Shown here in pieces: positions 1 to 64,000 of a DNA stretch of 64,000 nucleotides. Location of the stretch: positions 1-64,000 of the IMG/VR virus record IMGVR_UViG_3300009509_000010, one strand, 5' to 3'. Below the pieces are notes generated by a model. The model saw only the letters and a list, made by a program, of their open reading frames with translations. It made no database searches and was not told the DNA's origin. Within the stretch, counting starts at the first letter, position 1, and each line of letters opens with the position of its first letter. Made by a program: the position numbers and the translations under genes. Source of the stretch: a virus.

Positions 1-192
1 GGTCGACCCACGTCGAGGCCAACCGTCGGAGGTCGACCCACGTCGAGGCCAACCGTCGGAGGTCGACCCACGTCGAGGCCAACCGTCGGAGGTCGACCCA
101 CGTCGAGGCCAACCGTCGGAGGTCGACCCACGTCGAGGCCAACCGTCGGAGGTCGGCCCACGTCGAGGCCAACCGTCGGAGGTCGACCCACG
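1..192. repeat. 30-bp tandem repeat (GGTCGACCCACGTCGAGGCCAACCGTCGGA) x6 plus a partial copy, truncated by the window start
   Basis: Six consecutive 30-bp units, identical except one A>G in unit 6, then a 12-bp partial unit; no spacers. Confidence 0.97.
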
Positions 193-315
193 GAAGTTCA
201 GGGAGGTGCAAGGAGGTGCACCTTGTGGGATTGCAGGAACCCACGATCGTCAAACCGGGGTATCCAATGGATTGCAAAAAACGCAAAGCTGGGGTGTGCA
301 GTGGTTGCACTCGGC

Positions 316-723
316 CTAGGCGGCGTGCACCTCTTGGAGGCCCACCGCCTCGACAAAAGCGGCCACGTTTTCGGTCATGGGCCGGGCGGTAACCCAAAGG
401 TTGCCCAATGTGTCAATCAAGGCTCGCAACGCGGCCGAGATATTCGGTTCACCCCTTGGAGCTCCCCAAGCCCACAAGGCCCTCGTTTTGGCCGAGCGGG
501 TATAGGGGCTAATCCGGACATATGAGGAGTATACCCTAACGCCGTTCCAGGTTTTTGGCCTGTTATCCCGGGCGGGTAACGGCCCTAGGTGTTTTGGGTC
601 ACCGGTACACTCGAGCAGCATGGCCAAGAGCAACTGGCAAGCGTCGTCAACGGAGCTCACCCCTTGGGCTCGGCCCCAATTAAGCAGCATTTGATGTTGA
701 GCGTCTGTTAATCTCACGACCAT
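316..723 (-). CDS. Small divergent putative DNA-binding regulator (possible tandem ribbon-helix-helix)
   Basis: Only credible minus-strand gene. ATG at 723 (MVVRLTDAQHQMLLNW...) gives a strand-helix-helix pattern; a second unit VRISPY...NISAALRALID follows. Divergent from the replication operon. Confidence 0.5.
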   Translation of the reverse strand: MVVRLTDAQHQMLLNWGRAQGVSSVDDACQLLLAMLLECTGDPKHLGPLPARDNRPKTWNGVRVYSSYVRISPYTRSAKTRALWAWGAPRGEPNISAALRALIDTLGNLWVTARPMTENVAAFVEAVGLQEVHAA

Positions 724-760
724 GGCGTGGATATAGACAAGGTAAGGGGAAAAAGTCAAG

Positions 761-1000
761 CCTGGCACACTGGCACACAACCTATACCTTTATGGTGACC
801 AACATATATGCAGTGGTTGCAACAACTCATGGAGCTTGCAACAACCTACAACAACCTACAACAGCTGATATCAACCTCTGCATATATGTTAAAATATATA
901 AGAGTAAGGAACTAAGAGCCAGGTGTGCCACCTGTGACAATGAATCACACATAATACCACAAAAGCATAAGGTTGTCACGGGGTGGCACACCTTTTTAGG
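761..1000. promoter_or_regulatory. AT-rich divergent control region / candidate origin with two long inverted repeats and short direct repeats
   Basis: IR 801-819/872-890 (AACATATATGCAGWGGTTG); IR 921-940/973-993 (AGGTGTGCCACC..GTGACAA); TGGCACAC x2 at 763/771; ACAACCTACA x2 at 841/851. Confidence 0.6.
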
Positions 1001-1080
1001 CATCAACTAACGCTTCTTGCTCCTATGTCTGTGGTTGCGCTACAAATTGCATCGTCGCTCAATTTCTCGGGGGCGCGTGA

Positions 1081-3555
1081 GTGCAACGGAACGTTACGTT
1101 ATCCGTATGGTCTAGTCCTATGGCCACAAGGGGCAACCTCGTTTGTGCCCCGTGGTCGGATTGGGTCAATTTGTTGTCAAACCATGTGCGGCGTCGAGAC
1201 AAGATCGGGCCGGGGTACGCTTGCGGGGTGATCCCCGAGGGCAAGCCTAGGCGTCAAGAACACGTCGAGGCCGCCGATATGGTTTGCCTTGATATAGACA
1301 AGGGGACCGACGATCAGGTTTGCCAGATAATTCAAGCGTTTAGGCCCTACGATTTCGCCCTTTATACAACCTTTACGCATGCTTATTACAAATTAGGCAC
1401 CAAGGACACCCCGGCGGGGCCGGGGGATACCAGACAAAGCAAGCTGCGGGTCCTCCTCCCTTTTGCCAGGCGGGTGACCCCCGAGGAATACTCTCGGATC
1501 TGGCCCGTGGTGATGCGGCTGGCAAGGCACCCGATCGACGGGTGCATCCAAACCCTAAACCAAGTCTATTTCCTCCCCTCGGCCATGCCGGGGGCCCCGG
1601 TATTGGCCCAAGCCAACCAAACCGGCCGGTGGCTCGATCCCGACACCCTTTTGGAGCTCGCCGAGGCCCCCACCGAACCCACCGCCCCCACCGAACCCAC
1701 CGCCCCCTTGCCCTCCGAGGAGGTGCTCGATCAGGTGGACGCGATCGTGCGCAAGCTTGCAAAAATGCTGAGATCGCACCCTCTCAAGGCGGCGGCCAAC
1801 GCCTTGATCAACGGGCAATCCCTCGACTTTGGGGATGGCCGACATGACACGATCTTGCGGCTCACCGGGTGGCTTGCGTTCAAGACCGAGGCGGATCCCT
1901 TGGCCCCCGAGGTGGTCGAGGCTTTGTTTTCCAAATCGGTGGAAACCATGCGGCGGGAAAAGCCGGGCGACATGGCCGGGGTGACAACCGAGGCCGCGGT
2001 GAGGGCCTACGAGACCGCGATCACCAAGGCCGTCACCGCCAAACAAAAGGAGCGGGTCGAGGCCCAAGCAAAATACGCGGGCCCCCGGTCACCGGAATGG
2101 CCCCCCGAGGCGATCGAGCGGTGTGCGCAGCTTCAAGAGAGCACCCCCGACGAGCTCGCCTATATTATCCAGCGGGACCGATCCCACTACATTTTGCAGC
2201 CGTCCGGATACTTTTCGGGGCCGTTTACAAAAGAGGACGCGATCGTCGAGATCACCCAAGCCCTAGGCAAGTCGCCGATCAGCCTATACGAGACCAAGGG
2301 CGACGGGTTTAGACCTCGGAGCTTTTCCGAGATTGTCAGACACTACGGCGAGATCGCCCAAGAGGTGGTGGCCGACCTCGCAACGCAACGCAGCTTTTAC
2401 GATCGCCCTACCCGGACAATTCACGAGGCCGTTTGCCCTCTCAAGGCGAGGACCCCGGCCTATGATTCCAATATCGATCAATATATCCGCCTTTTTGCGG
2501 GGACCGAGGCCAACTATAACAAGCTCCTCGATTGGATGGCCTGCTGTCCCGACCTCACAAAAATGTTGTGCGCCCTAACAATCAAGTCGGACCCCGGGAC
2601 GGGCAAAACCTTGTTTGCCCAAGGGCTCGCCTCCTTGTGGTCCAAGGGCGGAGCCCCCGCAAGTCCCGAGGTGATCTTGGGCAACTTCAACGAGGACCTG
2701 ACACGTTGCCCCCTTGTTTTCGCCGATGAAAAATTGCCCAAGTCCTACCGGTGGGATTCGGTGACCGCAAAGCTACGGGCCGAGATCGCAAGCTTAGTCC
2801 GGACCCTCAACCGAAAGTATTACTCACCGGTAGGCCTACATGGATCCTTGCGCTTCATTCTCGCGACCAACAACCCGATGATCCTTGCCTCGAATATTTC
2901 GACCTCGGCCGATTTGCATGCGGTGGCGGTTCGGTTTCTCTATATCGAGCCCGATCCCGAGGCCGAAAAATACCTCCTCCGGTTTGACTTCGAGACAAAG
3001 GACCGCTGGCGAACCGACGGGATCGCAAGTCACGCGCTTTGGCTCCAACAAAACCGCGAGGTAGTGCCCACCGGGCGGTTTTGGGTTACGGGCGATATCG
3101 ACAAAATGCACCGCCTCTTGGTGACCTCGAGCGATTGGAACAGTTGGATCTGTGAGTGGGCGGTTAAAGGCCTGCTCGACGGGTACCGCAAGATCGAGCA
3201 AAACCAAGAAACGGTCGGCCGGGTGGTGGTGCAGGATGGCAAGCTCTACATAAACACCAACGCGATCACCGACGGGTGGCAACTTTACACCAACTATCCC
3301 CACGTGGCGCCCGACCCCCGGCGGATTGCCACCGCCCTACGGTCGATCGCGAGTGACCCCAAGCCGGTCCAAGTCCGGACCCATGGCACCCGGTATCGAT
3401 ATTTCGAAATTGACCTCGGGCACCTAATCGCGTGGGCCGACGAAAAAGGGATCAGCTCCGAGGCCGATATTCATTTAGCGATTGCCCGAGGCCCGGCGGA
3501 GCTCCCCAAGGTGATCGATTTCAACGCTAAGCTAAAAGGAAATGAATACCAATGA
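1081..3555 (+). CDS. Primase-helicase: N-terminal AEP primase-polymerase-like domain plus C-terminal SF3 (D5/DUF5906-like) helicase
   Basis: CLDID, YTTFTH and KLRVLLPF AEP-type motifs; Walker A PGTGKT, Walker B VFADE, motif C ILATNN. Confidence 0.85.
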   Translation: MQRNVTLSVWSSPMATRGNLVCAPWSDWVNLLSNHVRRRDKIGPGYACGVIPEGKPRRQEHVEAADMVCLDIDKGTDDQVCQIIQAFRPYDFALYTTFTHAYYKLGTKDTPAGPGDTRQSKLRVLLPFARRVTPEEYSRIWPVVMRLARHPIDGCIQTLNQVYFLPSAMPGAPVLAQANQTGRWLDPDTLLELAEAPTEPTAPTEPTAPLPSEEVLDQVDAIVRKLAKMLRSHPLKAAANALINGQSLDFGDGRHDTILRLTGWLAFKTEADPLAPEVVEALFSKSVETMRREKPGDMAGVTTEAAVRAYETAITKAVTAKQKERVEAQAKYAGPRSPEWPPEAIERCAQLQESTPDELAYIIQRDRSHYILQPSGYFSGPFTKEDAIVEITQALGKSPISLYETKGDGFRPRSFSEIVRHYGEIAQEVVADLATQRSFYDRPTRTIHEAVCPLKARTPAYDSNIDQYIRLFAGTEANYNKLLDWMACCPDLTKMLCALTIKSDPGTGKTLFAQGLASLWSKGGAPASPEVILGNFNEDLTRCPLVFADEKLPKSYRWDSVTAKLRAEIASLVRTLNRKYYSPVGLHGSLRFILATNNPMILASNISTSADLHAVAVRFLYIEPDPEAEKYLLRFDFETKDRWRTDGIASHALWLQQNREVVPTGRFWVTGDIDKMHRLLVTSSDWNSWICEWAVKGLLDGYRKIEQNQETVGRVVVQDGKLYINTNAITDGWQLYTNYPHVAPDPRRIATALRSIASDPKPVQVRTHGTRYRYFEIDLGHLIAWADEKGISSEADIHLAIARGPAELPKVIDFNAKLKGNEYQ
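1666..1707 (+). repeat. 18-bp in-frame tandem repeat (PTEPTA linker) in the primase-helicase
   Basis: GCCCCCACCGAACCCACC x2 plus GCCCCC. Confidence 0.85.
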
Positions 3556-4163
3556 TACTAGTTAGCCAATCGTATGAGATATTGACCCCGATCGACGGTG
3601 ACCGGATCCTAAAATCAATCGAGCGGGCCGGTCGGACGTGTTACAAGTCCGAGGACAAGATCACCGAACACTCGGCCAAAAAATTCGTCGCGATGATCTT
3701 GGCCCGTGGCCACGAGTCGGTGATTGAGCATGAATCGATCTCGGTAAAATTCACAACCGATCGCGGGGTGTCCCATGAGATCGTGCGCCACCGTCTCGCG
3801 TCATACTCCCAAGAGTCAACGCGCTATTGCCGATACGAGGGCGAGATCCAGGTTATTGGCCCCCCGGGGCTCAACGAGGAGACTCGCGAAGTATGGCTCC
3901 AGGCCATAGGCGTGGCCCAAGGAGCCTATCAACGACTTTTGGACTATGGCGTTACACCTGAGATCGCGCGGTCGGTTTTGCCGAATGCCCTCAAAACCGA
4001 GATTGTCATGACCGCAAACCTTCGGGAGTGGCGGCATTTTTTCAAGCTCCGAACCGCAAACGCCGCACACCCGCAAATGCGCCAGCTAACACGCCCCCTC
4101 CTCGCCGAGCTCCAAGAGAGAATACCGGTGATTTTTGATGGCGTGGGAGATATCGAGAAATGA
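3552..4163 (+). CDS. thyX: FAD-dependent thymidylate synthase
   Basis: GHESVIEH and RGVSHEIVRHRLASYSQESTRY ThyX signature; NLREWRHFFKLR. Confidence 0.97.
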   Translation: MILVSQSYEILTPIDGDRILKSIERAGRTCYKSEDKITEHSAKKFVAMILARGHESVIEHESISVKFTTDRGVSHEIVRHRLASYSQESTRYCRYEGEIQVIGPPGLNEETREVWLQAIGVAQGAYQRLLDYGVTPEIARSVLPNALKTEIVMTANLREWRHFFKLRTANAAHPQMRQLTRPLLAELQERIPVIFDGVGDIEK

Positions 4164-4675
4164 AGTCTATCCTACCCGTTTTCAACCGCAACATTGCCAC
4201 GTGGCTCCGCCTTTTGGCGGGGTCTGAGGCCTCGCGGGTCGAGCTGCTCGATTGGATGGCCACGGCCCCCGATTTATCCAAGCCCTTGCGGGCCCTCGTA
4301 TTCAACGGGCCGCCGGGGACGGGTAAAACGTTGTTTGCCCAAGGGATGGCCACCCTTTGGGGCCGGGGCGGGACCCCCGAGGACGCCGAGGGGGGCGAGC
4401 AGTGCCCTTTTCTATTCGTGGGCGAGAGCTTCACCCAAATCAAGGGGCTTGAAGCCAAGATCGGGGCCTTGGTGCAATCAAGGACGTGTCGCGTGGTGGT
4501 GGCCACTAACGCCGAGCTCGACCTCCTCAAAACCCGGTTTTTGGTCGTGACCCCCGATCCCAAAGCTGCCGATTTCCTCGGAGCTCAACCAATCGGGTCC
4601 TTGGATGATTGGCGGCGGTCCAAGATCGCGGCCCACGCCATGTACCTACACAAAAACCAAGGGGTGGAGCCGTGA
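4160..4675 (+). CDS. Truncated paralogue of the SF3 helicase domain of the primase-helicase
   Basis: LLDWMATAPDLSKPLRAL...PGTGKTLFAQGMATLW aligns with LLDWMACCPDLTKMLCAL...PGTGKTLFAQGLASLW. Confidence 0.85.
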   Translation: MKSILPVFNRNIATWLRLLAGSEASRVELLDWMATAPDLSKPLRALVFNGPPGTGKTLFAQGMATLWGRGGTPEDAEGGEQCPFLFVGESFTQIKGLEAKIGALVQSRTCRVVVATNAELDLLKTRFLVVTPDPKAADFLGAQPIGSLDDWRRSKIAAHAMYLHKNQGVEP

Positions 4676-4797
4676 TCGTGGTCTTTGCTTTTTGGGCCAC
4701 CACGATCGCGGCGGCGGCCCTTTCGATTGCCTACCCCATGGTGGGGGGTCTCGCGTTGACCGTGGTGGGCCTGATTTATCTTTGGTGTCGAGGGTGA
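4672..4797 (+). CDS. Small hydrophobic membrane protein (41 aa)
   Basis: GTG overlaps the previous stop; product is almost entirely hydrophobic. Confidence 0.55.
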   Translation: MIVVFAFWATTIAAAALSIAYPMVGGLALTVVGLIYLWCRG

Positions 4798-4800
4798 GCC

Positions 4801-5016
4801 ATGACCGAGTTTTTCACCATATCCCGTGACCAAACCGACTACCCAAACCAATTTGTGGTGCGGCGTTACCCAAGCAAAAAAACCGTGGCGGTCTCGTTTA
4901 CGCTCGAGGGGGCCCGGGTGGCCCTCAAAAAACGAGCGCCTTTAGCGGCCCCCCTCACCGGCGGGGTGTTGCCAAACACCGATGGTTGTGAAGTTTGGAG
5001 GGTGGAAAGTGCCTAG
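4801..5016 (+). CDS. Hypothetical protein (paralogue of 7020-7244)
   Basis: TISRDQTDYPNQFVVRR resembles TIYRNPRDYPGQYVARR. Confidence 0.6.
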   Translation: MTEFFTISRDQTDYPNQFVVRRYPSKKTVAVSFTLEGARVALKKRAPLAAPLTGGVLPNTDGCEVWRVESA

Positions 5017-5040
5017 AAAACACGATCGATCCATAGCCAA

Positions 5041-5061
5041 GCCCGCCCCTACGGGGCGGGC
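5041..5061. other. GC-rich hairpin between 19-bp direct repeats
   Basis: GCCCGCCCC-TAC-GGGGCGGGC perfect 9-bp stem; TGCCTAGAAAACACGATCG at 5010-5028 and 5074-5092. Confidence 0.7.
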
Positions 5062-5072
5062 GGGGGGATTGT

Positions 5073-5552
5073 ATGCCTAGAAAACACGATCGCTGCTCGG
5101 GCCATTGTTGCGAGCGGTTCACCTTGCCCCTATCCCCCGAGGAGCTCGCGGCCGGTTATCAGCGGTGGCTCGGGCGAGACAGCCAAGCCCTCACAATGAA
5201 CAAGGCTGAAATCGCGCCGCTTTATCAGGATATCTATTTGATTGCCCCCATGGTGGTCTACCTCGGGCACACCAACAAACACCCCCCAAAGGTCAACCCA
5301 ACCGACGCCGAGCTTTTGGGCAACCCCGAGGAGCAGGGCCATTATTACCGGTGCAAACACCTCGACCCCAAAACGCGGGATTGCACGATCTACGAGATCC
5401 GGCCCGCAATGTGTCGGGGTTACCCCTATAACAACGAGTGCAATTATGCGCGATGTACTTGGAAAAGCCGCAAGGCCAAAAAGCAGACCTCGGCCCAATT
5501 GCGCAAGCGCAAGCGGGCGTTGACGGCCGAGGTCGAGGAGCCGAGAAAATGA
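5073..5552 (+). CDS. YkgJ-family (CxxCxxCC-like) Fe-S/Zn-chelating protein
   Basis: CSGHCC ... CKHLDPKTRDCTIYEIRPAMCRGYPY signature. Confidence 0.85.
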   Translation: MPRKHDRCSGHCCERFTLPLSPEELAAGYQRWLGRDSQALTMNKAEIAPLYQDIYLIAPMVVYLGHTNKHPPKVNPTDAELLGNPEEQGHYYRCKHLDPKTRDCTIYEIRPAMCRGYPYNNECNYARCTWKSRKAKKQTSAQLRKRKRALTAEVEEPRK

Positions 5553-5941
5553 GATCTGATAATAAAACTAGGTTTATGAGCCGGTGCGTTCACTACAAGG
5601 GCCCATGGGACGCCACCAATTGCGCCGCGGGGGTGGAGCGTGCCACCATGTTAGATACCTCCCGAATCCCACCGCGGCGGGTCTGTGATTCACCTGACAC
5701 CACGATTGCTTGTGACAAAAAACAACTCCCCACCGAGGACGATTGGCATGCCAAGCAAGAACGAGACCTCGCGGCCTTGGGTCGTATGGCGGCGATCCGG
5801 TTGGCGATATTTGCCACCGGTGAGACCCAAGGATCGCTAGATTGCCCCTGTTGCAACGGCCGGGTGGGTTTTTCGATTGCAGGCAACGGCCACGTGGCCG
5901 CGGCATGCTCAACCCCGGGGTGTGCAAAATGGATCGAGTAG
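5549..5941 (+). CDS. Cys-rich hypothetical protein
   Basis: ATGA overlap with the previous gene; CVHY, CPCC and HVAAACSTPGC motifs. Confidence 0.65.
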   Translation: MRSDNKTRFMSRCVHYKGPWDATNCAAGVERATMLDTSRIPPRRVCDSPDTTIACDKKQLPTEDDWHAKQERDLAALGRMAAIRLAIFATGETQGSLDCPCCNGRVGFSIAGNGHVAAACSTPGCAKWIE

Positions 5942-6108
5942 AACCCAAGGGCCTAGTGGTCAACGAACGTTGCGACGTGTGCGGCGCGTTTGTGCCCGTG
6001 GTCCAAACCTATTTTTGCATTTGTGGGGTGGTAGTGTGTGGCGATTGTTGGAATCATGACGCCCACATGTGTGTTGATTGTGAATTTGAAAAGGATAAAC
6101 CAAAATGA
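5929..6108 (+). CDS. Small zinc-finger protein
   Basis: CDVC...CIC...CGDC...H..CVDC. Confidence 0.6.
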   Translation: MDRVEPKGLVVNERCDVCGAFVPVVQTYFCICGVVVCGDCWNHDAHMCVDCEFEKDKPK

Positions 6109-6440
6109 ATTGGCATGTGCATTGCAACCTTATAAGAATCTCGCGCCGCGGTTTTCCGCGGCGGGCAATCACGCAATGGCGCCCCAATGCCCCCGAGGCG
6201 GAGCTCCTCGAAAAAATGCCGGTGATTTTTTCCCGGTGTCCCAACTGTGGGGAGGCCCCGTTTGTGCCCTATGTGCGGGGTAAAGTGCAACGCTTGGTTT
6301 GGCCCAACTTCCTATCGTGGTTTTGGGACACCTTGCGGGGCCGGCGGTGGCCTAATTGTGCTTTGATCTGTCGATCGTGTTCCCACCTCGTGGCGTGGGA
6401 GCGGGTCGCAAACGATATCGAGGTGGCAACCAATGACTGA
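6105..6440 (+). CDS. Zinc-ribbon hypothetical protein
   Basis: CPNC ... CRSC; coupled start/stop overlaps. Confidence 0.55.
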   Translation: MNWHVHCNLIRISRRGFPRRAITQWRPNAPEAELLEKMPVIFSRCPNCGEAPFVPYVRGKVQRLVWPNFLSWFWDTLRGRRWPNCALICRSCSHLVAWERVANDIEVATND

Positions 6441-6744
6441 GACTCGAGACCTAAACGAGCAGCTTGACCATCTTCGCAAGGTACACTCGGCCATGGCGCG
6501 AAACGCCACCGCCGAGACCATGATCGGGGTCAGTTGGATCCTAATCGATTACATGCTTTGGACGATAGACCATAGGCAAGCGCCGGTGGACCCATACAGA
6601 CCAAAAACAAAACCCTTTGAGCGAGGACAGCTTTACTCGGTGATCAGTCAATCGGGTAGCGGGTCGGCTGTGGACTTGTTGGGGGATGTTTTACGAGACC
6701 TTGACCAAGCCGAGGCCAAGATCCGGGAGGTGGGCCTTGACTAA
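6433..6744 (+). CDS. Hypothetical protein (tandem paralogue A1)
   Basis: SD GAGG; shares PYxPKTxP and LxGDxxxDLDQAE with the next gene. Confidence 0.65.
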   Translation: MTETRDLNEQLDHLRKVHSAMARNATAETMIGVSWILIDYMLWTIDHRQAPVDPYRPKTKPFERGQLYSVISQSGSGSAVDLLGDVLRDLDQAEAKIREVGLD

Positions 6745-7054
6745 CCAAAATGACCTCGAAAAAGAGATCGAATATCTGCGGGCGTGGTGCAAGGTAAACG
6801 CCCACGATCAAGTTATTCGGACCTCGATCAACCGGCCGGTGGTTGAGGTTCTCTTGGGGGCCTTAAACGCTGAGCCCTACGAGCCAAAGACCACACCGGC
6901 CCAACGGGCCGAGGTGTTGCGGGAAATGGGCCGCCATGTTCAAGGATACGTTTTGAAGTTGTTCGGCGATATCGTTGACGATCTCGATCAAGCTGAAAGG
7001 TGCTTACAAGGTAGACCAAATGAATGCTTACACGATATACCGAAACCCACGTGA
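6737..7054 (+). CDS. Hypothetical protein (tandem paralogue A2)
   Basis: GGAGGT SD then TTG start; PYEPKTTP and LFGDIVDDLDQAE. Confidence 0.6.
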   Translation: MTNQNDLEKEIEYLRAWCKVNAHDQVIRTSINRPVVEVLLGALNAEPYEPKTTPAQRAEVLREMGRHVQGYVLKLFGDIVDDLDQAERCLQGRPNECLHDIPKPT

Positions 7055-7244
7055 CTACCCGGGCCAATACGTGGCCCGCCGGTGGGTGGTTTACGAAGAC
7101 CGGATCGAGCCCGATCATGAACCGCTCGAGGTTTCGCCAGAGCTCTACGTCGTGCGGCAAGCGATCTTTGCGGTGACTCCTGACGTTATTTGTTTACGGC
7201 GAAGCCCGAACGACGATCCCGCGGTGTATGAAACATGGATATAG
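7020..7244 (+). CDS. Hypothetical protein (paralogue of 4801-5016)
   Basis: YTIYRNPRDYPGQYVARRW...DDPAVYETWI. Confidence 0.65.
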   Translation: MNAYTIYRNPRDYPGQYVARRWVVYEDRIEPDHEPLEVSPELYVVRQAIFAVTPDVICLRRSPNDDPAVYETWI

Positions 7245-7516
7245 ACGATCAACAATTCATCGTGATCCCACAACCGACCCTCGAATGGTTGGCCGGTTGT
7301 GAGCTGATCGAGCGGTACGCCAAGGCGTCTGTAGCTATGGCGGCGGTGTCCTCGTATCGAGATCTTTGGTTCAACCGGCGGCGGTTCGAGATTGATTTGG
7401 CCGACGAATTGGTGATCCGCGATCAACTCGGTTGGTGTTGGTATGCGGTGATAGACCTAGTCCTAAAAGACCTCCGAGCTCAGTTGATTGAAGCTATGAG
7501 GAAAAGCAATGGATGA
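7235..7516 (+). CDS. Hypothetical protein
   Basis: Tightly packed in the operon with overlapping start/stop. Confidence 0.55.
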   Translation: MDIDDQQFIVIPQPTLEWLAGCELIERYAKASVAMAAVSSYRDLWFNRRRFEIDLADELVIRDQLGWCWYAVIDLVLKDLRAQLIEAMRKSNG

Positions 7517-7763
7517 TACTTATTACAACCAAAACAGTCTAAGGCTTGCGAGGTGCCCGGGGCCTCACCAATTCAAACTCAATTGCCCCTATACCGACCG
7601 TTGCGAGGTTTGTGGTGGGGTGGTGTTGCGCCCTTGGGTCGAGGCCTACAATCAAGGGCTCGAGCATGGCCGAACCGCTCCTCAACATTGCCCCGGATGT
7701 GAGGCCGAGAATACTCTCGAACCAAACGGGAGCGGCGGCGTGCGGTGCGTCGCTTGCGATTGA
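7509..7763 (+). CDS. Cys-rich zinc-binding protein (tandem paralogue B1)
   Basis: CPGPHQF, CEVC, HCPGC, CVAC. Confidence 0.6.
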   Translation: MDDTYYNQNSLRLARCPGPHQFKLNCPYTDRCEVCGGVVLRPWVEAYNQGLEHGRTAPQHCPGCEAENTLEPNGSGGVRCVACD

Positions 7764-7775
7764 AAGGGTTAATCC

Positions 7776-8036
7776 GTGTCACCTCGAGACCAACGCAGTC
7801 AAGGCAACGCCGAGCGGCTCGACAGCTGCAACCGGCCCCACACATTTAGGGCCAACGTAGCCAACCTCTATCGGTGGTATTGCACTAAGTGCAAAGGGGA
7901 GGTCTCGGAGGGCGAGGCGATATGGTACACCTTGGGCTTTGAGGACGGGTTGGCCAACCTTGGCCATTGCCCGAGCTGCAAACGGCAGATCCCGATCAAC
8001 GGGATTTGCCCCTATTGCGGCGGGGATGTCGGGTGA
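7776..8036 (+). CDS. Cys-rich zinc-binding protein (tandem paralogue B2)
   Basis: CNRPHTF, CTKC, HCPSC, CPYC. Confidence 0.6.
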   Translation: MSPRDQRSQGNAERLDSCNRPHTFRANVANLYRWYCTKCKGEVSEGEAIWYTLGFEDGLANLGHCPSCKRQIPINGICPYCGGDVG

Positions 8037-8272
8037 TGGTTTTGCAATATCAGCACCCAAAAATCACGTCAAACTGGTTATATATAGCGTATATGGTGAT
8101 TATTGCGGCCGCGGTATTGGTTTTAATTTTTGGAGTGTACCGAAACAACTACACCGATCGGTTTACCCAAGGGTGTCTCGAGTGGTGCCAGTCCCATGGC
8201 GCCTACGATACACCCGAACAATATCTCGATTGTGCGTGGCGTTGCGAACAGGCGGTGGAGCGTAACCGGTGA
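8036..8272 (+). CDS. Small single-pass membrane protein with Cys-rich C-terminus
   Basis: Hydrophobic WLYIAYMVIIAAAVLVLIFGVY, then CxxxC...CxxxC. Confidence 0.6.
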   Translation: MVLQYQHPKITSNWLYIAYMVIIAAAVLVLIFGVYRNNYTDRFTQGCLEWCQSHGAYDTPEQYLDCAWRCEQAVERNR

Positions 8273-8293
8273 TTGAAACCATAAAGGATATGA

Positions 8294-8533
8294 TTGATGC
8301 GCCCTAAATCCAATTCAAGGCCACGGGCCGAGCGCAAGGTTCACCTACACCACAACGGCGGGGCGGCGTGTGGGGCGGTGTCAACCGCCAAGACCTGGCC
8401 CCACACGGTGGGCCGAGTAGTATGGCCCTCGGTGGTAACTGATTTCAAGTGCCGGGCCTGCGAAAGGATCTTTTCTCGGGATAACTTGGGGAGAATTCAA
8501 GCCGATGATAGACGGGAGCAAGCCCAGGCCTAG
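8294..8533 (+). CDS. Hypothetical protein (H/C metal-binding motif)
   Basis: AAGGA SD; VH...ACG...CRAC. Confidence 0.5.
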   Translation: MMRPKSNSRPRAERKVHLHHNGGAACGAVSTAKTWPHTVGRVVWPSVVTDFKCRACERIFSRDNLGRIQADDRREQAQA

Positions 8534-8575
8534 TTATCCGCCAAACCACAACTATCCACAACGACCGGGGACAAT

Positions 8576-10297
8576 ATGACCGTTTGGATCTCACCGACTC
8601 AGATCGCCACCTTCAAAGGGTGCCATCGAAAATGGGCCTATCGATACATTGACGGGATCAAGCCGCCACCAAAGCCCACCCAAGAATTTGGGATCGAGGG
8701 CCACAAGCGCAACGAGCTATATTTACGCAAGGGCCAACACGTCGGTGATGACGATGTGGGCAAGGTGTGCCAACAGGGGATCAAGCCCGGATATATGCCC
8801 ACCCCGGCCCCCGATCTCTTGATCGAGTCAAAGTTGACGATCCCGATCCTTGGTGGGGCGGCCACCATGATTGGATACATTGATTGCATTTTGCCCCCTC
8901 GCCAGGCCGGGTCCACCGTGACCGTACCGGTGGCCCATGATTGGAAGTTTACGAAAGATCTTCGGTGGGCCATGACCCCAGCGGAGCTCGCCGAGGATAG
9001 CCAAGCGGCGGTGTATACCCGTTGGCTACAGCTAAAATACAAGGTCCAGAAGGTGGTGGCGCGGTGGGTGTACTTTTGCGGGCGCATCAACGCCAAATCC
9101 GAGGACGGCCGACCTCGGACCCCGAGGGGGGTCAAAAAGAGCGAGTTGACTTTTACCGCGGCCGAGATCGAAGCCAATTGGCAACGCGAGATCGAGGTGG
9201 CCAAGCAAATCGTCGAGACCAAGGCCAAGTTTGCCAAGGCGGCCGACGTGCCCCCGAATGAGACGCATTGCGACGCATACGGGGGGTGTGATTATCGCGA
9301 AATGTGCCCCATTGGTGACGGGTTTGGCCTCGGGGCCATGCTCGAGCAATGGGATCGCACCCACAACGGAAATTGGAACAAGGAGCAAGACAAGATGTCA
9401 GCCGATGACGTTATGGCCGTTTTGAAGGCCCACAAAGCCAACATGTTGGCCCATGCCAAGGCCCCACCGGCGGAGGAAAAAGAACCGCGCCAAAAAGTTA
9501 CCGAAACGACCCCCCCGCCGGTGGAGCCCCAACAGGATAGCACACCCGCGGCCGGGATCGAGCTTGTGGCCAAACTCCAAGCGCAATCCGGACAAGCCGA
9601 GCTCCCCGCCGAGCCCCCACCCACTGCTGAGGAGCCCGACCTCCTGTCAAAGCTCCAAGCTCAGACCGGGGCCACCGGGGTCAACCCACCCGAGGCCCAA
9701 GCGGCCGAGCCCAAGGTGGTGGTTGCCAAAACGGAGCCCCCACCGGTGGAGCCGTTGACCAATGGAGCGGCGGCCGATGGCCTCGCGACACACACCAAGG
9801 CCGAGCCGGCGGCCGAAACACCCCCCTTTGTGGCGGAGTGGGGCGAGGATATCCCGGCGGAGGTGGGCAAGGTGGTTGAGACCGTGCCAGATAAGCCCCT
9901 CGAAACGGTCAAGCCCACCAAGGGCAAGCCCAAAACCTCCAAGGTCAACACCTCCAAGGCGACCAAGGCGCCGTTTGTGCTCTGTATCGACGCGATACCG
10001 GCAAAGCTCCACAACGGGACCTTGGGCGAGGTGGTGCACCTATCTGAGTTTTTGGAGCCCTACACCACGGCAATCCAAAAAGGCCACCGTTGCGAGGAAC
10101 ACCCGCAAGGGGTGGATCATTGGGCCTTGATTGAATTCAACAATGGGCCCGGGATCCTTGCTCACCATGTGGCAACGCAGCTCGACAAAAAGGGGTTTTC
10201 GGGTGTGCTCGTTGTAGACGGTGACACCCCCGAGGCTCGGGCTGTCAAGGAGGTGTTGATCCGGCGGGCCGACGTCGTTTTTAGGGGGGTCAGATGA
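8576..10297 (+). CDS. PD-(D/E)XK Cas4/RecB-like exonuclease with long Pro/Ala/Glu linker and C-terminal domain
   Basis: SPTQI..F.GCHRKW, GYID, DWKFT, QAAVY and HCDAYGGCDYREMC (Fe-S-type Cys staple). Confidence 0.8.
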   Translation: MTVWISPTQIATFKGCHRKWAYRYIDGIKPPPKPTQEFGIEGHKRNELYLRKGQHVGDDDVGKVCQQGIKPGYMPTPAPDLLIESKLTIPILGGAATMIGYIDCILPPRQAGSTVTVPVAHDWKFTKDLRWAMTPAELAEDSQAAVYTRWLQLKYKVQKVVARWVYFCGRINAKSEDGRPRTPRGVKKSELTFTAAEIEANWQREIEVAKQIVETKAKFAKAADVPPNETHCDAYGGCDYREMCPIGDGFGLGAMLEQWDRTHNGNWNKEQDKMSADDVMAVLKAHKANMLAHAKAPPAEEKEPRQKVTETTPPPVEPQQDSTPAAGIELVAKLQAQSGQAELPAEPPPTAEEPDLLSKLQAQTGATGVNPPEAQAAEPKVVVAKTEPPPVEPLTNGAAADGLATHTKAEPAAETPPFVAEWGEDIPAEVGKVVETVPDKPLETVKPTKGKPKTSKVNTSKATKAPFVLCIDAIPAKLHNGTLGEVVHLSEFLEPYTTAIQKGHRCEEHPQGVDHWALIEFNNGPGILAHHVATQLDKKGFSGVLVVDGDTPEARAVKEVLIRRADVVFRGVR

Positions 10298-10372
10298 GCA
10301 ACCTAGTCCAAGTCTATAACCTAGCAAGGGAAGCGGTTCGGGAACTCGCGAATATTGCAAGGGCGATCGATA

Positions 10373-12100
10373 ATGTCGCAATCTGCCTTCGAGAAAGCCC
10401 TCGAGATCATGGGCTACAAGCCCGAGGATGTGACACCACAATCGACCTTGGGCCGACTGTTGAGGGAAACGGGGCCACAGAAAACGCGAGAGTTTCGGAG
10501 GATCCACAACCTACCGCGGCGGACGTGGGAAAACGATCCGGATCTTCCGGAGCTAACGCGGCTCCTGACCCAGTTTTTACGGACCCCCGCGGGATCCATG
10601 TCCCTATGGCCAATTCAAGCGGCCGGTTTGCGTGAGATTCACGACGTGGGGGGCCTGTTCGGGCCCATGGCGGTATCGGCTGGCAAAACGCTGATCACGC
10701 TATTGGCCCCGGTGGTGCTCGGGGCCGAGCGGCCCCTCCTCGTGGTGCCCGCAGCTTTGCGGGAACAAACCAAACGGTTTGTGATCCCGCAAATGGCCAA
10801 CCATTGGCGGTTGCACCCCCACCTAAAAATTGTGGGGTATACCGAGTTGAGCTTGGCCAAAAACGCCGAGTTTCTTATAAAATACCGGCCGGATCTCATT
10901 ATCGCCGATGAATGCCACCGCCTCAAAAATACCCAAGCCGGGCGCACAAAACGCCTCGTTCGCTTTATGCGAGAGCACCCCGAAACCAAATTTGTAGGAC
11001 TATCGGGGACGGTGACCAACCGATCGATCAGGGACTACGCCCACATTTTGCGGTGGTGCCTTGGGGAGGGGACCCCGTTGCCCGACTCGTGGCAGGAGCT
11101 GAGCCAATGGGCCGACGCCCTAGACGAGGTCGACCCAAAAGAGGAGCCGGGGCCACCGGGTGCGCTCCAAGCTTGGGCCATCAATGGCAACGTTCGCAAG
11201 GGGTACCGCAACCGCCTAACCGAAACCCGTGGGGTGATCGCCACCGGGGAGGGTGAACTCGGGGTGAGCCTGCAAATTATATCAAGGAGGCCACCGGTTC
11301 CTGGCCACGTGGCCAAGCTGATCCAAACCATGGTCAACAAGTGGGTGACCCCATACGGTGAGGAGATCACCGAGGCGGTGGACTTGTGGCGCCACGTTCG
11401 CGAGCTTGCGTGTGGGTTCTATTACCGATGGGAGCCACCCCCGCCGGCGGAGTGGCTCGCGGCTCGCAAGGCTTGGAAAACTTACGTTCGTTACACTCTG
11501 CTACATAACCGCAGAAACCTAGACACCGAGCTACAGGTTTGGAACGAAGCCGCCCGAGCGGTAAAGCCACCACCGGAGTGGCGCGACTGGGTTGCGGTCA
11601 AAGATATTTACGAGATCAACACGGTGGCCGAGTGGGTGGACTTTTATGCCTTGGAGGACGCCACCAAGTGGCTCGAACAAGATCGCGGGATCGTTTGGAC
11701 CGAACATAACGCCTTTGGGGTGGAGCTCGCCAAGTTTTCGGGATTCTCCTACTTTGGGGCCGGCCCCAAGGCTAACGTCGGGATTCTCGAGCACAAGGGG
11801 CCTTGCATTGCCAGTATCCGGGCGCATTGCGAGGGCAAAAACTTGCAACACAACCACCACCGCAATCTAATCGTGACGCCACCGAGCTCTGGAAAAACAT
11901 GGGAACAGCTCCTCGGGCGAACCCACCGCCATGGCCAAAAAGCCGAGGAGGTGGTGGCCGAGGTCTATACTCAGGTGGCCGAGCTCGTGGCCAGTTTTCG
12001 CCAAGCTGTGAGGGACGCCCACTATCTCGAGGACACCCTCGGAAGCAGGCAAAAGCTGCTATATGCGGACATCAATTTCGACTTTTCGGGGGCCACATGA
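10373..12100 (+). CDS. Superfamily 2 (SNF2/DExH-like) helicase
   Basis: LWPIQ Q-motif, SAGKT, IADECH, LSGT, EQLLGRTHRHGQ; start uncertain. Confidence 0.88.
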   Translation: MSQSAFEKALEIMGYKPEDVTPQSTLGRLLRETGPQKTREFRRIHNLPRRTWENDPDLPELTRLLTQFLRTPAGSMSLWPIQAAGLREIHDVGGLFGPMAVSAGKTLITLLAPVVLGAERPLLVVPAALREQTKRFVIPQMANHWRLHPHLKIVGYTELSLAKNAEFLIKYRPDLIIADECHRLKNTQAGRTKRLVRFMREHPETKFVGLSGTVTNRSIRDYAHILRWCLGEGTPLPDSWQELSQWADALDEVDPKEEPGPPGALQAWAINGNVRKGYRNRLTETRGVIATGEGELGVSLQIISRRPPVPGHVAKLIQTMVNKWVTPYGEEITEAVDLWRHVRELACGFYYRWEPPPPAEWLAARKAWKTYVRYTLLHNRRNLDTELQVWNEAARAVKPPPEWRDWVAVKDIYEINTVAEWVDFYALEDATKWLEQDRGIVWTEHNAFGVELAKFSGFSYFGAGPKANVGILEHKGPCIASIRAHCEGKNLQHNHHRNLIVTPPSSGKTWEQLLGRTHRHGQKAEEVVAEVYTQVAELVASFRQAVRDAHYLEDTLGSRQKLLYADINFDFSGAT

Positions 12101-12369
12101 CAAGTTTTGACAACCGGTGCATTGACTGCGATAAACCGATTAGGGATTCGTTTGATCGGTGTTACGACTGCGATCAAGCGTATCGCGGTGAGGAACTGAA
12201 GCTCGAAGGCAAGCTATCGACTGAGACCGCCAAGGGGTATGGCGCCAAACTCAGGGGATACGGCGAGGAGATCGTTTGGTTTCCCAAGAGTTTGGTTGTG
12301 TTTCACGACGGGGCGTTTTGGGTCCCGCGGTGGTTGGCCCTCGAAAAAGACCTATTACCGGATGGGTAG
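12097..12369 (+). CDS. Hypothetical protein with N-terminal CxxC...CxxC
   Basis: ATGA overlap; CIDC, CYDC; WFPKSLV...VPRWLALEK. Confidence 0.65.
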   Translation: MTSFDNRCIDCDKPIRDSFDRCYDCDQAYRGEELKLEGKLSTETAKGYGAKLRGYGEEIVWFPKSLVVFHDGAFWVPRWLALEKDLLPDG

Positions 12370-12418
12370 CTGGTAACGGGTGACAGGTAACGGGAAACGT
12401 GCAACGGGAGCCTAAACC

Positions 12419-12901
12419 ATGTCCGATTTTGATGGGATTGAAAAAGCCCAAGTATTTAAGTCTTCTAACTATATTCTACCGGGGACTTATCCGATCTTGT
12501 TTATCAACAGTCTGAAAAAGATCCGGTCCCAAAAGAATGGCAACAAGCTATTTATCGCCGAGCTTGACATTATCGAGTCAAAGGTGGACGGGAGGCCACC
12601 TGGAACCGATATGTCTGCTATCTTCAACCTGACCAAACACGGCGAAACGGCTCTCGGGAACGTCAAGGCCCTCCTTGCGGCGGCGATTGATGTGCCCGAG
12701 GACAAGATTGATGCCAAAACCGCGGATCTCGCGGTTAGCTCTGAAAACCCGTTTCACGGACGGCTGATCCGGTGTGAGGCGGTAGACATTACGACGCGGG
12801 ACGGCGAACCGTTCACCAAGCCCAATTTTTCACCCCTACCGGCGGAGCTCCAAGCTCAAGCAGCCGAGCTCCACGAAAAGGCCGGTTTCGCACCGTTTTA
12901 G
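12419..12901 (+). CDS. Putative single-stranded DNA-binding protein (OB-fold, DUF669-like)
   Basis: Lies between helicase and polymerase; LPGTY motif, beta-rich core, C-terminal ...PF. Confidence 0.55.
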   Translation: MSDFDGIEKAQVFKSSNYILPGTYPILFINSLKKIRSQKNGNKLFIAELDIIESKVDGRPPGTDMSAIFNLTKHGETALGNVKALLAAAIDVPEDKIDAKTADLAVSSENPFHGRLIRCEAVDITTRDGEPFTKPNFSPLPAELQAQAAELHEKAGFAPF

Positions 12902-12910
12902 GTTCTTACG

Positions 12911-14803
12911 GTGGTGGTGATTGCCTTTGACCTCGAAACCGACCGGTTTCGACCGGGGCTAATGGCGCCCCCTCCGGTGTGTTTGTCTCACGCCCACGGC
13001 GAGGCCTCGGGCCTCAAAGTGGGCGGTGAGATCACAACCTACGCCGCATCAATTTTCGAGCACGCCCTCGAGGGCCACGCGTGTGTTGTGGGCCATAACG
13101 TGTCCTACGATATGGCGGTTTTGCTTGCCCACTGTCCTGAGCTCGCCGATTTCATTTGGGAGCTTTACGCAACGGGCCGAGTTCGGTGCACCATGGTGAG
13201 GGAAAAGCTGCTCGATATTGCCGAGGGGACACACGGGGGCGAGTGGGACGCAACGGGCGAGAAAAAGATCAAGAAAAACTATGATCTAGCAAGTATTGTC
13301 CTCAGGAAATGGCACGAAAAACGGGACAAAACAACTTGGCGGACCGGTTACGGCGAGCTTGCCCACGTGCCCGTCGAGCAGTGGCCGGCGGGGGCTGTGG
13401 AGTATGCGATCACCGACGCCACCGACGCCCTCAGGCTGTACAACGAACAAGAGGCCCGAGCGCACAAAATGCGTTACGGGTTACCGGATCAAGGCTCGCA
13501 AACTCGAGCGGATTTTGGTTTACGTTTGATGTCGGTGTGGGGGATCCGGACCGATGGTCATAGCGTTGATAAACTCAAGGAGGCCACCGATAGACGTTTC
13601 GAGGAGCTCAAATTTGACCTACAAGCGGTGGGCCTAGTCCGAACCAAACAGACACCCAAGGGCAAGGAGTCAAAAAACCAGGCCAAGATCCGGGATTTGG
13701 TCGAGCGGTCCTATTCGGGGCCGAGTATCCCTCGAACTGATAAAGGCTCGGTCAAAACGGATGCAGACACCTTGGAGCTTTGTGACGATCCTTTGGCCGC
13801 GGTTTTGCTCGAATATGTGAGCCTTGAAAAAAGCGCCGGGACGTTTATCAACAAGCTGCTCGAAGGGGTCGATGTGCCGATCCACCCCTCATTTAACGTG
13901 TTGGTGAATTCGGGCCGCACAAGTTGTTATAACCCAAACTTGCAACAACAACCGCGGGTGCCCGGGGTGAGGGAGTGTTTTAGGCCTCGAGACGGGTGGG
14001 TTTATATTGCGTGCGACTATGACAGCCAAGAGCTGAGGACGTGGGCCCAAGTGTGTCTCGACCTCACCGGGTCGAGCACCCTTGCCGAAAAATACCAGGC
14101 GGATCCCGATTTTGATCCACACCTCGATTTTGCTGCGGGACTTTTAGGCCTCGACTATTCCGAGGCCCAACGGCGGAAAAAGCAAGGTGACCCAAAAGTT
14201 AAAGAGTATAGGCAACAAGCTAAGCCTGCGAATTTTGGGTTTCCTGTTGGGATGTCGGCCAAAACGTTTCTGACCTATGCCCGGGGCTATGGGTTGATTA
14301 TCGACGAGGACCGGGCCAACAAGTTGCGCCAAAGGTGGTATAAACAATGGCCCGAGTCACAAGATTATTTCAAATTGATCAATCAACAAGTGGGCCAAGC
14401 CGGTGTGGGCGATATCGTCCAACTACGATCGGGCCGCAAGCGGGGCTTGTGCCGCTACACGGTGGCCGCTAACAGCTATTTTCAAGGCCTTGCGGCTGAC
14501 GCCAGCAAGCTGGCCCTATGGCACGTTTCGAGGGCCTGTTATCAAGACCGAAAGTCACCGTTGTTTGGGTGTCGGCCGGTGATTTTTTTGCACGACGAGA
14601 TCATAATGGAATCCCCCGAGGCCTACGCCCACCTAGCGGCCCCCGAGCTCGAGCGGGTTATGGTCGAGGCAATGGCGCAATTCACGCCTAACGTGCCATG
14701 CCGCGCCACCGCGGCATTGATGCGACGGTGGGCCAAAGGGGCCGAGCCCGTCTATATCAACGGTCGGTTGGTGCCCTACGAGGACGTGAGGGGTGCGGCA
14801 TGA
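12911..14803 (+). CDS. Family A DNA polymerase with 3'-5' exonuclease domain
   Basis: Exo motifs FDLETD, GHNVSYD, YAITDA; GRTSCYNPNLQQQP; motif A DYDSQELR; motif B RQQAKPANFGFPVG; motif C LHDE. Confidence 0.95.
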   Translation: MVVIAFDLETDRFRPGLMAPPPVCLSHAHGEASGLKVGGEITTYAASIFEHALEGHACVVGHNVSYDMAVLLAHCPELADFIWELYATGRVRCTMVREKLLDIAEGTHGGEWDATGEKKIKKNYDLASIVLRKWHEKRDKTTWRTGYGELAHVPVEQWPAGAVEYAITDATDALRLYNEQEARAHKMRYGLPDQGSQTRADFGLRLMSVWGIRTDGHSVDKLKEATDRRFEELKFDLQAVGLVRTKQTPKGKESKNQAKIRDLVERSYSGPSIPRTDKGSVKTDADTLELCDDPLAAVLLEYVSLEKSAGTFINKLLEGVDVPIHPSFNVLVNSGRTSCYNPNLQQQPRVPGVRECFRPRDGWVYIACDYDSQELRTWAQVCLDLTGSSTLAEKYQADPDFDPHLDFAAGLLGLDYSEAQRRKKQGDPKVKEYRQQAKPANFGFPVGMSAKTFLTYARGYGLIIDEDRANKLRQRWYKQWPESQDYFKLINQQVGQAGVGDIVQLRSGRKRGLCRYTVAANSYFQGLAADASKLALWHVSRACYQDRKSPLFGCRPVIFLHDEIIMESPEAYAHLAAPELERVMVEAMAQFTPNVPCRATAALMRRWAKGAEPVYINGRLVPYEDVRGAA

Positions 14804-15234
14804 TCGTTGCCATTGACCCCGGAAAGCATGCGAGCGGGTGGGCGGTGTTTATTGAGGGCAAGCTAATCTCGTGTGGTTTCACGAACGATTGGCGCCAAGT
14901 GTGGTGTAGCTATATGCGGTGCCCACCGTTGAAATTAGCCATTGTTGAGGCCCCTCGAGTTTATGACCGGCGGCGGTGGAAAGGCGACCCCAACGACTTG
15001 ATCGATATTTCGATCGCGGGTGGGATTTTGGGCGGGGCGTTGCGGCCAGAGGCAATCAAGGTGATCCGGCCCCAAGATTGGAAAGGGCAAACGCCCAAGC
15101 GGGTGCAAGCGGATCGGACCTTGGCCAAGCTCACCGAGGCGGAGCTCGAGCAGGTCAAGGGGACCACCACGGCGAGCAAAATGCACAATGTGATTGACGC
15201 GGTTGGGATCGGTTTGTGGGAGCTCAAAAGATGA
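14800..15234 (+). CDS. RuvC-like Holliday junction resolvase
   Basis: IVAIDPG, IVEAP, PQDWKG, NVIDAVGIG. Confidence 0.8.
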   Translation: MIVAIDPGKHASGWAVFIEGKLISCGFTNDWRQVWCSYMRCPPLKLAIVEAPRVYDRRRWKGDPNDLIDISIAGGILGGALRPEAIKVIRPQDWKGQTPKRVQADRTLAKLTEAELEQVKGTTTASKMHNVIDAVGIGLWELKR

Positions 15235-15521
15235 CGCTAAAGGCTGAGTTTGACCAAGAATCTTACGAGGACATGTTGGCCACGTTGCAAGTCACCCAAA
15301 TGTCAGTCAAGGACTTGGCCGAGCGTTACGAGGTGACCGAGCGCACCATTTACCGATGGCTCACCTACGCAAAAAAAGACGGTTGGGACATTATCAAACG
15401 AGGAACGAACCCGACCTTTTACCAAGTGGCGGTGCCAAATGTCGAATCTCACGATAGCAGAGCAGGCGGAGGTGATCCAAGCGGCTGGCCCTCAGACACG
15501 GGACGCCCAAGCGAGCCTTGA
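15231..15521 (+). CDS. Helix-turn-helix DNA-binding protein
   Basis: MSVKDLAERYEVTERTIYRWL. Confidence 0.8.
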   Translation: MTLKAEFDQESYEDMLATLQVTQMSVKDLAERYEVTERTIYRWLTYAKKDGWDIIKRGTNPTFYQVAVPNVESHDSRAGGGDPSGWPSDTGRPSEP

Positions 15522-16062
15522 TTTTATCCGCGACTACAAGATCCAAACCGGGTCCGACTTTGTTGGGGCGGTTCGGATGGTGGCCGAGATAAAAGGCAAG
15601 TGGTCGGAAGTGGACGCAAAACGCAAACAATACACCTCAAAACTCGCCGAGCTCGTGGATCAATTCAACGGTGAGTTTAAACCGGGTCTCGAGGCGCTCA
15701 AGGAGGCCGAAAAAACGCTCAAGGACAAGCTCGGTGGTTTTGCCAAGGACCAAGCCGATCGGCGAGCTGCGACGCTTCGAAAAGCCTCCGCCGCGGCCGA
15801 GGCTGGAAACATTGCCGCGGCCGACGCATTGATCGCCGAGGCCGAAACTTGTGAGGTTCCCGAGGTCAAGGGATGCTCGATCCGTGAGGTGTGGACGGGC
15901 GAGGTCGAGGACCCCGAGGCGATACCTCGTGAGTTTTTGATCCCGGACGAAAAACAACTCAAGGCAATCACCAAGGCGAAAAAATGCGATCCAAAAATTC
16001 CCGGGTGGCGGGCCTACCCCGAACCGTCGGTGACGATCACGGTTTCCAGGGTGCAAAGGTGA
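15439..16062 (+). CDS. Coiled-coil Gp157/Gam-like protein
   Basis: Long coiled coil followed by IPREFLIPDEKQLK...KIPG. Confidence 0.55.
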   Translation: MSNLTIAEQAEVIQAAGPQTRDAQASLDFIRDYKIQTGSDFVGAVRMVAEIKGKWSEVDAKRKQYTSKLAELVDQFNGEFKPGLEALKEAEKTLKDKLGGFAKDQADRRAATLRKASAAAEAGNIAAADALIAEAETCEVPEVKGCSIREVWTGEVEDPEAIPREFLIPDEKQLKAITKAKKCDPKIPGWRAYPEPSVTITVSRVQR

Positions 16063-16064
16063 CC

Positions 16065-16256
16065 ATGGTGGACTTGTCAGATTTTGAGTTATCGAACCAA
16101 GACGCCCAACGGGCATTGGCCTCCTTGCAATCGAGTGGTCATAACGTGAGCTGCTCTTGTGGCCTTTGTCGAGCGGCTAGGCGTTTGATTGCGGCCTATC
16201 ATCGATTGGCCAACCAAGAGGCCGCCGAAAAGGCAAAGGGAAATGGCCGAGGATAA
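16065..16256 (+). CDS. Small hypothetical protein
   Basis: H...CSCGLC motif; coupled to neighbours. Confidence 0.5.
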   Translation: MVDLSDFELSNQDAQRALASLQSSGHNVSCSCGLCRAARRLIAAYHRLANQEAAEKAKGNGRG

Positions 16257-16989
16257 CAAGCTAAGCCGTAGGCAACAACTCGAGAAGTATATCGAGGGAC
16301 TCCAACAAGGTCGAGCGGCCTCGGAGCTTCAAGCCGAGCTCGGGTTGACTACGGCGGCGTTCAATCAACTCAAGGAGGCCGCTCTTGGGACTGAGATTGA
16401 TCGGCTCAAAAGTAACACCACCGAGCAGACCTATATTGAATATTGTTTGGCTCAACAAGGTTGCATCCGAGACCTAAACGATCTTCTCGACCAATACCGC
16501 GAAGCCAAAAACGCATCGGCGATCGTGGGCGCCGTCAAGGCGCGGTCCGACATTATCGACAAAATGATCAAGCTCGGCCAAGATTTTGGCATTATCGAGC
16601 GCAAACCTCAGGAAAACCGGATCATTGCTGGCGTGGTGGTGACGCAACTAAGCAACGAGGAATTGCGGGCGGCGATCACCGACCAAATCTCGAGCCTCAA
16701 CAACTTGGTGACTGAATACGGGGACAAAAAGATCCAGGATATGAACCCGGGCGAGCTCTACCGCGAGATCGATAGGTCAAACGTGATCGAGGCGAAGCTC
16801 GAGCCGACAAAGTCCGAACCCGAACCGCTCCAAGAGGTCGAAAGTGGCCGTCAACCGGCGGAGCCACCGGCCCCTCACCGGGCGTTACCACCACCACCGA
16901 GGCAACGAGACCAAACGGATAAAACCAACAGATCAAAGGCTAACAAGGTGCACAAAGGCCGCCGAGTTGTGAAGCCCCCAGGGCGGTGA
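16243..16989 (+). CDS. Probable terminase small subunit
   Basis: N-terminal HTH-like segment, helical oligomerisation region, basic tail; upstream of TerL. Confidence 0.55.
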   Translation: MAEDNKLSRRQQLEKYIEGLQQGRAASELQAELGLTTAAFNQLKEAALGTEIDRLKSNTTEQTYIEYCLAQQGCIRDLNDLLDQYREAKNASAIVGAVKARSDIIDKMIKLGQDFGIIERKPQENRIIAGVVVTQLSNEELRAAITDQISSLNNLVTEYGDKKIQDMNPGELYREIDRSNVIEAKLEPTKSEPEPLQEVESGRQPAEPPAPHRALPPPPRQRDQTDKTNRSKANKVHKGRRVVKPPGR

Positions 16990-17083
16990 TATTTCATGAT
17001 CAAACCGGCCCCCAGCGTTTGCAGGTCCACCGGTCGAGCCGGATCAGTGACTGTCAAGGGGCCTATCACCGAGGAGTGAGATC

Positions 17084-17383
17084 ATGGCAAGTAGTAACTC
17101 GCGAATTATGAGAGGTAGCGTCGTTGGGACGGGTGCTGATCTCGACGTTAAAACCGTAGGTTTTCGGCCCAAGTCGGTCAAAGTAGTAAACAAGGCAAGT
17201 GCCGACGAGGGTTATTGGCATGAACACATGGCCGACGATTCGGCTTTGAAGCGCCTTGCAGCCGGGACCGGTTCGATCATTACGACCAACGGAATCACGC
17301 CGTTGGCCGCCGGTTTCCGTCTTGGAGCCGATACCGATCTCAATGTGGCCGGTGAGGTGGTCCTTTGGGAAGCCGCCGATTGA
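17084..17383 (+). CDS. Small virion-like beta-rich protein
   Basis: Strong SD GAGGAG; Gly/Thr-rich, VGFRPKSVKV. Confidence 0.65.
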   Translation: MASSNSRIMRGSVVGTGADLDVKTVGFRPKSVKVVNKASADEGYWHEHMADDSALKRLAAGTGSIITTNGITPLAAGFRLGADTDLNVAGEVVLWEAAD

Positions 17384-17395
17384 TTGATCCGTGAA

Positions 17396-17430
17396 CTCGA
17401 CCGGGTGGGCGACCCCCACCCGGTCACGAG
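17396..17430 (+). other. Strong intergenic hairpin overlapping the next gene's RBS
   Basis: GACCGGGTGGG-CGAC-CCCACCCGGTC 11-bp perfect stem, extended by CTCG/CGAG. Confidence 0.65.
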
Positions 17431-17437
17431 GTAAAGC

Positions 17438-17812
17438 ATGGCCAACGAAACTCAAGGGGCCCCGTATGCTGCCCCCAAGTATTCCCGTCACCGAACCGCG
17501 GTGACCGCGGCCGACGCCGCCATAATGACCGATCGAAAGGTCGGTTGTAACTGCGAGGGTTACACCCACGCCCATATCCAGGTGATCCCAACTGGCGGAG
17601 CGAATCCGACGGTTGAGGTTTTGTGGTGGAGCGAGGCGGCGAGCAAATTTGTGGAGGACCACGTTTTGATTTCCAAGGCGGGCAAGGGTGCAAACGTCCC
17701 GTTTGAATTCACGGTTGATTGTAGGGGCCGGATCATGTTTGTCCGATTCGACCTATTAACGGCCGGGACTTGCGAGGTTATGGTTTCAGGATTCCACACA
17801 AGTCAACTCTAG
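17438..17812 (+). CDS. Small virion-like beta-rich protein
   Basis: SD GAGGT; beta-strand pattern; directly precedes TerL. Confidence 0.6.
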   Translation: MANETQGAPYAAPKYSRHRTAVTAADAAIMTDRKVGCNCEGYTHAHIQVIPTGGANPTVEVLWWSEAASKFVEDHVLISKAGKGANVPFEFTVDCRGRIMFVRFDLLTAGTCEVMVSGFHTSQL

Positions 17813-17813
17813 T

Positions 17814-19280
17814 ATGGGCGAGCCGATCCCATTGTTACCTACCGGTGACAAGCTGGCCACGGCGGGCCGGGATGCATTGATCGACTATTTCGATCATTGC
17901 AAATCAATGGCCAACGAGTGGATTTATCGCCAGGTGGTGGAAAACCAACGCGTTGATATTTTGGCCGCGATCCTTGGTTATTCTGTTCAACCGTTTCACC
18001 TGGCCCTAATGAAGTTTCAGATCGAGCACCCGGACAATTTGCAGCTTTGTTTTCGAGGTGCGGGCAAAACCACCACGTGTACCGTGACCCGGGCGATCTT
18101 TATGATGATCCGAAACCGGGACATCAGGATTTTGATCGCGAGCAAAACCAAGGGCAACGCCGAGGCTTTTTTGAAGGAGATCAAGGGCCACCTCGAGGAA
18201 AATTCTCGGTTGATCGAGATCTTCGGGGCCTTTTACGATCCCAACTTGGTGGGTAAGTGGGACAATACCGAGATCGAGATCCTTGGCCGCAAACGCAAAT
18301 CAAAAGAGAGCACGATCACGGTGGTTGGTGTTTCGGGCGCGGTCGTTTCAAAGCACTATGATGCGATCTTGGCCGACGATTTGGTGGATGAGGAAAACGC
18401 CCGAACCAAGTATATGCGGGACCGGACAAAGCAATGGTATTACCAGACCCTTTACCCTACGCTCGAGCCACCCGAGCTGGGCCACCTACACCGGGGCGAG
18501 TTTCACCGACTTGGAACACGATACCATTTTGACGATTTATGGGGCCACCTATTGGCCAACGAACTCAAGGACGATCACCAAATCATCCCAGCGCTCGACG
18601 AAAAAGAGCGCTCGCCTTGGCCTGAAAAGTACCGTCCCGATTGGTTCAAAAAGAAACGCGAGATATCAGGGACGATTATTTTCAACGCACAATACCAGTG
18701 TGACACCGAGGCGATGAAAGGGGCGATCTTTCAATATGATGATTGCCAGCTCGTTGACGCCGATAACGTGCCTTTGAATCTCAAAAAGTTTATGGGGGTG
18801 GACCTCGCGATCACGGAATCGGAGCAAAACGACTTGTTTGTGATCGTGGTGGGTGGGTTTGATTCGGTCGAAAATTGTTACGTGTTAGACTATTTCCAAG
18901 GTCACCTTCGTTTTGCGGCTCAGACATTGGCGATCAAACGGTACTACAAAAAACATGATCCGATCCGAGCGGCGATTGAGACGAATAGTTACCAGGCGGC
19001 CCAATATCAACACCTGAAAGACGAAGATCAAAGCTTGCGTTTGATGCCTTGCCATACCGAAAAAGACAAAATTTCACGAGCTTGGAAATTGTCGTCGAGG
19101 TTCGAACGTAAGCAAATGTTTTTCGTCAAGGGTGGCAATATGCATCATTTGATCGAGGCGTTGGTTTTGTTTCCAAGCCACCGCTACAAAGATCCGTTTG
19201 ACGGGCTCGACCTCATGATCCGGGCGAGCAAGTTACGACGTCGCCGCAAACGGCGGGGTCGAGAGCCGGGGTTGATGTAA
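17814..19280 (+). CDS. terL: Terminase large subunit
   Basis: Walker A FRGAGKTT, Walker B ILADDL, GTRYH, nuclease GVDLA...D; position before portal. Confidence 0.93.
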   Translation: MGEPIPLLPTGDKLATAGRDALIDYFDHCKSMANEWIYRQVVENQRVDILAAILGYSVQPFHLALMKFQIEHPDNLQLCFRGAGKTTTCTVTRAIFMMIRNRDIRILIASKTKGNAEAFLKEIKGHLEENSRLIEIFGAFYDPNLVGKWDNTEIEILGRKRKSKESTITVVGVSGAVVSKHYDAILADDLVDEENARTKYMRDRTKQWYYQTLYPTLEPPELGHLHRGEFHRLGTRYHFDDLWGHLLANELKDDHQIIPALDEKERSPWPEKYRPDWFKKKREISGTIIFNAQYQCDTEAMKGAIFQYDDCQLVDADNVPLNLKKFMGVDLAITESEQNDLFVIVVGGFDSVENCYVLDYFQGHLRFAAQTLAIKRYYKKHDPIRAAIETNSYQAAQYQHLKDEDQSLRLMPCHTEKDKISRAWKLSSRFERKQMFFVKGGNMHHLIEALVLFPSHRYKDPFDGLDLMIRASKLRRRRKRRGREPGLM

Positions 19281-21031
19281 TGTCCGACGCACAAAACCAA
19301 ACGAGCAACAAAGCCAACAAACGGGCTTTGAAGGCCACCATTATCGGCGTGCAAAAACAAGCGAAAACCTCGGTGGAGCCGGGACAGTCCAAGGCCCTCG
19401 CCGAGGACCCGTTCGAGGCGTTGACCTCCGAGGGGCGGCTGATCGAGCCCCCGTTCGATATGCTCACCTTGGCCATGTTGCCCGAACATTCGAGCGAGCT
19501 CGGCCAGTGTATTGAAGCAATGGAGGTGAATATCGAGGGGTTTGGTTATCGGTTTGTGCCCCGGATCCGCTCCGATGTCGATATGGCCGACGTAAACCCC
19601 GATTTGATCGAGGCAATGCGCCGGGAACGGATCGATTTGGTCAACTTTTTTCAATACGTTTCGGGTCGAAACAGTTGGACCGAAACAAGGCGGCGGTTGC
19701 GGCGAGACCTCGAAACGACGGGAAACGGTTATCTCGAAGTGGTTCGCAATGCAGCTGGTAAAATCCAAAGCCTAAATCACTTGCCATCCTATCAAATGCG
19801 GCTTGGTGGCCTCGACCAGGAGCCCATAAAGGTGTCATTGCCGATCCACGAGCTCCAAGGGGATGGCTCGGTGCGGATCGTTCGGGTGCCCTCGTGGGAG
19901 CGGTTTCGACGATACGCCCAAAGCAGGTCGTTGATCCTTCGCCATGCCACACATGTGGGCAAGTATGCGATCCGGTGGTTCAAAGATTTTGGTGACCCCC
20001 GTGTTTATGATTACGAGACGGGCGAGGAGGTTAGGGGCGAGGAGATCGCCAAACTCCCACCGGAGCGGCGGGCCAACGAGCTGATCCACTGTAAGCTTTA
20101 CAGCTCGAGGAGTCCCTATGGTTTACCCCGAACGATTGGCAACCTACTTTCGATCTTTGGAGCTCGAGCGGCTGAGGAGATTAACTATAATACATTTAAA
20201 TGCAATAATATCCCCAACATGTTGCTTTTGGTGTCAAACGGGCAGCTTACCGAGGGGTCGATCGAGCGAATTGAGGACTTTGTTGAATCCCAAATCCAAG
20301 GCTCAGACAACTACAGCAAATTTCTATTGATTGAGGCCGAGGCTCTTGGCGAGGAGGGCGAGGATACCGGACACGTCAAGATCGCGATCGAAAAGCTGAT
20401 CGACAGTCAACACAAGGACGCCTTGTTCCAAAATTACTCGGGCAACGCCGATGATCGGATCCGGCGGGCGTTTAGGTTGCCACCGATTCACGTGGGCAAG
20501 GCGGACGAATACACCCGAGCCACCGCCGAGACCTCGCGAAGGTTGGCCGACGAGCAAATTTTTGCACCCGAGCGGGATGCCCATGACGATGTGATCAACC
20601 GGTTGGTGTTTCCCGACATGGGGGTGATTTACCACAAGTATAGGTCAAACACTCCAAACACCACCGACAACGCCGAGCTTGTGAAGATCCTTGCGGGTGC
20701 CGAAAAAACCGGCGGAATGACGCCGAGAATTGCCCGGATTATGCTCGAGGACATTTTGGGTCAGGATTTGCCCGGTTTCCCAAAGGAGTTTGTGGACAAA
20801 GCCGATATGCCATTTTCGCTTTTGATGGCCGAGGCGGTCAAAAACAAGGCCGACCCCACCGAGCCGGGCCAACAGGTGACGGCGATCAAGGCCCTCGACC
20901 TAATCGAAAAACTCACCGGCGGCGAGCTTGCCGAGGCCGAGGAGGCCGAGCTTGCAAAAACCGCGGTGGCGATCAATCGACATTTTGAAAAGCGGTGGCG
21001 AGCTGAGGTCAAAACGCAGCTTGCGGGATAA
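19280..21031 (+). CDS. Portal protein (PBSX/HK97-like)
   Basis: DLETTGNGYLEVVRN, YGLP, FRLPPIHVG, YTRATA; follows TerL. Confidence 0.92.
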   Translation: MSDAQNQTSNKANKRALKATIIGVQKQAKTSVEPGQSKALAEDPFEALTSEGRLIEPPFDMLTLAMLPEHSSELGQCIEAMEVNIEGFGYRFVPRIRSDVDMADVNPDLIEAMRRERIDLVNFFQYVSGRNSWTETRRRLRRDLETTGNGYLEVVRNAAGKIQSLNHLPSYQMRLGGLDQEPIKVSLPIHELQGDGSVRIVRVPSWERFRRYAQSRSLILRHATHVGKYAIRWFKDFGDPRVYDYETGEEVRGEEIAKLPPERRANELIHCKLYSSRSPYGLPRTIGNLLSIFGARAAEEINYNTFKCNNIPNMLLLVSNGQLTEGSIERIEDFVESQIQGSDNYSKFLLIEAEALGEEGEDTGHVKIAIEKLIDSQHKDALFQNYSGNADDRIRRAFRLPPIHVGKADEYTRATAETSRRLADEQIFAPERDAHDDVINRLVFPDMGVIYHKYRSNTPNTTDNAELVKILAGAEKTGGMTPRIARIMLEDILGQDLPGFPKEFVDKADMPFSLLMAEAVKNKADPTEPGQQVTAIKALDLIEKLTGGELAEAEEAELAKTAVAINRHFEKRWRAEVKTQLAG

Positions 21032-22050
21032 TGCCAGTTGGAAACCTGTTCGATCAGGTCCGGGCCACCGACGAAACCGTGGCCAAGGCCCTCGGGATCT
21101 CCGAGGTGGCCCAGATTGCTCGAACAGAAACCAGGCTGAGGGAATACCTACTAGCCGAATGGAATAGCCGAGCTCGTGAGGCCGTAACCCAGGCGGCGGC
21201 GGGTGCTCGAGGAGGCGCAATCCCAAGCAAGATTTATCGGGAAGTGTCTGGAATTTTAAAGCCGTGGGGACCCGAGGTTGCCCCAAGGGTCGGGCGAGAG
21301 CTCGGAAAAATTTACCGGTTGGCCAAGGTGGCCGGATGGCGCAAGGCCACCGGGCAAACCAAGGCCCCATTGACGTATGACACACCCAATTTTGAACAAA
21401 TGGCCAAGGCCGCACCTCGTGATGGTTTCGCGGTTTTGCCCACGTTTGACAAGCTCGACACCGACACAATTGACGCCCTAGCCAATCAACAAGTTTTTTG
21501 GCTCGCGGCCCACTACGAGGAAAACGTGGGCGCAATGATCGCCTCGACTGTCTCGGAGGTGATGGCCCAAGAGGGGAGAAACCGTCAAGTTGCGGCGGCG
21601 GTTTTGCGGGAACGGCTAGCCGAAACCCTTGGGCAAGTGGTGACCCCGGCCGGGTGGCATGGGTCAACGCGGCAATATATGGAAGGGGTGGCCGCTAATG
21701 CTGCCACCGTTGGGCGTGCCTATGGCCAAGTGGCCGCGTTCAACGAGGCCGAGGTTATTCGCTACGAGATCGTCAACCCAACCGACGAGCGAACATGCCC
21801 GGTTTGTTCGCACATGGATGGCAAGGTATTTTCGACCGAGCATGCAAACCGCCAAGTGGCGGCCGAGCTCGAGGCCGAAAACCGGGAAGATATAAAGTCA
21901 ATTCATCCGTGGTATACCTACGCTAAGCTAACCGATATCAGCCCCAAGGCGGGTAACGTGAGCCCCCAAGACTCCGCCGCGCTAGCCAAGGCCGGTTACC
22001 CGTTGCCACCGTTCCATTTTCGGTGCCGTTGCGCGATCGATGTGAGTTAG
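21031..22050 (+). CDS. Minor head protein (SPP1 gp7 / Mu gpF-like)
   Basis: DERTCPVCSHMDGKVF ... PPFHFRCRC. Confidence 0.9.
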   Translation: MPVGNLFDQVRATDETVAKALGISEVAQIARTETRLREYLLAEWNSRAREAVTQAAAGARGGAIPSKIYREVSGILKPWGPEVAPRVGRELGKIYRLAKVAGWRKATGQTKAPLTYDTPNFEQMAKAAPRDGFAVLPTFDKLDTDTIDALANQQVFWLAAHYEENVGAMIASTVSEVMAQEGRNRQVAAAVLRERLAETLGQVVTPAGWHGSTRQYMEGVAANAATVGRAYGQVAAFNEAEVIRYEIVNPTDERTCPVCSHMDGKVFSTEHANRQVAAELEAENREDIKSIHPWYTYAKLTDISPKAGNVSPQDSAALAKAGYPLPPFHFRCRCAIDVS

Positions 22051-22059
22051 GAGGCCACC

Positions 22060-24648
22060 ATGCAAACCTCGATTACCTCGACTCGAAGGCGAGCCCGCCG
22101 GGCCCGCGTTGCCAAAACCATAACTACCGACGCGGTCGCCACAAGCGGCAAACTTGACGCCGCGAGTTTGCCCGGTGGTAGCGGGATCACCGAGTTGTTT
22201 GGTCTAGCCGTGACCAAAACCGCAGCGGACAAAATTTTTGCAGGTAAGGTCAAGGCGATTGCTAAAACCACCGATCACAATTTTGCAGGCCAGTTAGTGT
22301 TGATGTTGGTCAAAGGGCAAGCGGTGGGCGAGGTGGAGTTTGGCGAGCGGCTCGACTCCAAAACGTGGGCCGTTAAAACCACCAAGATTTTTGACCGGCC
22401 CAAGGCCACCAACGTGCCCGAGGCCGCCGAGGGTGTGGTGGGCGGGGTGCGGGTGCTCGAACGCCGCAAGGCGACATCAATTGATGAGCCGGTAACAAAA
22501 CAACGGGCTAGGGCCTACAACCCGAGCCGCGTGGTTGACCGGGTCCTTTTGTCTGACGTGCGAACCCTTGCCCAATGGGGCGAGGAGGTGGCGTTGAAAA
22601 AGGCCCTCGCCGAGGTAAAGCGCCGTGGTTTGGAGGTCGAGCGGCCCGATAAACTCGAGCTTGCCCCGGACAGTGAGATCGAAACCTTCGCCACCGTCGA
22701 GCTCGTGGCAGCTCACCAAGCGATCCATGTCAACAAGGGGTGGAGCTCCGAGGATATGGTGGGGACGCATGCCCGTATCGTGGCGGAGCTCGCCGATCGA
22801 GGCGTGCCACACCCCGAACCACCGCCGGGGTTGGATGCTCAATCGGTTGTTTTCGAGCCGGCCCGAGTGGCGGTTCTAAAATCAGCGGCCGAGGAGGCCC
22901 TTGGGGAGATCGTGGCAGCGGTCGAGCGATACCCCGTGTTGGTCCACAAGCGGGTCGAGGGGCGGCCGGTTACGGTCAGCAAAGCCAAGGATCAGGTCAA
23001 GGTGGTGGCCGAGGACGGGGCCGATTTAACCGCCGAGGTTCCCGCGGTCGTTGAAACGATCCGAGCTCTCAAATCCGAGGCGGTGGAGCTCGAGGGGGTT
23101 CTCGAGCCATGGCATGGGGGCGAGGTTTTCCAGGTTCAAGATCTCAGCTATGACGGCCGAGACCTCCGGGATTGGCCCGTTAGCAAGCGGCTCGAGCGGC
23201 TCGCCGAGCTTGGGATCCCGCAAGCTACAAGCGCAATTCCGAGCTTGACGGCCCCCGTCAACGAGTTACCCCCGTTGGAGGCGACCACCGCCGAAACGCT
23301 CGAGCGGGCGATCCGTGTGGTCAAACGGTTGCCCGGTAGTGTTGGGGCCGTGGTCAAGCCCGCCGAGTCGGTGGACCCGGGCGAATGGTTGGAGCTCGAG
23401 GCCGAGCCCGTAACCAAGCTCGAATCAAAAGGCCCTCAAAAATTTGTATTGTGGGCAAATCAACTTTTGGTGGGCGACCGAGCGGGAAAATTGGCCGAGC
23501 GGTGGATCTTGGATTCCACCGACGTCGAGACCACCGAGCAAATCGCCAAACGGGCGGCCCCCGTTCCCAAGGATGCTTTGTCCGCCGGTGTCGGTGGGGT
23601 GACTGATCACGGTGAGGTCGAAACGGGGGCGGTCAAACCGTGGTTGCGGGAATATTTTTTGCGAGGCCAAACAACGGGCAACCGGTTGTTGATCCGCAAG
23701 CTTACGTTTGGTGAGCTGCAAAAGGCCCAACATTCATACACCCAATGTATGGCATGCAAGGCGGCCCCCGAAATTGATGTTTTGTGGGCCGACGGGCGTG
23801 GGCGGGCGTGGTTTTGTAAGGGTTGTTATCCAAAGTGGCTCCACAAAGGGGGCGGCTCCAAAGACCTCGAGGTAATCGGTACCAAAGCGATTATCGGCGG
23901 TCGAGCCCCAGCGAAGTATTCGGACCGTCATAATCGGGTGACAACTACCAAGGCCGCCGAGCCACACCCTCTCGGTGGTTGGCTTGTGGTGCGGGCAAAA
24001 GACCCGACGCCTTCGGTCCTTACCGGTGAGGCCGTAACCAAACGGTGGATCCCGCCGCTTGGTGTGTCAGCTTTGCCCGAGGTGGTGGCCGAGCAGGTGC
24101 CTACCGAGCTCGCCTATTGGCGGGCCCAGACATTGGCTGAGGCTCGAGAGCTCCGAGATCAGCTTGTGTCAAAGATCGACACAAAGGAGATCGAGCTCGA
24201 TTTGACCACAGTTTACACTGCCAAACCATCAAATCCGATCACCGAGGTGTCAACCAATGACACCGAGGGGACGGCGGATCTCTTTGTTCCTATTGCCAAA
24301 ATTGACACCGACCGGCAAATTGTGACAGGGATTGTATTAGAGCCGGGCGAGGTTGATGCTCAAAACGACACCGTTAGCGATGAAGTTATCGAGCGGGCCT
24401 CGATCAATTTTCTTTCCCGGTATAATTCCGAAACCCAGCTAGGTTTGATGCACAAGGCCTTTGGAGACATAGGCCTGCAACTTGCCGCTAGTTGGGTAGC
24501 ACTGACAAATCAAACGCTTGGCAAAAAGAAAGTTAAGCGGGGCTCGTGGCTGATGTCAATGAAGGTTATCGATTCGAAACTTTGGGAACGCGTCAAAAAG
24601 GGCGAGTTTACCGGATTTTCGATCGGTGGCGTGGCCAAGGTGCGTTAA
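22060..24648 (+). CDS. Multidomain head protein: degenerate ASCH-like, ligase-like and phosphoesterase-like modules plus C-terminal XkdF-type prohead serine protease
   Basis: C-terminal IVTGIVLEP..DAQND, GLMH, W..VKKGEFTGFSIGG; central DGRDLRDWPVSKRLERL ligase-like signature. Confidence 0.75.
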   Translation: MQTSITSTRRRARRARVAKTITTDAVATSGKLDAASLPGGSGITELFGLAVTKTAADKIFAGKVKAIAKTTDHNFAGQLVLMLVKGQAVGEVEFGERLDSKTWAVKTTKIFDRPKATNVPEAAEGVVGGVRVLERRKATSIDEPVTKQRARAYNPSRVVDRVLLSDVRTLAQWGEEVALKKALAEVKRRGLEVERPDKLELAPDSEIETFATVELVAAHQAIHVNKGWSSEDMVGTHARIVAELADRGVPHPEPPPGLDAQSVVFEPARVAVLKSAAEEALGEIVAAVERYPVLVHKRVEGRPVTVSKAKDQVKVVAEDGADLTAEVPAVVETIRALKSEAVELEGVLEPWHGGEVFQVQDLSYDGRDLRDWPVSKRLERLAELGIPQATSAIPSLTAPVNELPPLEATTAETLERAIRVVKRLPGSVGAVVKPAESVDPGEWLELEAEPVTKLESKGPQKFVLWANQLLVGDRAGKLAERWILDSTDVETTEQIAKRAAPVPKDALSAGVGGVTDHGEVETGAVKPWLREYFLRGQTTGNRLLIRKLTFGELQKAQHSYTQCMACKAAPEIDVLWADGRGRAWFCKGCYPKWLHKGGGSKDLEVIGTKAIIGGRAPAKYSDRHNRVTTTKAAEPHPLGGWLVVRAKDPTPSVLTGEAVTKRWIPPLGVSALPEVVAEQVPTELAYWRAQTLAEARELRDQLVSKIDTKEIELDLTTVYTAKPSNPITEVSTNDTEGTADLFVPIAKIDTDRQIVTGIVLEPGEVDAQNDTVSDEVIERASINFLSRYNSETQLGLMHKAFGDIGLQLAASWVALTNQTLGKKKVKRGSWLMSMKVIDSKLWERVKKGEFTGFSIGGVAKVR

Positions 24649-25502
24649 TGGCGACAAAAGATCAACTCGCAAAGGCTCGGGAACTCTTGGATCTAGACGT
24701 CCGGGAGGTCTCGTTGGTTGACCGGCCCGCAAACTTGCGGCCGTTTTTGATTGTGAAACGTCAAACCGAGGACCACCTCGGTGAGTTTGAGATCGAGCCC
24801 TCGGTTGTCGAGTGGCTGGAAAAAGTGGCGGTGTCCCCTGGGGCCCCCACCGAGTCAATTCGGGCCTTGACGGCCGTTTTAGCAGGAGGTGAACCCGTGG
24901 ACCCCAAACAAGAGACCAAAGATCAGGCTGAGGACCAAGCCGTGGATCAGAATGCCACCGCGGCCGAACCCACCGCCGAACCCGTAACGAAAACCGAGCC
25001 GGCGGCCGAACCCGAGACCGTAACCGAGGCCGAGCCGGCGGCCGAACCCGTGGCCAAGAATGAGCCTATGGCGGAGCCAGATCCGGACGATCAACCCATG
25101 GTGGTGATCAAGCGGGATGGTTCGATCCATGTGTCCGGACAACAGGTTCAAAAAGCCAAGACCTTTGGCAAGGCGAAAACCGCCACCTTGCAAAACGCGG
25201 TTAGTGCGTTGGCCAAGTTGCTTGGTGACGTATCCGAGGACGCACTAAAGGCGGCCATGTTGCCCTATTCGGATCCAACGAAAAAAGTGGACACCACCAA
25301 GGCCGTGGATCCGGAACAGACAAACACCGCGGATCCGATTGAGTTGATCACCAAGGCGGTGGCCTCGGCCCTCGAGCCAATCACCAAGCGGCTCGACGAG
25401 ATCGAGAAAACTCGCAATCCGTCTCAGTCCGTCGAGGGTGACGGCGGGACCGAAAGCCGACAAACCAAGGTCAACAAATCAATTTGGGCCGGGGTGCTCT
25501 AG
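24648..25502 (+). CDS. Scaffold protein with N-terminal EVSLVDRPAN protease-like segment
   Basis: EVSLVDRPAN motif, acidic AEP-repeat linker, coiled coil; directly precedes the major capsid gene. Confidence 0.75.
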   Translation: MATKDQLAKARELLDLDVREVSLVDRPANLRPFLIVKRQTEDHLGEFEIEPSVVEWLEKVAVSPGAPTESIRALTAVLAGGEPVDPKQETKDQAEDQAVDQNATAAEPTAEPVTKTEPAAEPETVTEAEPAAEPVAKNEPMAEPDPDDQPMVVIKRDGSIHVSGQQVQKAKTFGKAKTATLQNAVSALAKLLGDVSEDALKAAMLPYSDPTKKVDTTKAVDPEQTNTADPIELITKAVASALEPITKRLDEIEKTRNPSQSVEGDGGTESRQTKVNKSIWAGVL

Positions 25503-25545
25503 CCGTTTTGGCAAGGCCGACCGAAACCTTTGAGGAGGAAAGATT

Positions 25546-26745
25546 ATGTCAGGTATCCCAAACGAAGAGCTGATCGCCAAAGCGGTAATCACAACCGACG
25601 CGTTGGCCGCAAATGGCAAACTCAATGATAAGCAGTCCGACATGTTCATCGATTACGTGATCGACGAGTCGGTTTTGAAAAACAACGCCAGGGTGGTCAA
25701 GTTTCGCAACGAAAACTTGAACATTGACAAGATCGGCGTAGGTGGCCGGGTGGCCTACCCCAAAGCTGAGGCCGCGGATCCGGGCCACCGCCGAGGCGTG
25801 TCAACGAGTCAAATTCAGTTGACACCACGAGAAATCATCGTCCCGTTCGAGATCGGTGACCTGTTCAAGGAGGTATCCCTTGAGGCACCCGAGCGAATCG
25901 AGGACCACATTATCAAAATGATGGCCGCGCAACTGGCCAACGATATGGAAGAGCTCTATATCCTTGGCGATACGGTGGGGCCAGCGATCCTTGAGTCGGA
26001 ATATCACGACAACGGAAGCTCGACCCAATACGTCAAGGACAGCTATTTGGCCTTGGCCGACGGGTGGAGCCGGTTGGCCGACGGGGCCAATGTGGTGGAC
26101 GCGCAAGGAGCCAACATTGGGCTGAGCATTTTCGGCCAAATGTTGCGAGCCATGCCCACCAAATTCCGACGCAACAAGCGGGCCCTCCGGTGGTTCCTGA
26201 GTCCCGACCTTTGGCAGCTCTACAGTGAAAAACTGAGCACCCGCGCCACCGCGCTCGGTGACTCCGCCGCGGGCGGGGGCGATCATGGCCCCTATGGTGT
26301 CAGTGCGGTTGAGGTGCCTTTGTGGCCGTTGCAACCCAAGGTGGTGCAACATGTGCAATTGAACGGGACCACCGCGGTCGCGTTGCGGTTTGGGCCGATC
26401 TCTAGCGTGGTCGTTTCAACCGAGACGCTTGGAGCGACACCCGAGACCCCGTTCGTTGAAACGACCGATTATGTTCTCGACACAACGGCGGGCACGATTG
26501 CCAGAACCGGTGGTGGGTCGATCGGTGATGGTGATACGGTCAAAGTGACCTATGATGCCAATCCGCAAGTTTTGCTAACCCATATGAACAATTTCATCGT
26601 GGGTATCGGTCGGGATATCAAGATCGAAAAAGACCGCAATATTTACAAGGGCGTGAACGAATACGCGATCCACGCCCGCGTTGCGGTTCAATTCGAGGAA
26701 CTGACGGCGATCGTCAAAGCCAAAAACATCGGAACAGGCGTATAA
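25546..26745 (+). CDS. Major capsid protein (HK97 fold) with an inserted beta domain
   Basis: Strong SD GAGGAGG; G.LN..QSDMFIDYVIDES, LANDMEEL..LGD; position after scaffold. Confidence 0.9.
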   Translation: MSGIPNEELIAKAVITTDALAANGKLNDKQSDMFIDYVIDESVLKNNARVVKFRNENLNIDKIGVGGRVAYPKAEAADPGHRRGVSTSQIQLTPREIIVPFEIGDLFKEVSLEAPERIEDHIIKMMAAQLANDMEELYILGDTVGPAILESEYHDNGSSTQYVKDSYLALADGWSRLADGANVVDAQGANIGLSIFGQMLRAMPTKFRRNKRALRWFLSPDLWQLYSEKLSTRATALGDSAAGGGDHGPYGVSAVEVPLWPLQPKVVQHVQLNGTTAVALRFGPISSVVVSTETLGATPETPFVETTDYVLDTTAGTIARTGGGSIGDGDTVKVTYDANPQVLLTHMNNFIVGIGRDIKIEKDRNIYKGVNEYAIHARVAVQFEELTAIVKAKNIGTGV

Positions 26746-26798
26746 ACGGCGGCGAATCGCGGCGGTTTTAGTCATTGCCATTGATTGGAGGTCTCAAG

Positions 26799-27140
26799 GT
26801 GGCACGGGTTAAAGTTCAATTGCGCAACGCATCAAGTTACACCAGCATTTTTGCCAAGGACCGACCTTGGCGGCGTAACGAGGTGCGGTTTTACACCGAT
26901 CCAGCTCGGATCGCGTATTACAAACAACAAGGTGAGTTTGTTTGTACCGACGTGGGTGGCGAGGCCGCGCCGGGTGGTCAACCGGTGGCAGAGGAGCCAT
27001 ATCGGCACACCTACGCCAGCCTAAACCGGTTGACCAAGCCAGAGCTCGTTACCTATGCATCTATGACGCATGGTATCGAGCTTGACGATGAAGCCCGAAA
27101 AGATGACTTGATCACCGCAATTCTCGAGGCCCAAGGTTAG
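26799..27140 (+). CDS. Small protein with C-terminal Rho-N/HeH-like helical motif
   Basis: GGAGGT SD plus GTG; LNRLTKPELVTYA...KDDLITAIL. Confidence 0.6.
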   Translation: MARVKVQLRNASSYTSIFAKDRPWRRNEVRFYTDPARIAYYKQQGEFVCTDVGGEAAPGGQPVAEEPYRHTYASLNRLTKPELVTYASMTHGIELDDEARKDDLITAILEAQG

Positions 27141-27150
27141 GAGGTAGGTC

Positions 27151-27510
27151 ATGCCATTGGTGTCAATCCCTGTTGGGATAGCGCCTTGCCAGATCGACGA
27201 TTTCCCGGCGGAGATCGGGGACGGCGAGGACAAGCGGCCGTTTGAACGCTCTTGCAAGGGGGCCTTGTTTTTGCGGCCCGCGTCAACCAAGGTGCTCTCA
27301 AACGACGAGCTCGAATTTCTGCGATCCGCAAAGCAATACCGCAAGCTAGGGGCTCGGCTCTTGGTGGTTCGGGTTGACGTTGTGCCCGATACGACCAAAC
27401 GGCCCACCGGTATGCGGAAAAAAATGGAGAAGGCAACGCCCCCAACGGCGGCGGTAGTAGCTCCGCCGGTGGCGTCAGATCCGGACGATTACACGGTGGA
27501 TCACGGTTAA
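27151..27510 (+). CDS. Hypothetical protein
   Basis: AGGAGGT SD; in operon. Confidence 0.6.
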   Translation: MPLVSIPVGIAPCQIDDFPAEIGDGEDKRPFERSCKGALFLRPASTKVLSNDELEFLRSAKQYRKLGARLLVVRVDVVPDTTKRPTGMRKKMEKATPPTAAVVAPPVASDPDDYTVDHG

Positions 27511-27563
27511 ACCAAGCCTATCACCGTTTTTCGTGCACCCCGTTTGGCCCCAGGTCCAAGGGA

Positions 27564-27941
27564 TTGCCCGTGCTCGAGATCCATACACGTGACGGACGAA
27601 CCGAAAAAATAGACCTCGCGGATCGAGCCCAAGCCGCTGCTATTACAAGACGCTTTGCCGATCCAAGGTATCAAGCAACTATCACAGGTTTGACGATAAC
27701 CCATTTGGGGGTGCGCTATTCGATGCCCCGTCCTACGGGTTTCGAGCCGGTGGCCTACATGGCCGAGGAGGTGGAGCCAGACCCAAGCCGCAAACTTAAA
27801 GGAGGCCGGCGGGTCGTTTGTCATGCTGGGGAGGTGCGTGCTATCGCAATGATCCACGAGGCCCAACGGGCAGTGCGGATCACTTTGATGCGGTTTGGCA
27901 AGCAGCGTTTTGCCCCCGGTTATGACCCGTTAAGGCAGTGA
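27564..27941 (+). CDS. Hypothetical protein
   Basis: ORF fills the gap in the operon; TTG start. Confidence 0.55.
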   Translation: MPVLEIHTRDGRTEKIDLADRAQAAAITRRFADPRYQATITGLTITHLGVRYSMPRPTGFEPVAYMAEEVEPDPSRKLKGGRRVVCHAGEVRAIAMIHEAQRAVRITLMRFGKQRFAPGYDPLRQ

Positions 27942-27954
27942 GTAGAGGGGGCCA

Positions 27955-28566
27955 ATGGGAACGTCTCTACAACGTCTAGATCAGATTCACAATCCGGACG
28001 TTTACGACGATACTTTACCGAGTCCAACGATAGAGGCCTCGGAAACCGCGGCGGTTACGCTTGCGGATCATAGTAACGCGCTAATCTCCCAGCTCAAAAG
28101 GATATTGCGGGGCGACGAGCCGGGAAACTGGTTTGACGACCCAACCGAGATCGGTCCGGATTTCACCGACGCGTCGTTGGTGGCTTTGGCGGCTCGAGCT
28201 CGATCAACTTTTTTGGGGGTTTGCCCGTCAACGCTCGTGGTGAGTGATTGGGTCTATATCAGCGGCCCAAGTGTAGGTGGAAATTATCAGGTCGATAAGG
28301 TGGACATAGCAAACTTTGACAAGCTACCGGCGGTCGGTGTGATTATCGAGAAACCGACCACCACAACTTGCACAGTCCAATGGCGTGGCGAGGTAACGGG
28401 GCTTGGGTCCTTGGTGCCTCGGCGGGTCTATTTTTTGCAGGATACGGCCAAAATTGGCTTGGCGGTGCCCGCCGAGTCGGGCCAATACGTGCAACGGATC
28501 GGGATGGCTTTAAGCTCCGAGGTGTTGCTCGTGTCAATTAACTCGCATCTAATCAAACGAGCCTAA
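27955..28566 (+). CDS. Putative capsid decoration/cement-like protein
   Basis: C-terminal domain VYI...AVGVI...G...VYFL...VQRIG.A, paralogous to the C-terminus of 29021-30808. Confidence 0.55.
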   Translation: MGTSLQRLDQIHNPDVYDDTLPSPTIEASETAAVTLADHSNALISQLKRILRGDEPGNWFDDPTEIGPDFTDASLVALAARARSTFLGVCPSTLVVSDWVYISGPSVGGNYQVDKVDIANFDKLPAVGVIIEKPTTTTCTVQWRGEVTGLGSLVPRRVYFLQDTAKIGLAVPAESGQYVQRIGMALSSEVLLVSINSHLIKRA

Positions 28567-28578
28567 AGGGATCAGAAA

Positions 28579-28998
28579 ATGACATCTTGGAACGACGAAA
28601 CCGACTTTGAAAACGAAACCGCGAGTGCCGAGGAAACCAACCAAAAAACCGACGAGATCACCACCTCGGTTGAAAAAACCACGGATCCGTTGAACGCGGT
28701 TCAAAAATTGGACCCATTCGAGCTCGAGAGGTTTTGCCGATTGGAGGCCGAGATCAAACTTTGTAACCAAGGAATGCGAATTGTTGATTTGGAATTATTA
28801 GAAATAAAACGAGCTTTGCAAAACAAGTCAAACGAGGCCAGTCAACGACGCCGATACCTAGAAATGGAGCTAAAGGGCAAGTGGAAATTGCAATATGATG
28901 ATCTACTGATGACCATCGCCGCGAAGTACGGCATTTCTGACCCTGCCCACATGTTGATCGATATCGACGTGGGCACAATCCGGGATGCCAGCGTTTAA
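28579..28998 (+). CDS. Coiled-coil hypothetical protein (possible chaperone)
   Basis: Heptad-rich helical sequence. Confidence 0.55.
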   Translation: MTSWNDETDFENETASAEETNQKTDEITTSVEKTTDPLNAVQKLDPFELERFCRLEAEIKLCNQGMRIVDLELLEIKRALQNKSNEASQRRRYLEMELKGKWKLQYDDLLMTIAAKYGISDPAHMLIDIDVGTIRDASV

Positions 28999-29020
28999 GG
29001 TTGGCCCCAAGGAGTAGATC

Positions 29021-30808
29021 ATGGCTGAGCGCAAACCTTTGTTTATGCAAACCTCCGGTTTTAGCGAGGAAATGGCCACCTCCGACAGTATGCAGCTCGG
29101 GGGCCTCACAATGGGCGGTGCCATCGCAATGGGTGGCAATCAACTGTCAAACCTCGGTGCGGCCGATGCATCGGGCGAGGCGTTGGTTTACGGTCAGTCT
29201 AGCGCAAACCTTGCTGATTTGACGCTTGCGAGTAACGGCGATTTGAATCTTTCGGGTGGGGGCGAGGTGTTGGGTTTGCCCAACACCCCAAGCGGCGCCA
29301 CCGCCGCAACGTCAAAGGCTTATGTTGATGGCCTTGTTTCTGGAATCGGTTGGAAAGAATCTGTTGTTACTATGGCCCTAAAGGGCAATGACACAGTTGC
29401 TAATATAAACGGGCTAAGCCCAGCCGCTGGGGATGCCTATGTTGTAACTGATTCTGGCACATTGACCGCGGGGTCACTCGCGGTTGTGGCCGGTGACATG
29501 GCGGAATATAACGGTACGGCATGGGTCAAAATCGTTTCGGCCAGTGGTGGGTTCGTGCCCGCCGGGACCCGGGCGGTTTTGGCTGAGGGGACGATACAGA
29601 GTCCCTACACCGACGCAACCGACAACGACAAAATTGTGGAGTTTTCGGGGTCGAGCAACACGGGAACGGATACCGGGGATACTGTCAACAAAGCTTCGGT
29701 TTTGGTACAAGACGACGCCCACGTGGGTTATTGGGATAACTTGGCGTTTGTTTATGAGGGGACCGTCCCAAGCGGCACGTGGATCCAGTTTACGGGCGCC
29801 GGGGCGATCAATGCCGGTGACGGATTGGTGTATAGCGGAAATACACTTAACGTAAACCCGGGCGACGGTATCGAAATTTTGGCAGACCGTGTTGCGGTAG
29901 ACATAGCGGCGGCCGGGTCCGGAACCGGTGGTTTGCAGCTCACCGGAACCACGCCCACCAAGGAGCTCGAGGTCAAAGCGGGTGACGGTATTCTGCTCGA
30001 CGCAAATGGCGTTGGTGTCGACATTGCAGACACCACCCCCGGTTTACAGCTCACCGGGTCGAGTCCAAACAAGGAACTCGCGGTCCTCGCAAACACGGCG
30101 GCTGGTCTTACGGTTTCCGCTTCCGGTGTCGAGGCAAAACTCGCCACTGCGGGCGTTGGAACCGGCGGTCTCGAGTTTGACGGTTCGGGTGATTTCCAGG
30201 TCAAGGTTAACGGTAGCCAAGGCGTGATATTAACGGCCACCGGTTTGGCGATCGAGATCGACGATACGCCAGACACCCTTGACGTTGACGCCGATGGCCT
30301 AAAGGTTGTTGGTTTACCGTCGCTTTTCAAGGTCAACGACGTTGCCGTGGGTGCGACTGTAACGGCCGCAAACCTTGACACCCTCACCGACGGGTCAAAC
30401 GCCGATGCGCTCCACCTTCATACGGCGGCGGCGGCCACCGAGGCCCCCAAGGTCGAAAACAGTTTGACCACCGCCACCGACACAACGGCGAACGCTGATC
30501 CTGTGTATATCAATGGGTCGGCCACCGTAGGAAAAGCTTTGGCGAACGATGACGCCAAATCAAAAGTGATTGGTGTTATCCGAACGGGCGGCGGAGCGGC
30601 CCCCGCTTCGGTGGAGGTTGTTTCCTTGGGGATCTGTGCGGGCGTTTTGTCTGGCGCAACCCCAGGGGCCGCCTATTACTTGCAAGCTGCGGGCGGTATC
30701 GGGACAGCTCTACCGGGTGCGGGCAATCGCGTGATCCAAGTTGGTTGGGCTTACACCGCAACCGATCTTTGGATTGAGCTCAAGGACTACGGCAAAAAGG
30801 CCGCATAA
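29021..30808 (+). CDS. Putative head fibre / virion fibre protein
   Basis: AATSKAYVD motif, repeated AGDGL/GGL beta units, C-terminal cement-like domain. Confidence 0.7.
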   Translation: MAERKPLFMQTSGFSEEMATSDSMQLGGLTMGGAIAMGGNQLSNLGAADASGEALVYGQSSANLADLTLASNGDLNLSGGGEVLGLPNTPSGATAATSKAYVDGLVSGIGWKESVVTMALKGNDTVANINGLSPAAGDAYVVTDSGTLTAGSLAVVAGDMAEYNGTAWVKIVSASGGFVPAGTRAVLAEGTIQSPYTDATDNDKIVEFSGSSNTGTDTGDTVNKASVLVQDDAHVGYWDNLAFVYEGTVPSGTWIQFTGAGAINAGDGLVYSGNTLNVNPGDGIEILADRVAVDIAAAGSGTGGLQLTGTTPTKELEVKAGDGILLDANGVGVDIADTTPGLQLTGSSPNKELAVLANTAAGLTVSASGVEAKLATAGVGTGGLEFDGSGDFQVKVNGSQGVILTATGLAIEIDDTPDTLDVDADGLKVVGLPSLFKVNDVAVGATVTAANLDTLTDGSNADALHLHTAAAATEAPKVENSLTTATDTTANADPVYINGSATVGKALANDDAKSKVIGVIRTGGGAAPASVEVVSLGICAGVLSGATPGAAYYLQAAGGIGTALPGAGNRVIQVGWAYTATDLWIELKDYGKKAA

Positions 30809-30836
30809 AGCGGTTTGAGCCTCTTGGGGTGATACT

Positions 30837-31424
30837 GTGGATCGGGTCCAGGTTATCAAGCAAGAATCCGCCGCCCTAGGTGGTGACGGGGCCGACGAGA
30901 GGCCTTGGCCGGAACCCATAGCACCCCAAGAGGACGCGCCCGAGGTTGCTGGCGTCTATTTCCAAGACGTCAGCAACCGAGACGAAACCACCCTAATCAG
31001 CCGCAACGGGGATGATATGACGTTTAAAGACGTCAACAACCCCACCCCAAAAACTTTGACTGAAGTGATCGCTGGTAGCGGTGCTTTAACGGAAAGTGCC
31101 CACCGTACCTTGCGCCAGCTTATTCATTTCATTGACTCGGGCCCGGCGGAGGGTTTTGCGAGCGGGGCCTACAAAGAAACGTTACCAGCGGCCGATCCGT
31201 TTCCAACAACCGTTACGTGGTGGGAGAGCTCCGGCAAAACCAAGCGAATAGTCGAAAAAACAATCACCCGCAGCGGCGGCGGAGCAACGGCGGTTACACC
31301 GACCCCGGTGGTTTGGGATATTTACGACACCGACGGAACCACCAAACTTGCCACCGTGAGCGACGCAATCACTTACAGCGGCGTTTTTGAGACGTCGAGG
31401 ACTCGAACCATCACAATCTATTAG
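30837..31424 (+). CDS. Putative virion structural protein
   Basis: Thr/Gly-rich, beta-rich; within the structural operon. Confidence 0.6.
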   Translation: MDRVQVIKQESAALGGDGADERPWPEPIAPQEDAPEVAGVYFQDVSNRDETTLISRNGDDMTFKDVNNPTPKTLTEVIAGSGALTESAHRTLRQLIHFIDSGPAEGFASGAYKETLPAADPFPTTVTWWESSGKTKRIVEKTITRSGGGATAVTPTPVVWDIYDTDGTTKLATVSDAITYSGVFETSRTRTITIY

Positions 31425-31433
31425 GCCAAGCCA

Positions 31434-32603
31434 ATGAATGAATCCCCCGCGGTTGTGCTTTACGATCCAAGTGGTAACGCCATGGCGGTTCAAAATGGCG
31501 TTGCGATCCCAGCCAACACCAAAGGCCTATTGTTGCACGGGCGGGACGGCTCGGGTGATGCTCGAGCGGCTGAGGTTCTAGTTGACGGCTCGATCAACCG
31601 ATTGCGAACCGAGATCCCGCCAAACGTTGTTGATTCCACCAATAGCTCGACCTCGCAACTAGGGGCGAGCGGGTCGTTTGCCCCCGGGGCTGGTACCGAC
31701 GTTTCCGGTTATTCATCGGTAGCGGTAACGGTCCATTCCGACGTTGATAGCGCGGCCGATGGTATGCGGTTTGAATTTTCAATGGACAACACCAATTGGG
31801 ATGACGTTTATAAATTCAACCTAGATGCGTCGAGCTCGCAAACGCGGCGGTTTCAGTTTCCCGTGTGTGCTCAATACTTTCGGGTCAACTATATCAACGG
31901 GGCCAGCGCAACGAGTCAATTTCGGGTTCAGACCATACTACACAAGGAAAATATTCTCACATCGATCCATAGGGTCGACAGTGTAGTTAAAACAGATCGA
32001 TCAGCGCAAATCGTCAAAAGCGCGATCATCGCCCAACGGGAGGGGGCGGCGGTCCAAGACTTTTACCCGGTCCAAAGTGACGTATCGGGTAACCTCAAAG
32101 TGACCACAATCGGCTCAGACATCCCGTCAAACCCGGACGCATTCGTTTTAGTGTATTGCGAAAACGGGGGTAGCTCAAACATGTTAGTAAACGGTTCGGT
32201 TACGCCGGTAAACTTCGAAAAAGGCCCGACGGTTACAGATGAAATATGGTCGATTCGTGAGCTTTTGTTGACCTTTACGGCCGACGATTTTTCTTTTGAC
32301 GGCCTAAGTTTTGGGCCCAACCCTAAAATGACCAACGGATTTGCCATTAAGGTGGTAAAAAACTCAGTGACAACTGAGGTTTTTCGAGTCAAACAAAACG
32401 AGGACTTTTTGAGGGTGCCGGGTCGGACCCCCTTGGTCAACAACACGGGCCCAAAAGATGTGTTAGGGGCCGCACTCTCGTTTCAGGGGTTGGTTCTAAA
32501 TCAAGCCGATGGTGACAAGGTACAAGTTACCGTCAACGATGACCTAACCTCGGTCAAGCTTAAATATCTGACCGCCACCCTATTTGCGGTCAAGGTGGTG
32601 TAA
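31434..32603 (+). CDS. Putative virion structural protein (jelly-roll-like domains)
   Basis: FEFSMDNTNWD...YFRVNYING; C-terminal MLVNGSVTP...NDDLT domain. Confidence 0.65.
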   Translation: MNESPAVVLYDPSGNAMAVQNGVAIPANTKGLLLHGRDGSGDARAAEVLVDGSINRLRTEIPPNVVDSTNSSTSQLGASGSFAPGAGTDVSGYSSVAVTVHSDVDSAADGMRFEFSMDNTNWDDVYKFNLDASSSQTRRFQFPVCAQYFRVNYINGASATSQFRVQTILHKENILTSIHRVDSVVKTDRSAQIVKSAIIAQREGAAVQDFYPVQSDVSGNLKVTTIGSDIPSNPDAFVLVYCENGGSSNMLVNGSVTPVNFEKGPTVTDEIWSIRELLLTFTADDFSFDGLSFGPNPKMTNGFAIKVVKNSVTTEVFRVKQNEDFLRVPGRTPLVNNTGPKDVLGAALSFQGLVLNQADGDKVQVTVNDDLTSVKLKYLTATLFAVKVV

Positions 32604-32606
32604 CCC

Positions 32607-33593
32607 ATGGGATACAAAACGACAGAGGACGGAACCCGGATCGTTGCCAGTCCCGAGTGGGTGTTTGGGCAATTGGCCCTTTCAAGAATCGACGACGGGA
32701 CGGTTGCAATCAATCGGGACGGCTCACCGAGCACGCCCACGATCCTTTGGAACGGCACGGGCGGCGGTGATACCGGTGGGGATTGGACTCGATTGGGCGT
32801 GGGGTCTGAGTCAACGGCGGCGGCGTATTCGGGGACCAACGGGCTCAACACCACGATCACGAGCCAAGACGATGAATCGATCTTTGACAATGGGTCAATG
32901 GTCGACATTGCAGGAACCTACACCCTGTTACAGTTTTGGATCCGGGCGAAAAAATTCCCCACCGGTTCTGAGCCCTTGGTTTTTTGGCGCAACTCCTCTG
33001 ATGTTCAGGTGGGTTTGCAGCTTAAATTGACCAACTACGTTCAAGAGTTTGAAGACGATTGGCAAAGGATGGCCATCCCGATCAGTGATTTTGGGTTGGG
33101 GGCAAACGCTCAAAAACTTGTGTTCAAGTATACCGAAACCGCGGGCCAGCGGTATTTTATTGATGATATTGAGCTGTACTCGGCGGGTGGTCCTTACATT
33201 TTCCAGGCCAAAGCACCGGCCGGGGCGGTGTACCACCTCAAAGACGTGATCTTGACCTTCGCCGAGGAAAACGGGACTTGGAGCTCCTCGGGATTTTCGT
33301 CTATCAGCGGGGGCCTAAACCGTGGTTTGCTGATGCGTCAACGGGTGTTGAGCACGGGCGAGATCTCTTGGCAAATCAACCTAAAAACCAACTTGGTCAT
33401 GTTTGGACGATTGAACGTGATCAATGATGTGTCCTACACCGATTCTCATCAGTTTACCTTGGCCATTGAGCCAAGCCCAGCGGTGATTAACGTGACCGAT
33501 GACCAAGTGGTGGAGGCTGTTTTGCGGGACGATTTAACCGCTATAAACGCGATGCGTTCCTATATCCGTTTTGGTCGGGAGGTTGCGGCGTGA
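32607..33593 (+). CDS. Putative virion protein with inserted carbohydrate-binding-module-like domain
   Basis: LQFWIR...WQRMAIPISDF...FIDDIEL nested in a domain paralogous to the previous gene (...RDDLT). Confidence 0.6.
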   Translation: MGYKTTEDGTRIVASPEWVFGQLALSRIDDGTVAINRDGSPSTPTILWNGTGGGDTGGDWTRLGVGSESTAAAYSGTNGLNTTITSQDDESIFDNGSMVDIAGTYTLLQFWIRAKKFPTGSEPLVFWRNSSDVQVGLQLKLTNYVQEFEDDWQRMAIPISDFGLGANAQKLVFKYTETAGQRYFIDDIELYSAGGPYIFQAKAPAGAVYHLKDVILTFAEENGTWSSSGFSSISGGLNRGLLMRQRVLSTGEISWQINLKTNLVMFGRLNVINDVSYTDSHQFTLAIEPSPAVINVTDDQVVEAVLRDDLTAINAMRSYIRFGREVAA

Positions 33594-34330
33594 CGATTGA
33601 CCTAAACAAGGTGCCACGAAACTCGGACAACAAGCCGTTTATGGTTCCCGTGATTCACCACGATCACGATAAATTCATACATGCGGGAAGCTCCGACGAT
33701 ATCGCCAATGGGGTGCGGTGGGATGGTGACCTATTCGAGCTAATCCGCACCGATTCGGGTGACACGGTTGGGACGTTTCAGTTTTTGGAGTGGGTCCGAA
33801 TCGCGGGCGCACACGTGACTTGCACCGGTAACGCGGTTGGTGACCATGTGCATGGCAAGGTTTATGCGCCCTCGAGTGCATCGGCGGCGAGCTCCAACCC
33901 CGGGGCGGGTGCTTATGACAAGTACAACCTTGGGACGGGTATGAATATGTTCATACCTAACGCCACGCAAACGGGTGATTGGGATCTTGACCTTTCGAGC
34001 AGGCTAAACGCCAATTGCAATATCACCAAGGTTTGCCCGGTGACCGCAGAGGACGGGGCGGGGTTTTTTGACTATGACTCGGACACCGGAAACGTGACCC
34101 TAAACGCGTCGCAAACCGGTGGATACAACCTTTTTGATTTCGATGTGCCTCTGCTTCGAATTATCCCAAAGGCCCCCCTACCGTTTTCGGGGTGGTGGAA
34201 TTTGGCCCCTGCAAACGTGCGGCCCATGTTGCTTTTGCCCCATTGGAAACTCGAGGTGACTTTATCGCGAGCTACGAGCGGTACCGTTTCAGTCAATTGG
34301 ATCTTGATCGTTGAGAGGGCCGAGACGTGA
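33590..34330 (+). CDS. Putative virion structural protein
   Basis: GTGA overlap; beta-rich. Confidence 0.55.
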   Translation: MTIDLNKVPRNSDNKPFMVPVIHHDHDKFIHAGSSDDIANGVRWDGDLFELIRTDSGDTVGTFQFLEWVRIAGAHVTCTGNAVGDHVHGKVYAPSSASAASSNPGAGAYDKYNLGTGMNMFIPNATQTGDWDLDLSSRLNANCNITKVCPVTAEDGAGFFDYDSDTGNVTLNASQTGGYNLFDFDVPLLRIIPKAPLPFSGWWNLAPANVRPMLLLPHWKLEVTLSRATSGTVSVNWILIVERAET

Positions 34331-35190
34331 CAACCGAAAAAACAGCTCTGGTCCTCTCAGGGGGTTCGCGGTTCGGGGCGTGGCAAGTTGGGGTTGCGAA
34401 GCGCCTTTACGAAAAAGGCCTCAAACCCAAGGTGTTTTGTGGGGTGTCCGTTGGTGGTCTCAATGGGGCCCACCTTGCGCAATATGATAGCTCGGTATCA
34501 GGATTGCAGGCGGTTGATGATCTTGTTGACCGGTGGGTGAGCCTTAACACTCGGGACGTTTGGCGTCACCGTTTACCCTTTGGCCTGTTATCGGCCTTGT
34601 GGAAAAAAAGCCCCTATGATTCGAGGCCGTTGGGCCGGTTGATTCGACAATGGTTTGATCCGTTTCGGGTCCGGGCGGCCGAAAACGAGCTTTTCATCGG
34701 CACGGTGTCGTTGCGGTCCGGGCGTTACCATGTTTTTGATCTCGATCATTCTGACCTCCACGCGGTCCTCGAAGCCAGCGCAGCCAACGCCATGTTTGAA
34801 CCGGTGGAGCTCGCGAGCGGCCTTTATGCCGATGGTGGTTTGGTTTGTGCCACACCCCTACGAGCTGCGTTCAATGCGGGCGCAACTCGGATCTTTGTGG
34901 TGTTGACCGAGGCAAATCAAATGCAACAAGCCGATCAGCTCGAGACCTTTTTTGACATTGGGCCGCGACATTTGGCTATTCTATCCCGTAGTGTTTTCGA
35001 ACTCGATCTCGGGTGGGCGCTCGCCGAAAACCGGTTGGCCGAGCGGGGGGACGGTGACAAACGCCACGTTGAGATCAAGGTGATTCGACCTTCGGATCCG
35101 TTAGTCGGTGACCATTTAGATTTTGATCCTGTCAGGTCAAAGGAGCTGATCGGGTGTGGTTACGAGGACGCCAAAAGGGTGGTGGTGTAG
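34327..35190 (+). CDS. Patatin-like phospholipase
   Basis: LVLSGGSRFG oxyanion loop, GVSVG nucleophile elbow, DGG catalytic motif. Confidence 0.92.
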   Translation: MTTEKTALVLSGGSRFGAWQVGVAKRLYEKGLKPKVFCGVSVGGLNGAHLAQYDSSVSGLQAVDDLVDRWVSLNTRDVWRHRLPFGLLSALWKKSPYDSRPLGRLIRQWFDPFRVRAAENELFIGTVSLRSGRYHVFDLDHSDLHAVLEASAANAMFEPVELASGLYADGGLVCATPLRAAFNAGATRIFVVLTEANQMQQADQLETFFDIGPRHLAILSRSVFELDLGWALAENRLAERGDGDKRHVEIKVIRPSDPLVGDHLDFDPVRSKELIGCGYEDAKRVVV

Positions 35191-35194
35191 CTTT

Positions 35195-35551
35195 ATGGTC
35201 GATTGGGTGATCGGTGTGGTGCTCGTGGTTATTGGATTGGCCGATTGGTTTTTTGCGACCTCTCGCATACCACCCACCGCTCGACGTGTGCAGTCTTATA
35301 GCTGGCGGTTGTCGGCCATGCCGTTCGTGTTGGGGGTTACTATAGGCCGGGCTTTTGCTCCACCGTTTGGGCCATCCGAAAACCAGCTCCTTTGGGTCGT
35401 TGGTGCGTTTGTAGGGTTAGGGGTGATGGTGATGGCTTTGCATTGGGTTTTGGTGCGGTTCGCTGACGTGCCCAATTGGTTTAGCTTAATTTACGTGCCT
35501 TGTGGGGTGTTGCCCGGAATGTTGCTTTGGCCGGTTGCGGTGGGGGTGTGA
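35195..35551 (+). CDS. Multi-pass membrane protein (holin-like candidate)
   Basis: Three to four hydrophobic segments in 118 aa. Confidence 0.6.
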   Translation: MVDWVIGVVLVVIGLADWFFATSRIPPTARRVQSYSWRLSAMPFVLGVTIGRAFAPPFGPSENQLLWVVGAFVGLGVMVMALHWVLVRFADVPNWFSLIYVPCGVLPGMLLWPVAVGV

Positions 35552-35552
35552 G

Positions 35553-35867
35553 GTGGCCGAGGTTCGCGAATCGACGATCCGAGCTCTGGCGGGTACCACC
35601 GACGGGCTCAACAAGGTGTTTACCACCCCCACCGAGTTTCAAGCCGGGTCCTTTCGATTGGTTTTGAATGGCCAGCTATACGAGCCGGCGGATCCGATTT
35701 TTGGGTGGACCGAAACTGGTACAAACCAAGTAGTGTTGACCACCGCCCCCCGGGCGGGTGACGTTTTGCAGGCGTTTTACCGCGATTATTTGGGGATTGA
35801 GGTAAGCGGGACGGGTGATGTTATCGTGGGATCGCCATTTTTCCCGGGCGAGATCCCGGGGCCGTAG
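35553..35867 (+). CDS. Small beta-rich virion protein
   Basis: GTTDGLNKVFT...LVLNGQL...TAPRAGDVL..FY module typical of virion proteins. Confidence 0.55.
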   Translation: MAEVRESTIRALAGTTDGLNKVFTTPTEFQAGSFRLVLNGQLYEPADPIFGWTETGTNQVVLTTAPRAGDVLQAFYRDYLGIEVSGTGDVIVGSPFFPGEIPGP

Positions 35868-35875
35868 GAGCCGAA

Positions 35876-36589
35876 ATGCAAGATCTGGAAATTGTCGAGG
35901 TAGTTAAAGCCGTTTGGACCGCCGCTTTTATTAACGATTTGCCTGATAAGGCCTTTGCGGTGGTGTTACCCGGTGGAAAAAAAGATGATCAGGGTAAAAC
36001 GGTGCCTCGGTCGTTGCGAATGCTCCCCCACCACGGGCCAAGCGTAAAGACTCCCGTAGAAAACACCTCAGTGGACTTGCCACACCTTCGCAACGGTTTG
36101 GCCCGTGTGAGCCAAGCTAACATGCCCGAGGACGCCAAACGCCGAGCTCTGGCACACCTTGAGGCCCACGCAAAGGAGCTTTTGACTACAAAAAAACCAG
36201 CAAAAAAAGACGTTCAAAAGGTGCGGATCCAAGTAGAAAAAACCGCGTTGCCCCTCGGTCCAAATCAAGCTTTGCGGGATTTTGCTGCGGAGTTGCGAGA
36301 GGCGGTCGAAGCGCACCTTGAAAGTGCAATCAAAATCAAGTTTGGGTCAACCGACACCAAAAGCGCATCATTTTATCCACATGATATTTTTGGGGATCAC
36401 ATGATCGCCGAGGTCAACCAATGGCAGAAAGGCAAAGGGTCCACCGAAACCTATTGGCTTGTGCCATACGCTCGAGGCGTGGGTGGGTTCGTGTTTGGCC
36501 CACCGGTCGAGGTTGAAAAGCAGATCCAATGGGTCCCAAAAATGCCGATTGAAAAGCGGGCCGGCGGATTATGGTCCAACGTGCTTTGA
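35876..36589 (+). CDS. Head-associated protein (DUF6582-like INDLPDxAFA...HLRNxLAR domain)
   Basis: WTAAFINDLPDKAFA...LPHH...DLPHLRNGLARVSQ; C-terminal WSNVL. Confidence 0.55.
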   Translation: MQDLEIVEVVKAVWTAAFINDLPDKAFAVVLPGGKKDDQGKTVPRSLRMLPHHGPSVKTPVENTSVDLPHLRNGLARVSQANMPEDAKRRALAHLEAHAKELLTTKKPAKKDVQKVRIQVEKTALPLGPNQALRDFAAELREAVEAHLESAIKIKFGSTDTKSASFYPHDIFGDHMIAEVNQWQKGKGSTETYWLVPYARGVGGFVFGPPVEVEKQIQWVPKMPIEKRAGGLWSNVL

Positions 36590-36602
36590 GTAGGGGGCGG
36601 CT

Positions 36603-37709
36603 ATGCCATCGATTGCCAGGGGACAGGAAAACACCACCGATCGGATCAATTGGTTTATCACGGTTAATGGTGCGTTGACTGACGTTTACGAGATCGGGTT
36701 TCGGATCCTTGATATCACAGGGGGCTTGCCAGGCACCCAAATTTTCCCCTTGGCCGGTTGGGAGGACGTGACCGCGGCTCCTGGCAATTTCAACGTGGGG
36801 TCTTATTACGCCTACGATAACACGGCGGGCAACGGGTGGACGCCAGAGCTCACAACGAACCTAGGCGATCACCGAATCGAATGGCGTTGGAAAACGTTTG
36901 CCAGCTCGGCCTATCAATTGGGGGCCGAGGACTTCATTGTGTTGACGGAATCGGCCGGGAGCTCGACCGATACCTACATTTCAGTACAAGACATTCGAGA
37001 CTTAGGGATCACGGCGGGGATGGCCGATGATACTGAGGTCCTAAACATGATCGCGGTGTGGCAAGAATTTTTGGATCGAGCATGCCGTCAATGGTTCAAC
37101 CCTCGAGCGTTAACACTCCGATTTGATGGGACCGATTCTGATACCCTTCATTTTGGCGTGCCAATTATTTCGATCGATTATATTCGTCTCAACAACGACG
37201 ATAACAACTTGAATGCAAACTATTACAAAGTGTACAGCGGGCGCACATACCCTGATGATCGGCGCAATCCGCGGATCAAGTTGGTTCGGTCCGATGATTT
37301 TCGAGACATATACACCGCGCCTTTGTCGTGGGGTGATCTCAGGTTTCGCAAGGGTAGGCAAAACCAGATGGTCAAGGGGACGTTTGGTTTTGTCGAGGAG
37401 GATGGCACCACGCCCAAATTGATCCAACGGGCCTTGTCAAAGCTTGTAGTTGAAAAGCTGCAAAACCCGATCTTTCATGATTATTCAAGCGGGCCAGCTC
37501 CGGTCCCGACCCCACCGCCGATTGTAGGGCCATTGACCTCGGAAAAAACCGACGATCACGAGCGCAAATTTGGTCAAAGCGGCGGGTCGGTGGCACCCCG
37601 GCGGGCGGGGCTTGCGGGGATCACGGATGACCAAGAGGTCCTCGGAATCATCAAGCTTTACCGAGCCCCCATTGGTTTGGCAACGCCAGCGCATTGGAGC
37701 TATAAATAA
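36603..37709 (+). CDS. Head-tail adaptor/connector with N-terminal extra domain
   Basis: YISVQDIR...FLDRACRQWF...GTFGF...TPKLIQRA; first gene of the neck block. Confidence 0.7.
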   Translation: MPSIARGQENTTDRINWFITVNGALTDVYEIGFRILDITGGLPGTQIFPLAGWEDVTAAPGNFNVGSYYAYDNTAGNGWTPELTTNLGDHRIEWRWKTFASSAYQLGAEDFIVLTESAGSSTDTYISVQDIRDLGITAGMADDTEVLNMIAVWQEFLDRACRQWFNPRALTLRFDGTDSDTLHFGVPIISIDYIRLNNDDNNLNANYYKVYSGRTYPDDRRNPRIKLVRSDDFRDIYTAPLSWGDLRFRKGRQNQMVKGTFGFVEEDGTTPKLIQRALSKLVVEKLQNPIFHDYSSGPAPVPTPPPIVGPLTSEKTDDHERKFGQSGGSVAPRRAGLAGITDDQEVLGIIKLYRAPIGLATPAHWSYK

Positions 37710-38111
37710 ATGCCGATTCCCAACTTGATCCATCCTGTCCCGATCACGGTTGAAAAGATCAGCCGCTCCACCACGTATTACGACGAGGACGCCCGGGAGC
37801 CTATCCAATTCGCCGATCGTCCGGAGTCGGTGACCATTGATGGTCAAGTTAAGTGGTTCGACGAAAACGAGCTCGCCGCAACCAAAAGTGGTCCGGCCGA
37901 GGGGTCAACGGGGTATGTGCTATTTCGCCAGGTAGACTTAACGGCCAAAGGGTTAGAGCTCGAGCAAAACGACCGGTTTACAAAAATAGGCCTACGTACC
38001 ACCGACGTTTACATCAAAGCTTTGCGGCCGGTTGGCCATTATCCCGACATTGGGGGGCATACCATGATCAAGGCCTATTTCACGGATAGGCAACCGTCGA
38101 GGGTGGGGTAA
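37710..38111 (+). CDS. Head closure (stopper) protein
   Basis: Size, position and beta pattern. Confidence 0.6.
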   Translation: MPIPNLIHPVPITVEKISRSTTYYDEDAREPIQFADRPESVTIDGQVKWFDENELAATKSGPAEGSTGYVLFRQVDLTAKGLELEQNDRFTKIGLRTTDVYIKALRPVGHYPDIGGHTMIKAYFTDRQPSRVG

Positions 38112-38122
38112 CGCCGCGGCGG

Positions 38123-38764
38123 TTGATATCGTTCAAGGTTGATTCCGGGTGGGGTCGGTTCAAACGTGCGATCGACCCAACCGGTTTTTCGAGAGCTTCC
38201 AGAGCTGAGATCCGCAAGGCCACCCGAAAAAATGGGTTGATGGCCGTGAAACGGATCCGGGGTTTAATCAAAGGCGGTCAAGGGGGGTTTGAGGCCAACG
38301 CCGAGTTGACAAAGGAGATCAAGGAGGCCTCGGTCCCCTTGGTCGGGGGCAAGGTTGCAACCGGTGGAATCAACGTGTTTCAGGCAATTTCAAGCACAAT
38401 GCTCGACGATTATTCGGTTTTCGCGGGTGTCAAGTTTGTTTCCGAGGCCTACGATATCGCCGAAACGATACACGGTGGGGCCGTGATCCCGGTCACCGAG
38501 AAAATGAGGACCATGTTTAGGGTCCTTTGGTGGGCCTCCGAGGGAAGTATTGACCCCGCAGATCTCACCGGGCGGGCGGCGGAGTTGTGGCGTTTGAAGC
38601 CGGGTGGGTGGTACCCTCTCGAGGACTCCACCAAAGCAATCGTGATCCCGCCGCGTCCGTTTATCGAGCGGGCGTTTGCGGATCCAGAGCTCCGACGTGA
38701 GGCCCGACGAAATTGGGAACTCGCGGTTTCCGCAGCGTTGCGGGTAATGGCTAGGGGGCGTTAA
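38123..38764 (+). CDS. Neck / virion morphogenesis protein (HK97 gp10/Mu gpG-like)
   Basis: IPPRPFIERA motif; position. Confidence 0.65.
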   Translation: MISFKVDSGWGRFKRAIDPTGFSRASRAEIRKATRKNGLMAVKRIRGLIKGGQGGFEANAELTKEIKEASVPLVGGKVATGGINVFQAISSTMLDDYSVFAGVKFVSEAYDIAETIHGGAVIPVTEKMRTMFRVLWWASEGSIDPADLTGRAAELWRLKPGGWYPLEDSTKAIVIPPRPFIERAFADPELRREARRNWELAVSAALRVMARGR

Positions 38765-38766
38765 CC

Positions 38767-40026
38767 ATGGCAAGGCGTATCAAGCGGCTAGTAAAACGAT
38801 TTAAGTTTGAGGAAGACAACCGAGCCCGAATCGAGCTCGTTTCGAACGTGCGACTCGACCCATTGGCCAACCGTCTCAAATTGTCGGAACCCTATCAAAG
38901 CTCTGGTGTGGCGAAAACTTGGGTTACCAACCCGAGCTCGGTCAAGCAATGGTTGGGCTTTGAGGTTGTGATCCACCACGCAATGACCGGCGGGGCCGCG
39001 GCGGGGGTGCCCGTCATGACGCCGATCACGGGTGCGGGTTACCGCCTCACCGACGGGACCGACGAATTTTGGCACAATGGGGCGGCGTGGGAGGTCAACA
39101 CCACCGATTGGAATACCGAGGAACAAGTTGCGGCGAATATTTCAAGTTTCCCGGTGACCCCGCAAAAATTGGGGGTGGTGATACAGCTCACAACTACCGA
39201 TTTGGGCTATACCCCGGAGGTCGAGGAGATCCGGGTCCTTTGGGCCTCCGATGTCGAGTTTTACGAGGACCTGGTTTACCGTTCTTTAGTCCGGGCCTTG
39301 CGGGAAAACATCCGACCGATCACCGACTACTTGATAAAACCCGGGACGGCCACCGCCACGATTGACCTCGACCAATTTCCTCTCAAAACGCCCTACAACG
39401 TGGTGGGAGTGGATTCGGTTTATGATCGAACCGATGATCCCGACCGGTTGGTTGACCTGTTGCAATCGTACAACACTGGGACCAAGTTGATCACGTTGAA
39501 CGCTACACTTCCAACCGACCACGTGGCAACGCTCCGATTGATTTACGAGCCCGAGGTTTCAGTGACCACAAGCCAAGATTTTTACGAGGTGGCTAAGGTT
39601 CCCGCGTTGGTGCTCGACGATATCGATTTTGTGGACGCCGCGCCACTTGCGGCAAACGATTGGGTGACAAACAAGGGCGACGGATCAGCGGTCAAGGTGT
39701 TTGCCCCTATCCAAGGGGACCTTGAGGTATCCCTATTGGCTTACACCGACAAAGGGGTGGACCAGCAAAGGCTCAAGGAAGCGATCCACCGGTATTTTGA
39801 AAACAACCCGACGTTGCGCAGCACGGGACTTGACGAGCAATTTAGCTTGTGGCTAATTGATGAGTACGACATGCGGAACGTTCCGAGTCCGGCCGACATA
39901 CACACCGGCCGGGTGAGGTTTCGGATCCGTGACGTCGTTGTCTACGCTAGAGATTCCGTCGACAGTTTTGGAGTGCAGCGGTTCAACCTGACCGGGACCG
40001 AGGACTACACCCTCGCGGGTGAGTAA
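38767..40026 (+). CDS. Tail completion/terminator-like protein with N-terminal extension
   Basis: Immediately upstream of the sheath; C-terminal PALVL...DLEVSL fold pattern. Confidence 0.5.
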   Translation: MARRIKRLVKRFKFEEDNRARIELVSNVRLDPLANRLKLSEPYQSSGVAKTWVTNPSSVKQWLGFEVVIHHAMTGGAAAGVPVMTPITGAGYRLTDGTDEFWHNGAAWEVNTTDWNTEEQVAANISSFPVTPQKLGVVIQLTTTDLGYTPEVEEIRVLWASDVEFYEDLVYRSLVRALRENIRPITDYLIKPGTATATIDLDQFPLKTPYNVVGVDSVYDRTDDPDRLVDLLQSYNTGTKLITLNATLPTDHVATLRLIYEPEVSVTTSQDFYEVAKVPALVLDDIDFVDAAPLAANDWVTNKGDGSAVKVFAPIQGDLEVSLLAYTDKGVDQQRLKEAIHRYFENNPTLRSTGLDEQFSLWLIDEYDMRNVPSPADIHTGRVRFRIRDVVVYARDSVDSFGVQRFNLTGTEDYTLAGE

Positions 40027-40041
40027 CACGAGGAGATCGAC

Positions 40042-42330
40042 ATGGCCGTTAAGCGTTTTGGACCAACCCGCGGTGCGGGCGTTGTGGTTATCGAAAAAGA
40101 GGGCGAAAAAACGATCGAAGCCGGGGCCCTCGGGATGGTGGCTTATGCCGGTGTGCTCGAAAAAGGCACCCCGGGTGAGCTGATCCAAACCTTTTCCAAA
40201 ACCGAGTTTTTGAAAAAGTGCGGCGGGCGGCTAAGCGATTGGATGACCCCCGACGCGGTGATCGACTTTTTCGACAACGCCGCTGGGGCGGGGGCGGTGC
40301 ACCTTGTTCGGGTAACCGATGGCAACGAACTCCAGGCCGAGGCTACTTTATACGCTCGGTATGAATCCCTTTTGACCCCAATGGGGACAATCAAAGCCAA
40401 AAACGGCGGCCGGTGGGGCGGCAAAAAGCTCTATTACACCGGGGACGTCGCGATCGCGGACGATATCGAAAATATTACACTCGACACCGGTGTTTCAACG
40501 TTTACGACGGATCAATGGGCCGGCGGTTACCTCGAGCTCGAAGACGTGCCAAACGTCCAATTCCCTATCGTCGGAAACGATAACACCGGGGTGATAACGT
40601 TGGCCTCGGATCAAACGATGAAAGACCAATACGACGCCCTCAGTGGCAGCTCGTTGCGGTATTATTTGGTTCTCGAAAACGATGGCAAGGAGGTCACCTA
40701 CAAAATCGGTGATGGTGAGGACGACCCCACGGGCGAGTTTTCCCTCGAAGTTTTCGTTGACGGGTTGACCGTAAAAAAGTGGGCAAACCTCAACACAAAT
40801 CCGACCTCGGGCAAGTATTGGGTCGACGTGATCAACGAGGATACGGGCAACGACGAGGTCGAGGTCGAGGACCTTTGGACGGGTGCTCACACCGCCGCGG
40901 TACGTCCCGCCAATCACTACGGGGTGATCGACACTGGATTGACCGATACGGTTTTGACGGCGGTGATCCATGACTTTCGGGTGACGCTGAGCCCAACCGG
41001 GGCGGATCCAACGTTTGCGCTCGGGACCACCACCGACGAAATGGAGCCGCAAAAAATTACGTTGACCATGACGGGTGCGGCGGCGTTTGACGCGGTGTCT
41101 GACAAGTTTGGGGCCCTTGGGTCTGGGGCGACTGACGCCCTATTTACTCCGAACAACAAATGGACGCCGCCTTTTACGGTGACCGAGGGTGGCACAGCAT
41201 TGGCGGCGGCCGATGTCATGGTGATCAACTACAAGCCGTTTCAACCTGACGCGTTGATCGGCGGGCTGGTATACCCGGACAAAGACAACGCCAAGAACGT
41301 CAATTATCGGATTGTTGACAACGATCACAAAACGATCACGGCGTCCGATGGTTCCGATATGCTCACCGACGGGGCCGACGGGGACACGTTTATGGTTTCG
41401 GCTCCAATGCCGTTGGCCGGTGGCCGAGACGGTAACGCCGATTTGATTGATGCTGATTACACGCAACAGGCGTATGACGTTGACGCAAGCCCGTTCAATC
41501 AACTTTTCGGCAAAAATTACGGCTTGATCAAAATGGCAACGCCAGGGATCACGTCAACGGCCGTTCAAAAAGCGGGCGTTGCCTACGCCGCGGCTCGAAA
41601 CTACCAATACCGCTACGAGATCCCGTCAAACTACACCACCGAGGTTTCGGCGATCGACTATATCAACGACACAATCGGGCGGTCCGATTATTCGGTGGGT
41701 GCGTTTCCGAGCTACGGTTACGAGTCCGATCCAAACTCGACCGAAAACAAACTCATGTTGGTGACCATGACCGGGGCGATCCATGGCCGTGAAGCAAGGA
41801 TCGCGGTGGATTATGACGGTTACCACAAGGCCGCGGCCGGAGTAGACGCGAAGCTGCCACAAATTCTCAAAATCACCACGGGCGAAAAGGCTTTGAATGA
41901 GGAGATCCTAAACCCGGCCGGATTGCAGGTGATCAAAAAGGTCAAGGGCAACTTTGTGATCTGGGGCGATCGTACCCTCTACACGGATCCGACGTGGAAG
42001 TGGAAGCACCAACGTGAGTTGATGTCGTACTATGAAAACGTTCTCAGGGAATCGTTTGATTGGATTATATTTATGATCAACGATCCGATCACAGAAAACC
42101 TGGCCAAGGTAGCGTTGCGGTCGTTTTTCCAACCGGAATACGCAAAGCGGGCGTTGCGAGGACCGACCTTTGAGGACGCTTGCGTGATCAAAATCGATGG
42201 GGAGAATAACACCAACGCCACCCGGGCGGCTGGGGATATGTTCGCCGATTTGACTTTGCGCTTGGCCGACACGGTGGAGCGTTTCATCTTGCGAATGGGC
42301 AAGGCCGGTATTTTTGACGGTGCGGCCTAG
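40042..42330 (+). CDS. Contractile tail sheath protein (with insertion domains)
   Basis: GAGVVVIEKE N-terminus; GYHKAAAG, LNPAGL, VIWGDRTL, WIIFMIND. Confidence 0.92.
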   Translation: MAVKRFGPTRGAGVVVIEKEGEKTIEAGALGMVAYAGVLEKGTPGELIQTFSKTEFLKKCGGRLSDWMTPDAVIDFFDNAAGAGAVHLVRVTDGNELQAEATLYARYESLLTPMGTIKAKNGGRWGGKKLYYTGDVAIADDIENITLDTGVSTFTTDQWAGGYLELEDVPNVQFPIVGNDNTGVITLASDQTMKDQYDALSGSSLRYYLVLENDGKEVTYKIGDGEDDPTGEFSLEVFVDGLTVKKWANLNTNPTSGKYWVDVINEDTGNDEVEVEDLWTGAHTAAVRPANHYGVIDTGLTDTVLTAVIHDFRVTLSPTGADPTFALGTTTDEMEPQKITLTMTGAAAFDAVSDKFGALGSGATDALFTPNNKWTPPFTVTEGGTALAAADVMVINYKPFQPDALIGGLVYPDKDNAKNVNYRIVDNDHKTITASDGSDMLTDGADGDTFMVSAPMPLAGGRDGNADLIDADYTQQAYDVDASPFNQLFGKNYGLIKMATPGITSTAVQKAGVAYAAARNYQYRYEIPSNYTTEVSAIDYINDTIGRSDYSVGAFPSYGYESDPNSTENKLMLVTMTGAIHGREARIAVDYDGYHKAAAGVDAKLPQILKITTGEKALNEEILNPAGLQVIKKVKGNFVIWGDRTLYTDPTWKWKHQRELMSYYENVLRESFDWIIFMINDPITENLAKVALRSFFQPEYAKRALRGPTFEDACVIKIDGENNTNATRAAGDMFADLTLRLADTVERFILRMGKAGIFDGAA

Positions 42331-42372
42331 TGCCGGTGGTTTTGCGTAACCTGACAACTCGAGGAGTTTGAC

Positions 42373-42594
42373 ATGTCGGTAACACTCAAAAAATTGATTG
42401 GTGAGGCCGGGGCCGGGATCGACGATAGTATGGGTTTCCACAACTTATACGACGTTTTGAAGGCCCTAGTGCAAACCCAAAACGACCTCGTAACGCAGTT
42501 CAACCAATTGCGTATTGATTATAACGCGGAAACGGCGGCGGATCATACTGACACCACCGCAACCGCGGTTACGGCCGGGGTAACAGTGGAGTAA
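42373..42594 (+). CDS. Small coiled-coil protein between sheath and tube
   Basis: GAGGAG SD; NDLVTQFNQLR heptads. Confidence 0.6.
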   Translation: MSVTLKKLIGEAGAGIDDSMGFHNLYDVLKALVQTQNDLVTQFNQLRIDYNAETAADHTDTTATAVTAGVTVE

Positions 42595-42642
42595 ATCGGG
42601 CCAAGGCCCTAGATAAGGGAACCTTTCCGAGGAGGCGAAAGT

Positions 42643-43086
42643 ATGAAAGGCGCAATTCAACCGGGACACGTTGGCCAAAACCGATACCTTTTGCAGGTCG
42701 TAGGGGGACCGGATCCATTGACGTTTACCGAGGTCTCTGGCCTCGAGTCTGAAACCACGGTGGTGGAGCTCCCAGATCGGACCCAAGCCAGTGGCGGCGA
42801 AGAAATGGTAGGCGAGATCACGGCAATGCACCCGTTGCACCACAAAACCGAGCGAGCCTATCTCGAGGCGTGGCTCGTGGCGGGCCGTGACCCAGTGCAA
42901 CCGGGGTACAAGCGGGCGGCCACCATGACGTGGATCAATATTCACGGCGAGGTGGCCGGGGTGTGGGATATTCGCGGCATTTTTTGCAGCAAGCGCACCC
43001 TTCCCGACGCCGAAATGGGCAACGATGGCGAAATGGCTCAAATCGAGTGGACGTTCAAACACGATAGTTGCGTTCCGATTCCGTAG
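42643..43086 (+). CDS. Tail tube protein (T4 gp19-like)
   Basis: FTEVSGLESET motif; 147 aa after the sheath. Confidence 0.85.
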   Translation: MKGAIQPGHVGQNRYLLQVVGGPDPLTFTEVSGLESETTVVELPDRTQASGGEEMVGEITAMHPLHHKTERAYLEAWLVAGRDPVQPGYKRAATMTWINIHGEVAGVWDIRGIFCSKRTLPDAEMGNDGEMAQIEWTFKHDSCVPIP

Positions 43087-43143
43087 CGAACAAAACCCAG
43101 CGGGTGGGCATCACAAGGCCGATCGGCCGATTGGAGGTGACCC

Positions 43144-43953
43144 GTGCCAACGACTAAAATCGAGCTCAAAGAACTAGGGCCAAAACTGCCCCTAGGTATT
43201 CCTGGCCCAGATGGCCAACTCCAACGTGATATCGTGTGCAAGCCGTGGCGCGGTTTGGAGGAGCGGGCGGTCGGTCAATTGCGTGGTGAAGCCCGCGAGG
43301 ATGGCAACTTCACAACGAGGCTTTTGGCCTACATGTATGACCGCATGGGCCACCACGATTTCACACAAATGAGCATGCCCGAAAAAGAGGTGGTGATCTC
43401 CCAAATGTTTTTTGGGGATGCGCTTTACGCTTATTTTTGGCTCCGCACCCAATGCGTTGGTTACGACCTCAACATGGACGTGACTTGTCCACATTGTTCG
43501 TTTGAATATAAATACAAAGCTGACCTCGAAACGTTGGAGGTCCGATCGGCGGAGGACCTCGAGGCTGTGGTTTGGCAATACGACCTCAAACACCCGTTTG
43601 AAATACGGGGCAAAACGGCCGAGTCTTTCGAGATATCACCAAGCCGTTGGTCAACAATTCACCGAGCCACAAAACAGGCGATCGACACTGGCATTGTAAA
43701 CCCTAACGCGACCAAAATGGATGTTATGCGATCGTGTGTGACCGGTGTGGTTGGTGTCGGTCCGTTGGTTTTGACCGAAATGGAACTCGACTATATGACC
43801 AAGATCGATATTGAAACCCTATCATCTAGGATCGACGAGCTCGAGATCGGTCCGAATATGTTGGTGCACCAAAAATGCACAAGGTGCCGGCGGGGGTTCA
43901 AGGTTTCGCTAGACTGGGATTATTCAAGTTTTTTCGAAGTTTCTTCCCGGTAG
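43144..43953 (+). CDS. Tail assembly chaperone (T4 gp26-like, two CxxC)
   Basis: Between tube and TMP; CPHC, CTRC, ends near SSFF. Confidence 0.7.
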   Translation: MPTTKIELKELGPKLPLGIPGPDGQLQRDIVCKPWRGLEERAVGQLRGEAREDGNFTTRLLAYMYDRMGHHDFTQMSMPEKEVVISQMFFGDALYAYFWLRTQCVGYDLNMDVTCPHCSFEYKYKADLETLEVRSAEDLEAVVWQYDLKHPFEIRGKTAESFEISPSRWSTIHRATKQAIDTGIVNPNATKMDVMRSCVTGVVGVGPLVLTEMELDYMTKIDIETLSSRIDELEIGPNMLVHQKCTRCRRGFKVSLDWDYSSFFEVSSR

Positions 43954-44132
43954 CCAAACCAAAGGAGTTTCTCGAGGAGGTGTTTGCGCTAACCTACTGC
44001 ATACCGGGGATCACATGGGGGGCTTGTCTCGACATGACGCGGGCCGAGCGGGGTATTTTGTTGGAACGGCTGGTCGAGCAGAAACGACGCGAGGCCGACA
44101 GCATAAAGCGGGCCTCGGGAGGTAAACGGTAG
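43929..44132 (+). CDS. -1 frameshift extension of the tail chaperone (gpGT-like)
   Basis: Slippery T-TTT-TTC at 43929-43935; the -1 frame is open to 44132 (EEVFALTY...MTRAER). Confidence 0.7.
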   Translation, partial: FFRSFFPVAKPKEFLEEVFALTYCIPGITWGACLDMTRAERGILLERLVEQKRREADSIKRASGGKR

Positions 44133-47100
44133 TGGCGTTTGAGCGTATCGGCCTTGGTGGGATCCTTCGGTTTGATGACAAACAGGCCTTGGCTGGTATG
44201 CAGCGGGCCACGGCCGGTTTTGCCAAGCTTCAGTCTGGCGTGGGCAAGCTCGGGGCCGGTTTTTCGATGATCGGGGATAGCATGCGTAACGCTGGGCTTG
44301 CCATGCTGCCGATCACGGCGGGGCTCGGTTTTGGTGCCAAAAAGGCGGCCGACTTTGAAAAGCAAATGTCAGCCGTTGGAGCGATCACTCGCAGCTCGGC
44401 CGACGAGCTCGCGGCCCTTTCGAATGAAGCAAAACGCCAAGGTGTGGTTTCAGTTTTTTCGGCCCAACAATCGGCGGAGGCAATGGAATTTATGGGCCGA
44501 GCCGGGTTCAACACCAAGGAGATCATTGATGGCCTTGGCGGTGTCATGGCCGCGGCGGCGGCCGATGGGATCTCTTTGGCCACGTCGAGCGATATTGTTG
44601 CCCGGGTGGTCAAAGGGATGGGCCTCGAAGTCAAGGAGGCCTCTCATGTGGCCGACGTGTTGGCTTTGACCAGCGCCAAAACCAACACCAATATTACGGC
44701 GCTCGGTGAGGCGTTTACTTACGGGGCACCACAAGCCAAAGCCCTTGGCATATCACTCGAGGAAACCACCGCGGCATTTGGTTTGATGGCCGACGCCGGT
44801 TTGAGGGGTTCACTTGGTGGCACAAGCTTTATGAATATGCTTGTGAAGCTTAGCAAGCCGAGCACCAAGGCCACCGCAATGATCAACAACATGGGAATTA
44901 AACTAGAGGACGCCCATGGACGGTTGAAACCACTTCCCGAGATAATCGGGATGTTTAAAAAGGAGCTCGATAAGGTCCAAAGCACTACCAAAAAAGCGGC
45001 TATGATGGCCGAGATTTTCGGCTTGCGTGGTGCTAAAGCCTATTCGGCCCTTTCGCTTGCGGGCCGCGAGAAAATGGCACAGCTCACCGAGGACTTGGAG
45101 GCCTCGAGCTTTGGTTTGGGTGCGGCTCAGGAAATGGCCAACCAACGGCTAGATAACTTCCTTGGGGCGTTGACTTTGTTTGGGAGCTCGTTGGAGGCCG
45201 TGGCAATCGAATTTTTTGGCCCGTTTTTGAACGTGTTCAAAGAAACTACCCAAGACATGACCGCGGCCCTAAACTCCGTCCTGTTTGCGGTCCAAGGCCT
45301 AAAGCAAATCCGGGAGCAGGCGGCCCTTTCGGCGGTCAAGGCAGCCAAGCGGGAATCCACCGCAATCGTTGAGCAACAAAAAGTCCTTGCGGGTCTACAG
45401 CGGCGGGAACAGGCCACCGCCAAAGCTGGGATTGCGGCGATACAAACGCGGATCATTGGCGAGGAAAAGTTGACCCGTGAGCAACAACGAGCTCGGTCCC
45501 GTAGCTTTGCCGAATTCGTCAAAGGCAACTTGGCCCGTGAAAAGTTGACCAAAGCCCAGCGCAAATCGGAATTGAAGGCAATTGACGCGTTTATCCAAGC
45601 AAACGAGCAGGGCAACTTGACGGCGGCCCAACGGGTCCAGATGGAAAAACGTTACCTGCAAACGCTGGTCACGCTTGGAGCTAAGGGCAAAAAACTTGGG
45701 CAAGCCGAGGCGGCCCGCCGAGCTGCAAACCTGGAAAACTTGATCAACCAACGCGCCGAGGCGGCCAAATTTGAGGCCGCGGCCGAGGCCGTGATTGTTC
45801 GCCAGGAAAAATTGACCGAGATCGAGGAAAAGCATGGGCGCACAGCTCGGTTAATCGCCGAGGGTGTGCTCGAGGCGATCGACCAAATCAAGTCCGGATT
45901 TCAAACCGCGGTCCAAATGGTTCGGGATTTTGGAACCCGTTTCGGCGAGGCCGTCGGTAGTGACCGAATGAAGGAGTTTGCCCGAATCGCAACGATTGGC
46001 GTTGTGGTAGCGGGAGCTCTGGCCCCAGTGTTTTTGGGATTGAGCGCAATCGGGTTTGTGATCAAGTCCGTTTTTCTACCTCAGATCATGGGGGTCTATA
46101 AGATCTTGGCGGCGTTCAAGCCGGTTGTTTCGGGGCTGCTCGGGGTTGTTCGGGGTTTGATGGCCGCCGCGTTTTGGCCTTTGGCCGTGGCGATTGGAGT
46201 TGTGGGCGGTGCGTTTTTGCTTCTGAGAAAACAGGGCGAAAGTGTATCGGACACGTTTTGGCGGTTAGTGGGCGTGGTCGAGGACTTCATTGACCCGTTT
46301 ATTTCGTGGCGCCGAGAGGGCGAAACAACCTTTGAAGCAATCAAACGGGGTATTTTGGAGCTTCCCAAGGCCTTGATGTTTTGGCGCCAAGAGGGCGAAA
46401 CCACTTTTGGAGCCATTGGCCGCGGCGTGCAATCCGTGATCGATACACTGATTTTTTGGCGACAGGAGGGCGAGAGCACCCTTGACGCTTTGAGCCGAGG
46501 CCTTTGGGGTGTGGTTGACACTCTGATTTTTTGGCGCCAAGAGGGCGAGAGCACGATCGGAGCCTTGACGCGTGGTTTTGGTTTGCTGGTTGAGGGTGCC
46601 AGGCAACTTTGGGCCGGTGGTATCAAACCGTTCTTGATCGACGCGTGGGCCGGTGTGGTGTCGGTGGTCCAAACGGTGGGCAACGTTCTTATGGGGGTTT
46701 GGGATCAAGTTCAAATTGCTTGGTCTGAGTTTGGGGTGACCGAAAAGATCAAAGCCAATTTCATGTTGTTGGTAGACATTGCCAAAACCGTGGCCAACGC
46801 GGTTGGAGGTGTGGTCACTACAGTTTTGGAAACTGTCAAAACCGTGGTGTGGCCGTTCGTTTCTGGGTTCGTTTCTGGGTTCGTTTCGGCGTTATCCCCA
46901 ATAGTAACAACTTGGTTTTCGATTTGGGATTCGGTCGTGCAAGTTTTTGCGGCGGTGTGGGGGACAATCAAAAGCATTTTGCAGGTTTTTTCTGACACTT
47001 GGACCGAGCTCGTTGACCTGTTTATTGACGATTCGGATCGGAGCTCCACCAAATGGTCCGAGCTTGGTCAAACGATTGGACAGGTGGCGGCGTGGCTTGT

Positions 47101-48139
47101 GGACACGTTTGGCGGGTTGTTGAATACCGTGGTGGGTGTGGTCAAAGAGGTGTTGATCGGGGTGACCGTTTTGATTCGGGGTTTGGTTGGCTTGTTTGGT
47201 TTCTTTGCCAAAGTGGCCGGGCCGACGTTGTTGTTGCCATTCAAGGCCCTTTGGGACGGTGCCAAAGGGGTCGCAAGCGGGATTGTTGACCTATTCAAAG
47301 GCGATTTTTCGCAAGGCATTAAAAAGATCTTCGTGGCGTTGGTTGACGTGATCTTGCTTCCGTTCCGAATGATAATGAAAGCGATCGTTCAGTTGACCAA
47401 GGCCGCGCCGGGGCTGATGTCAAAATTCGTTTCACCAGAAACGGCGGCCAAGCTCGATCGGTTTGCCAAATTTGGGTTTGCAGGCCCACCGAAAAAGACG
47501 AAGCAAACAGTGGATACGGTGGTACAAGGGGCCGAGGACGCTTCGAAGGTTATCAGTCTGGAGGACGAACGGCGGCGGCGAGATCGGGATAAAGACGTTG
47601 CGAAAACTTTGGCCATGCCAGAGCTCAAAATCCCTGGAATGCCGGCGGTGCCCAAGCCCGAGGGGCGAGTTATCAAAATGCCGGGTGTGACTGTGGCACC
47701 ACAACAACCGGTTGAGGCGGTCGAAAAGACCAACCGTGAGCAACAGATTTTTAAAATGTTGAACAGAGCCGGTGTTATTAGCTCAAGGCAAACCGCTTCG
47801 CGGGTATCCGATCTGCTTTCTGAAACCAACAAGGAATTGACCAAGGAAAATGTTTTAGCGGCTAGAAAAGCCCTAGACACGGTGGCCGAGCGACGCCGCA
47901 AGGAGGCCAAGGATCGAGAAAAGGCGGCTGAAAAAGAGCTCCAAGCAAACGTCAAGGTCGAGGATAAACGCAAGCTCGATATCACCAACAAAATGTGCGT
48001 TGACGGCGAGGCGGCGAGCGTTGCCACCGCGAGGCACAAGCGAAACGTTTTCGAGCGCAACGGGGCGACCCACGAGCCATACCTGCAAAAAATGTCAACC
48101 GAGACCGGTGTTAGGATGGCGGGTAACTCGAGGAGCTGA
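44132..48139 (+). CDS. Tape measure protein (TP901-like core)
   Basis: FEKQMSAVGAI, FSAQQSAEAM..MGRAG, NTNITALGEA, GLRGSLGGT; long amphipathic repeats. Confidence 0.95.
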   Translation: MAFERIGLGGILRFDDKQALAGMQRATAGFAKLQSGVGKLGAGFSMIGDSMRNAGLAMLPITAGLGFGAKKAADFEKQMSAVGAITRSSADELAALSNEAKRQGVVSVFSAQQSAEAMEFMGRAGFNTKEIIDGLGGVMAAAAADGISLATSSDIVARVVKGMGLEVKEASHVADVLALTSAKTNTNITALGEAFTYGAPQAKALGISLEETTAAFGLMADAGLRGSLGGTSFMNMLVKLSKPSTKATAMINNMGIKLEDAHGRLKPLPEIIGMFKKELDKVQSTTKKAAMMAEIFGLRGAKAYSALSLAGREKMAQLTEDLEASSFGLGAAQEMANQRLDNFLGALTLFGSSLEAVAIEFFGPFLNVFKETTQDMTAALNSVLFAVQGLKQIREQAALSAVKAAKRESTAIVEQQKVLAGLQRREQATAKAGIAAIQTRIIGEEKLTREQQRARSRSFAEFVKGNLAREKLTKAQRKSELKAIDAFIQANEQGNLTAAQRVQMEKRYLQTLVTLGAKGKKLGQAEAARRAANLENLINQRAEAAKFEAAAEAVIVRQEKLTEIEEKHGRTARLIAEGVLEAIDQIKSGFQTAVQMVRDFGTRFGEAVGSDRMKEFARIATIGVVVAGALAPVFLGLSAIGFVIKSVFLPQIMGVYKILAAFKPVVSGLLGVVRGLMAAAFWPLAVAIGVVGGAFLLLRKQGESVSDTFWRLVGVVEDFIDPFISWRREGETTFEAIKRGILELPKALMFWRQEGETTFGAIGRGVQSVIDTLIFWRQEGESTLDALSRGLWGVVDTLIFWRQEGESTIGALTRGFGLLVEGARQLWAGGIKPFLIDAWAGVVSVVQTVGNVLMGVWDQVQIAWSEFGVTEKIKANFMLLVDIAKTVANAVGGVVTTVLETVKTVVWPFVSGFVSGFVSALSPIVTTWFSIWDSVVQVFAAVWGTIKSILQVFSDTWTELVDLFIDDSDRSSTKWSELGQTIGQVAAWLVDTFGGLLNTVVGVVKEVLIGVTVLIRGLVGLFGFFAKVAGPTLLLPFKALWDGAKGVASGIVDLFKGDFSQGIKKIFVALVDVILLPFRMIMKAIVQLTKAAPGLMSKFVSPETAAKLDRFAKFGFAGPPKKTKQTVDTVVQGAEDASKVISLEDERRRRDRDKDVAKTLAMPELKIPGMPAVPKPEGRVIKMPGVTVAPQQPVEAVEKTNREQQIFKMLNRAGVISSRQTASRVSDLLSETNKELTKENVLAARKALDTVAERRRKEAKDREKAAEKELQANVKVEDKRKLDITNKMCVDGEAASVATARHKRNVFERNGATHEPYLQKMSTETGVRMAGNSRS
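46307..46606 (+). repeat. 75-bp (25-aa) tandem repeat in the tape measure gene
   Basis: WR(R/Q)EGE(T/S)T units starting at 46307, 46382, 46457 and 46532. Confidence 0.85.
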
Positions 48140-48141
48140 CC

Positions 48142-48918
48142 ATGGGTTTTTTCAAACCATCGATCTACGATTACCTACGCGTTTGGAACCTAATCAATTA
48201 CGACACCAACGAGACGATCACCGGTCAATTTCACGCTGAGGAGCTGACCCAAAACGTTGGCTCGGCCTACTCGGAAAAATTCGCGCTAAACCGCGAACAC
48301 CCGGTTGTACAATTTTTGCATGGTGAGGTTGAAACGGTTTCGTTTCGGGGGCGGTTTCACGCAACCACTTTCGTCGAGGACGTGGTCGAGATACTTGAAA
48401 AGCTCAAATCGTGGGCCCGCCGGGATGACACCTTGGAGCGGCCCCCGGTTCTAGGTTTTTGGGCGGGGGATAGCCTATCGGCCTATTTGGTTGAGTGCAC
48501 CATGGGCCTTTCGAATATTGCCTATGATCGGCCGACGTTCCAAGGTGGTTTGCGTCACGTGACGTTTACCGTTGGCCTGCGTGAATATAAAAGTTTCCGG
48601 ATCGACGAAACCGCGATTGGAAACACTCGATACCACCGAGCTCGCGAGTTTGACTATTACGAGAGTTTGGCTCGCCTCGAATACGGTGATCCGATGGTGG
48701 GGGACGTGATCCGCAAGCTCCACCCCACCAAGCCAAATATCCAGGTGGGGGACGTGATCGAGCTTCCCACCGCTAGCAAGTTGCGCAAAACCAAAACCGA
48801 ACCGACCTCGATCCCGTTTGAAACGGGGTTTGGTCGAAAAGACACCCCACAACGGGCCTTGCGTTTGCACATGTTTGAGCAACGCAACCGGACCAAGGTG
48901 TCCTTTGTGGTAAAGTGA
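48142..48918 (+). CDS. Tail tube initiator / LysM-like baseplate protein
   Basis: Follows TMP; tube-like N-terminus, C-terminal LARLEYGDP...IQVGDVIELP. Confidence 0.7.
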   Translation: MGFFKPSIYDYLRVWNLINYDTNETITGQFHAEELTQNVGSAYSEKFALNREHPVVQFLHGEVETVSFRGRFHATTFVEDVVEILEKLKSWARRDDTLERPPVLGFWAGDSLSAYLVECTMGLSNIAYDRPTFQGGLRHVTFTVGLREYKSFRIDETAIGNTRYHRAREFDYYESLARLEYGDPMVGDVIRKLHPTKPNIQVGDVIELPTASKLRKTKTEPTSIPFETGFGRKDTPQRALRLHMFEQRNRTKVSFVVK

Positions 48919-50057
48919 TGGCCTACGAGGACCTTGCACCGCGTTACGTGGTCGAGATTGGAGGTACCGAGCTATCGGATACCATCCAACCGTTTATCTC
49001 GCGGGTTGAGTACGATTCGGCTGACGGTATGGCCGACATGGCCCAAGTGGTCATAAACAACCCTAATTATAAGCTCCAAGATCTCAAGGTTTGGCAACCG
49101 GGCAACGAAATGAGCATTTGGTTTGGGTACGGTGCCCAATTGACCCACGTGGGGCGGGTGATTTTGCGCCGCACGCGGTGGAATTTCCCCGAAAGTGACA
49201 TGCCATCGATCACGATCAGCGGGTACACATACGACGCCAAAATGATGGATACCGAGCCCGAAAAAGCCAAGGATCGACGATTTAAGGACATGCGCTTTTC
49301 CGACGTGGTGGAAGCCGTGGCGTCACGAGAGTATTACCGCAAGCTCAAGCTTGACATTGACACCACAGAAGACGAGCCAAAAAACCGCCACCAAAAGGCC
49401 GGGATCTCAGACTATCAGGTGATCAAGGGGGCGGCCAACTTGACGGGGTATTTCTTTTGGGTGGACGGGGACGAAAACGGGACTTGGACTTTGCATTTTA
49501 AAAAACCCGAGGCGGTCCTCGACGCGGTGGATCAACCTGATTTGACGTTTCGGCATAACAACGGGGATTTGACTAGCCTGTTTTCGTTCACTCCAGAGCT
49601 TCTGATCCAAGGGGCGAAAACCAAAATCAAGGTTCAATTCAAACACCCTAGAAGTGGCAAGGTAGTCACCCAAGAGGTCGAGGAGGATCTCGACAGTCCC
49701 GACGTCGAGGCCACCGACGATACGAGCGAGGTGGACAACGAACACAAGGCGGCAAATCAAATCAAAATATTTTTCGAGGATTTCAGCTTTACCACCGAAA
49801 CCAAAAAGCAATTCAAAACCGCTGCCGAGGCCAAGGCGTGGGCGGTGGCGTGGTTCAAGTCGCAACGTGAGGCGTTTATCACGGGAGAAGGGGTTACAAT
49901 CGGCCATGATCGGCTGATGTCGCGACAGATCCACACCCTCGAAGGGATTGGCAACATTTTATCGGGACGGTGGTATTTTTCACGTGTCAAACACCAACTT
50001 TCGGAGTCGGACGGGTACATGTGCACCTTTAATGCTCGGAAACAGGAGGCCGCCTAG
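48915..50057 (+). CDS. Baseplate hub (late control D / gp27-like)
   Basis: IWFGYG, QKAGISDYQVI, LSGRWYFSRVKHQLS..GY. Confidence 0.85.
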   Translation: MMAYEDLAPRYVVEIGGTELSDTIQPFISRVEYDSADGMADMAQVVINNPNYKLQDLKVWQPGNEMSIWFGYGAQLTHVGRVILRRTRWNFPESDMPSITISGYTYDAKMMDTEPEKAKDRRFKDMRFSDVVEAVASREYYRKLKLDIDTTEDEPKNRHQKAGISDYQVIKGAANLTGYFFWVDGDENGTWTLHFKKPEAVLDAVDQPDLTFRHNNGDLTSLFSFTPELLIQGAKTKIKVQFKHPRSGKVVTQEVEEDLDSPDVEATDDTSEVDNEHKAANQIKIFFEDFSFTTETKKQFKTAAEAKAWAVAWFKSQREAFITGEGVTIGHDRLMSRQIHTLEGIGNILSGRWYFSRVKHQLSESDGYMCTFNARKQEAA

Positions 50058-51094
50058 TGCCAGTGCAAACCGAACGTTTCGAGGCGGTGGTAACGTCAAT
50101 CGAGGATGACGAAAACCGGGGCCGGATCGAGGTGGCATGCGTGGGCATTGGAGCGGATCCAACGACGCCGATCGCGGTGCTCGCCGAGCCGGCCCATGAT
50201 TGGGGGTGGTTCTATATCCCGGACGTGGGCGAGACGGTCGAGATCGAGGTGGTGGTTGCGTCGGATCGAGATCAGGTTTGGGGCGAGGCGGCCCTCGAGG
50301 AAATGCGGCCGGTGTGGCGGTCAAAGCGATATTTGACCGACGCCGAGCTCGAGGACGACGAGGACGGCTCGGTCCCGCGGCCGATCCATGACGATTTTTT
50401 GTCCACCAACTTCGGCAAGCGGCGGGGCTTTTGCACCCCTTGGGGTCATGTGCTTTTGTTTGATGACACCGAGGACGACGCTCGGATTTATATCACCCAC
50501 ATGGGCGAGCAGCTCGAGCCGGGAAAGGCACCCGAGCCCGAAAAATTCACCCGGGTGGAGCTCGAGCCCGATGGTAGTTTGAAGATCGGGTTTTTGAACA
50601 AACACCAGCTTCATTTGACCACCGAGAAAGGCAACCTGTTAATCGCGTTTGACGGCGAGCCCGGGAGCGAAAAGCACACCCTCGAGTTTGACGCCGAGAC
50701 CCCCAAGTTTGAGATCAGCATGGCCGAGGGCGACCACGTGTTAACCTTTGATGGCTCGGGGCCAACCCTCACCACGATCCACGGTGGTGGGGCCGGGATG
50801 AAAGTGGACCAAAAAGACGGTGATACGGTGACCACCCTCGGGGATGGGGCGGTTAGCGCCACGATCGCCGAGCACCTCGAGGCGTGGCTAAACGATACCT
50901 ACACCCCAGCGATCGCAGATATGCATGATCAGCATATGCACCCGGGTGGCCAATACATTGCGCCACTGATCCCATTGTCAACGGTCCCGATCATTCCCGG
51001 CGGCCCTCCTGGATTGGCACCTGTGGCCCCAGCAAATCTACCTGATTACGACACCAACATAACGAGCGCCAAGCTCGTTTTCCCGGATAATTGA
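50057..51094 (+). CDS. Baseplate spike (gpV/VgrG OB-fold)
   Basis: DDENRGRIEV, WFYIPDVGETVEI, TPWGHVLLFDD, C-terminal HMH metal-binding motif. Confidence 0.85.
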   Translation: MPVQTERFEAVVTSIEDDENRGRIEVACVGIGADPTTPIAVLAEPAHDWGWFYIPDVGETVEIEVVVASDRDQVWGEAALEEMRPVWRSKRYLTDAELEDDEDGSVPRPIHDDFLSTNFGKRRGFCTPWGHVLLFDDTEDDARIYITHMGEQLEPGKAPEPEKFTRVELEPDGSLKIGFLNKHQLHLTTEKGNLLIAFDGEPGSEKHTLEFDAETPKFEISMAEGDHVLTFDGSGPTLTTIHGGGAGMKVDQKDGDTVTTLGDGAVSATIAEHLEAWLNDTYTPAIADMHDQHMHPGGQYIAPLIPLSTVPIIPGGPPGLAPVAPANLPDYDTNITSAKLVFPDN

Positions 51095-51095
51095 C

Positions 51096-51419
51096 ATGGG
51101 TATTGACTACGAAAAAGCCCGCGAGCGTATTATTTCAGCGTTTTGCGAGGGATTGCTCGGTCAGTACGGATCATCAAGGGTGGAGGTCGAGGAGCGCGAA
51201 GTAGAGCAACCTGGTCCTGCTTATTGGGACAAGGACGAACGTTGGACCGATCCAAACGGCAAACCGAGGGTGGGTCGTTTCAAGCGCAAACCATCCAAAA
51301 TGGTTCGCCAAAAGGTCGAGATACAAAAGGGGATACCCGAGGGCCCGCTCCGTGAATACGCCGAGGGGATGGCCAAGGCGTTTTTGGAAGTGCTCCGGAT
51401 TGTCGAGGAGGGTGATTAG
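51096..51419 (+). CDS. Hypothetical protein
   Basis: Tightly packed within the baseplate operon. Confidence 0.55.
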   Translation: MGIDYEKARERIISAFCEGLLGQYGSSRVEVEEREVEQPGPAYWDKDERWTDPNGKPRVGRFKRKPSKMVRQKVEIQKGIPEGPLREYAEGMAKAFLEVLRIVEEGD

Positions 51420-51809
51420 ATGCCAACGGGCCTACGCATGCCAGTGGGAGTTGACGCCGGTGGAGGTGCGGCCCTCAGCTCGGCCGACGAGCAAAACCAC
51501 AAGATTATAAAGATCGCACTTTCGGATTGCGAATCAGAAAACGCTTTCCAGGATATAGGCCTTGGCAATTGGATGATTTACGAGATCGATTCACCGGTGG
51601 TGCAAGCTCGAGCTCTCAACTTTATCAGGCGACTGTTTCGGCAGTTTCGCGCTGAACAGCGTTACAAACTGCTCGAGCGAACGATCGCGTTTTCCAAGAC
51701 CACCGAGGGCGAACTCGACCTCGAGTTTAAATACCTCGATATTGAAAGCGACCAAGAGGAAACCTTTAAAGCCAGCTTGACGGCGGGCGGATTTATCGGG
51801 GCGGGGTAA
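51420..51809 (+). CDS. Baseplate wedge protein (gp25/W-like)
   Basis: Size and position before J; ENAFQDIGL. Confidence 0.65.
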   Translation: MPTGLRMPVGVDAGGGAALSSADEQNHKIIKIALSDCESENAFQDIGLGNWMIYEIDSPVVQARALNFIRRLFRQFRAEQRYKLLERTIAFSKTTEGELDLEFKYLDIESDQEETFKASLTAGGFIGAG

Positions 51810-51813
51810 GACC

Positions 51814-53979
51814 ATGGCAACCGAGATCACGATCCCAGATTTCGACTTTTCAGGGTTCTATTACCCCGAGATCCTAGAGGCGTTGATCCAATACAAGCGC
51901 CAAAACGTGCCCGAGCTCACCGACGAGTCAGAGTTTGAGCCATTCATTCAGTTTTTGCGGGCGGTGGCGTGTGTGGGCCACCTCAACAACACTCTGCTCG
52001 ACCTTGTAGCCAACGAATCCACCTTACCTACTGCAAAGCTCGCCGAGACCGTGCGCAACATGTTGCGGTTGATTGACTACGAGCTGAGCCCAGCAACCCC
52101 GGCCCAAGTGGATCTCGTTTTTGAGCTCGCCAAGGTGTTTTTAGCGTCAACGCAGGTGATCCCGAACCGGGCCCAAGCGGCGACCAAAAAGGTCGGTGAT
52201 GATCCGGTGGTCTACTTCGAGGCCCTCACCGGTTTGGTGGTCGAGCGGACCGACCGATTTTCTTACGTGTACGGGGTTGAGGCGGGCGCGTTTACCGATC
52301 ACACCACCAAAGCCAATAGCGCCACAACTCCCGGGGACGATTGGACCCCTTGGGCAACCCCTGCGGTTGGGGACTTGATCTATCTCGGCCACAAACAAGC
52401 CATGTGGAACGAGATCTCGATCGGGCCTTTGACGGCATTGGCCAGCGGGATCACGGGCGTGTGGGAATACTACGATGGCGAATGGGCCAAATCTGTTCCT
52501 TCTCTTGTGCTCCTAGATGGTTCTGATCTTGTTTTCGATTTAACAGCCTATTTGGGGGCCCAAAACAGACAGGGGACCGAGATCCGGGTGGTACTCAATG
52601 AAACGGGCGCCTATGAAACCGTGATCTCGACTTGGAACGGCTCCGCCAATATCGCCACAACGGGCCTGCTCGGGCAATCAAGCCCTTCGACCGAGGCCAC
52701 CGACTACACGGTGGGATCGGATTGGGAGCCGTTACCCGATATCGACGATGCAACGACCAACCTTTCGGTGACCGACGAGGTGGTGGGCTTTACACTCCCG
52801 CAAAGTATCGATCACAACTGGATCGTGGGCGAGGTCAACAACGCTGAGGCCTATTGGATCCGATATCGGATCGTCGAGGTCTCGGTTGCGAGCGGGCCGA
52901 CGCTCCAACGGGTGAGGCTCGACACTGGCAAACAGTACGTCTATAGGCTGGCAACGCAGGGGCGGACCGTGGCCGACCGTCCGTTGGGCAGCTCGACAGG
53001 GCTAGCCAATCAAGAATTTGAATTGACCCGAGACTACTTTATCAATGAATCCGAATCGGTTTATGTCGACGGCGAGCTTTGGACCAGGGTTGACAATTTC
53101 TTGTCCTCGGGCCCAACCGAGCGTCACTATACGGTTGAGCTCGGAGCCAACGACAGGGCCACAATCAAGTTTGGGGATGGTGTGACGGGCAAGATCCCGG
53201 CCCTTGGGGTCAACAATATCGTGGTTGACCCGTATCGCTACAACGCCGAGGTTGATGGCAACGTAGGCGCCAATACCGTGACCATTGACAAAACGGGTTT
53301 GTCGTTTGTTTCCAAGCTTTGGAACCCTCGGGGGGCCGCCGGTTGGAAGGAGGCCGACGGGGCAAACGAAACCACCCTCGAGCGAGCCAAAATCGAGGGG
53401 CCCGCAAGCTTGCGCACCCGAGCGGTGGCGATTGGGCCTAATGACGTCGAGGCTTTGGCCGTGGGTTTCACCGACACCGCCGGGGCGAACCCGTTTTCCC
53501 GAGCTCGGGTTTTCGAGGAGGCCTTTGGGCCGAAAACGCTCGAGGTGACCGTTGTGGCGGCCGGTGGTGGTCAGGCGAGCGCTGACCAGTTAGAGGCTCT
53601 TGAGGTCTACTTTAACGGGGACCAATACGCTTACCCACCGATCGAAAAACACCTTGTGGCGAACCAAGAGGTGACCGCGGTTAATCACACCTCAAAGGTG
53701 ATCGATATCGTGGCCACGGTTTACGGTGACGTGACCGCCGAGGAGGTGACCAACGCCTTGGCCGCGGTGCTCCACCAAGAGGCTATCAAGGCCGACGGGG
53801 TGACCTACGAATGGGAATGGGGCGAGGACGTACCCCGCAACCGACTGATCCACGAAATTTTCGAAACGGATGAATCAATCACCAACGTCACGTTGACCAC
53901 ACCCGCGGCCGACGTTCCGTTGACGGCTAGGCAACTCCCTGTTTTGGGGACCGTGACCCTAACCATAATTGAGCCCTAG
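51814..53979 (+). CDS. Baseplate J-like wedge protein
   Basis: VPELTDESE, LIDYELSPATPA, GSSTGLANQEF, IKFGDGVTGKIP, RAVAIGPND. Confidence 0.9.
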   Translation: MATEITIPDFDFSGFYYPEILEALIQYKRQNVPELTDESEFEPFIQFLRAVACVGHLNNTLLDLVANESTLPTAKLAETVRNMLRLIDYELSPATPAQVDLVFELAKVFLASTQVIPNRAQAATKKVGDDPVVYFEALTGLVVERTDRFSYVYGVEAGAFTDHTTKANSATTPGDDWTPWATPAVGDLIYLGHKQAMWNEISIGPLTALASGITGVWEYYDGEWAKSVPSLVLLDGSDLVFDLTAYLGAQNRQGTEIRVVLNETGAYETVISTWNGSANIATTGLLGQSSPSTEATDYTVGSDWEPLPDIDDATTNLSVTDEVVGFTLPQSIDHNWIVGEVNNAEAYWIRYRIVEVSVASGPTLQRVRLDTGKQYVYRLATQGRTVADRPLGSSTGLANQEFELTRDYFINESESVYVDGELWTRVDNFLSSGPTERHYTVELGANDRATIKFGDGVTGKIPALGVNNIVVDPYRYNAEVDGNVGANTVTIDKTGLSFVSKLWNPRGAAGWKEADGANETTLERAKIEGPASLRTRAVAIGPNDVEALAVGFTDTAGANPFSRARVFEEAFGPKTLEVTVVAAGGGQASADQLEALEVYFNGDQYAYPPIEKHLVANQEVTAVNHTSKVIDIVATVYGDVTAEEVTNALAAVLHQEAIKADGVTYEWEWGEDVPRNRLIHEIFETDESITNVTLTTPAADVPLTARQLPVLGTVTLTIIEP

Positions 53980-53991
53980 GAGGCCGCCGAT

Positions 53992-54411
53992 ATGTCAAAA
54001 GGATTCACCAACACGATCAAGGAACAGTTTCTCGACAAAGCGTTGGGCAGTGCGGCCACAACCCCGCTCAATCAAGCGACGGTGTATCTTGGCCTATCCA
54101 CCACCGACCCAGGGGGCGACGGAACAGGATTTACCGAGCCGACCGGTGGGTCCTACGCTCGCCAAAGCTCGACCAACGACGTCACCAATTGGCCGGCGGC
54201 GAGCTCGGGCCAAAAAACCAACGGGGCCGTGATCTCATATCCGGCGGCCACCGCAGCTTGGGGGACGATCACCCACTGGGGGATTTTTTTGGCCAGCACG
54301 GGCGGAACGCCGGTGATTTGGGGCGAGCTCGACACCCCGCGGGCGGTGGCCAGCGGTGATCAATTCCAGCATGGGATCGGCAAGCTGATCGTGACTATGA
54401 CAAACCAGTGA
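53992..54411 (+). CDS. Small tail/fibre-associated protein
   Basis: VYLGLST.DP...EPTGGSYARQ...WGTITHWGI phage tail module. Confidence 0.7.
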   Translation: MSKGFTNTIKEQFLDKALGSAATTPLNQATVYLGLSTTDPGGDGTGFTEPTGGSYARQSSTNDVTNWPAASSGQKTNGAVISYPAATAAWGTITHWGIFLASTGGTPVIWGELDTPRAVASGDQFQHGIGKLIVTMTNQ

Positions 54412-54421
54412 GGAGCCCACC

Positions 54422-55462
54422 GTGGCGTTGATTGACCCCGTTTGCACCTGCGATCCCTTGGTGGGCGTGACCGCCGAGGCGGCCCTCGTGTTTGGCCCGA
54501 TTGGTACCACCGACCCCTTGGTGGACTCCGCCGGGTCGAAGGGGATGATCGCGTTTGACGCCGGTGGCGAGGCCGCGCCTTTGGTGGACGTTACCGGGCG
54601 GCTTGGCAGTCCACCACCCACGATCTCGGTTTCGGTGACGGGCGCCACAACATTGCGGGTCAATTTTTCGGAGCCAATGGACGATACCACCGAGCTCGAC
54701 GATCCCGCCTCCTACTCGGTGGCGGTACAAACCGAGGGGGCGGTGGGGGTGGCCGTGAGCTCGGTTACCCGCGAGGCGGTGACAAATCCGACCTACGTTG
54801 ATTTGGTGACCACCGAGCACACCGACGGAGCCGATTACGAGCTTTATGTGGCGGCGGCGGTTGTGGACCTCCAAGGGGACTATGTCGAGGACCCCGACGC
54901 CTACGTGGGCCAAGGGGTGCAACCCCAAATTGCCAGCGCGGTGGCGGTGACCGCTCGCAAGATCCGGGTGATTTTCGACGAGCCTATGGATCGAAACGAC
55001 GGCGAGCTTTTGAAGGTGGCAAATTATGCGATCACGCCACAATCCGCCGGGGCCATTGCGGTCAATATCAACTCGGTGTCCACCGTAGGGTCGACCCCTA
55101 GTTACGTCGAGGTTGAAACCACCGAGCACACCGAGGGGGCCTCCTATCAGGTTTCGGTGGTGACCTCGGGCGAGATCCGCGACGCCGCCTATAATTCGAT
55201 TGACCCCGCGGGGGCTTCGACAACCTACACGGGCGAGGGGGATGCGCCTACTTTGCTTCAAGTCAAACCCGTGAGCTCGACACGGGTTGATCTCGTGTTT
55301 TCCGAAACCATGCGGGACACTCCCGAGATCCGGGATCCGGCCCAATACGTTTGGGATAATGGGTTGACCACTTTGGCCGTGCTCGAGCTCGACGGGGACA
55401 CAGTCAAATTGGTTACCACCGAGCAAACCGAGGGGCTCTTGTACGCCCTAACGATCTCGTGA
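54422..55462 (+). CDS. Ig-like repeat virion protein
   Basis: Three repeats (LRVNFSEPM / IRVIFDEPM / VDLVFSETM) each followed by TTEHT/TTEQT. Confidence 0.75.
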   Translation: MALIDPVCTCDPLVGVTAEAALVFGPIGTTDPLVDSAGSKGMIAFDAGGEAAPLVDVTGRLGSPPPTISVSVTGATTLRVNFSEPMDDTTELDDPASYSVAVQTEGAVGVAVSSVTREAVTNPTYVDLVTTEHTDGADYELYVAAAVVDLQGDYVEDPDAYVGQGVQPQIASAVAVTARKIRVIFDEPMDRNDGELLKVANYAITPQSAGAIAVNINSVSTVGSTPSYVEVETTEHTEGASYQVSVVTSGEIRDAAYNSIDPAGASTTYTGEGDAPTLLQVKPVSSTRVDLVFSETMRDTPEIRDPAQYVWDNGLTTLAVLELDGDTVKLVTTEQTEGLLYALTIS

Positions 55463-55471
55463 GGCGAAACC

Positions 55472-56722
55472 ATGGCGATCACCGATTTAGCGGGCAACAG
55501 TCTAGCGCCAGGCACCACCGGGCAAATGCTCGGATACACCGAGATCAACGCCGAGGAGATCCTGACACTTGACGCCTATCGATTCTTGATCAAACCGATT
55601 CGGGATCAAGACCTCCAACACGGTGATCTGTTCGTTCAACGGTTTTTCTCGGGGGTGCAATCGGTTTGGGAAACCATCCAAACCAAAATTTTCCAGGTCA
55701 AGGACCTGTGGTCAATAACCAAGATTCCCGACGCTTTTTTGGTCTACCTAAAATACATTGTTGGGTGGACTGATGATCCGTATCTGAAACGGATCACCGA
55801 CGCCTTGGACTCCGACACCTTGCGGCGGCTGATCGCAGCTTCAATCCCGTTTTGGAAGTTGCGCGGGCCCGAGGACACGATTGTTGACCTATTGCAGCTT
55901 GTGACCGGTCAAAGGGTGCGGATCTGGAATTGGTTTGATTTTCGTTGGGTGTCGGACGAAACCCAACTTGGTGAGGACCACCAAGGGCGAGACGCGTGGA
56001 TCATTGCGTTGCCCTCCGAGGGGGATGCCGAACAGTGGTTCAACGTGCGGATCGTTGATCCGGGCGACCTCGATCGCGAGCTCGTGATCAACCTGGTTAA
56101 ACTTTGTCGGCCCCTAGGTGAAAAGGTCGAGGTTTCCTATATCGGTTTTCTCGACCGCTTTTTGGTCGAAAATGATTGGAACCAATGGCGGCTCGAAACC
56201 GGGACCGCGATCACGGTGACCGGTGGGGCAATGCAGCTCGGGGATAGTAGTTTGGCCGAGCTCGCGTTGATAGATGGGACCACACCGGCGGCGTGGGCGA
56301 ATTATGTGGTGTACGCTCGGATCCGGGGTGGGGATGCCACAACGGCCGGGCGCGGGGTGGGTTTGGCGTTTTACGCTACCGACGCGAGCAACGCCTATCG
56401 AGCCTATTTCGACATTGCGGCGGCCACTTTGACGCTCGATAAACTCGTGGGCGGAGCTCCAACAACGATTGCGACCTACACGTTTGGGGCGATTTTGACC
56501 GTGAATCAGTGGTTCGGTTTGCGGATCCACGTTGAGGCCGAGAGCTCCACAAATCGCATCAAGGTGTACGTTGACGGTGAGGAACGGATCAACGTAACCG
56601 ACGCAGCCCACACCTCGGGGACGGTGGGCCTTTTTCATTTGGCAAACACAACGATCGAAGTCGACGAGGTGGAGGTTTTCGAGACACCCCTCGAGACCGA
56701 AACCGTTGATATCAACTCGTGA
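55472..56722 (+). CDS. Baseplate/tail protein I-like with C-terminal lectin/LamG-like beta-sandwich
   Basis: IPDAFLVYLKYIVGW...FWKLRG; C-terminal WFGLRI...IKVYVDG...SGTVGL. Confidence 0.7.
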   Translation: MAITDLAGNSLAPGTTGQMLGYTEINAEEILTLDAYRFLIKPIRDQDLQHGDLFVQRFFSGVQSVWETIQTKIFQVKDLWSITKIPDAFLVYLKYIVGWTDDPYLKRITDALDSDTLRRLIAASIPFWKLRGPEDTIVDLLQLVTGQRVRIWNWFDFRWVSDETQLGEDHQGRDAWIIALPSEGDAEQWFNVRIVDPGDLDRELVINLVKLCRPLGEKVEVSYIGFLDRFLVENDWNQWRLETGTAITVTGGAMQLGDSSLAELALIDGTTPAAWANYVVYARIRGGDATTAGRGVGLAFYATDASNAYRAYFDIAAATLTLDKLVGGAPTTIATYTFGAILTVNQWFGLRIHVEAESSTNRIKVYVDGEERINVTDAAHTSGTVGLFHLANTTIEVDEVEVFETPLETETVDINS

Positions 56723-56730
56723 GGTGAGAC

Positions 56731-59700
56731 ATGGCAACCGGGACAACTTTTGCAGCGGTAACCGAAAAACGACTTTTTGGAACGGCCGACTTTCGGGATC
56801 GGTTGCTTGGGCACCTCCGCACGCTAGTCCAAGAGAGCTACGAGAAATCCTACCGGGGTGGGTGTGTTTACGACGCGGCCCTAAATTTGATTTCGGGCGG
56901 AAACGACAAAATAACGATCTCGGGCACTAGCCTTGCAACCGATGGCCAAGGCCACCTCCTCGACGTAGCGCCGAGCGGATTTGCAACAGGTTTGCAATTT
57001 CAAAACACCGCAGCGGTTGAATACGAGATCGGCCTACACTACGCCGAGGTTCCAAGCGGAATCCAAATCAACCCGAGGACGGGCCTACCTGAGTTTGTCG
57101 GGTGGGATGAAACGATCGGCGAAAGTGGCACCCCGGATCTGGTCACCGATAACGGAAACGGAACGATCACTTTTCGGGTTAACACAATCACCGAGTCGGG
57201 CGTTTCCAACGCTGGGCGCAAGGTGCGGGTTTACAAAAACATACCCGGTCCCAACGCCACCACCGAGGTGGTGGCGATTGAGGAGCTCACCGTAGCTTGG
57301 ACCGGGAGCAACAACGAGATCACCACCGCGGCGGTTTTCGGCCAAGAAACGGTTAGCACCACCGCGGCCGATTACACGGTGGTTTTGATGGGCGCAACCA
57401 TCAAACGCAATACCACGCTTTACGACGTTGACGGTTACGCGTTTCTAGGCAAGGTGACCGGTGGGGGGTCGGGAGCTCCGCCGAGCGGGTTTGATGTCAC
57501 CGACCAAGACGTGATCGACATGTCGTTGTCAGACATGGCCGACATTACGAGCCGCAACGCCACCACCGATCGGCTCAAAATCGACGTGAAAAGCTACACC
57601 GGGGACGTGGGTGATCCACAAATTCAGGTTCGGGACCCCAGTGGGACTCCGGTTTTTACCGTTGACGGTAACGGTAACGTGGTGATTGAGGGGACCACCA
57701 CACAACAAGATTTTGTCCAAGTAAACTCGAGCGAGACGATCACCGACAATTTGACCGCGGGCGACGATGGCGCCACCGACTCCCACAAAATCAAAGGCAC
57801 GTGGTGGCACACCAACAACGCCGAGACCGCGAATTATTTTCACATTGACGGGGCGACGGGCCACATTGGTTTAAACAAACCCGCAGATTCGGGCTTTTGG
57901 CTAGATGTCGCAAATTCGGCTCGGTTTCAAGGACTTGTGCAATTCGCAAGTGCGGTTCCAAATATCCAATTTTTGGAAACCGACGTTGCGATTGATGATG
58001 GTGGTTTGTGGCGTTTGATACTCACAAACGGCGACATATACTTCCAAATGAATACCGCCGCGGGGGGTGATTTTACCTCCGCAACAAGTTGGTTGCGCTT
58101 TAATCGCGCACTATCAACGATATACTCGTATTTCAATTTTTCCCCAATTTCGGACGATACAAGGGACATAGGTTCGGCCGGTTTGGAATGGAAAGATCTT
58201 TATATCGACGGGACAGCCTACGTTGACACGTTAAGCCTATCAACGGTGGCGGGCGAGGGCGTTGCAACAAGTATTATCCCAACGACCAACGGGACCCTTA
58301 ACCTTGGCAGTGTGGCCTATAGGTGGAATCAAATCATAACCGAGCAACTCGATAGTTACTTGGATACTGACACCGCCACCACACCGGCAATTTGGGCAAA
58401 GCATGATGCCACCTCGGTGACCAATACCCGGTTATCGTTGGCTAGATTACAAGCCGATACCGACGCAGCGGTGGCAAATGATTTTGGTGGAAGTGTGGAG
58501 CTCGACATCAAAGACACCACCGTTGCCAAAGTGCAGTGGTGGCGACGCGGGGCGGATGATCAGTGTGATCTTTACTTTTTCCTCCGGGATGCTGTTGACG
58601 CAAACACCGCCCAACTAAAACTCAAATACGACGGCGGGATGGATGCCCGCACGATTTTGCCGTTTGCGACCGATACCTACGATCTCGGCTCGCCGAGCTA
58701 CAGGTGGGCGAATATCTACACCGCAAACTTAAACGTCGGTGAGGATATCAACCCGGCGGCGGATCTTACCTATGACCTCGGGCAACCTTCGGTGCGTTGG
58801 CTCAATGTATACACCCAAAACGTGGCCGGCGGGCCAGGGACAGGGACTGATTTTGTCAATATCAGTGGCCCTGATTACGTCAATATAAACGGCCCATTGT
58901 ATCTTGGCGGTTTCGACTACGCCGAGCCCAGCGGGACCATGGCGGGAGGTGGACATACCTTTCTTGCGCAAGAAGCAACCGGGGCGTTGGTGCTTGCGAC
59001 CGAAAACGGTGATGGTCGAGTCAATTTGACTTGGAACGCCTATTTTGATGGCACGACGTGGCGCGGTTGGAAAGGCAGCGGCGAAGGCGCCACCCGTTTG
59101 CAAATCACAGAAAACGTGGGTCTTTTAGAATGGACTTGGTGGGTTGACGATTCGGTGTCCACCCCTGGCGAGATTGCAAATGTTAGGTCAATCGACCAAA
59201 AACGCTTTGTTATCGGGTCCGCCGGTGTTTGGGCTTATGACAAAGTGATCATTGAAAGCACAGAGCCTCGGAGTCATTATGTTGATTCTGACCTTGCCGT
59301 TGACGCCGGTGGCCTTTGGCGAATTCGGATCGTTGGCGGTGATTATTCGTTGGAGGAAAATACCGCGGCGGCTGGTAACTTCACTACGATATCGGGCTGG
59401 TTCCGGACTGACCGAGCAAACGCCGCTATTGAGTTTTATAAAAACGTTTGGCCGAGCGCCGATGATTCTTTCGACCTTGGGACCGCGGCCCAACAGTGGC
59501 GCCACCTTTACATTGACGGGACGGCCAATATTGACACCCTATCTTTAGACACCACCGACGGGCTCGGGGTGGCTTCGCACCTAAAACCAACTACCACCGC
59601 AACCTACGATTTGGGAGGAGCAAACCGGTATTGGCGTGATCTTTATCTATCGGGTGGTATTACGAGTCAGGGGATTTTATATCTCTTGTCAGATATTGCC

Positions 59701-62700
59701 CTAGAGGAAACCATCGTTATCCAAAATACCGGGGTATCTCAAGGAGGTTCATTCATCAAGTTTTGGTCCAACGAGGTTGACCTAAATAACGCAACTGACC
59801 CAGAAGACGTCCTCGGCGGATTGCGGTTCTATGGTGACGCTGGGGACGGCGTGAATAGTTACCTTGGCGCATCGATGAGAGCGGCCGCTAAAACCGGGTG
59901 GAATGTCAGCAATGCGGAATCAAAACTCGTTTGGGCGTTGGCCGGTTCTGGTGAAACAACCGCAACTGACCGTTTGGCGCTTAACTCGGTTCAGTTATAT
60001 CCAATTACGGACGATGCACTAAACCTCGGGTCAGCGACCAACGAGTGGGGCGACCTTCACATTGACGGAACGGCTTACATTGACACATTATCTTTGGACA
60101 CCACCGACGGGCTTGGGGTAGCAACGACAATTAAGCCAACGACCGACGGGTCATTCGACCTCGGGAGCTCAACACGGGAATGGCGCAACCTATACGTTGA
60201 CGGGATTGCGTATGTTGACGCTCTTGTTTTATCGTCGGCTGCGGCGGAAGGTGTGGCGAGTCACATTGTCCCAACGGCCGACGATTCTTACGATTTAGGT
60301 AGTTCATCGTACAAATGGCGATCCCTTTATCTCGACGGGACGGCCTACGTTGACACCCTAAGTCTATCCACAACGGCGGGCGAGGGTGTAGCTACTGATT
60401 TGATCCCTACATCAAACGGTGTGGCGGCCCTTGGGAGCAGCTCTTACCGGTGGTCAAATATTCATGCGATTGAGGGGACGTTTTACAGGTCAACCGATAC
60501 GCTCTCAACGGGCCTGTTGTCGGTAACCCATTATGTACCATCCGGCGGTGCATCCCGAGCTAAACTAGCCGAATTCGTGGCTACCGCGGGGGCCAGTAAT
60601 ATCAACGGTTTCGGTGGGTTTGTCTCGTTTTACAACGGGGCAAATGAGGTGGGGCGGATTGAGTGGTCTCGCAACGGAGCCAACGACCAAGCTGATATGG
60701 TTTGGCGGCTCAACTCGGTGGGCGACAACATGGTCAACCAACTGACGTTGCACTATAACAACGGGATCGAAACATACCACCATTACCCGTACGCCGCCGA
60801 TACCTGGGACCTTGGCACGACTGGTCAAGAATGGCGGGACGTTTACGCCATGCAGTTAAAATTGATTCAAATAAGCCCGAGAATTGAATGGCGGGACGAA
60901 AGCCTTGCAATTGACGCTGGCGGACTCTGGCGTAACATATTGGCGGGTGGTGTTTATCGTATTGAGGAAAATACCGCTGTGGCGGGTGATTTTTCAACTA
61001 ACAAGTATTGGTTTGTTATCAACAAAACAAACGCGTGGGTTGAGACAGGTGCTGATTTTATTCCGAGAGCCAACTCGGCTTACAATCTCGGAAACGCAAC
61101 GCATTGGTGGTTGGACGCCTACATTGACCGAAATTTGTATATTGATGACGGGGAATTTTATTTACAGCTCAATGGTGGTAACCCATACATCAATTTCGCA
61201 ACGACCGGTGGTGTGGACGCGTTTTGGTACAGCCGTGGAAATAATCGTTTTTATTGGCGTATCGCAGGGGATGACAGTATTTTTGCCCTTGACGCGACTA
61301 ACGCAAAATTCAAAGTTGATGTGGTGCCCAGTAGTCAACGCGGGGCCGACCTCGGCACCACTGGATCGAATTGGGATTGGACTTACACTCGAAACGTAAC
61401 GTCCGATGATTACTTGTTTTTGAGTAGTACAGATGATCACGTGTACCTAGTCAACTGGGAAGCGGTCCCGGTTGGGTCACTTGCCGGGAGCAATGTAACC
61501 ATGGTTACTGGCAACGGCAATTGGACAACCCAACTACAGGCCGGGGCGGGCCGGGTTAATTTGTCTTGGAATTCATACTACGATGGCACCACTTGGAGGT
61601 ATTGGGACGCGGGCGGGGACGGTGCAACGCGTATGAATATTTCAACAAGTGGCGCCACCACGTATTGGGAATGGTGGTTTAACGATACGGCGCCAGCGGC
61701 GGCCGGTGATACGCTCACTTGGATTTCCGGGGCATCTTTGCGTATAGACTCCGGTGGTATCACGACGAAAAACATTGAGGCCGTTGCAGGTAACACGTAC
61801 GACATAGGCGCATCAGGTGCGTATTTTGAAAACTTGTACGCAAATACCCACTACATTGACGCAACTTTTTTGGCGTTTATCAACGGCTCAACTCCGCGGT
61901 TAACCTGGGATTCAACCGATTGGATACAATACAATCGGACAGACAACAAATGGCAATTTGGCGTGGGGGATTCGACAAAATTTGAAATTGCGTCGAGTTA
62001 CATCAATGTAGGTTTTTCAAACACCACGCCACCGGCTTTATTTAATGTAGGATATTATGGTACACCGGGCACGACCGATTTGCGAGGAAGCCACATTCAT
62101 TCATATCTAAACTCGAACCTCAGTTCGGTGGCCGGTACCCGGAGGCGGTTGGTTTCGATAGGTGGCGCTGTATCAAACGAGGAATACCTGACCATATCGC
62201 AATACCGTGTGTCAACTGGGTCACAGTGGGATACGTCGGCAATTATTCTATCCCGCGAAGTTGACAACTCGGCGGACATCGGCGGGTATATTCAATTTGG
62301 GTCCGCGGATTTCGACGTCAAAGGGCATTGGCGCCCCTCTGCTGATTCGACCTATGAGCTAGGCGGATCAAATTATCGTTGGTCGACGATATATTCTGGA
62401 AATATCACCAGCCAACGAGACGCGACCGGGGCGGCGAACGCAGCAGCTTTTTTCACGCATAATGGTTTGACTACTGTTGATGTGGAATTGTTGATTGCGA
62501 GGTTTAACGCAGAAACCGACGGTACGCAGGCTGACGGGTTTGGTGGTTATGTCAGGTATGAATCAGAAGGTCTTTCAAAGGGTGAACTGAGGTGGGTCCG
62601 TGACGGTGGAAATAATCAATACGACTTTTATTGGCTTACCCACAACAATACGTCTTTAACTGAGCGGTTGCGATTTCATTGGGATGGCGCGATCAGTTTA

Positions 62701-63555
62701 CTTGCGGACGCTAATTTCAATTTTAAATTTTCGACCGACGATCCAACGATAACTTTCGATTCCGGTACCGACGAATTGAGATACGACCGATCCGCAAATA
62801 GTTGGTATTTCACGGTTGGAGGCTCCAACACGTTGATAGTGTCCGGGTCTGCTTTGACGACTCTTGGTCCTATTTATACCTCAGGCGCTGGTCATGATAT
62901 CGGCTCTAGTGGTCAATATTTTAGTACACTTTATGTTAATACCATAAATCTCGGGGCAGGCGATGATGGTAATGGGTTCCGAACACATTGCAAGCCTTAC
63001 TTGGACGAGCAGTTTGACCTCGGTAGCACGTTGTACCAATGGAGGAATCTCTACGTCAACCAAACTGCTTACATCGACGTTTTGAGCCTTTCGACGGTAG
63101 CTGGCCAAGGCGTCGATTCGTACCTAAACCCAACCAACACCTTGAAAGATCAAGGTAACTCGACCTATTTTTGGGATTATACTTATACCGATCGGCTATA
63201 CACCCGTGAGGGCAACAACTACACGTTCGATAATTATGACGACTTGGCGTTGATTGATGAATACAACCCGAGCGGCGTGGTGGTCGAGGTGGATAAAGCG
63301 GGCGAGGTCCGGATCCTACAAAGGGCCTCAAGGGGCACCTTACCTTGGCCCATGCTTGGACCTCGGGACCCCATGGCGCAATCGTGGTTTATCGATATCA
63401 ACGATTCGTTGTATTTTCTTTTGGGCGCAATCAAGCAGCTCCACAACAAACACAAGGCCGAGGTGGCCGAGCTCCGAGCCAAGATCGAGGACCTCGTAAG
63501 CCTAAAAAGCCGGGTCGAGTTACTTGCTCGCAAGATGGAGGCGTTGACAGCATGA
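56731..63555 (+). CDS. Giant tail fibre / receptor-binding protein with repeats and C-terminal chaperone-like coiled coil
   Basis: Many P..D..YDLG....W..LY repeats; C-terminal LLGAIKQL...coiled coil. Confidence 0.85.
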   Translation: MATGTTFAAVTEKRLFGTADFRDRLLGHLRTLVQESYEKSYRGGCVYDAALNLISGGNDKITISGTSLATDGQGHLLDVAPSGFATGLQFQNTAAVEYEIGLHYAEVPSGIQINPRTGLPEFVGWDETIGESGTPDLVTDNGNGTITFRVNTITESGVSNAGRKVRVYKNIPGPNATTEVVAIEELTVAWTGSNNEITTAAVFGQETVSTTAADYTVVLMGATIKRNTTLYDVDGYAFLGKVTGGGSGAPPSGFDVTDQDVIDMSLSDMADITSRNATTDRLKIDVKSYTGDVGDPQIQVRDPSGTPVFTVDGNGNVVIEGTTTQQDFVQVNSSETITDNLTAGDDGATDSHKIKGTWWHTNNAETANYFHIDGATGHIGLNKPADSGFWLDVANSARFQGLVQFASAVPNIQFLETDVAIDDGGLWRLILTNGDIYFQMNTAAGGDFTSATSWLRFNRALSTIYSYFNFSPISDDTRDIGSAGLEWKDLYIDGTAYVDTLSLSTVAGEGVATSIIPTTNGTLNLGSVAYRWNQIITEQLDSYLDTDTATTPAIWAKHDATSVTNTRLSLARLQADTDAAVANDFGGSVELDIKDTTVAKVQWWRRGADDQCDLYFFLRDAVDANTAQLKLKYDGGMDARTILPFATDTYDLGSPSYRWANIYTANLNVGEDINPAADLTYDLGQPSVRWLNVYTQNVAGGPGTGTDFVNISGPDYVNINGPLYLGGFDYAEPSGTMAGGGHTFLAQEATGALVLATENGDGRVNLTWNAYFDGTTWRGWKGSGEGATRLQITENVGLLEWTWWVDDSVSTPGEIANVRSIDQKRFVIGSAGVWAYDKVIIESTEPRSHYVDSDLAVDAGGLWRIRIVGGDYSLEENTAAAGNFTTISGWFRTDRANAAIEFYKNVWPSADDSFDLGTAAQQWRHLYIDGTANIDTLSLDTTDGLGVASHLKPTTTATYDLGGANRYWRDLYLSGGITSQGILYLLSDIALEETIVIQNTGVSQGGSFIKFWSNEVDLNNATDPEDVLGGLRFYGDAGDGVNSYLGASMRAAAKTGWNVSNAESKLVWALAGSGETTATDRLALNSVQLYPITDDALNLGSATNEWGDLHIDGTAYIDTLSLDTTDGLGVATTIKPTTDGSFDLGSSTREWRNLYVDGIAYVDALVLSSAAAEGVASHIVPTADDSYDLGSSSYKWRSLYLDGTAYVDTLSLSTTAGEGVATDLIPTSNGVAALGSSSYRWSNIHAIEGTFYRSTDTLSTGLLSVTHYVPSGGASRAKLAEFVATAGASNINGFGGFVSFYNGANEVGRIEWSRNGANDQADMVWRLNSVGDNMVNQLTLHYNNGIETYHHYPYAADTWDLGTTGQEWRDVYAMQLKLIQISPRIEWRDESLAIDAGGLWRNILAGGVYRIEENTAVAGDFSTNKYWFVINKTNAWVETGADFIPRANSAYNLGNATHWWLDAYIDRNLYIDDGEFYLQLNGGNPYINFATTGGVDAFWYSRGNNRFYWRIAGDDSIFALDATNAKFKVDVVPSSQRGADLGTTGSNWDWTYTRNVTSDDYLFLSSTDDHVYLVNWEAVPVGSLAGSNVTMVTGNGNWTTQLQAGAGRVNLSWNSYYDGTTWRYWDAGGDGATRMNISTSGATTYWEWWFNDTAPAAAGDTLTWISGASLRIDSGGITTKNIEAVAGNTYDIGASGAYFENLYANTHYIDATFLAFINGSTPRLTWDSTDWIQYNRTDNKWQFGVGDSTKFEIASSYINVGFSNTTPPALFNVGYYGTPGTTDLRGSHIHSYLNSNLSSVAGTRRRLVSIGGAVSNEEYLTISQYRVSTGSQWDTSAIILSREVDNSADIGGYIQFGSADFDVKGHWRPSADSTYELGGSNYRWSTIYSGNITSQRDATGAANAAAFFTHNGLTTVDVELLIARFNAETDGTQADGFGGYVRYESEGLSKGELRWVRDGGNNQYDFYWLTHNNTSLTERLRFHWDGAISLLADANFNFKFSTDDPTITFDSGTDELRYDRSANSWYFTVGGSNTLIVSGSALTTLGPIYTSGAGHDIGSSGQYFSTLYVNTINLGAGDDGNGFRTHCKPYLDEQFDLGSTLYQWRNLYVNQTAYIDVLSLSTVAGQGVDSYLNPTNTLKDQGNSTYFWDYTYTDRLYTREGNNYTFDNYDDLALIDEYNPSGVVVEVDKAGEVRILQRASRGTLPWPMLGPRDPMAQSWFIDINDSLYFLLGAIKQLHNKHKAEVAELRAKIEDLVSLKSRVELLARKMEALTA

Positions 63556-64000
63556 CAAAGCCAAAGGTTTTGATTTCAACGGCGTGGTGGCCCTCAAAAA
63601 CTCGGTGGTTTAGTCAATACTCGGCCGGGGTGACGGCCCAACTTGACCAGCCAGGATATGAGTCAGAGCTGTTTATTACCACGAGCTACGCTGGCCACAA
63701 GTTTGAATCGATTACGAGGTCAATGTTTCAAGCCCAGCAATGGGCCGATGCCCACGGATTCACCCATATTTTAAACGTCGAGGCCGACAAGGTGTTACCA
63801 CCGGGCACGTTGGATCGCCTATTATCCCACCAAAAATTGGTGGTTTACGCCGGGGATGCAATTGACGGCGGCGGGCAAGGCCTAACCAAGATCGGTGTGT
63901 ATCAAGGTGGTGGGGTCAAGGGGTGGGGGGTGGTGCTCGTTTCGGTCGAGATTTTGCGCCACGTTCCGTTTGACGTATACGCGGGGCAATGGCTTTGGCC
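63552..64000 (+). CDS. Glycosyltransferase (GT-A/GT2-like), truncated by the window end
   Basis: Manual translation MTKPKVLISTAWW...GFTHILNVEADKVLPPGTLDRLL...GWGVVLVSVEIL; ATGA-coupled to the fibre gene. Confidence 0.6.
   Translation, partial: MTKPKVLISTAWWPSKTRWFSQYSAGVTAQLDQPGYESELFITTSYAGHKFESITRSMFQAQQWADAHGFTHILNVEADKVLPPGTLDRLLSHQKLVVYAGDAIDGGGQGLTKIGVYQGGGVKGWGVVLVSVEILRHVPFDVYAGQWLW

Follow-up and report, generated by a model that had tools for sequence, protein, structure and literature searches.

Primase-helicases with an SF3 motor of the D5/NrS-1 type occur in phages, satellites and large DNA viruses and are regarded as self-sufficient, self-loading motors. Self-loading is ascribed to the D5-, NrS-1- and SaPI-type SF3 helicases in one report (PMC9371898). 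The NrS-1 and vaccinia D5 helicases are hexamers with their ATP sites at the subunit interfaces (PMC7102993, PMC9611036). In NrS-1, K525/N526 belong to the channel hairpin, which has been equated with the DNA-binding hairpin of papillomavirus E1, and R555/R556 belong to the arginine finger region (PMC7102993). The AAA+ domain of vaccinia D5 has two channel constrictions, one formed by a beta-hairpin loop and one by a DNA-binding loop (PMC9611036).

The protein described here, which we refer to as the mini-helicase or mini, shares with the SF3 domain of these enzymes a homologous core, the same order of the Walker A, B and C motifs and the same N-terminal helices. Unlike them, it is encoded by a separate gene without a primase, a full collar or a C-terminal domain. 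It also lacks the Walker B aspartate, the DNA-binding hairpin and the loop that follows Walker B, and it does not match Pfam DUF5906.

Shorter, motor-only proteins beside a full-length primase- or nuclease-helicase are found in AAV (Rep52/Rep40) and in T7 (gp4B). These are catalytically active motors made from the same gene by means of internal starts or promoters. The mini resembles them in being a short motor-derived protein beside the full-length enzyme, and Rep40 structures were among its fold matches in Foldseek. In contrast to Rep40 and gp4B, it is a diverged separate gene from which motor elements have been removed: thyX lies between it and the primase-helicase, the two proteins are 36% identical, and Walker B and the hairpin have been lost. 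Tn5 Inh, the short pi proteins of plasmid R6K and papillomavirus E8^E2 are truncated-isoform inhibitors that form mixed inactive oligomers. The concept is shared, namely a shortened relative in which the partner-binding parts are kept and the working parts are gone, and the catalytic or DNA-working part is missing from the mini as well. However, those inhibitors are identical to part of the full-length protein, whereas the mini is a diverged paralogue whose binding to its parent is hypothetical. The retained N-terminal helices and P-loop face may be taken as an indirect hint of such binding. Degenerate AAA+ paralogues also act as non-catalytic partners in the clamp loader (delta and delta-prime) and with Torsin (LAP1/LULL1), to which LAP1 supplies an arginine in trans. 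The mini is alike in concept to these proteins, which have an AAA+-type fold, have lost hydrolysis and work at the subunit interface of an active relative; they are, however, cellular and from a different AAA+ clade, and the arginine is not conserved across minis. A conserved dead, pore-less paralogue beside an SF3 enzyme would be a natural trans-acting modulator of the ring, and no stand-alone protein of this kind beside a phage primase-helicase was found described in the literature searched on DUF5906, phage SF3 paralogues and dominant-negative primase-helicases.

A truncated SF3 paralogue in the primase-helicase operon

The window analysed here is the first 64 kb of a 78.8-kb viral contig from IMG/VR, and nearly all of its long ORFs lie on the + strand. 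PHROG matches included the large terminase, portal, a virion structural protein and tape measure, together with a family-A DNA polymerase, a second helicase and an exonuclease, and the window was therefore assigned to a tailed phage. Near-identical DNA was found only in three marine-sediment metagenomes from one study, one of which is possibly the source of this contig, and there was no RNA run among the sequencing runs that contained it. Contigs from the marine-sediment samples showed no variant of the mini when compared with the window, with poor coverage of the mini in the second sample.

The features of the locus are listed in Table 1. The primase-helicase, from here on the parent, matched the DNA primase and helicase families of PHROG and scored 30.4 bits for Pfam DUF5906 (cut-off 27.6) over residues 502-599. 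The stop codon of the parent overlaps thyX as ATGA, and the stop codon of thyX overlaps the start ATG of the mini in the same way. The description of the mini as an intact and translationally coupled ORF in the initial annotation stands. The stop-to-stop frame of the mini comprises only 178 codons and thus leaves no room for a longer N-terminus. Simple consensus scans revealed no promoter- or terminator-like sites in the short junctions of the primase-helicase, thyX and the mini, and such sites within the coding regions were found at about chance level. The hydrophobic ORF that follows may encode a small membrane peptide belonging to the operon of the mini.

Table 1. Coordinates of the features in the window
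Feature	Position	Strand	Description
Tandem array	1-192		Near-perfect repeat
Primase-helicase (parent, P0002)	1081-3555	+	824 aa; N-terminal primase-like region, DUF5906-type SF3 helicase domain, C-terminal domain
TEPTAP-type repeat	1660-1720		Short repeat in the linker of the primase-helicase, residues ~195-215
Parent segment paralogous to the mini	2440-3069	+	Residues 454-663; BLASTP E 7e-38
thyX	3552-4163	+	Flavin-dependent thymidylate synthase; Pfam Thy1 E 1.8e-51; between parent and mini
Mini-helicase gene (P0001)	4160-4675, stop codon included	+	171 aa; stand-alone SF3 ATPase core
Possible hydrophobic ORF	4672-4797	+	41 aa; GTG start overlaps the stop of the mini (GTGA); read from the sequence
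Diverged paralogue pair, small early genes	4801-5016 with 6975-7244		35% identity, E 3e-6
Diverged paralogue pair, small early genes	6433-6744 with 6686-7054		28% identity, E 2e-12
Diverged paralogue pair, small early genes	7509-7763 with 7776-8036		33% identity, E 2e-8

The mini had been annotated as a full-length match to the upstream SF3 domain. BLASTP aligned its residues 1-171 with residues 454-663 of the parent, with 52% positives besides the identity given above, and this established the gene as a truncated paralogue of the SF3 helicase domain of the phage itself. When tblastn was run with the mini on its own genome, the only matches were the mini and the parent segment. The primase domain is absent, as annotated, and so is the C-terminal domain. 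The motif changes reported earlier were likewise seen in the alignment: Walker A is retained (GPPGTGKT in the mini and DPGTGKT in the parent), Walker B has changed from CPLVFADE to CPFLFVGE by replacement of the Asp with Gly while the Glu is kept, and the segment RTLNRKYYSPVGLHG is missing. This deletion corresponds to about 14 residues, RTLNRKYY...G, of the parent. The mini is also shorter than the parent at three other places: behind the Walker A helix (by 8 aa), directly behind Walker B (7 aa) and behind motif C (12 aa). Beyond what the initial annotation had listed, the mini retains sensor-1 (VVVATN) and a candidate arginine finger (KTRF, compared to AVRF in the parent).

A motif table and alignment were made from six minis and 22 full-length helicase domains. 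The Walker A lysine was invariant in all 28 sequences, and both the D and the E of Walker B were invariant in 21/21 full-length domains. Among the elements by which an SF3 helicase is recognized, P0001 has the GxxxxGK[ST] of Walker A, a motif C with the sensor-1 Asn and an arginine after motif C, where KTRF aligns with AVRF and with the RRF of NrS-1 (R555/R556). In contrast, its Walker B strand does not end in DE (FLFVGE compared to LVFADE), and motif B', the pre-sensor-1 beta-hairpin, is deleted. Pfam DUF5906 gave no match to P0001 at E values up to 1, and the best Pfam matches covered the P-loop only and were below the cut-offs. By homology and fold the mini is a member of the D5/NrS-1-type SF3 superfamily; as a helicase it falls outside, on account of Walker B, the hairpin and the Pfam result.

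Predicted fold and the lost hairpin

The AlphaFold (AF2) model of the mini had a pLDDT of 85.5 and a pTM of 0.85, and the model of the parent domain, with a pLDDT of 87.6, showed the same alpha/beta core. In the parent model the deleted segment formed a two-strand beta-hairpin (E128-131 and E139-142 in model numbering, approximately parent residues 573-587) directly before the sensor-1 strand. When the model of the mini was searched with Foldseek, the top 10 matches were all SF3 helicases. The best was the helicase region of NrS-1 (PDB 6k9c, 6lrb, 6k9e), with a probability of 1.0 and a TM score by query of 0.64-0.67, and the matches also included PriRep1, the SaPI5 primase-helicase, AAV Rep and B19 NS1. 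By both the model and the structure search, the mini has the SF3 AAA+ core fold. A structure search of the ESM Atlas with the mini gave DUF5906 proteins at TM scores of 0.73-0.85 and revealed clusters of short DUF5906-only proteins, which may be fragments.

The NrS-1 helicase region (6k9c/6k9e) was also the best sequence match of the family profile (E 8e-9). In the profile alignment the RK of NRKY in the parent stood opposite the KN of NrS-1, and the RF of the family fell on the RRF of NrS-1. The lost segment had been named as the DNA-contacting hairpin, and this assignment was supported by the alignment of the parent RK with the NrS-1 KN, whose hairpin is likened to that of E1 (PMC7102993). 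What is left in the mini is thus a motor core that lacks the channel loops and has an incomplete catalytic site.

Minis in related phages

The nearest relative in IMG/VR was L004, a 93-kb contig whose primase-helicase is 67% identical to that of the window. Its mini (P0041, 200 aa) directly follows the primase-helicase and precedes thyX, so that the order of the mini and thyX is swapped compared to the window. In both phages the two genes are direct neighbours with an ATGA overlap between them (window 3552-4675; L004:10522-11744), and they may form a cassette.

When 1.8 billion representatives were searched exhaustively with HMMER, about 1000 matches were obtained; the best 150 of these were examined and were almost all primase-helicases of 700-950 aa. 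The short proteins among these 150 were P0042 (190 aa), P0047 (200 aa), P0109 (188 aa) and P0163 (219 aa), all from Logan assemblies. At least five minis of 188-219 aa are therefore known besides P0001, and all six span the same part of the parent. P0047 and the primase-helicase P0011 are presumed neighbours solely because both sit on contigs of 12299 bases. Matches of 349-460 aa were rejected as minis; P0046 and P0073, which were read, look like N-terminally cut full-length genes with intact motifs.

All six minis retain the Walker A lysine and none has an intact DE pair in Walker B. The DNA-binding hairpin is deleted in four and retained in P0047 and P0163, the sensor-1 Asn is retained in three and the candidate arginine finger in two, and the GK[ST] signature is degenerate in P0041 (KTSKG). 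Pairwise identity among the six is 25-51%, with P0041 and P0042 at approximately 51-54% overall. P0041 (L004:10522-11124) and P0042 share an identical C-terminal stretch of 20 residues, KVERAGHLWVEGTPGAMRHL, which corresponds to GRFWV.GD...MHRLL of the parent; the mini of the window ends before this stretch.

No second copy was found in the flanks (up to 7 kb where the contig allowed) of 16 other IMG/VR loci and four JGI metagenome loci, which carry more distant primase-helicases with 26-45% identity. Among the loci examined, minis thus appear to occur with one helicase clade only. One of these loci, L023, belongs to a close relative, with a helicase domain that is sister to P0011. There is neither a mini nor thyX within 7 kb downstream of its primase-helicase, so the mini is either dispensable or located elsewhere in this phage.

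Further searches added no minis. There was no match among GenBank phages by tblastn with the mini or by megablast with the first 12 kb, and a word-indexed protein search at near lengths returned the query itself only. The same type of search with the six-mini alignment, in which 8000 preselected candidates were scored, returned three known members and is no measure of family size. IMG/VR scans with P0001, P0042 and P0047 revealed no relatives, and a scan with P0041 and P0042 together gave only the L004 phage and full-length helicases. Prokaryote genomes scanned with the primase-helicase alignment gave nothing, and thus no prophage relative and no clue to the host. A PADLOC scan gave matches at the level of the P-loop only.

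Origin of the minis

A careful maximum-likelihood (ML) tree was built from 35 domains, including the six minis. The minis and the 11 closest full-length domains formed one set with a support of 98/99. Within it the minis were on one side of a branch with a support of 76/86, which was present in 76% of the bootstrap trees, and the 11 full-length domains formed a group of their own (89/89). The end branches of the minis were 0.94-4.2 substitutions per site compared to 0.06-0.6 for the close full-length domains, approximately 5-10 times longer. A tree of the same 35 rows with the mini of the window as sister to its own parent was 5.1 lnL units worse and was not rejected (p-AU 0.27). At sites that differ between the two parents, P0001 agreed with its own parent at 6 and with the other at 7, and P0041 with its own at 3 and with the other at 7. 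A recent duplication of each phage's own parent was rejected because of this lack of preference. The trees favour a single duplication close to the base of this helicase clade, after which the minis diverged rapidly; a recurrent, independent origin is possible. In either case the truncated form would be useful.

Selection and regional constraint

When the window was compared to L004, dN/dS was 0.34-0.46 for the mini (dN approximately 0.6), 0.17-0.18 for the helicase domain (dN approximately 0.19), 0.17-0.19 for thyX and 0.19-0.22 for the whole primase-helicase; these values are rough because dS was near saturation (1.1-1.7). The GC content of the mini by codon position (0.61/0.47/0.76) matched that of the other genes of the phage. 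The mini had been annotated as intact and not decaying, with neutral decay or frameshifts in the homologues named beforehand as evidence to the contrary. Both were looked for, and instead the homologues were open reading frames, dN/dS was below 1 and the codon-position GC was that of a normal gene.

Mean pairwise identities were then compared by region (Table 2). In the close full-length enzymes no region was better conserved than the one with Walker B and the pore loops (0.83), whereas in the minis this region was the least conserved (0.15). In the minis, the motor centre is thus no longer under constraint while the N-terminal third still is, which is the pattern of a pseudoenzyme that retains a binding function and not of a dying gene.

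Table 2. Mean pairwise identity by region
Region	Mini-mini	Mini-close parent	Close parents	All full-length pairs
N-terminal helices, strand 1, P-loop and helix 1	0.47	0.48	0.67	0.44
Walker B, channel loops and helix 3	0.15	0.26	0.83	0.45
Sensor-1 strand to last helix	0.29	0.32	0.61	0.42

A pseudo-helicase that may act on its parent

As judged from the comparisons above, the mini is a pseudo-ATPase that was derived from a viral replicative helicase and maintained by selection in a small clade. The explanation that we tentatively prefer, while holding it somewhat short of probable, is a selectively maintained, fast-evolving pseudo-helicase that arose from the D5/NrS-1-type core of the phage's own primase-helicase and acts by contact with this parent. 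The paralogy and the operon position, the pattern across the family, the distribution, the tree, the selection, the regional constraint, the fold and the identity of the lost hairpin all speak, with the same reserve, for this explanation. Paralogy, motif losses, fold, conservation pattern and purifying selection were observed directly; the partner and the sign of the effect are what we infer. The functions suggested in the initial annotation, namely a dominant-negative subunit, exclusion of related phages or a decoy, are conjectures.

Compared to its parent, the mini no longer has a primase domain or a C-terminal domain, and most of the collar, the two loops that face the channel and the Walker B aspartate that coordinates Mg are gone too. 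It has kept the two N-terminal helices, the P-loop with its lysine and the core fold, and in this phage also sensor-1 and the arginine-finger position. From what is known of SF3 and AAA+ enzymes, loss of the channel loops means that the mini should be unable to translocate on DNA, and loss of the Walker B Asp makes ATP hydrolysis almost certainly impossible. The invariance of the lysine points to a continued role of nucleotide binding, or at least of the P-loop conformation. The mini would most likely act through contact with the primase-helicase of the same operon, and this contact may require bound nucleotide: the mini would dock on the free ATP-site face of a subunit or of an open ring, and docking would affect how the ring is assembled or loaded or how active it is. 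It is doubtful that the mini becomes a stable part of the ring, because the collar, which contributes to the ring contacts of D5-type enzymes, is mostly missing. Since a co-made poison would also be costly, transient docking on monomers or open rings is favoured. The co-expression of the mini in one operon with the helicase likewise argues against a simple stoichiometric poison, and we lean towards a weak or transient negative role, or a gating role, over that of a stable poison subunit. Mechanisms that need the arginine or the sensor-1 Asn would not be family-wide, given that these are kept in 2/6 and 3/6 minis. Two further observations argue against this explanation: the dN of the mini is approximately three times that of the parent, whereas a tight interface with a slowly evolving parent predicts otherwise, and L023 lacks a mini within 7 kb downstream.

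A bolder extension, which we consider doubtful, is that the minis are a previously undescribed class of helicase-derived 'anti-helicases' or gatekeepers, in which a dead SF3 core caps or cracks the ring of a self-loading primase-helicase. Such a class would control when or whose replication proceeds, as copy control or as exclusion of related phages, and may have been invented once, or even repeatedly, in one phage clade.

The fast evolution of the mini makes a host-directed mimic or decoy the main rival. Here the mini would mimic the ATPase core of the helicase and soak up a host factor or defence sensor, or else it would poison the helicases of superinfecting relatives. The long branches of the minis, a dN/dS 2-3 times that of the neighbouring genes, and catalytic details that vary from member to member while the general shape is kept all fit an arms race or a mimic, and the early region that holds the gene contains three more pairs of diverged paralogues. 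Immune proteins that recognize phage primase-helicases do exist, such as SPSB1, which recognizes T7 gp4 (bioRxiv 10.64898/2026.06.11.731453). However, the overall omega is below 1 and hence no demonstration of positive selection, PADLOC gave matches at the P-loop level only, and an excluding poison would also strike the phage's own, highly similar helicase; we regard this reading as rather unlikely. A positive assembly, loading or bridging factor is about equally unlikely and is a serious alternative to a weak negative role. In this case the dead core would, like other degenerate AAA+ paralogues, assist in opening the SF3 ring or putting it together at the origin, or would tether another protein to the replisome, for which ThyX, the translationally coupled neighbour in both phages, would be the candidate under the same low expectation. 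Co-expression from one operon suits a cofactor better than a poison, the lysine of the P-loop is invariant in 6/6 minis, the mini and thyX have stayed adjacent and ATGA-joined in two phages despite their swapped order, and L023 is without both genes within 7 kb downstream. Against it, the D5-, NrS-1- and SaPI-type helicases are called self-loading, more distant relatives manage without a mini in the flanks covered, and the link to thyX comes from two genomes only.

Still less probable is a functionless remnant of a partial duplication, or of recombination between replication modules, that has so far stayed unbroken. The mini does evolve faster than any of its neighbours, its catalytic motifs were lost differently in each member, it is missing downstream (within 7 kb) in one close relative, L023, and the region is prone to duplication. 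In contrast, a remnant is hard to reconcile with six members diverged to 25-51% identity that are all open, similar in length and bounded at the same domain borders, with an omega of 0.34-0.46 and a GC3 typical of coding sequence. Conservation of the N-terminal region and the P-loop lysine at the level of the full-length enzymes, the confident fold prediction and the ATGA coupling kept in two phages also argue against it. Equally improbable is a small NTPase that is still active and serves a purpose separate from the helicase ring. The mini of this phage has Walker A, the Walker B Glu, the sensor-1 Asn and the Arg position, but the Walker B Asp, invariant in 21/21 full-length domains, is a Gly, and other minis have lost sensor-1, the Arg and, in P0041, the GK[ST] signature. 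The loss of catalytic motifs across the minis means that ATP hydrolysis is not the conserved property of the family.

If the tentatively preferred pseudo-helicase does bind the ring, it would provide a simple handle on the assembly and regulation of SF3 rings and a clear case of a viral enzyme duplicate turned pseudoenzyme. The case is confined to a small family from a few uncultured phages of marine sediment; the idea is testable with recombinant proteins.

Repeats and other duplications in the window

The tandem array at the start of the window is closely followed by a small ORF of divergent orientation and by the primase-helicase. All three forward frames of the array translate into a repeated 10-residue unit, which gives it a period of 30 bp. 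At the TEPTAP-type repeat, a contig from the second sediment sample had small insertions, and the length of the primase-helicase linker therefore differs among strains. Downstream of the mini, three diverged paralogue pairs were found among the small early genes (Table 1), and the history of this early region (4801-8036) is one of duplication followed by divergence.

What the first reader, a model, noticed from the sequence alone, without database searches (positions are those of the whole stretch)
22060..24648. Prohead protease fused to a chain of systematically inactivated DNA-repair-like modules (pseudo-ligase polyprotein)
Seen: the C-terminal ~120 aa is an intact XkdF-type protease (GLMH, GFSIGG). 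Region 22930-23400 follows the ATP-dependent DNA ligase adenylation domain in order, but each catalytic motif is altered: I KxDGxR -> RVEGRP, III DGE -> EGV, IIIa FD -> QD followed by a preserved DGRDLRDWPVSKRLERL, IV EGxxxK -> VGAVVK, V WxKxK -> WLELE. Downstream (~23430-24180) resembles a LigD-type phosphoesterase scaffold (DHGEVETG...REYFLRG) without His ligands and carries a CxxC..CxxC insert. The N-terminus resembles a degenerate ASCH/PUA domain plus two E(L/V)xxRG helical repeats. Inference: a packaged head polyprotein whose cargo enzymes have become pseudo-enzymes yet stay in frame, possibly as DNA-end-binding ejected proteins, decoys for host defence, or an internal scaffold. This is the best candidate for an undescribed system in the window.
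Basis: partly seen in the sequence, partly recalled or inferred. Interest (0 to 1): 0.85.

Follow-up and report, generated by a model that had tools for sequence, protein, structure and literature searches.

The report
Head protease carrying dead DNA-repair domains
An uncultured phage makes its only recognisable capsid-maturation protease as the tail end of an 862-residue protein. The rest of that protein is a DNA ligase and a DNA-end-cleaning enzyme that have both lost their catalytic residues but are still kept by selection, so they probably serve as non-catalytic head cargo.

Summary
ORF 22060-24648 (862 aa) lies between the portal/MuF genes and the scaffold/capsid genes of a 78.8-kb virus record.

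- **Protease:** the C-terminus is an intact XkdF-type protease (Pfam E 1e-25; H798 and S854 invariant).
- **Ligase domain:** aa 280-437 are homologous to the ATP-dependent DNA-ligase adenylation domains of relatives (96.8 bits against an HMM of 56 intact modules). Five of seven core catalytic residues are replaced, including the adenylated lysine.
- **Phosphoesterase (PE) domain:** aa 459-652 fold as a LigD 3'-phosphoesterase (Z 12.7). The His/Asp/Arg metal-site residues are missing, and a 4-Cys zinc module is inserted.
- **N-terminus:** aa 46-133 are weakly ASCH-like (Z 8.5).

Relatives show graded decay from fully active ligase and PE. Ligase death occurred at least three times in the family. 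All modules remain under purifying selection (dN/dS 0.05-0.37).

The best reading is a capsid-targeted "polyvalent" protein whose repair enzymes became non-catalytic modules, probably nucleic-acid binders. Packaging, processing and ejection are inferred, not shown.

The class was predicted in 2017. This scan has noted active ligase-PE-XkdF versions on other DNA 29 times, so this is a new variant of a known kind.

The parts
22060..22194 (+). N-terminal leader (aa 1-45): a basic RRRARRAR stretch followed by a conserved 'K.ITS.A...GKL..A.LPGGSG' peptide. It is predicted to be disordered.
   Evidence: pLDDT is below 50. A local jackhmmer search finds the same peptide within about the first 60 residues of roughly 20 family representatives with different downstream domains.
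22195..22464 (+). ASCH/PUA-like beta-barrel domain (aa 46-135).
   Evidence: The model has pLDDT 80-90 here. Foldseek's top hits are ASCH, YTH and EOLA1 entries (1wk2, E 4.6e-3). VIA-wide gives Z 8.5 (1wk2), 8.0 (6kir) and 7.6 (5guq). There is no Pfam hit.
22465..22914 (+). Helical region (aa 136-285). It includes a widely shared His-rich module (aa ~196-268) that ends in HPxPP..LDxxSxxFE.
   Evidence: Helices come from DSSP on the model. H219 is invariant, and H223, H237, H251, P252, P254, P255 and D259 are nearly invariant. The module is found in 76 of 155 family members. No clear structural match was found.
22897..23400 (+). Pseudo-ligase: an ATP-dependent DNA-ligase adenylation (NTase) domain (aa 280-447) with 5 of 7 core catalytic residues replaced. 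The loop between motifs III and IIIa is missing. The ~200-aa segment that follows motif V in intact relatives is also missing.
   Evidence: 96.8 bits against the HMM of intact modules; a profile built only from the dead clade still hits PDB DNA ligases (4eq5, E 2.2e-4); the NTase-to-PE gap is 11-12 aa, against a median of 250.
23434..23715 (+). Pseudo-PE, first part (aa 459-552): a LigD 3'-phosphoesterase beta-barrel without its metal and phosphate ligands, and with internal deletions.
   Evidence: Z 12.7 and 11.0. One search gives the residue table. One search shows the deletions relative to canonical relatives.
23716..23934 (+). Four-Cys zinc module inserted in the PE barrel (aa 553-625; C563, C566, C586, C589).
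   Evidence: The sequence shows the cysteines directly. Model residues 104-170 match B-box/RING-like entries only weakly (Z about 4-5). This is the most constrained part of the cargo: dN/dS 0.05 and 88-91% identity.
23965..24219 (+). Closing strand of the PE barrel plus a conserved helical extension ('module E', aa 636-720; WIPPLGVSALP..VP...YW).
   Evidence: The VIA alignments to PE run to model residues 197-202, which is aa 646-651. pLDDT is 90-98. The module is present in 146 of 155 family members.
24283..24645 (+). XkdF-type (Peptidase_S78_2, assemblin-like) serine protease domain (aa 742-862), with candidate catalytic residues H798 and S854.
24648..25502 (+). Scaffold-like gene (284 aa) whose start overlaps the polyprotein stop (TAATG). 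Its C-terminal half corresponds to the tail of single-gene XkdF-scaffold proteins.
   Evidence: phrog_3017 positions 263-395 match aa 164-278, while positions 39-154 of the same family match the XkdF domain of the polyprotein. The junction sequence is shown. Its N-terminal residues 2-28 are predicted to dock on the protease.
17814..22050 (+). Upstream head-module genes: large terminase (17814-19280), portal (19280-21031) and MuF-like minor head protein (21031-22050).
   Evidence: Pfam and PHROG hits. Loci L003 and L004 have the same gene order.
25546..26745 (+). Probable major capsid protein (399 aa).
   Evidence: phrog_1623 'virion structural protein', E 4e-68. It sits in the same position in L003 and L004.

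Best explanation
The gene encodes the phage's prohead-maturation protease (XkdF type) as the last domain of a 'polyvalent' head protein. The 740 residues in front of it descend from a LigD-like end-repair kit, an ATP-dependent ligase plus a 3'-phosphoesterase. In related phages that kit is catalytically intact and is often joined to DNA methylases or 2H phosphoesterases.

In this lineage the ligase lost its adenylated lysine and four other core residues. It also lost the segment after motif V, where ATP-dependent ligases have their OB domain. The phosphoesterase lost all its metal-site residues. The folds, the inserted zinc module and an ASCH-like domain have nevertheless been kept by purifying selection.

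Likely mechanism (inferred):
1. The protease domain is drawn into the assembling procapsid through the scaffold protein encoded by the overlapping next gene, and it carries the cargo in with it.
2. The protease then cuts the scaffold and the polyprotein.
3. The freed non-catalytic modules stay with the packaged DNA as nucleic-acid or DNA-end binders, possibly to be ejected with it.

Shown here: domain identities, loss of catalytic residues, selection, synteny. Inferred: encapsidation, cleavage, DNA binding, ejection.
For: - **Protease:** the XkdF domain is intact. It is the only recognisable head protease on the record: there is one PF14550 match and none for S78, ClpP or S49.
- **Ligase homology and loss:**. 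Relatives carry PF01068 at E ~1e-23.
- **PE fold without ligands:**
- **Graded decay:** P0009 and P0013 have a dead ligase but a canonical PE. P0007, P0008 and P0012 have partial PE loss. P0001-6 have lost both.
- **Persistence and recurrence:** the dead-ligase modules form a clade of 14 representatives with 50%-identity clustering (SH-aLRT 91), so the dead domain has lasted through deep divergence. P0134, P0144 and the P0027/42/64 group show further separate losses.
- **Selection:** dN/dS is 0.18-0.20 for the pseudo-ligase, 0.23-0.30 for the pseudo-PE, 0.05 for the zinc module and 0.07-0.09 for XkdF.
- **Synteny:** TerL-portal-MuF-polyprotein-scaffold-capsid is conserved in three loci, with polyproteins of 851 to 1478 aa.
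- **Split gene:** the next gene is the scaffold half of what phrog_3017 encodes as a single XkdF-scaffold protein.
- **Complex prediction:** XkdF (aa 735-862) with scaffold aa 1-70 scored 0.80 against a best control of 0.01. That mark was reached by 58 of 80 solved complexes and 2 of 110 mismatched pairs. The runs agree in at least 84% of contacts, and the partner's pLDDT is at least 54. My own alignments were used, so those counts hold only roughly. Scaffold residues 17-22 lie against S854 and H798. This supports binding but does not show it, and likeness to solved assemblin-type protease-peptide complexes cannot be excluded.
- **Literature:** assemblin-like peptidases are always C-terminal in polyvalent proteins and were predicted to process them during virion assembly (PMC5512222).
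Against: - No virion proteomics or expression data exist for this or any close relative, so packaging and ejection rest on gene position and analogy.
- The XkdF family itself is only a 'putative' protease, and its cleavage specificity is unknown. I found no recurring cut-site motif in the linkers.
- The protease domain ends at the C-terminus without the scaffold-like tail that targets many prohead proteases. Recruitment therefore depends on a predicted, untested interaction.
- The pseudo-PE core is the least conserved module (40-64% identity) and has suffered deletions, which fits partial decay.
- dS is near saturation for the comparisons that involve the window.
- The record is only about 78% complete, so an active ligase or a second protease could lie on the missing part.
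Confidence: 0.55

Rival explanations
1. Assembly role only. The dead ligase/PE/zinc modules are kept as a structural adaptor or internal core. They might position, space or restrain the protease inside the procapsid, or fill volume like an internal scaffold. They would then be degraded or expelled before DNA packaging, and would have nothing to do with nucleic acids or the host.
For: The PE-E block lies upstream of the protease in nearly all relatives: PE in 143 and E in 146 of 155, against 105 for the ligase. It sits immediately upstream where no second PE-like barrel intervenes, as in this protein. That suggests a role tied to the protease rather than to repair. The zinc module and module E are the most constrained cargo parts (dN/dS 0.05-0.20). 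Catalysis has been lost repeatedly without loss of the folds.
Against: Most relatives keep complete catalytic sets: 54 of 85 ligases, and 61-76 of 84 at each PE ligand position. Enzymatic action on nucleic acid is therefore the ancestral point of the cargo. All four cargo folds (ASCH-like, NTase, PE, zinc module) are nucleic-acid-handling types. A pure spacer would not need them conserved at dN/dS about 0.2.
Confidence: 0.25
2. Decaying relic. After an active ligase/PE cargo became unnecessary, the region has been drifting. It survives only because a frameshift or stop would also remove the essential downstream protease.
For: There are many deletions relative to intact relatives: the loop between motifs III and IIIa, the ~200-aa segment after motif V, and two PE segments. 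The branch leading to P0001-6 is long (1.39). Identity in the pseudo-PE core is low.
Against: dN/dS is 0.18-0.37 in every module rather than near 1. The pseudo-ligase is 77-83% identical among three phages whose linkers are only 29-54% identical. The dead-ligase clade spans 14 representatives at 50%-identity clustering. An in-frame deletion would be an easy way to shed a useless region, yet about 740 residues remain.
Confidence: 0.08
3. The enzymes are still active and use non-canonical residues. For example, the lysine just before the lost nucleophile (K290), which is conserved in the whole dead clade, might take over adenylation.
For: K290 aligns with the first K of the canonical 'KKYDG' and is kept in P0001-P0013. 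The motif I glycine and motif IV lysine are retained.
Against: Five of seven core residues are gone at once, across motifs I, III, IV and V, and so is the motif IIIa aromatic. The segment after motif V, where the OB domain needed for nick sealing sits in known ligases, is absent. The PE lacks every metal ligand.
Confidence: 0.05

Closest known systems
Phage-type polyvalent proteins with a C-terminal assemblin-like peptidase (Iyer, Burroughs, Anand, de Souza, Aravind 2017, PMC5512222)
   Same: A large multidomain phage protein encoded in the head module next to portal and MuF genes, with the capsid-maturation-type peptidase as its last domain. It was predicted to be processed during virion assembly and delivered with the DNA.
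   Different: The main text of that paper does not mention DNA ligase, LigD phosphoesterase or ASCH domains. Here the cargo domains are catalytically dead, whereas polyvalent proteins are described as batteries of active enzymes. The paper does note an inactive PBECR domain in phage Mu MuF.
Bacterial LigD (non-homologous end-joining ligase: POL, PE and LIG domains, working with Ku)
   Same: It combines an ATP-dependent ligase adenylation domain with a 3'-phosphoesterase barrel in one polypeptide. The PE fold match is strong (Z 12.7 and 11.0).
   Different: There is no polymerase domain. Nothing after motif V corresponds to an OB domain. The order is LIG then PE. A zinc module is inserted in the PE and a helical extension is added. 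The catalytic residues of both enzymes are lost. It is fused to a phage protease. Ku was not looked for on the record.
Active ligase-PE-XkdF polyproteins of uncultured phages
   Same: The module order is the same (leader, ASCH-like or other N-terminal domains, His-rich helical module, ligase, PE with module E, XkdF) and so is the genomic position.
   Different: Those proteins keep KxDGxR, the motif III, IV and V residues and the PE His/Asp/Arg set. They are 1000-2300 aa long, with extra MTase or 2H domains and a second PE-like barrel. P0001 is a stripped 862-aa version with both enzymes dead.
Single-gene XkdF protease-scaffold proteins (phrog_3017, about 400 aa; PBSX XkdF type)
   Same: The XkdF domain (profile positions 39-154) and the scaffold-like tail (positions 263-395) are both present in this phage.
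   Different: Here the two halves are separate genes joined by a TAATG overlap. The protease half also carries 740 residues of cargo at its N-terminus.
ANMV-1 archaeal virus 'ATP-dependent DNA ligase' AJP62006.1 (KP703175)
   Same: It is the only record in the isolate/GenBank phage collection that matches the ligase-PE-E block of the family: 28.7% identity to P0024 over residues 668-1632.
   Different: The match stops before the XkdF domain and there is no sign of a protease fusion. The window's own protein finds only XkdF-domain matches in that collection.

Membership tests
XkdF / Peptidase_S78_2 (PF14550) | Score above the Pfam gathering threshold over the whole domain | tested here: met
   90.4 bits against a cut-off of 24, profile positions 5-123 of 126. 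The six-frame genome search gives 94.7 bits.
XkdF / Peptidase_S78_2 (PF14550) | Conserved His and Ser of the assemblin-like catalytic site | tested here: met
   H798 and S854 are invariant in A3. Their assignment as catalytic residues rests on general knowledge of assemblin/HK97-type proteases, not on an assay.
XkdF / Peptidase_S78_2 (PF14550) | Proteolytic activity on scaffold or capsid proteins | not testable with these tools
   The only evidence is a predicted docking of scaffold residues 17-22 at S854/H798.
ATP-dependent DNA ligase adenylation domain (PF01068) | Sequence homology to the family | tested here: met
   P0001 itself has no direct Pfam hit. It scores 96.8 bits against an HMM of 56 intact relatives that carry PF01068 at E ~1e-23. 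A profile of the dead clade alone finds PDB DNA ligases as its only hits.
ATP-dependent DNA ligase adenylation domain (PF01068) | Motif I KxDGxR with the nucleophilic lysine | tested here: not met
   The motif reads RVEGRP: K->R, D->E, R->P.
ATP-dependent DNA ligase adenylation domain (PF01068) | Motif III Glu, IIIa aromatic, IV Glu-Gly..Lys, V Lys | tested here: not met
   E->V, F->Q, E->V (Gly and Lys kept), K->E.
ATP-dependent DNA ligase adenylation domain (PF01068) | OB-fold domain after motif V | tested here: inconclusive
   Only 11-12 aa separate the NTase from the PE, against a median of 250 in intact relatives. The OB identity of that segment in relatives was not confirmed by Pfam or PDB sequence search.
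LigD 3'-phosphoesterase (PF13298) | PE beta-barrel fold | tested here: met
   Z 12.7 (3p4h_A, rmsd 1.9 A, 97 aa) and Z 11.0 (3n9b_A). The top seven Foldseek hits are all PE domains. P0001 has no Pfam hit, and two relatives have weak ones.
LigD 3'-phosphoesterase (PF13298) | His/His/Asp metal ligands with the Arg and His that contact phosphate | tested here: not met
   H1, H2 and D are deleted, R2 is Q and H3 is R. The same positions are kept in 61-76 of 84 relatives.
ASCH domain (PF04266, PUA-like) | Sequence match or the GxKxxExR signature | tested here: not met
   Neither P0001 nor the relatives have a Pfam hit. The corresponding stretch reads AGKVKAIAK. The signature itself is recalled from the literature, not retrieved here.
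ASCH domain (PF04266, PUA-like) | ASCH/PUA-like beta-barrel fold | tested here: inconclusive
   Seven of the top ten VIA-wide hits are identifiable ASCH entries, but Z is only 6.5-8.5, within the range the tool calls middling. Foldseek's best E is 4.6e-3.
Polyvalent proteins (Iyer et al. 2017) | Two or more unrelated effector-type domains in one phage polypeptide, with an assemblin-like peptidase at the C-terminus if present, encoded by head-module genes | tested here: met
   There are five recognisable modules plus a C-terminal XkdF. The gene lies between MuF and the scaffold.
Polyvalent proteins (Iyer et al. 2017) | Packaged in the virion and delivered into the host | not testable with these tools
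   No proteomic or expression data were available.

The most novel reading that the evidence does not exclude
The dead LigD-like modules are not leftovers. They would be a dedicated class of capsid-delivered DNA-end binders. Freed by the head protease, the pseudo-ligase (nick and 5'-phosphate recognition), the pseudo-PE with its zinc module (3'-end recognition) and the ASCH-like domain would sit on the termini of the packaged genome. They would enter the cell with it and shield the ends from RecBCD-type nucleases, or from end-sensing defence systems, without needing ATP. Repeated independent loss of catalysis in the family would then mark repeated shifts from 'repair the break' to 'hide the end'.
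Probability: 0.2. Interest if true: 0.75.

Novelty: new variant of a known kind. Interest (0 to 1): 0.55.

Why it matters
**Packaged proteins.** Proteins packed into phage heads and injected with the DNA are an under-explored layer of the phage-host arms race; known examples are T4 internal proteins, P1 Dar and N4 vRNAP. A large family of uncultured phages attaches a LigD-like repair kit to the head protease, and the papers I could search do not describe this.

**A natural experiment.** This member shows what remains when catalysis is removed. The folds, the zinc insert and the extension next to the protease all persist under selection. That points to a second, non-catalytic function of these domains, either DNA-end binding or capsid targeting, which would also apply to the active versions.

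**A testable recruitment route.** The split protease/scaffold gene pair and the predicted docking of the scaffold N-terminus in the protease cleft suggest how XkdF-type proteases, which are barely studied, are recruited.

Tried and rejected
- **Direct searches of aa 1-740:** Pfam, PHROG and PDB sequence searches gave nothing useful. Homology appeared only through relatives.
- **Isolate phage collection:** P0001 matches only XkdF domains at 36% identity or less. Nothing in cultured phages matches the cargo.
- **Prophages in species-representative genomes:** there were no relatives with P0001. The only hit with alignment A3 was a weak 99-residue match in an alphaproteobacterial MAG. Alignment A2 was too divergent to seed a scan.
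Synteny and dN/dS therefore rest on three IMG/VR loci only.
- **Polyprotein-scaffold fusion by frameshift or readthrough:** rejected. The scaffold frame is -1 in the window but 0 in L003 and L004. The stops are TAA, TAA and TAG. A slip at the AAAAAG site would remove the catalytic serine.
- **Shared cut-site motif between linkers and the docked scaffold peptide:** none was convincing.
- **ASCH membership by sequence in relatives:** no Pfam hit.
- **Literature:** searches for XkdF, polyvalent proteins, DNA ligase and prohead protease found no description of this architecture.
- **Other enzymes on the record:** no second ligase (PF01068) and no S78, ClpP or S49 protease were found. The S77 search had no positive control, and the record is about 78% complete.
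- **Tree:** the careful search did not finish. Only the quick IQ-TREE result was used.
Full report
**What is there.** The window comes from a 78.8-kb linear IMG/VR virus record estimated to be 78% complete. ORF 22060..24648 (+) is one open frame of 862 codons. It lies in a head-morphogenesis block:
- large terminase, 17814-19280
- portal, 19280-21031
- MuF-like minor head protein, 21031-22050
- this ORF
- an acidic scaffold-like gene, 24648-25502
- a probable major capsid protein, 25546-26745

**Protease.** Pfam finds a single domain, XkdF/Peptidase_S78_2, at aa 745-860 (E 1.2e-25). PHROGs agree: phrog_3017 'head maturation protease', E 8.7e-29. H798 (GLMH) and S854 (GFSIGG) are invariant among relatives. 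No other head-protease family (S78, ClpP, S49) was found on the record. The S77 search had no positive control.

**Ligase-like domain.** Nothing in aa 1-740 hits Pfam or PDB directly. A search of 1.8 billion cluster representatives gave 672 relatives, most of them 1000-2300-aa proteins. Many carry PF01068, the ATP-dependent ligase adenylation domain, at E about 1e-23, along with D12 or C5 methylases or 2H phosphoesterases, and XkdF at the C-terminus.

I aligned the ligase module of 85 representatives. Canonical motifs are present in most: I KKYDGxR, III LDxEIE, IIIa NVFDVLY, IV SEGxVxK, V WVKFH. Of the 85, 54 are intact at all seven core positions. P0001 and its five close relatives read RVEGRP, EGV, QVQD, SVGAVVK and WLELE.

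Two results show that homology is not in doubt:
- An HMM built only from 56 intact modules scores P0001 aa 280-437 at 96.8 bits.
- A profile built only from the dead clade retrieves archaeal ATP-dependent DNA ligases as its only PDB hits (4eq5, E 2.2e-4).

P0001 also lacks the loop between motifs III and IIIa. It further lacks the roughly 200-250 residues that separate the adenylation domain from the next module in intact relatives, having 11-12 aa instead. ATP-dependent ligases have their OB domain in that place, but I could not confirm the OB identity of that segment.

**Phosphoesterase-like domain.** A model of aa 450-745 (pLDDT 80, pTM 0.66) matches LigD 3'-phosphoesterase domains and nothing else convincingly:
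- Foldseek's top seven hits are all PE domains.
- VIA-align gives Z 12.7 (3p4h_A, rmsd 1.9 A over 97 residues) and Z 11.0 (3n9b_A). The next hit has Z 4.8.

The barrel is built from aa 459-547 plus a closing strand at aa 641-646. Between them sits a four-cysteine module (C563, C566, C586, C589) that resembles B-box/RING-type zinc modules only weakly. After the barrel comes a well-predicted helical extension ('module E'), which is the most widespread piece of the family (146 of 155 members).

Relatives have the PE signature 'FVVQ(H)HWRGKxxHxDLRxE ... PWxHEYF'. The two His, the Asp, the Arg and the third His are kept in 61-76 of 84 representatives. In P0001-6 the first three are deleted and the others are Q and R.

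**N-terminal part.** A model of aa 1-285 (pLDDT 71) shows three regions:
- A disordered leader, aa 1-45.
- A beta-barrel, aa 46-133. Its best matches are ASCH domains (1wk2, EOLA1, ZmASCH, TRIP4), then YTH and EVE domains. The scores are only middling: Foldseek E 4.6e-3, Z 8.5 at best. There is no sequence support.
- Helices, aa 136-285, with no clear structural match.

'ASCH/PUA-like' is therefore a reasonable label for the fold, not a demonstrated family membership.

**Evolution.** Decay across relatives is graded:
- P0009 and P0013 have a dead ligase but a canonical PE.
- P0007, P0008 and P0012 have also lost some PE ligands.
- P0001-6 have lost everything and have deletions.

In a quick maximum-likelihood tree of the ligase modules, 14 dead representatives form one group (SH-aLRT 91) nested among intact ones. 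P0134 and P0144 are dead in other parts of the tree. P0027, P0042 and P0064 have lost motif I only. Catalysis has therefore been lost at least three times, and the dead domain has persisted through deep divergence.

I compared codon alignments of the window gene with two IMG/VR relatives, L002 and L003. dN/dS by module:

| Module | dN/dS |
|---|---|
| Pseudo-ligase | 0.18-0.20 |
| Pseudo-PE core | 0.23-0.30 |
| Zinc module | 0.05 |
| Module E | 0.13-0.20 |
| ASCH-like domain | 0.27-0.37 |
| XkdF | 0.07-0.09 |

dS is close to saturation for pairs that include the window. The L002-L003 pair (dS 0.5-0.9 in most modules) tells the same story. This is not a drifting spacer.

**Context and recruitment.** The order TerL-portal-MuF-polyprotein-scaffold-capsid recurs in L003 (851-aa polyprotein) and L004. 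The L004 polyprotein has 1478 aa, with a D12 methylase, a canonical PE and no ligase.

The gene after the polyprotein starts on the last base of its stop codon (TAATG). Its aa 164-278 match positions 263-395 of phrog_3017. Positions 39-154 of that same family match the XkdF domain. What many phages encode as one protease-scaffold protein is therefore split here. The protease half has no scaffold tail of its own.

A complex prediction of XkdF (aa 735-862) with scaffold residues 1-70 scored 0.80 against a best control of 0.01.
- That mark was reached by 58 of 80 solved complexes and 2 of 110 mismatched pairs.
- The runs agree in at least 84% of contacts, and the partner's pLDDT is at least 54.
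- My own alignments were used, so these counts hold only roughly.
- Scaffold residues 17-22 lie against S854, H798 and their neighbours.

The model supports binding, either as a substrate or as a docking peptide, but does not show it. Likeness to solved protease-peptide complexes cannot be excluded.

**Most likely mechanism.** The XkdF domain is the phage's prohead protease. It enters the procapsid through the scaffold and brings about 740 residues of cargo with it. The cargo is then cut free and remains as internal protein. Because the cargo's catalytic residues are gone while its nucleic-acid-handling folds are conserved, I think it most likely acts as a non-catalytic binder of the packaged DNA or its ends.

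My confidence differs by step:
- Domain identities and catalytic death: high.
- Encapsidation: moderate.
- DNA-end binding or ejection: low.

The rivals are a purely structural assembly role, a decaying relic, and residual activity through non-canonical residues such as K290.

**Comparison with what is known.** Iyer et al. (2017) defined polyvalent proteins. They noted that assemblin-like peptidases, when present, are always C-terminal and probably process the protein during virion assembly. Their main text does not mention DNA ligase, LigD or ASCH. My literature searches found no description of a ligase-PE-XkdF protein. In the GenBank phage collection, only the ANMV-1 archaeal virus 'ATP-dependent DNA ligase' matches the ligase-PE block of the family.

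This scan's own earlier notes list 29 findings of active ligase-PE-XkdF polyproteins in at least 20 other genomes, one of which mentions a dead ligase fold. Those are unchecked AI notes. My own family analysis agrees with them on the general architecture.

**Verdict.** This is a new variant of a known kind, a stripped polyvalent head protein with both enzymes dead. Its interest is moderate.

Noticed in passing
window 22060-22194 (aa 1-45): A conserved N-terminal peptide: a basic run followed by 'K.ITS.AL..GGKL.PA.GLPGGSG'. It heads about 20 family representatives whose next domains differ (ASCH-like, 2H phosphoesterase, helical module). In three proteins it lies behind an extra N-terminal domain. 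It could be a capsid-targeting or processing signal like the leader of T4 internal proteins.
   Followed up: partly
window 24648-25502: The scaffold-like gene starts on the last base of the polyprotein stop codon (TAATG). Its N-terminal 40 residues (including 'EVSLVD.PAN.R.FL.VKR') are conserved in three loci and are predicted to lie in the protease cleft. Its C-terminal half equals the tail of single-gene XkdF-scaffold proteins (phrog_3017).
   Followed up: partly
window 22645-22863 (aa ~196-268): A His-rich helical module with H219 invariant and H223, H237 and H251 nearly invariant. It ends in 'HPxPP..LDxxSxxFE' and is present in 76 of 155 relatives, usually just upstream of the ligase. The HxxxH spacing resembles a zincin motif, but the Glu is not conserved. 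It could be a metal site, a docking element or a cleavage region.
   Followed up: no
relatives P0008, P0009, P0014, P0015, P0024 and many others (between module E and XkdF): Many relatives carry a second barrel of about 150 aa ('FVLQEQTWRGP...HYLNPTK..PS') that matches the PE profile but has Gln or Glu where the first PE has its His residues. It is absent from the window's protein, which has a 20-aa linker instead.
   Followed up: no
L004:6294-10730: The syntenic polyprotein of a 46%-identical relative has 1478 aa. It has an extra N-terminal domain, a D12 adenine methylase and a canonical PE, and a Cys-rich segment where the ligase would be. This shows module swapping in an otherwise fixed head-gene order.
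   Followed up: partly
L001 (KP703175.1) 3200-5800: The ANMV-1 archaeal virus gene annotated only as 'ATP-dependent DNA ligase' (866 aa) matches the ligase-PE-module E block of this family at 28.7% identity to P0024. It therefore probably also contains an unannotated PE domain.
   Followed up: no
window 8576-14803 and 56731-63555: The record also encodes a PD-(D/E)XK nuclease-domain protein, a helicase-like protein and a family A DNA polymerase with a 3'-5' exonuclease. It further encodes a 2274-aa tail protein with a weak endosialidase-like segment. No tRNA genes were found in the window.
   Followed up: no
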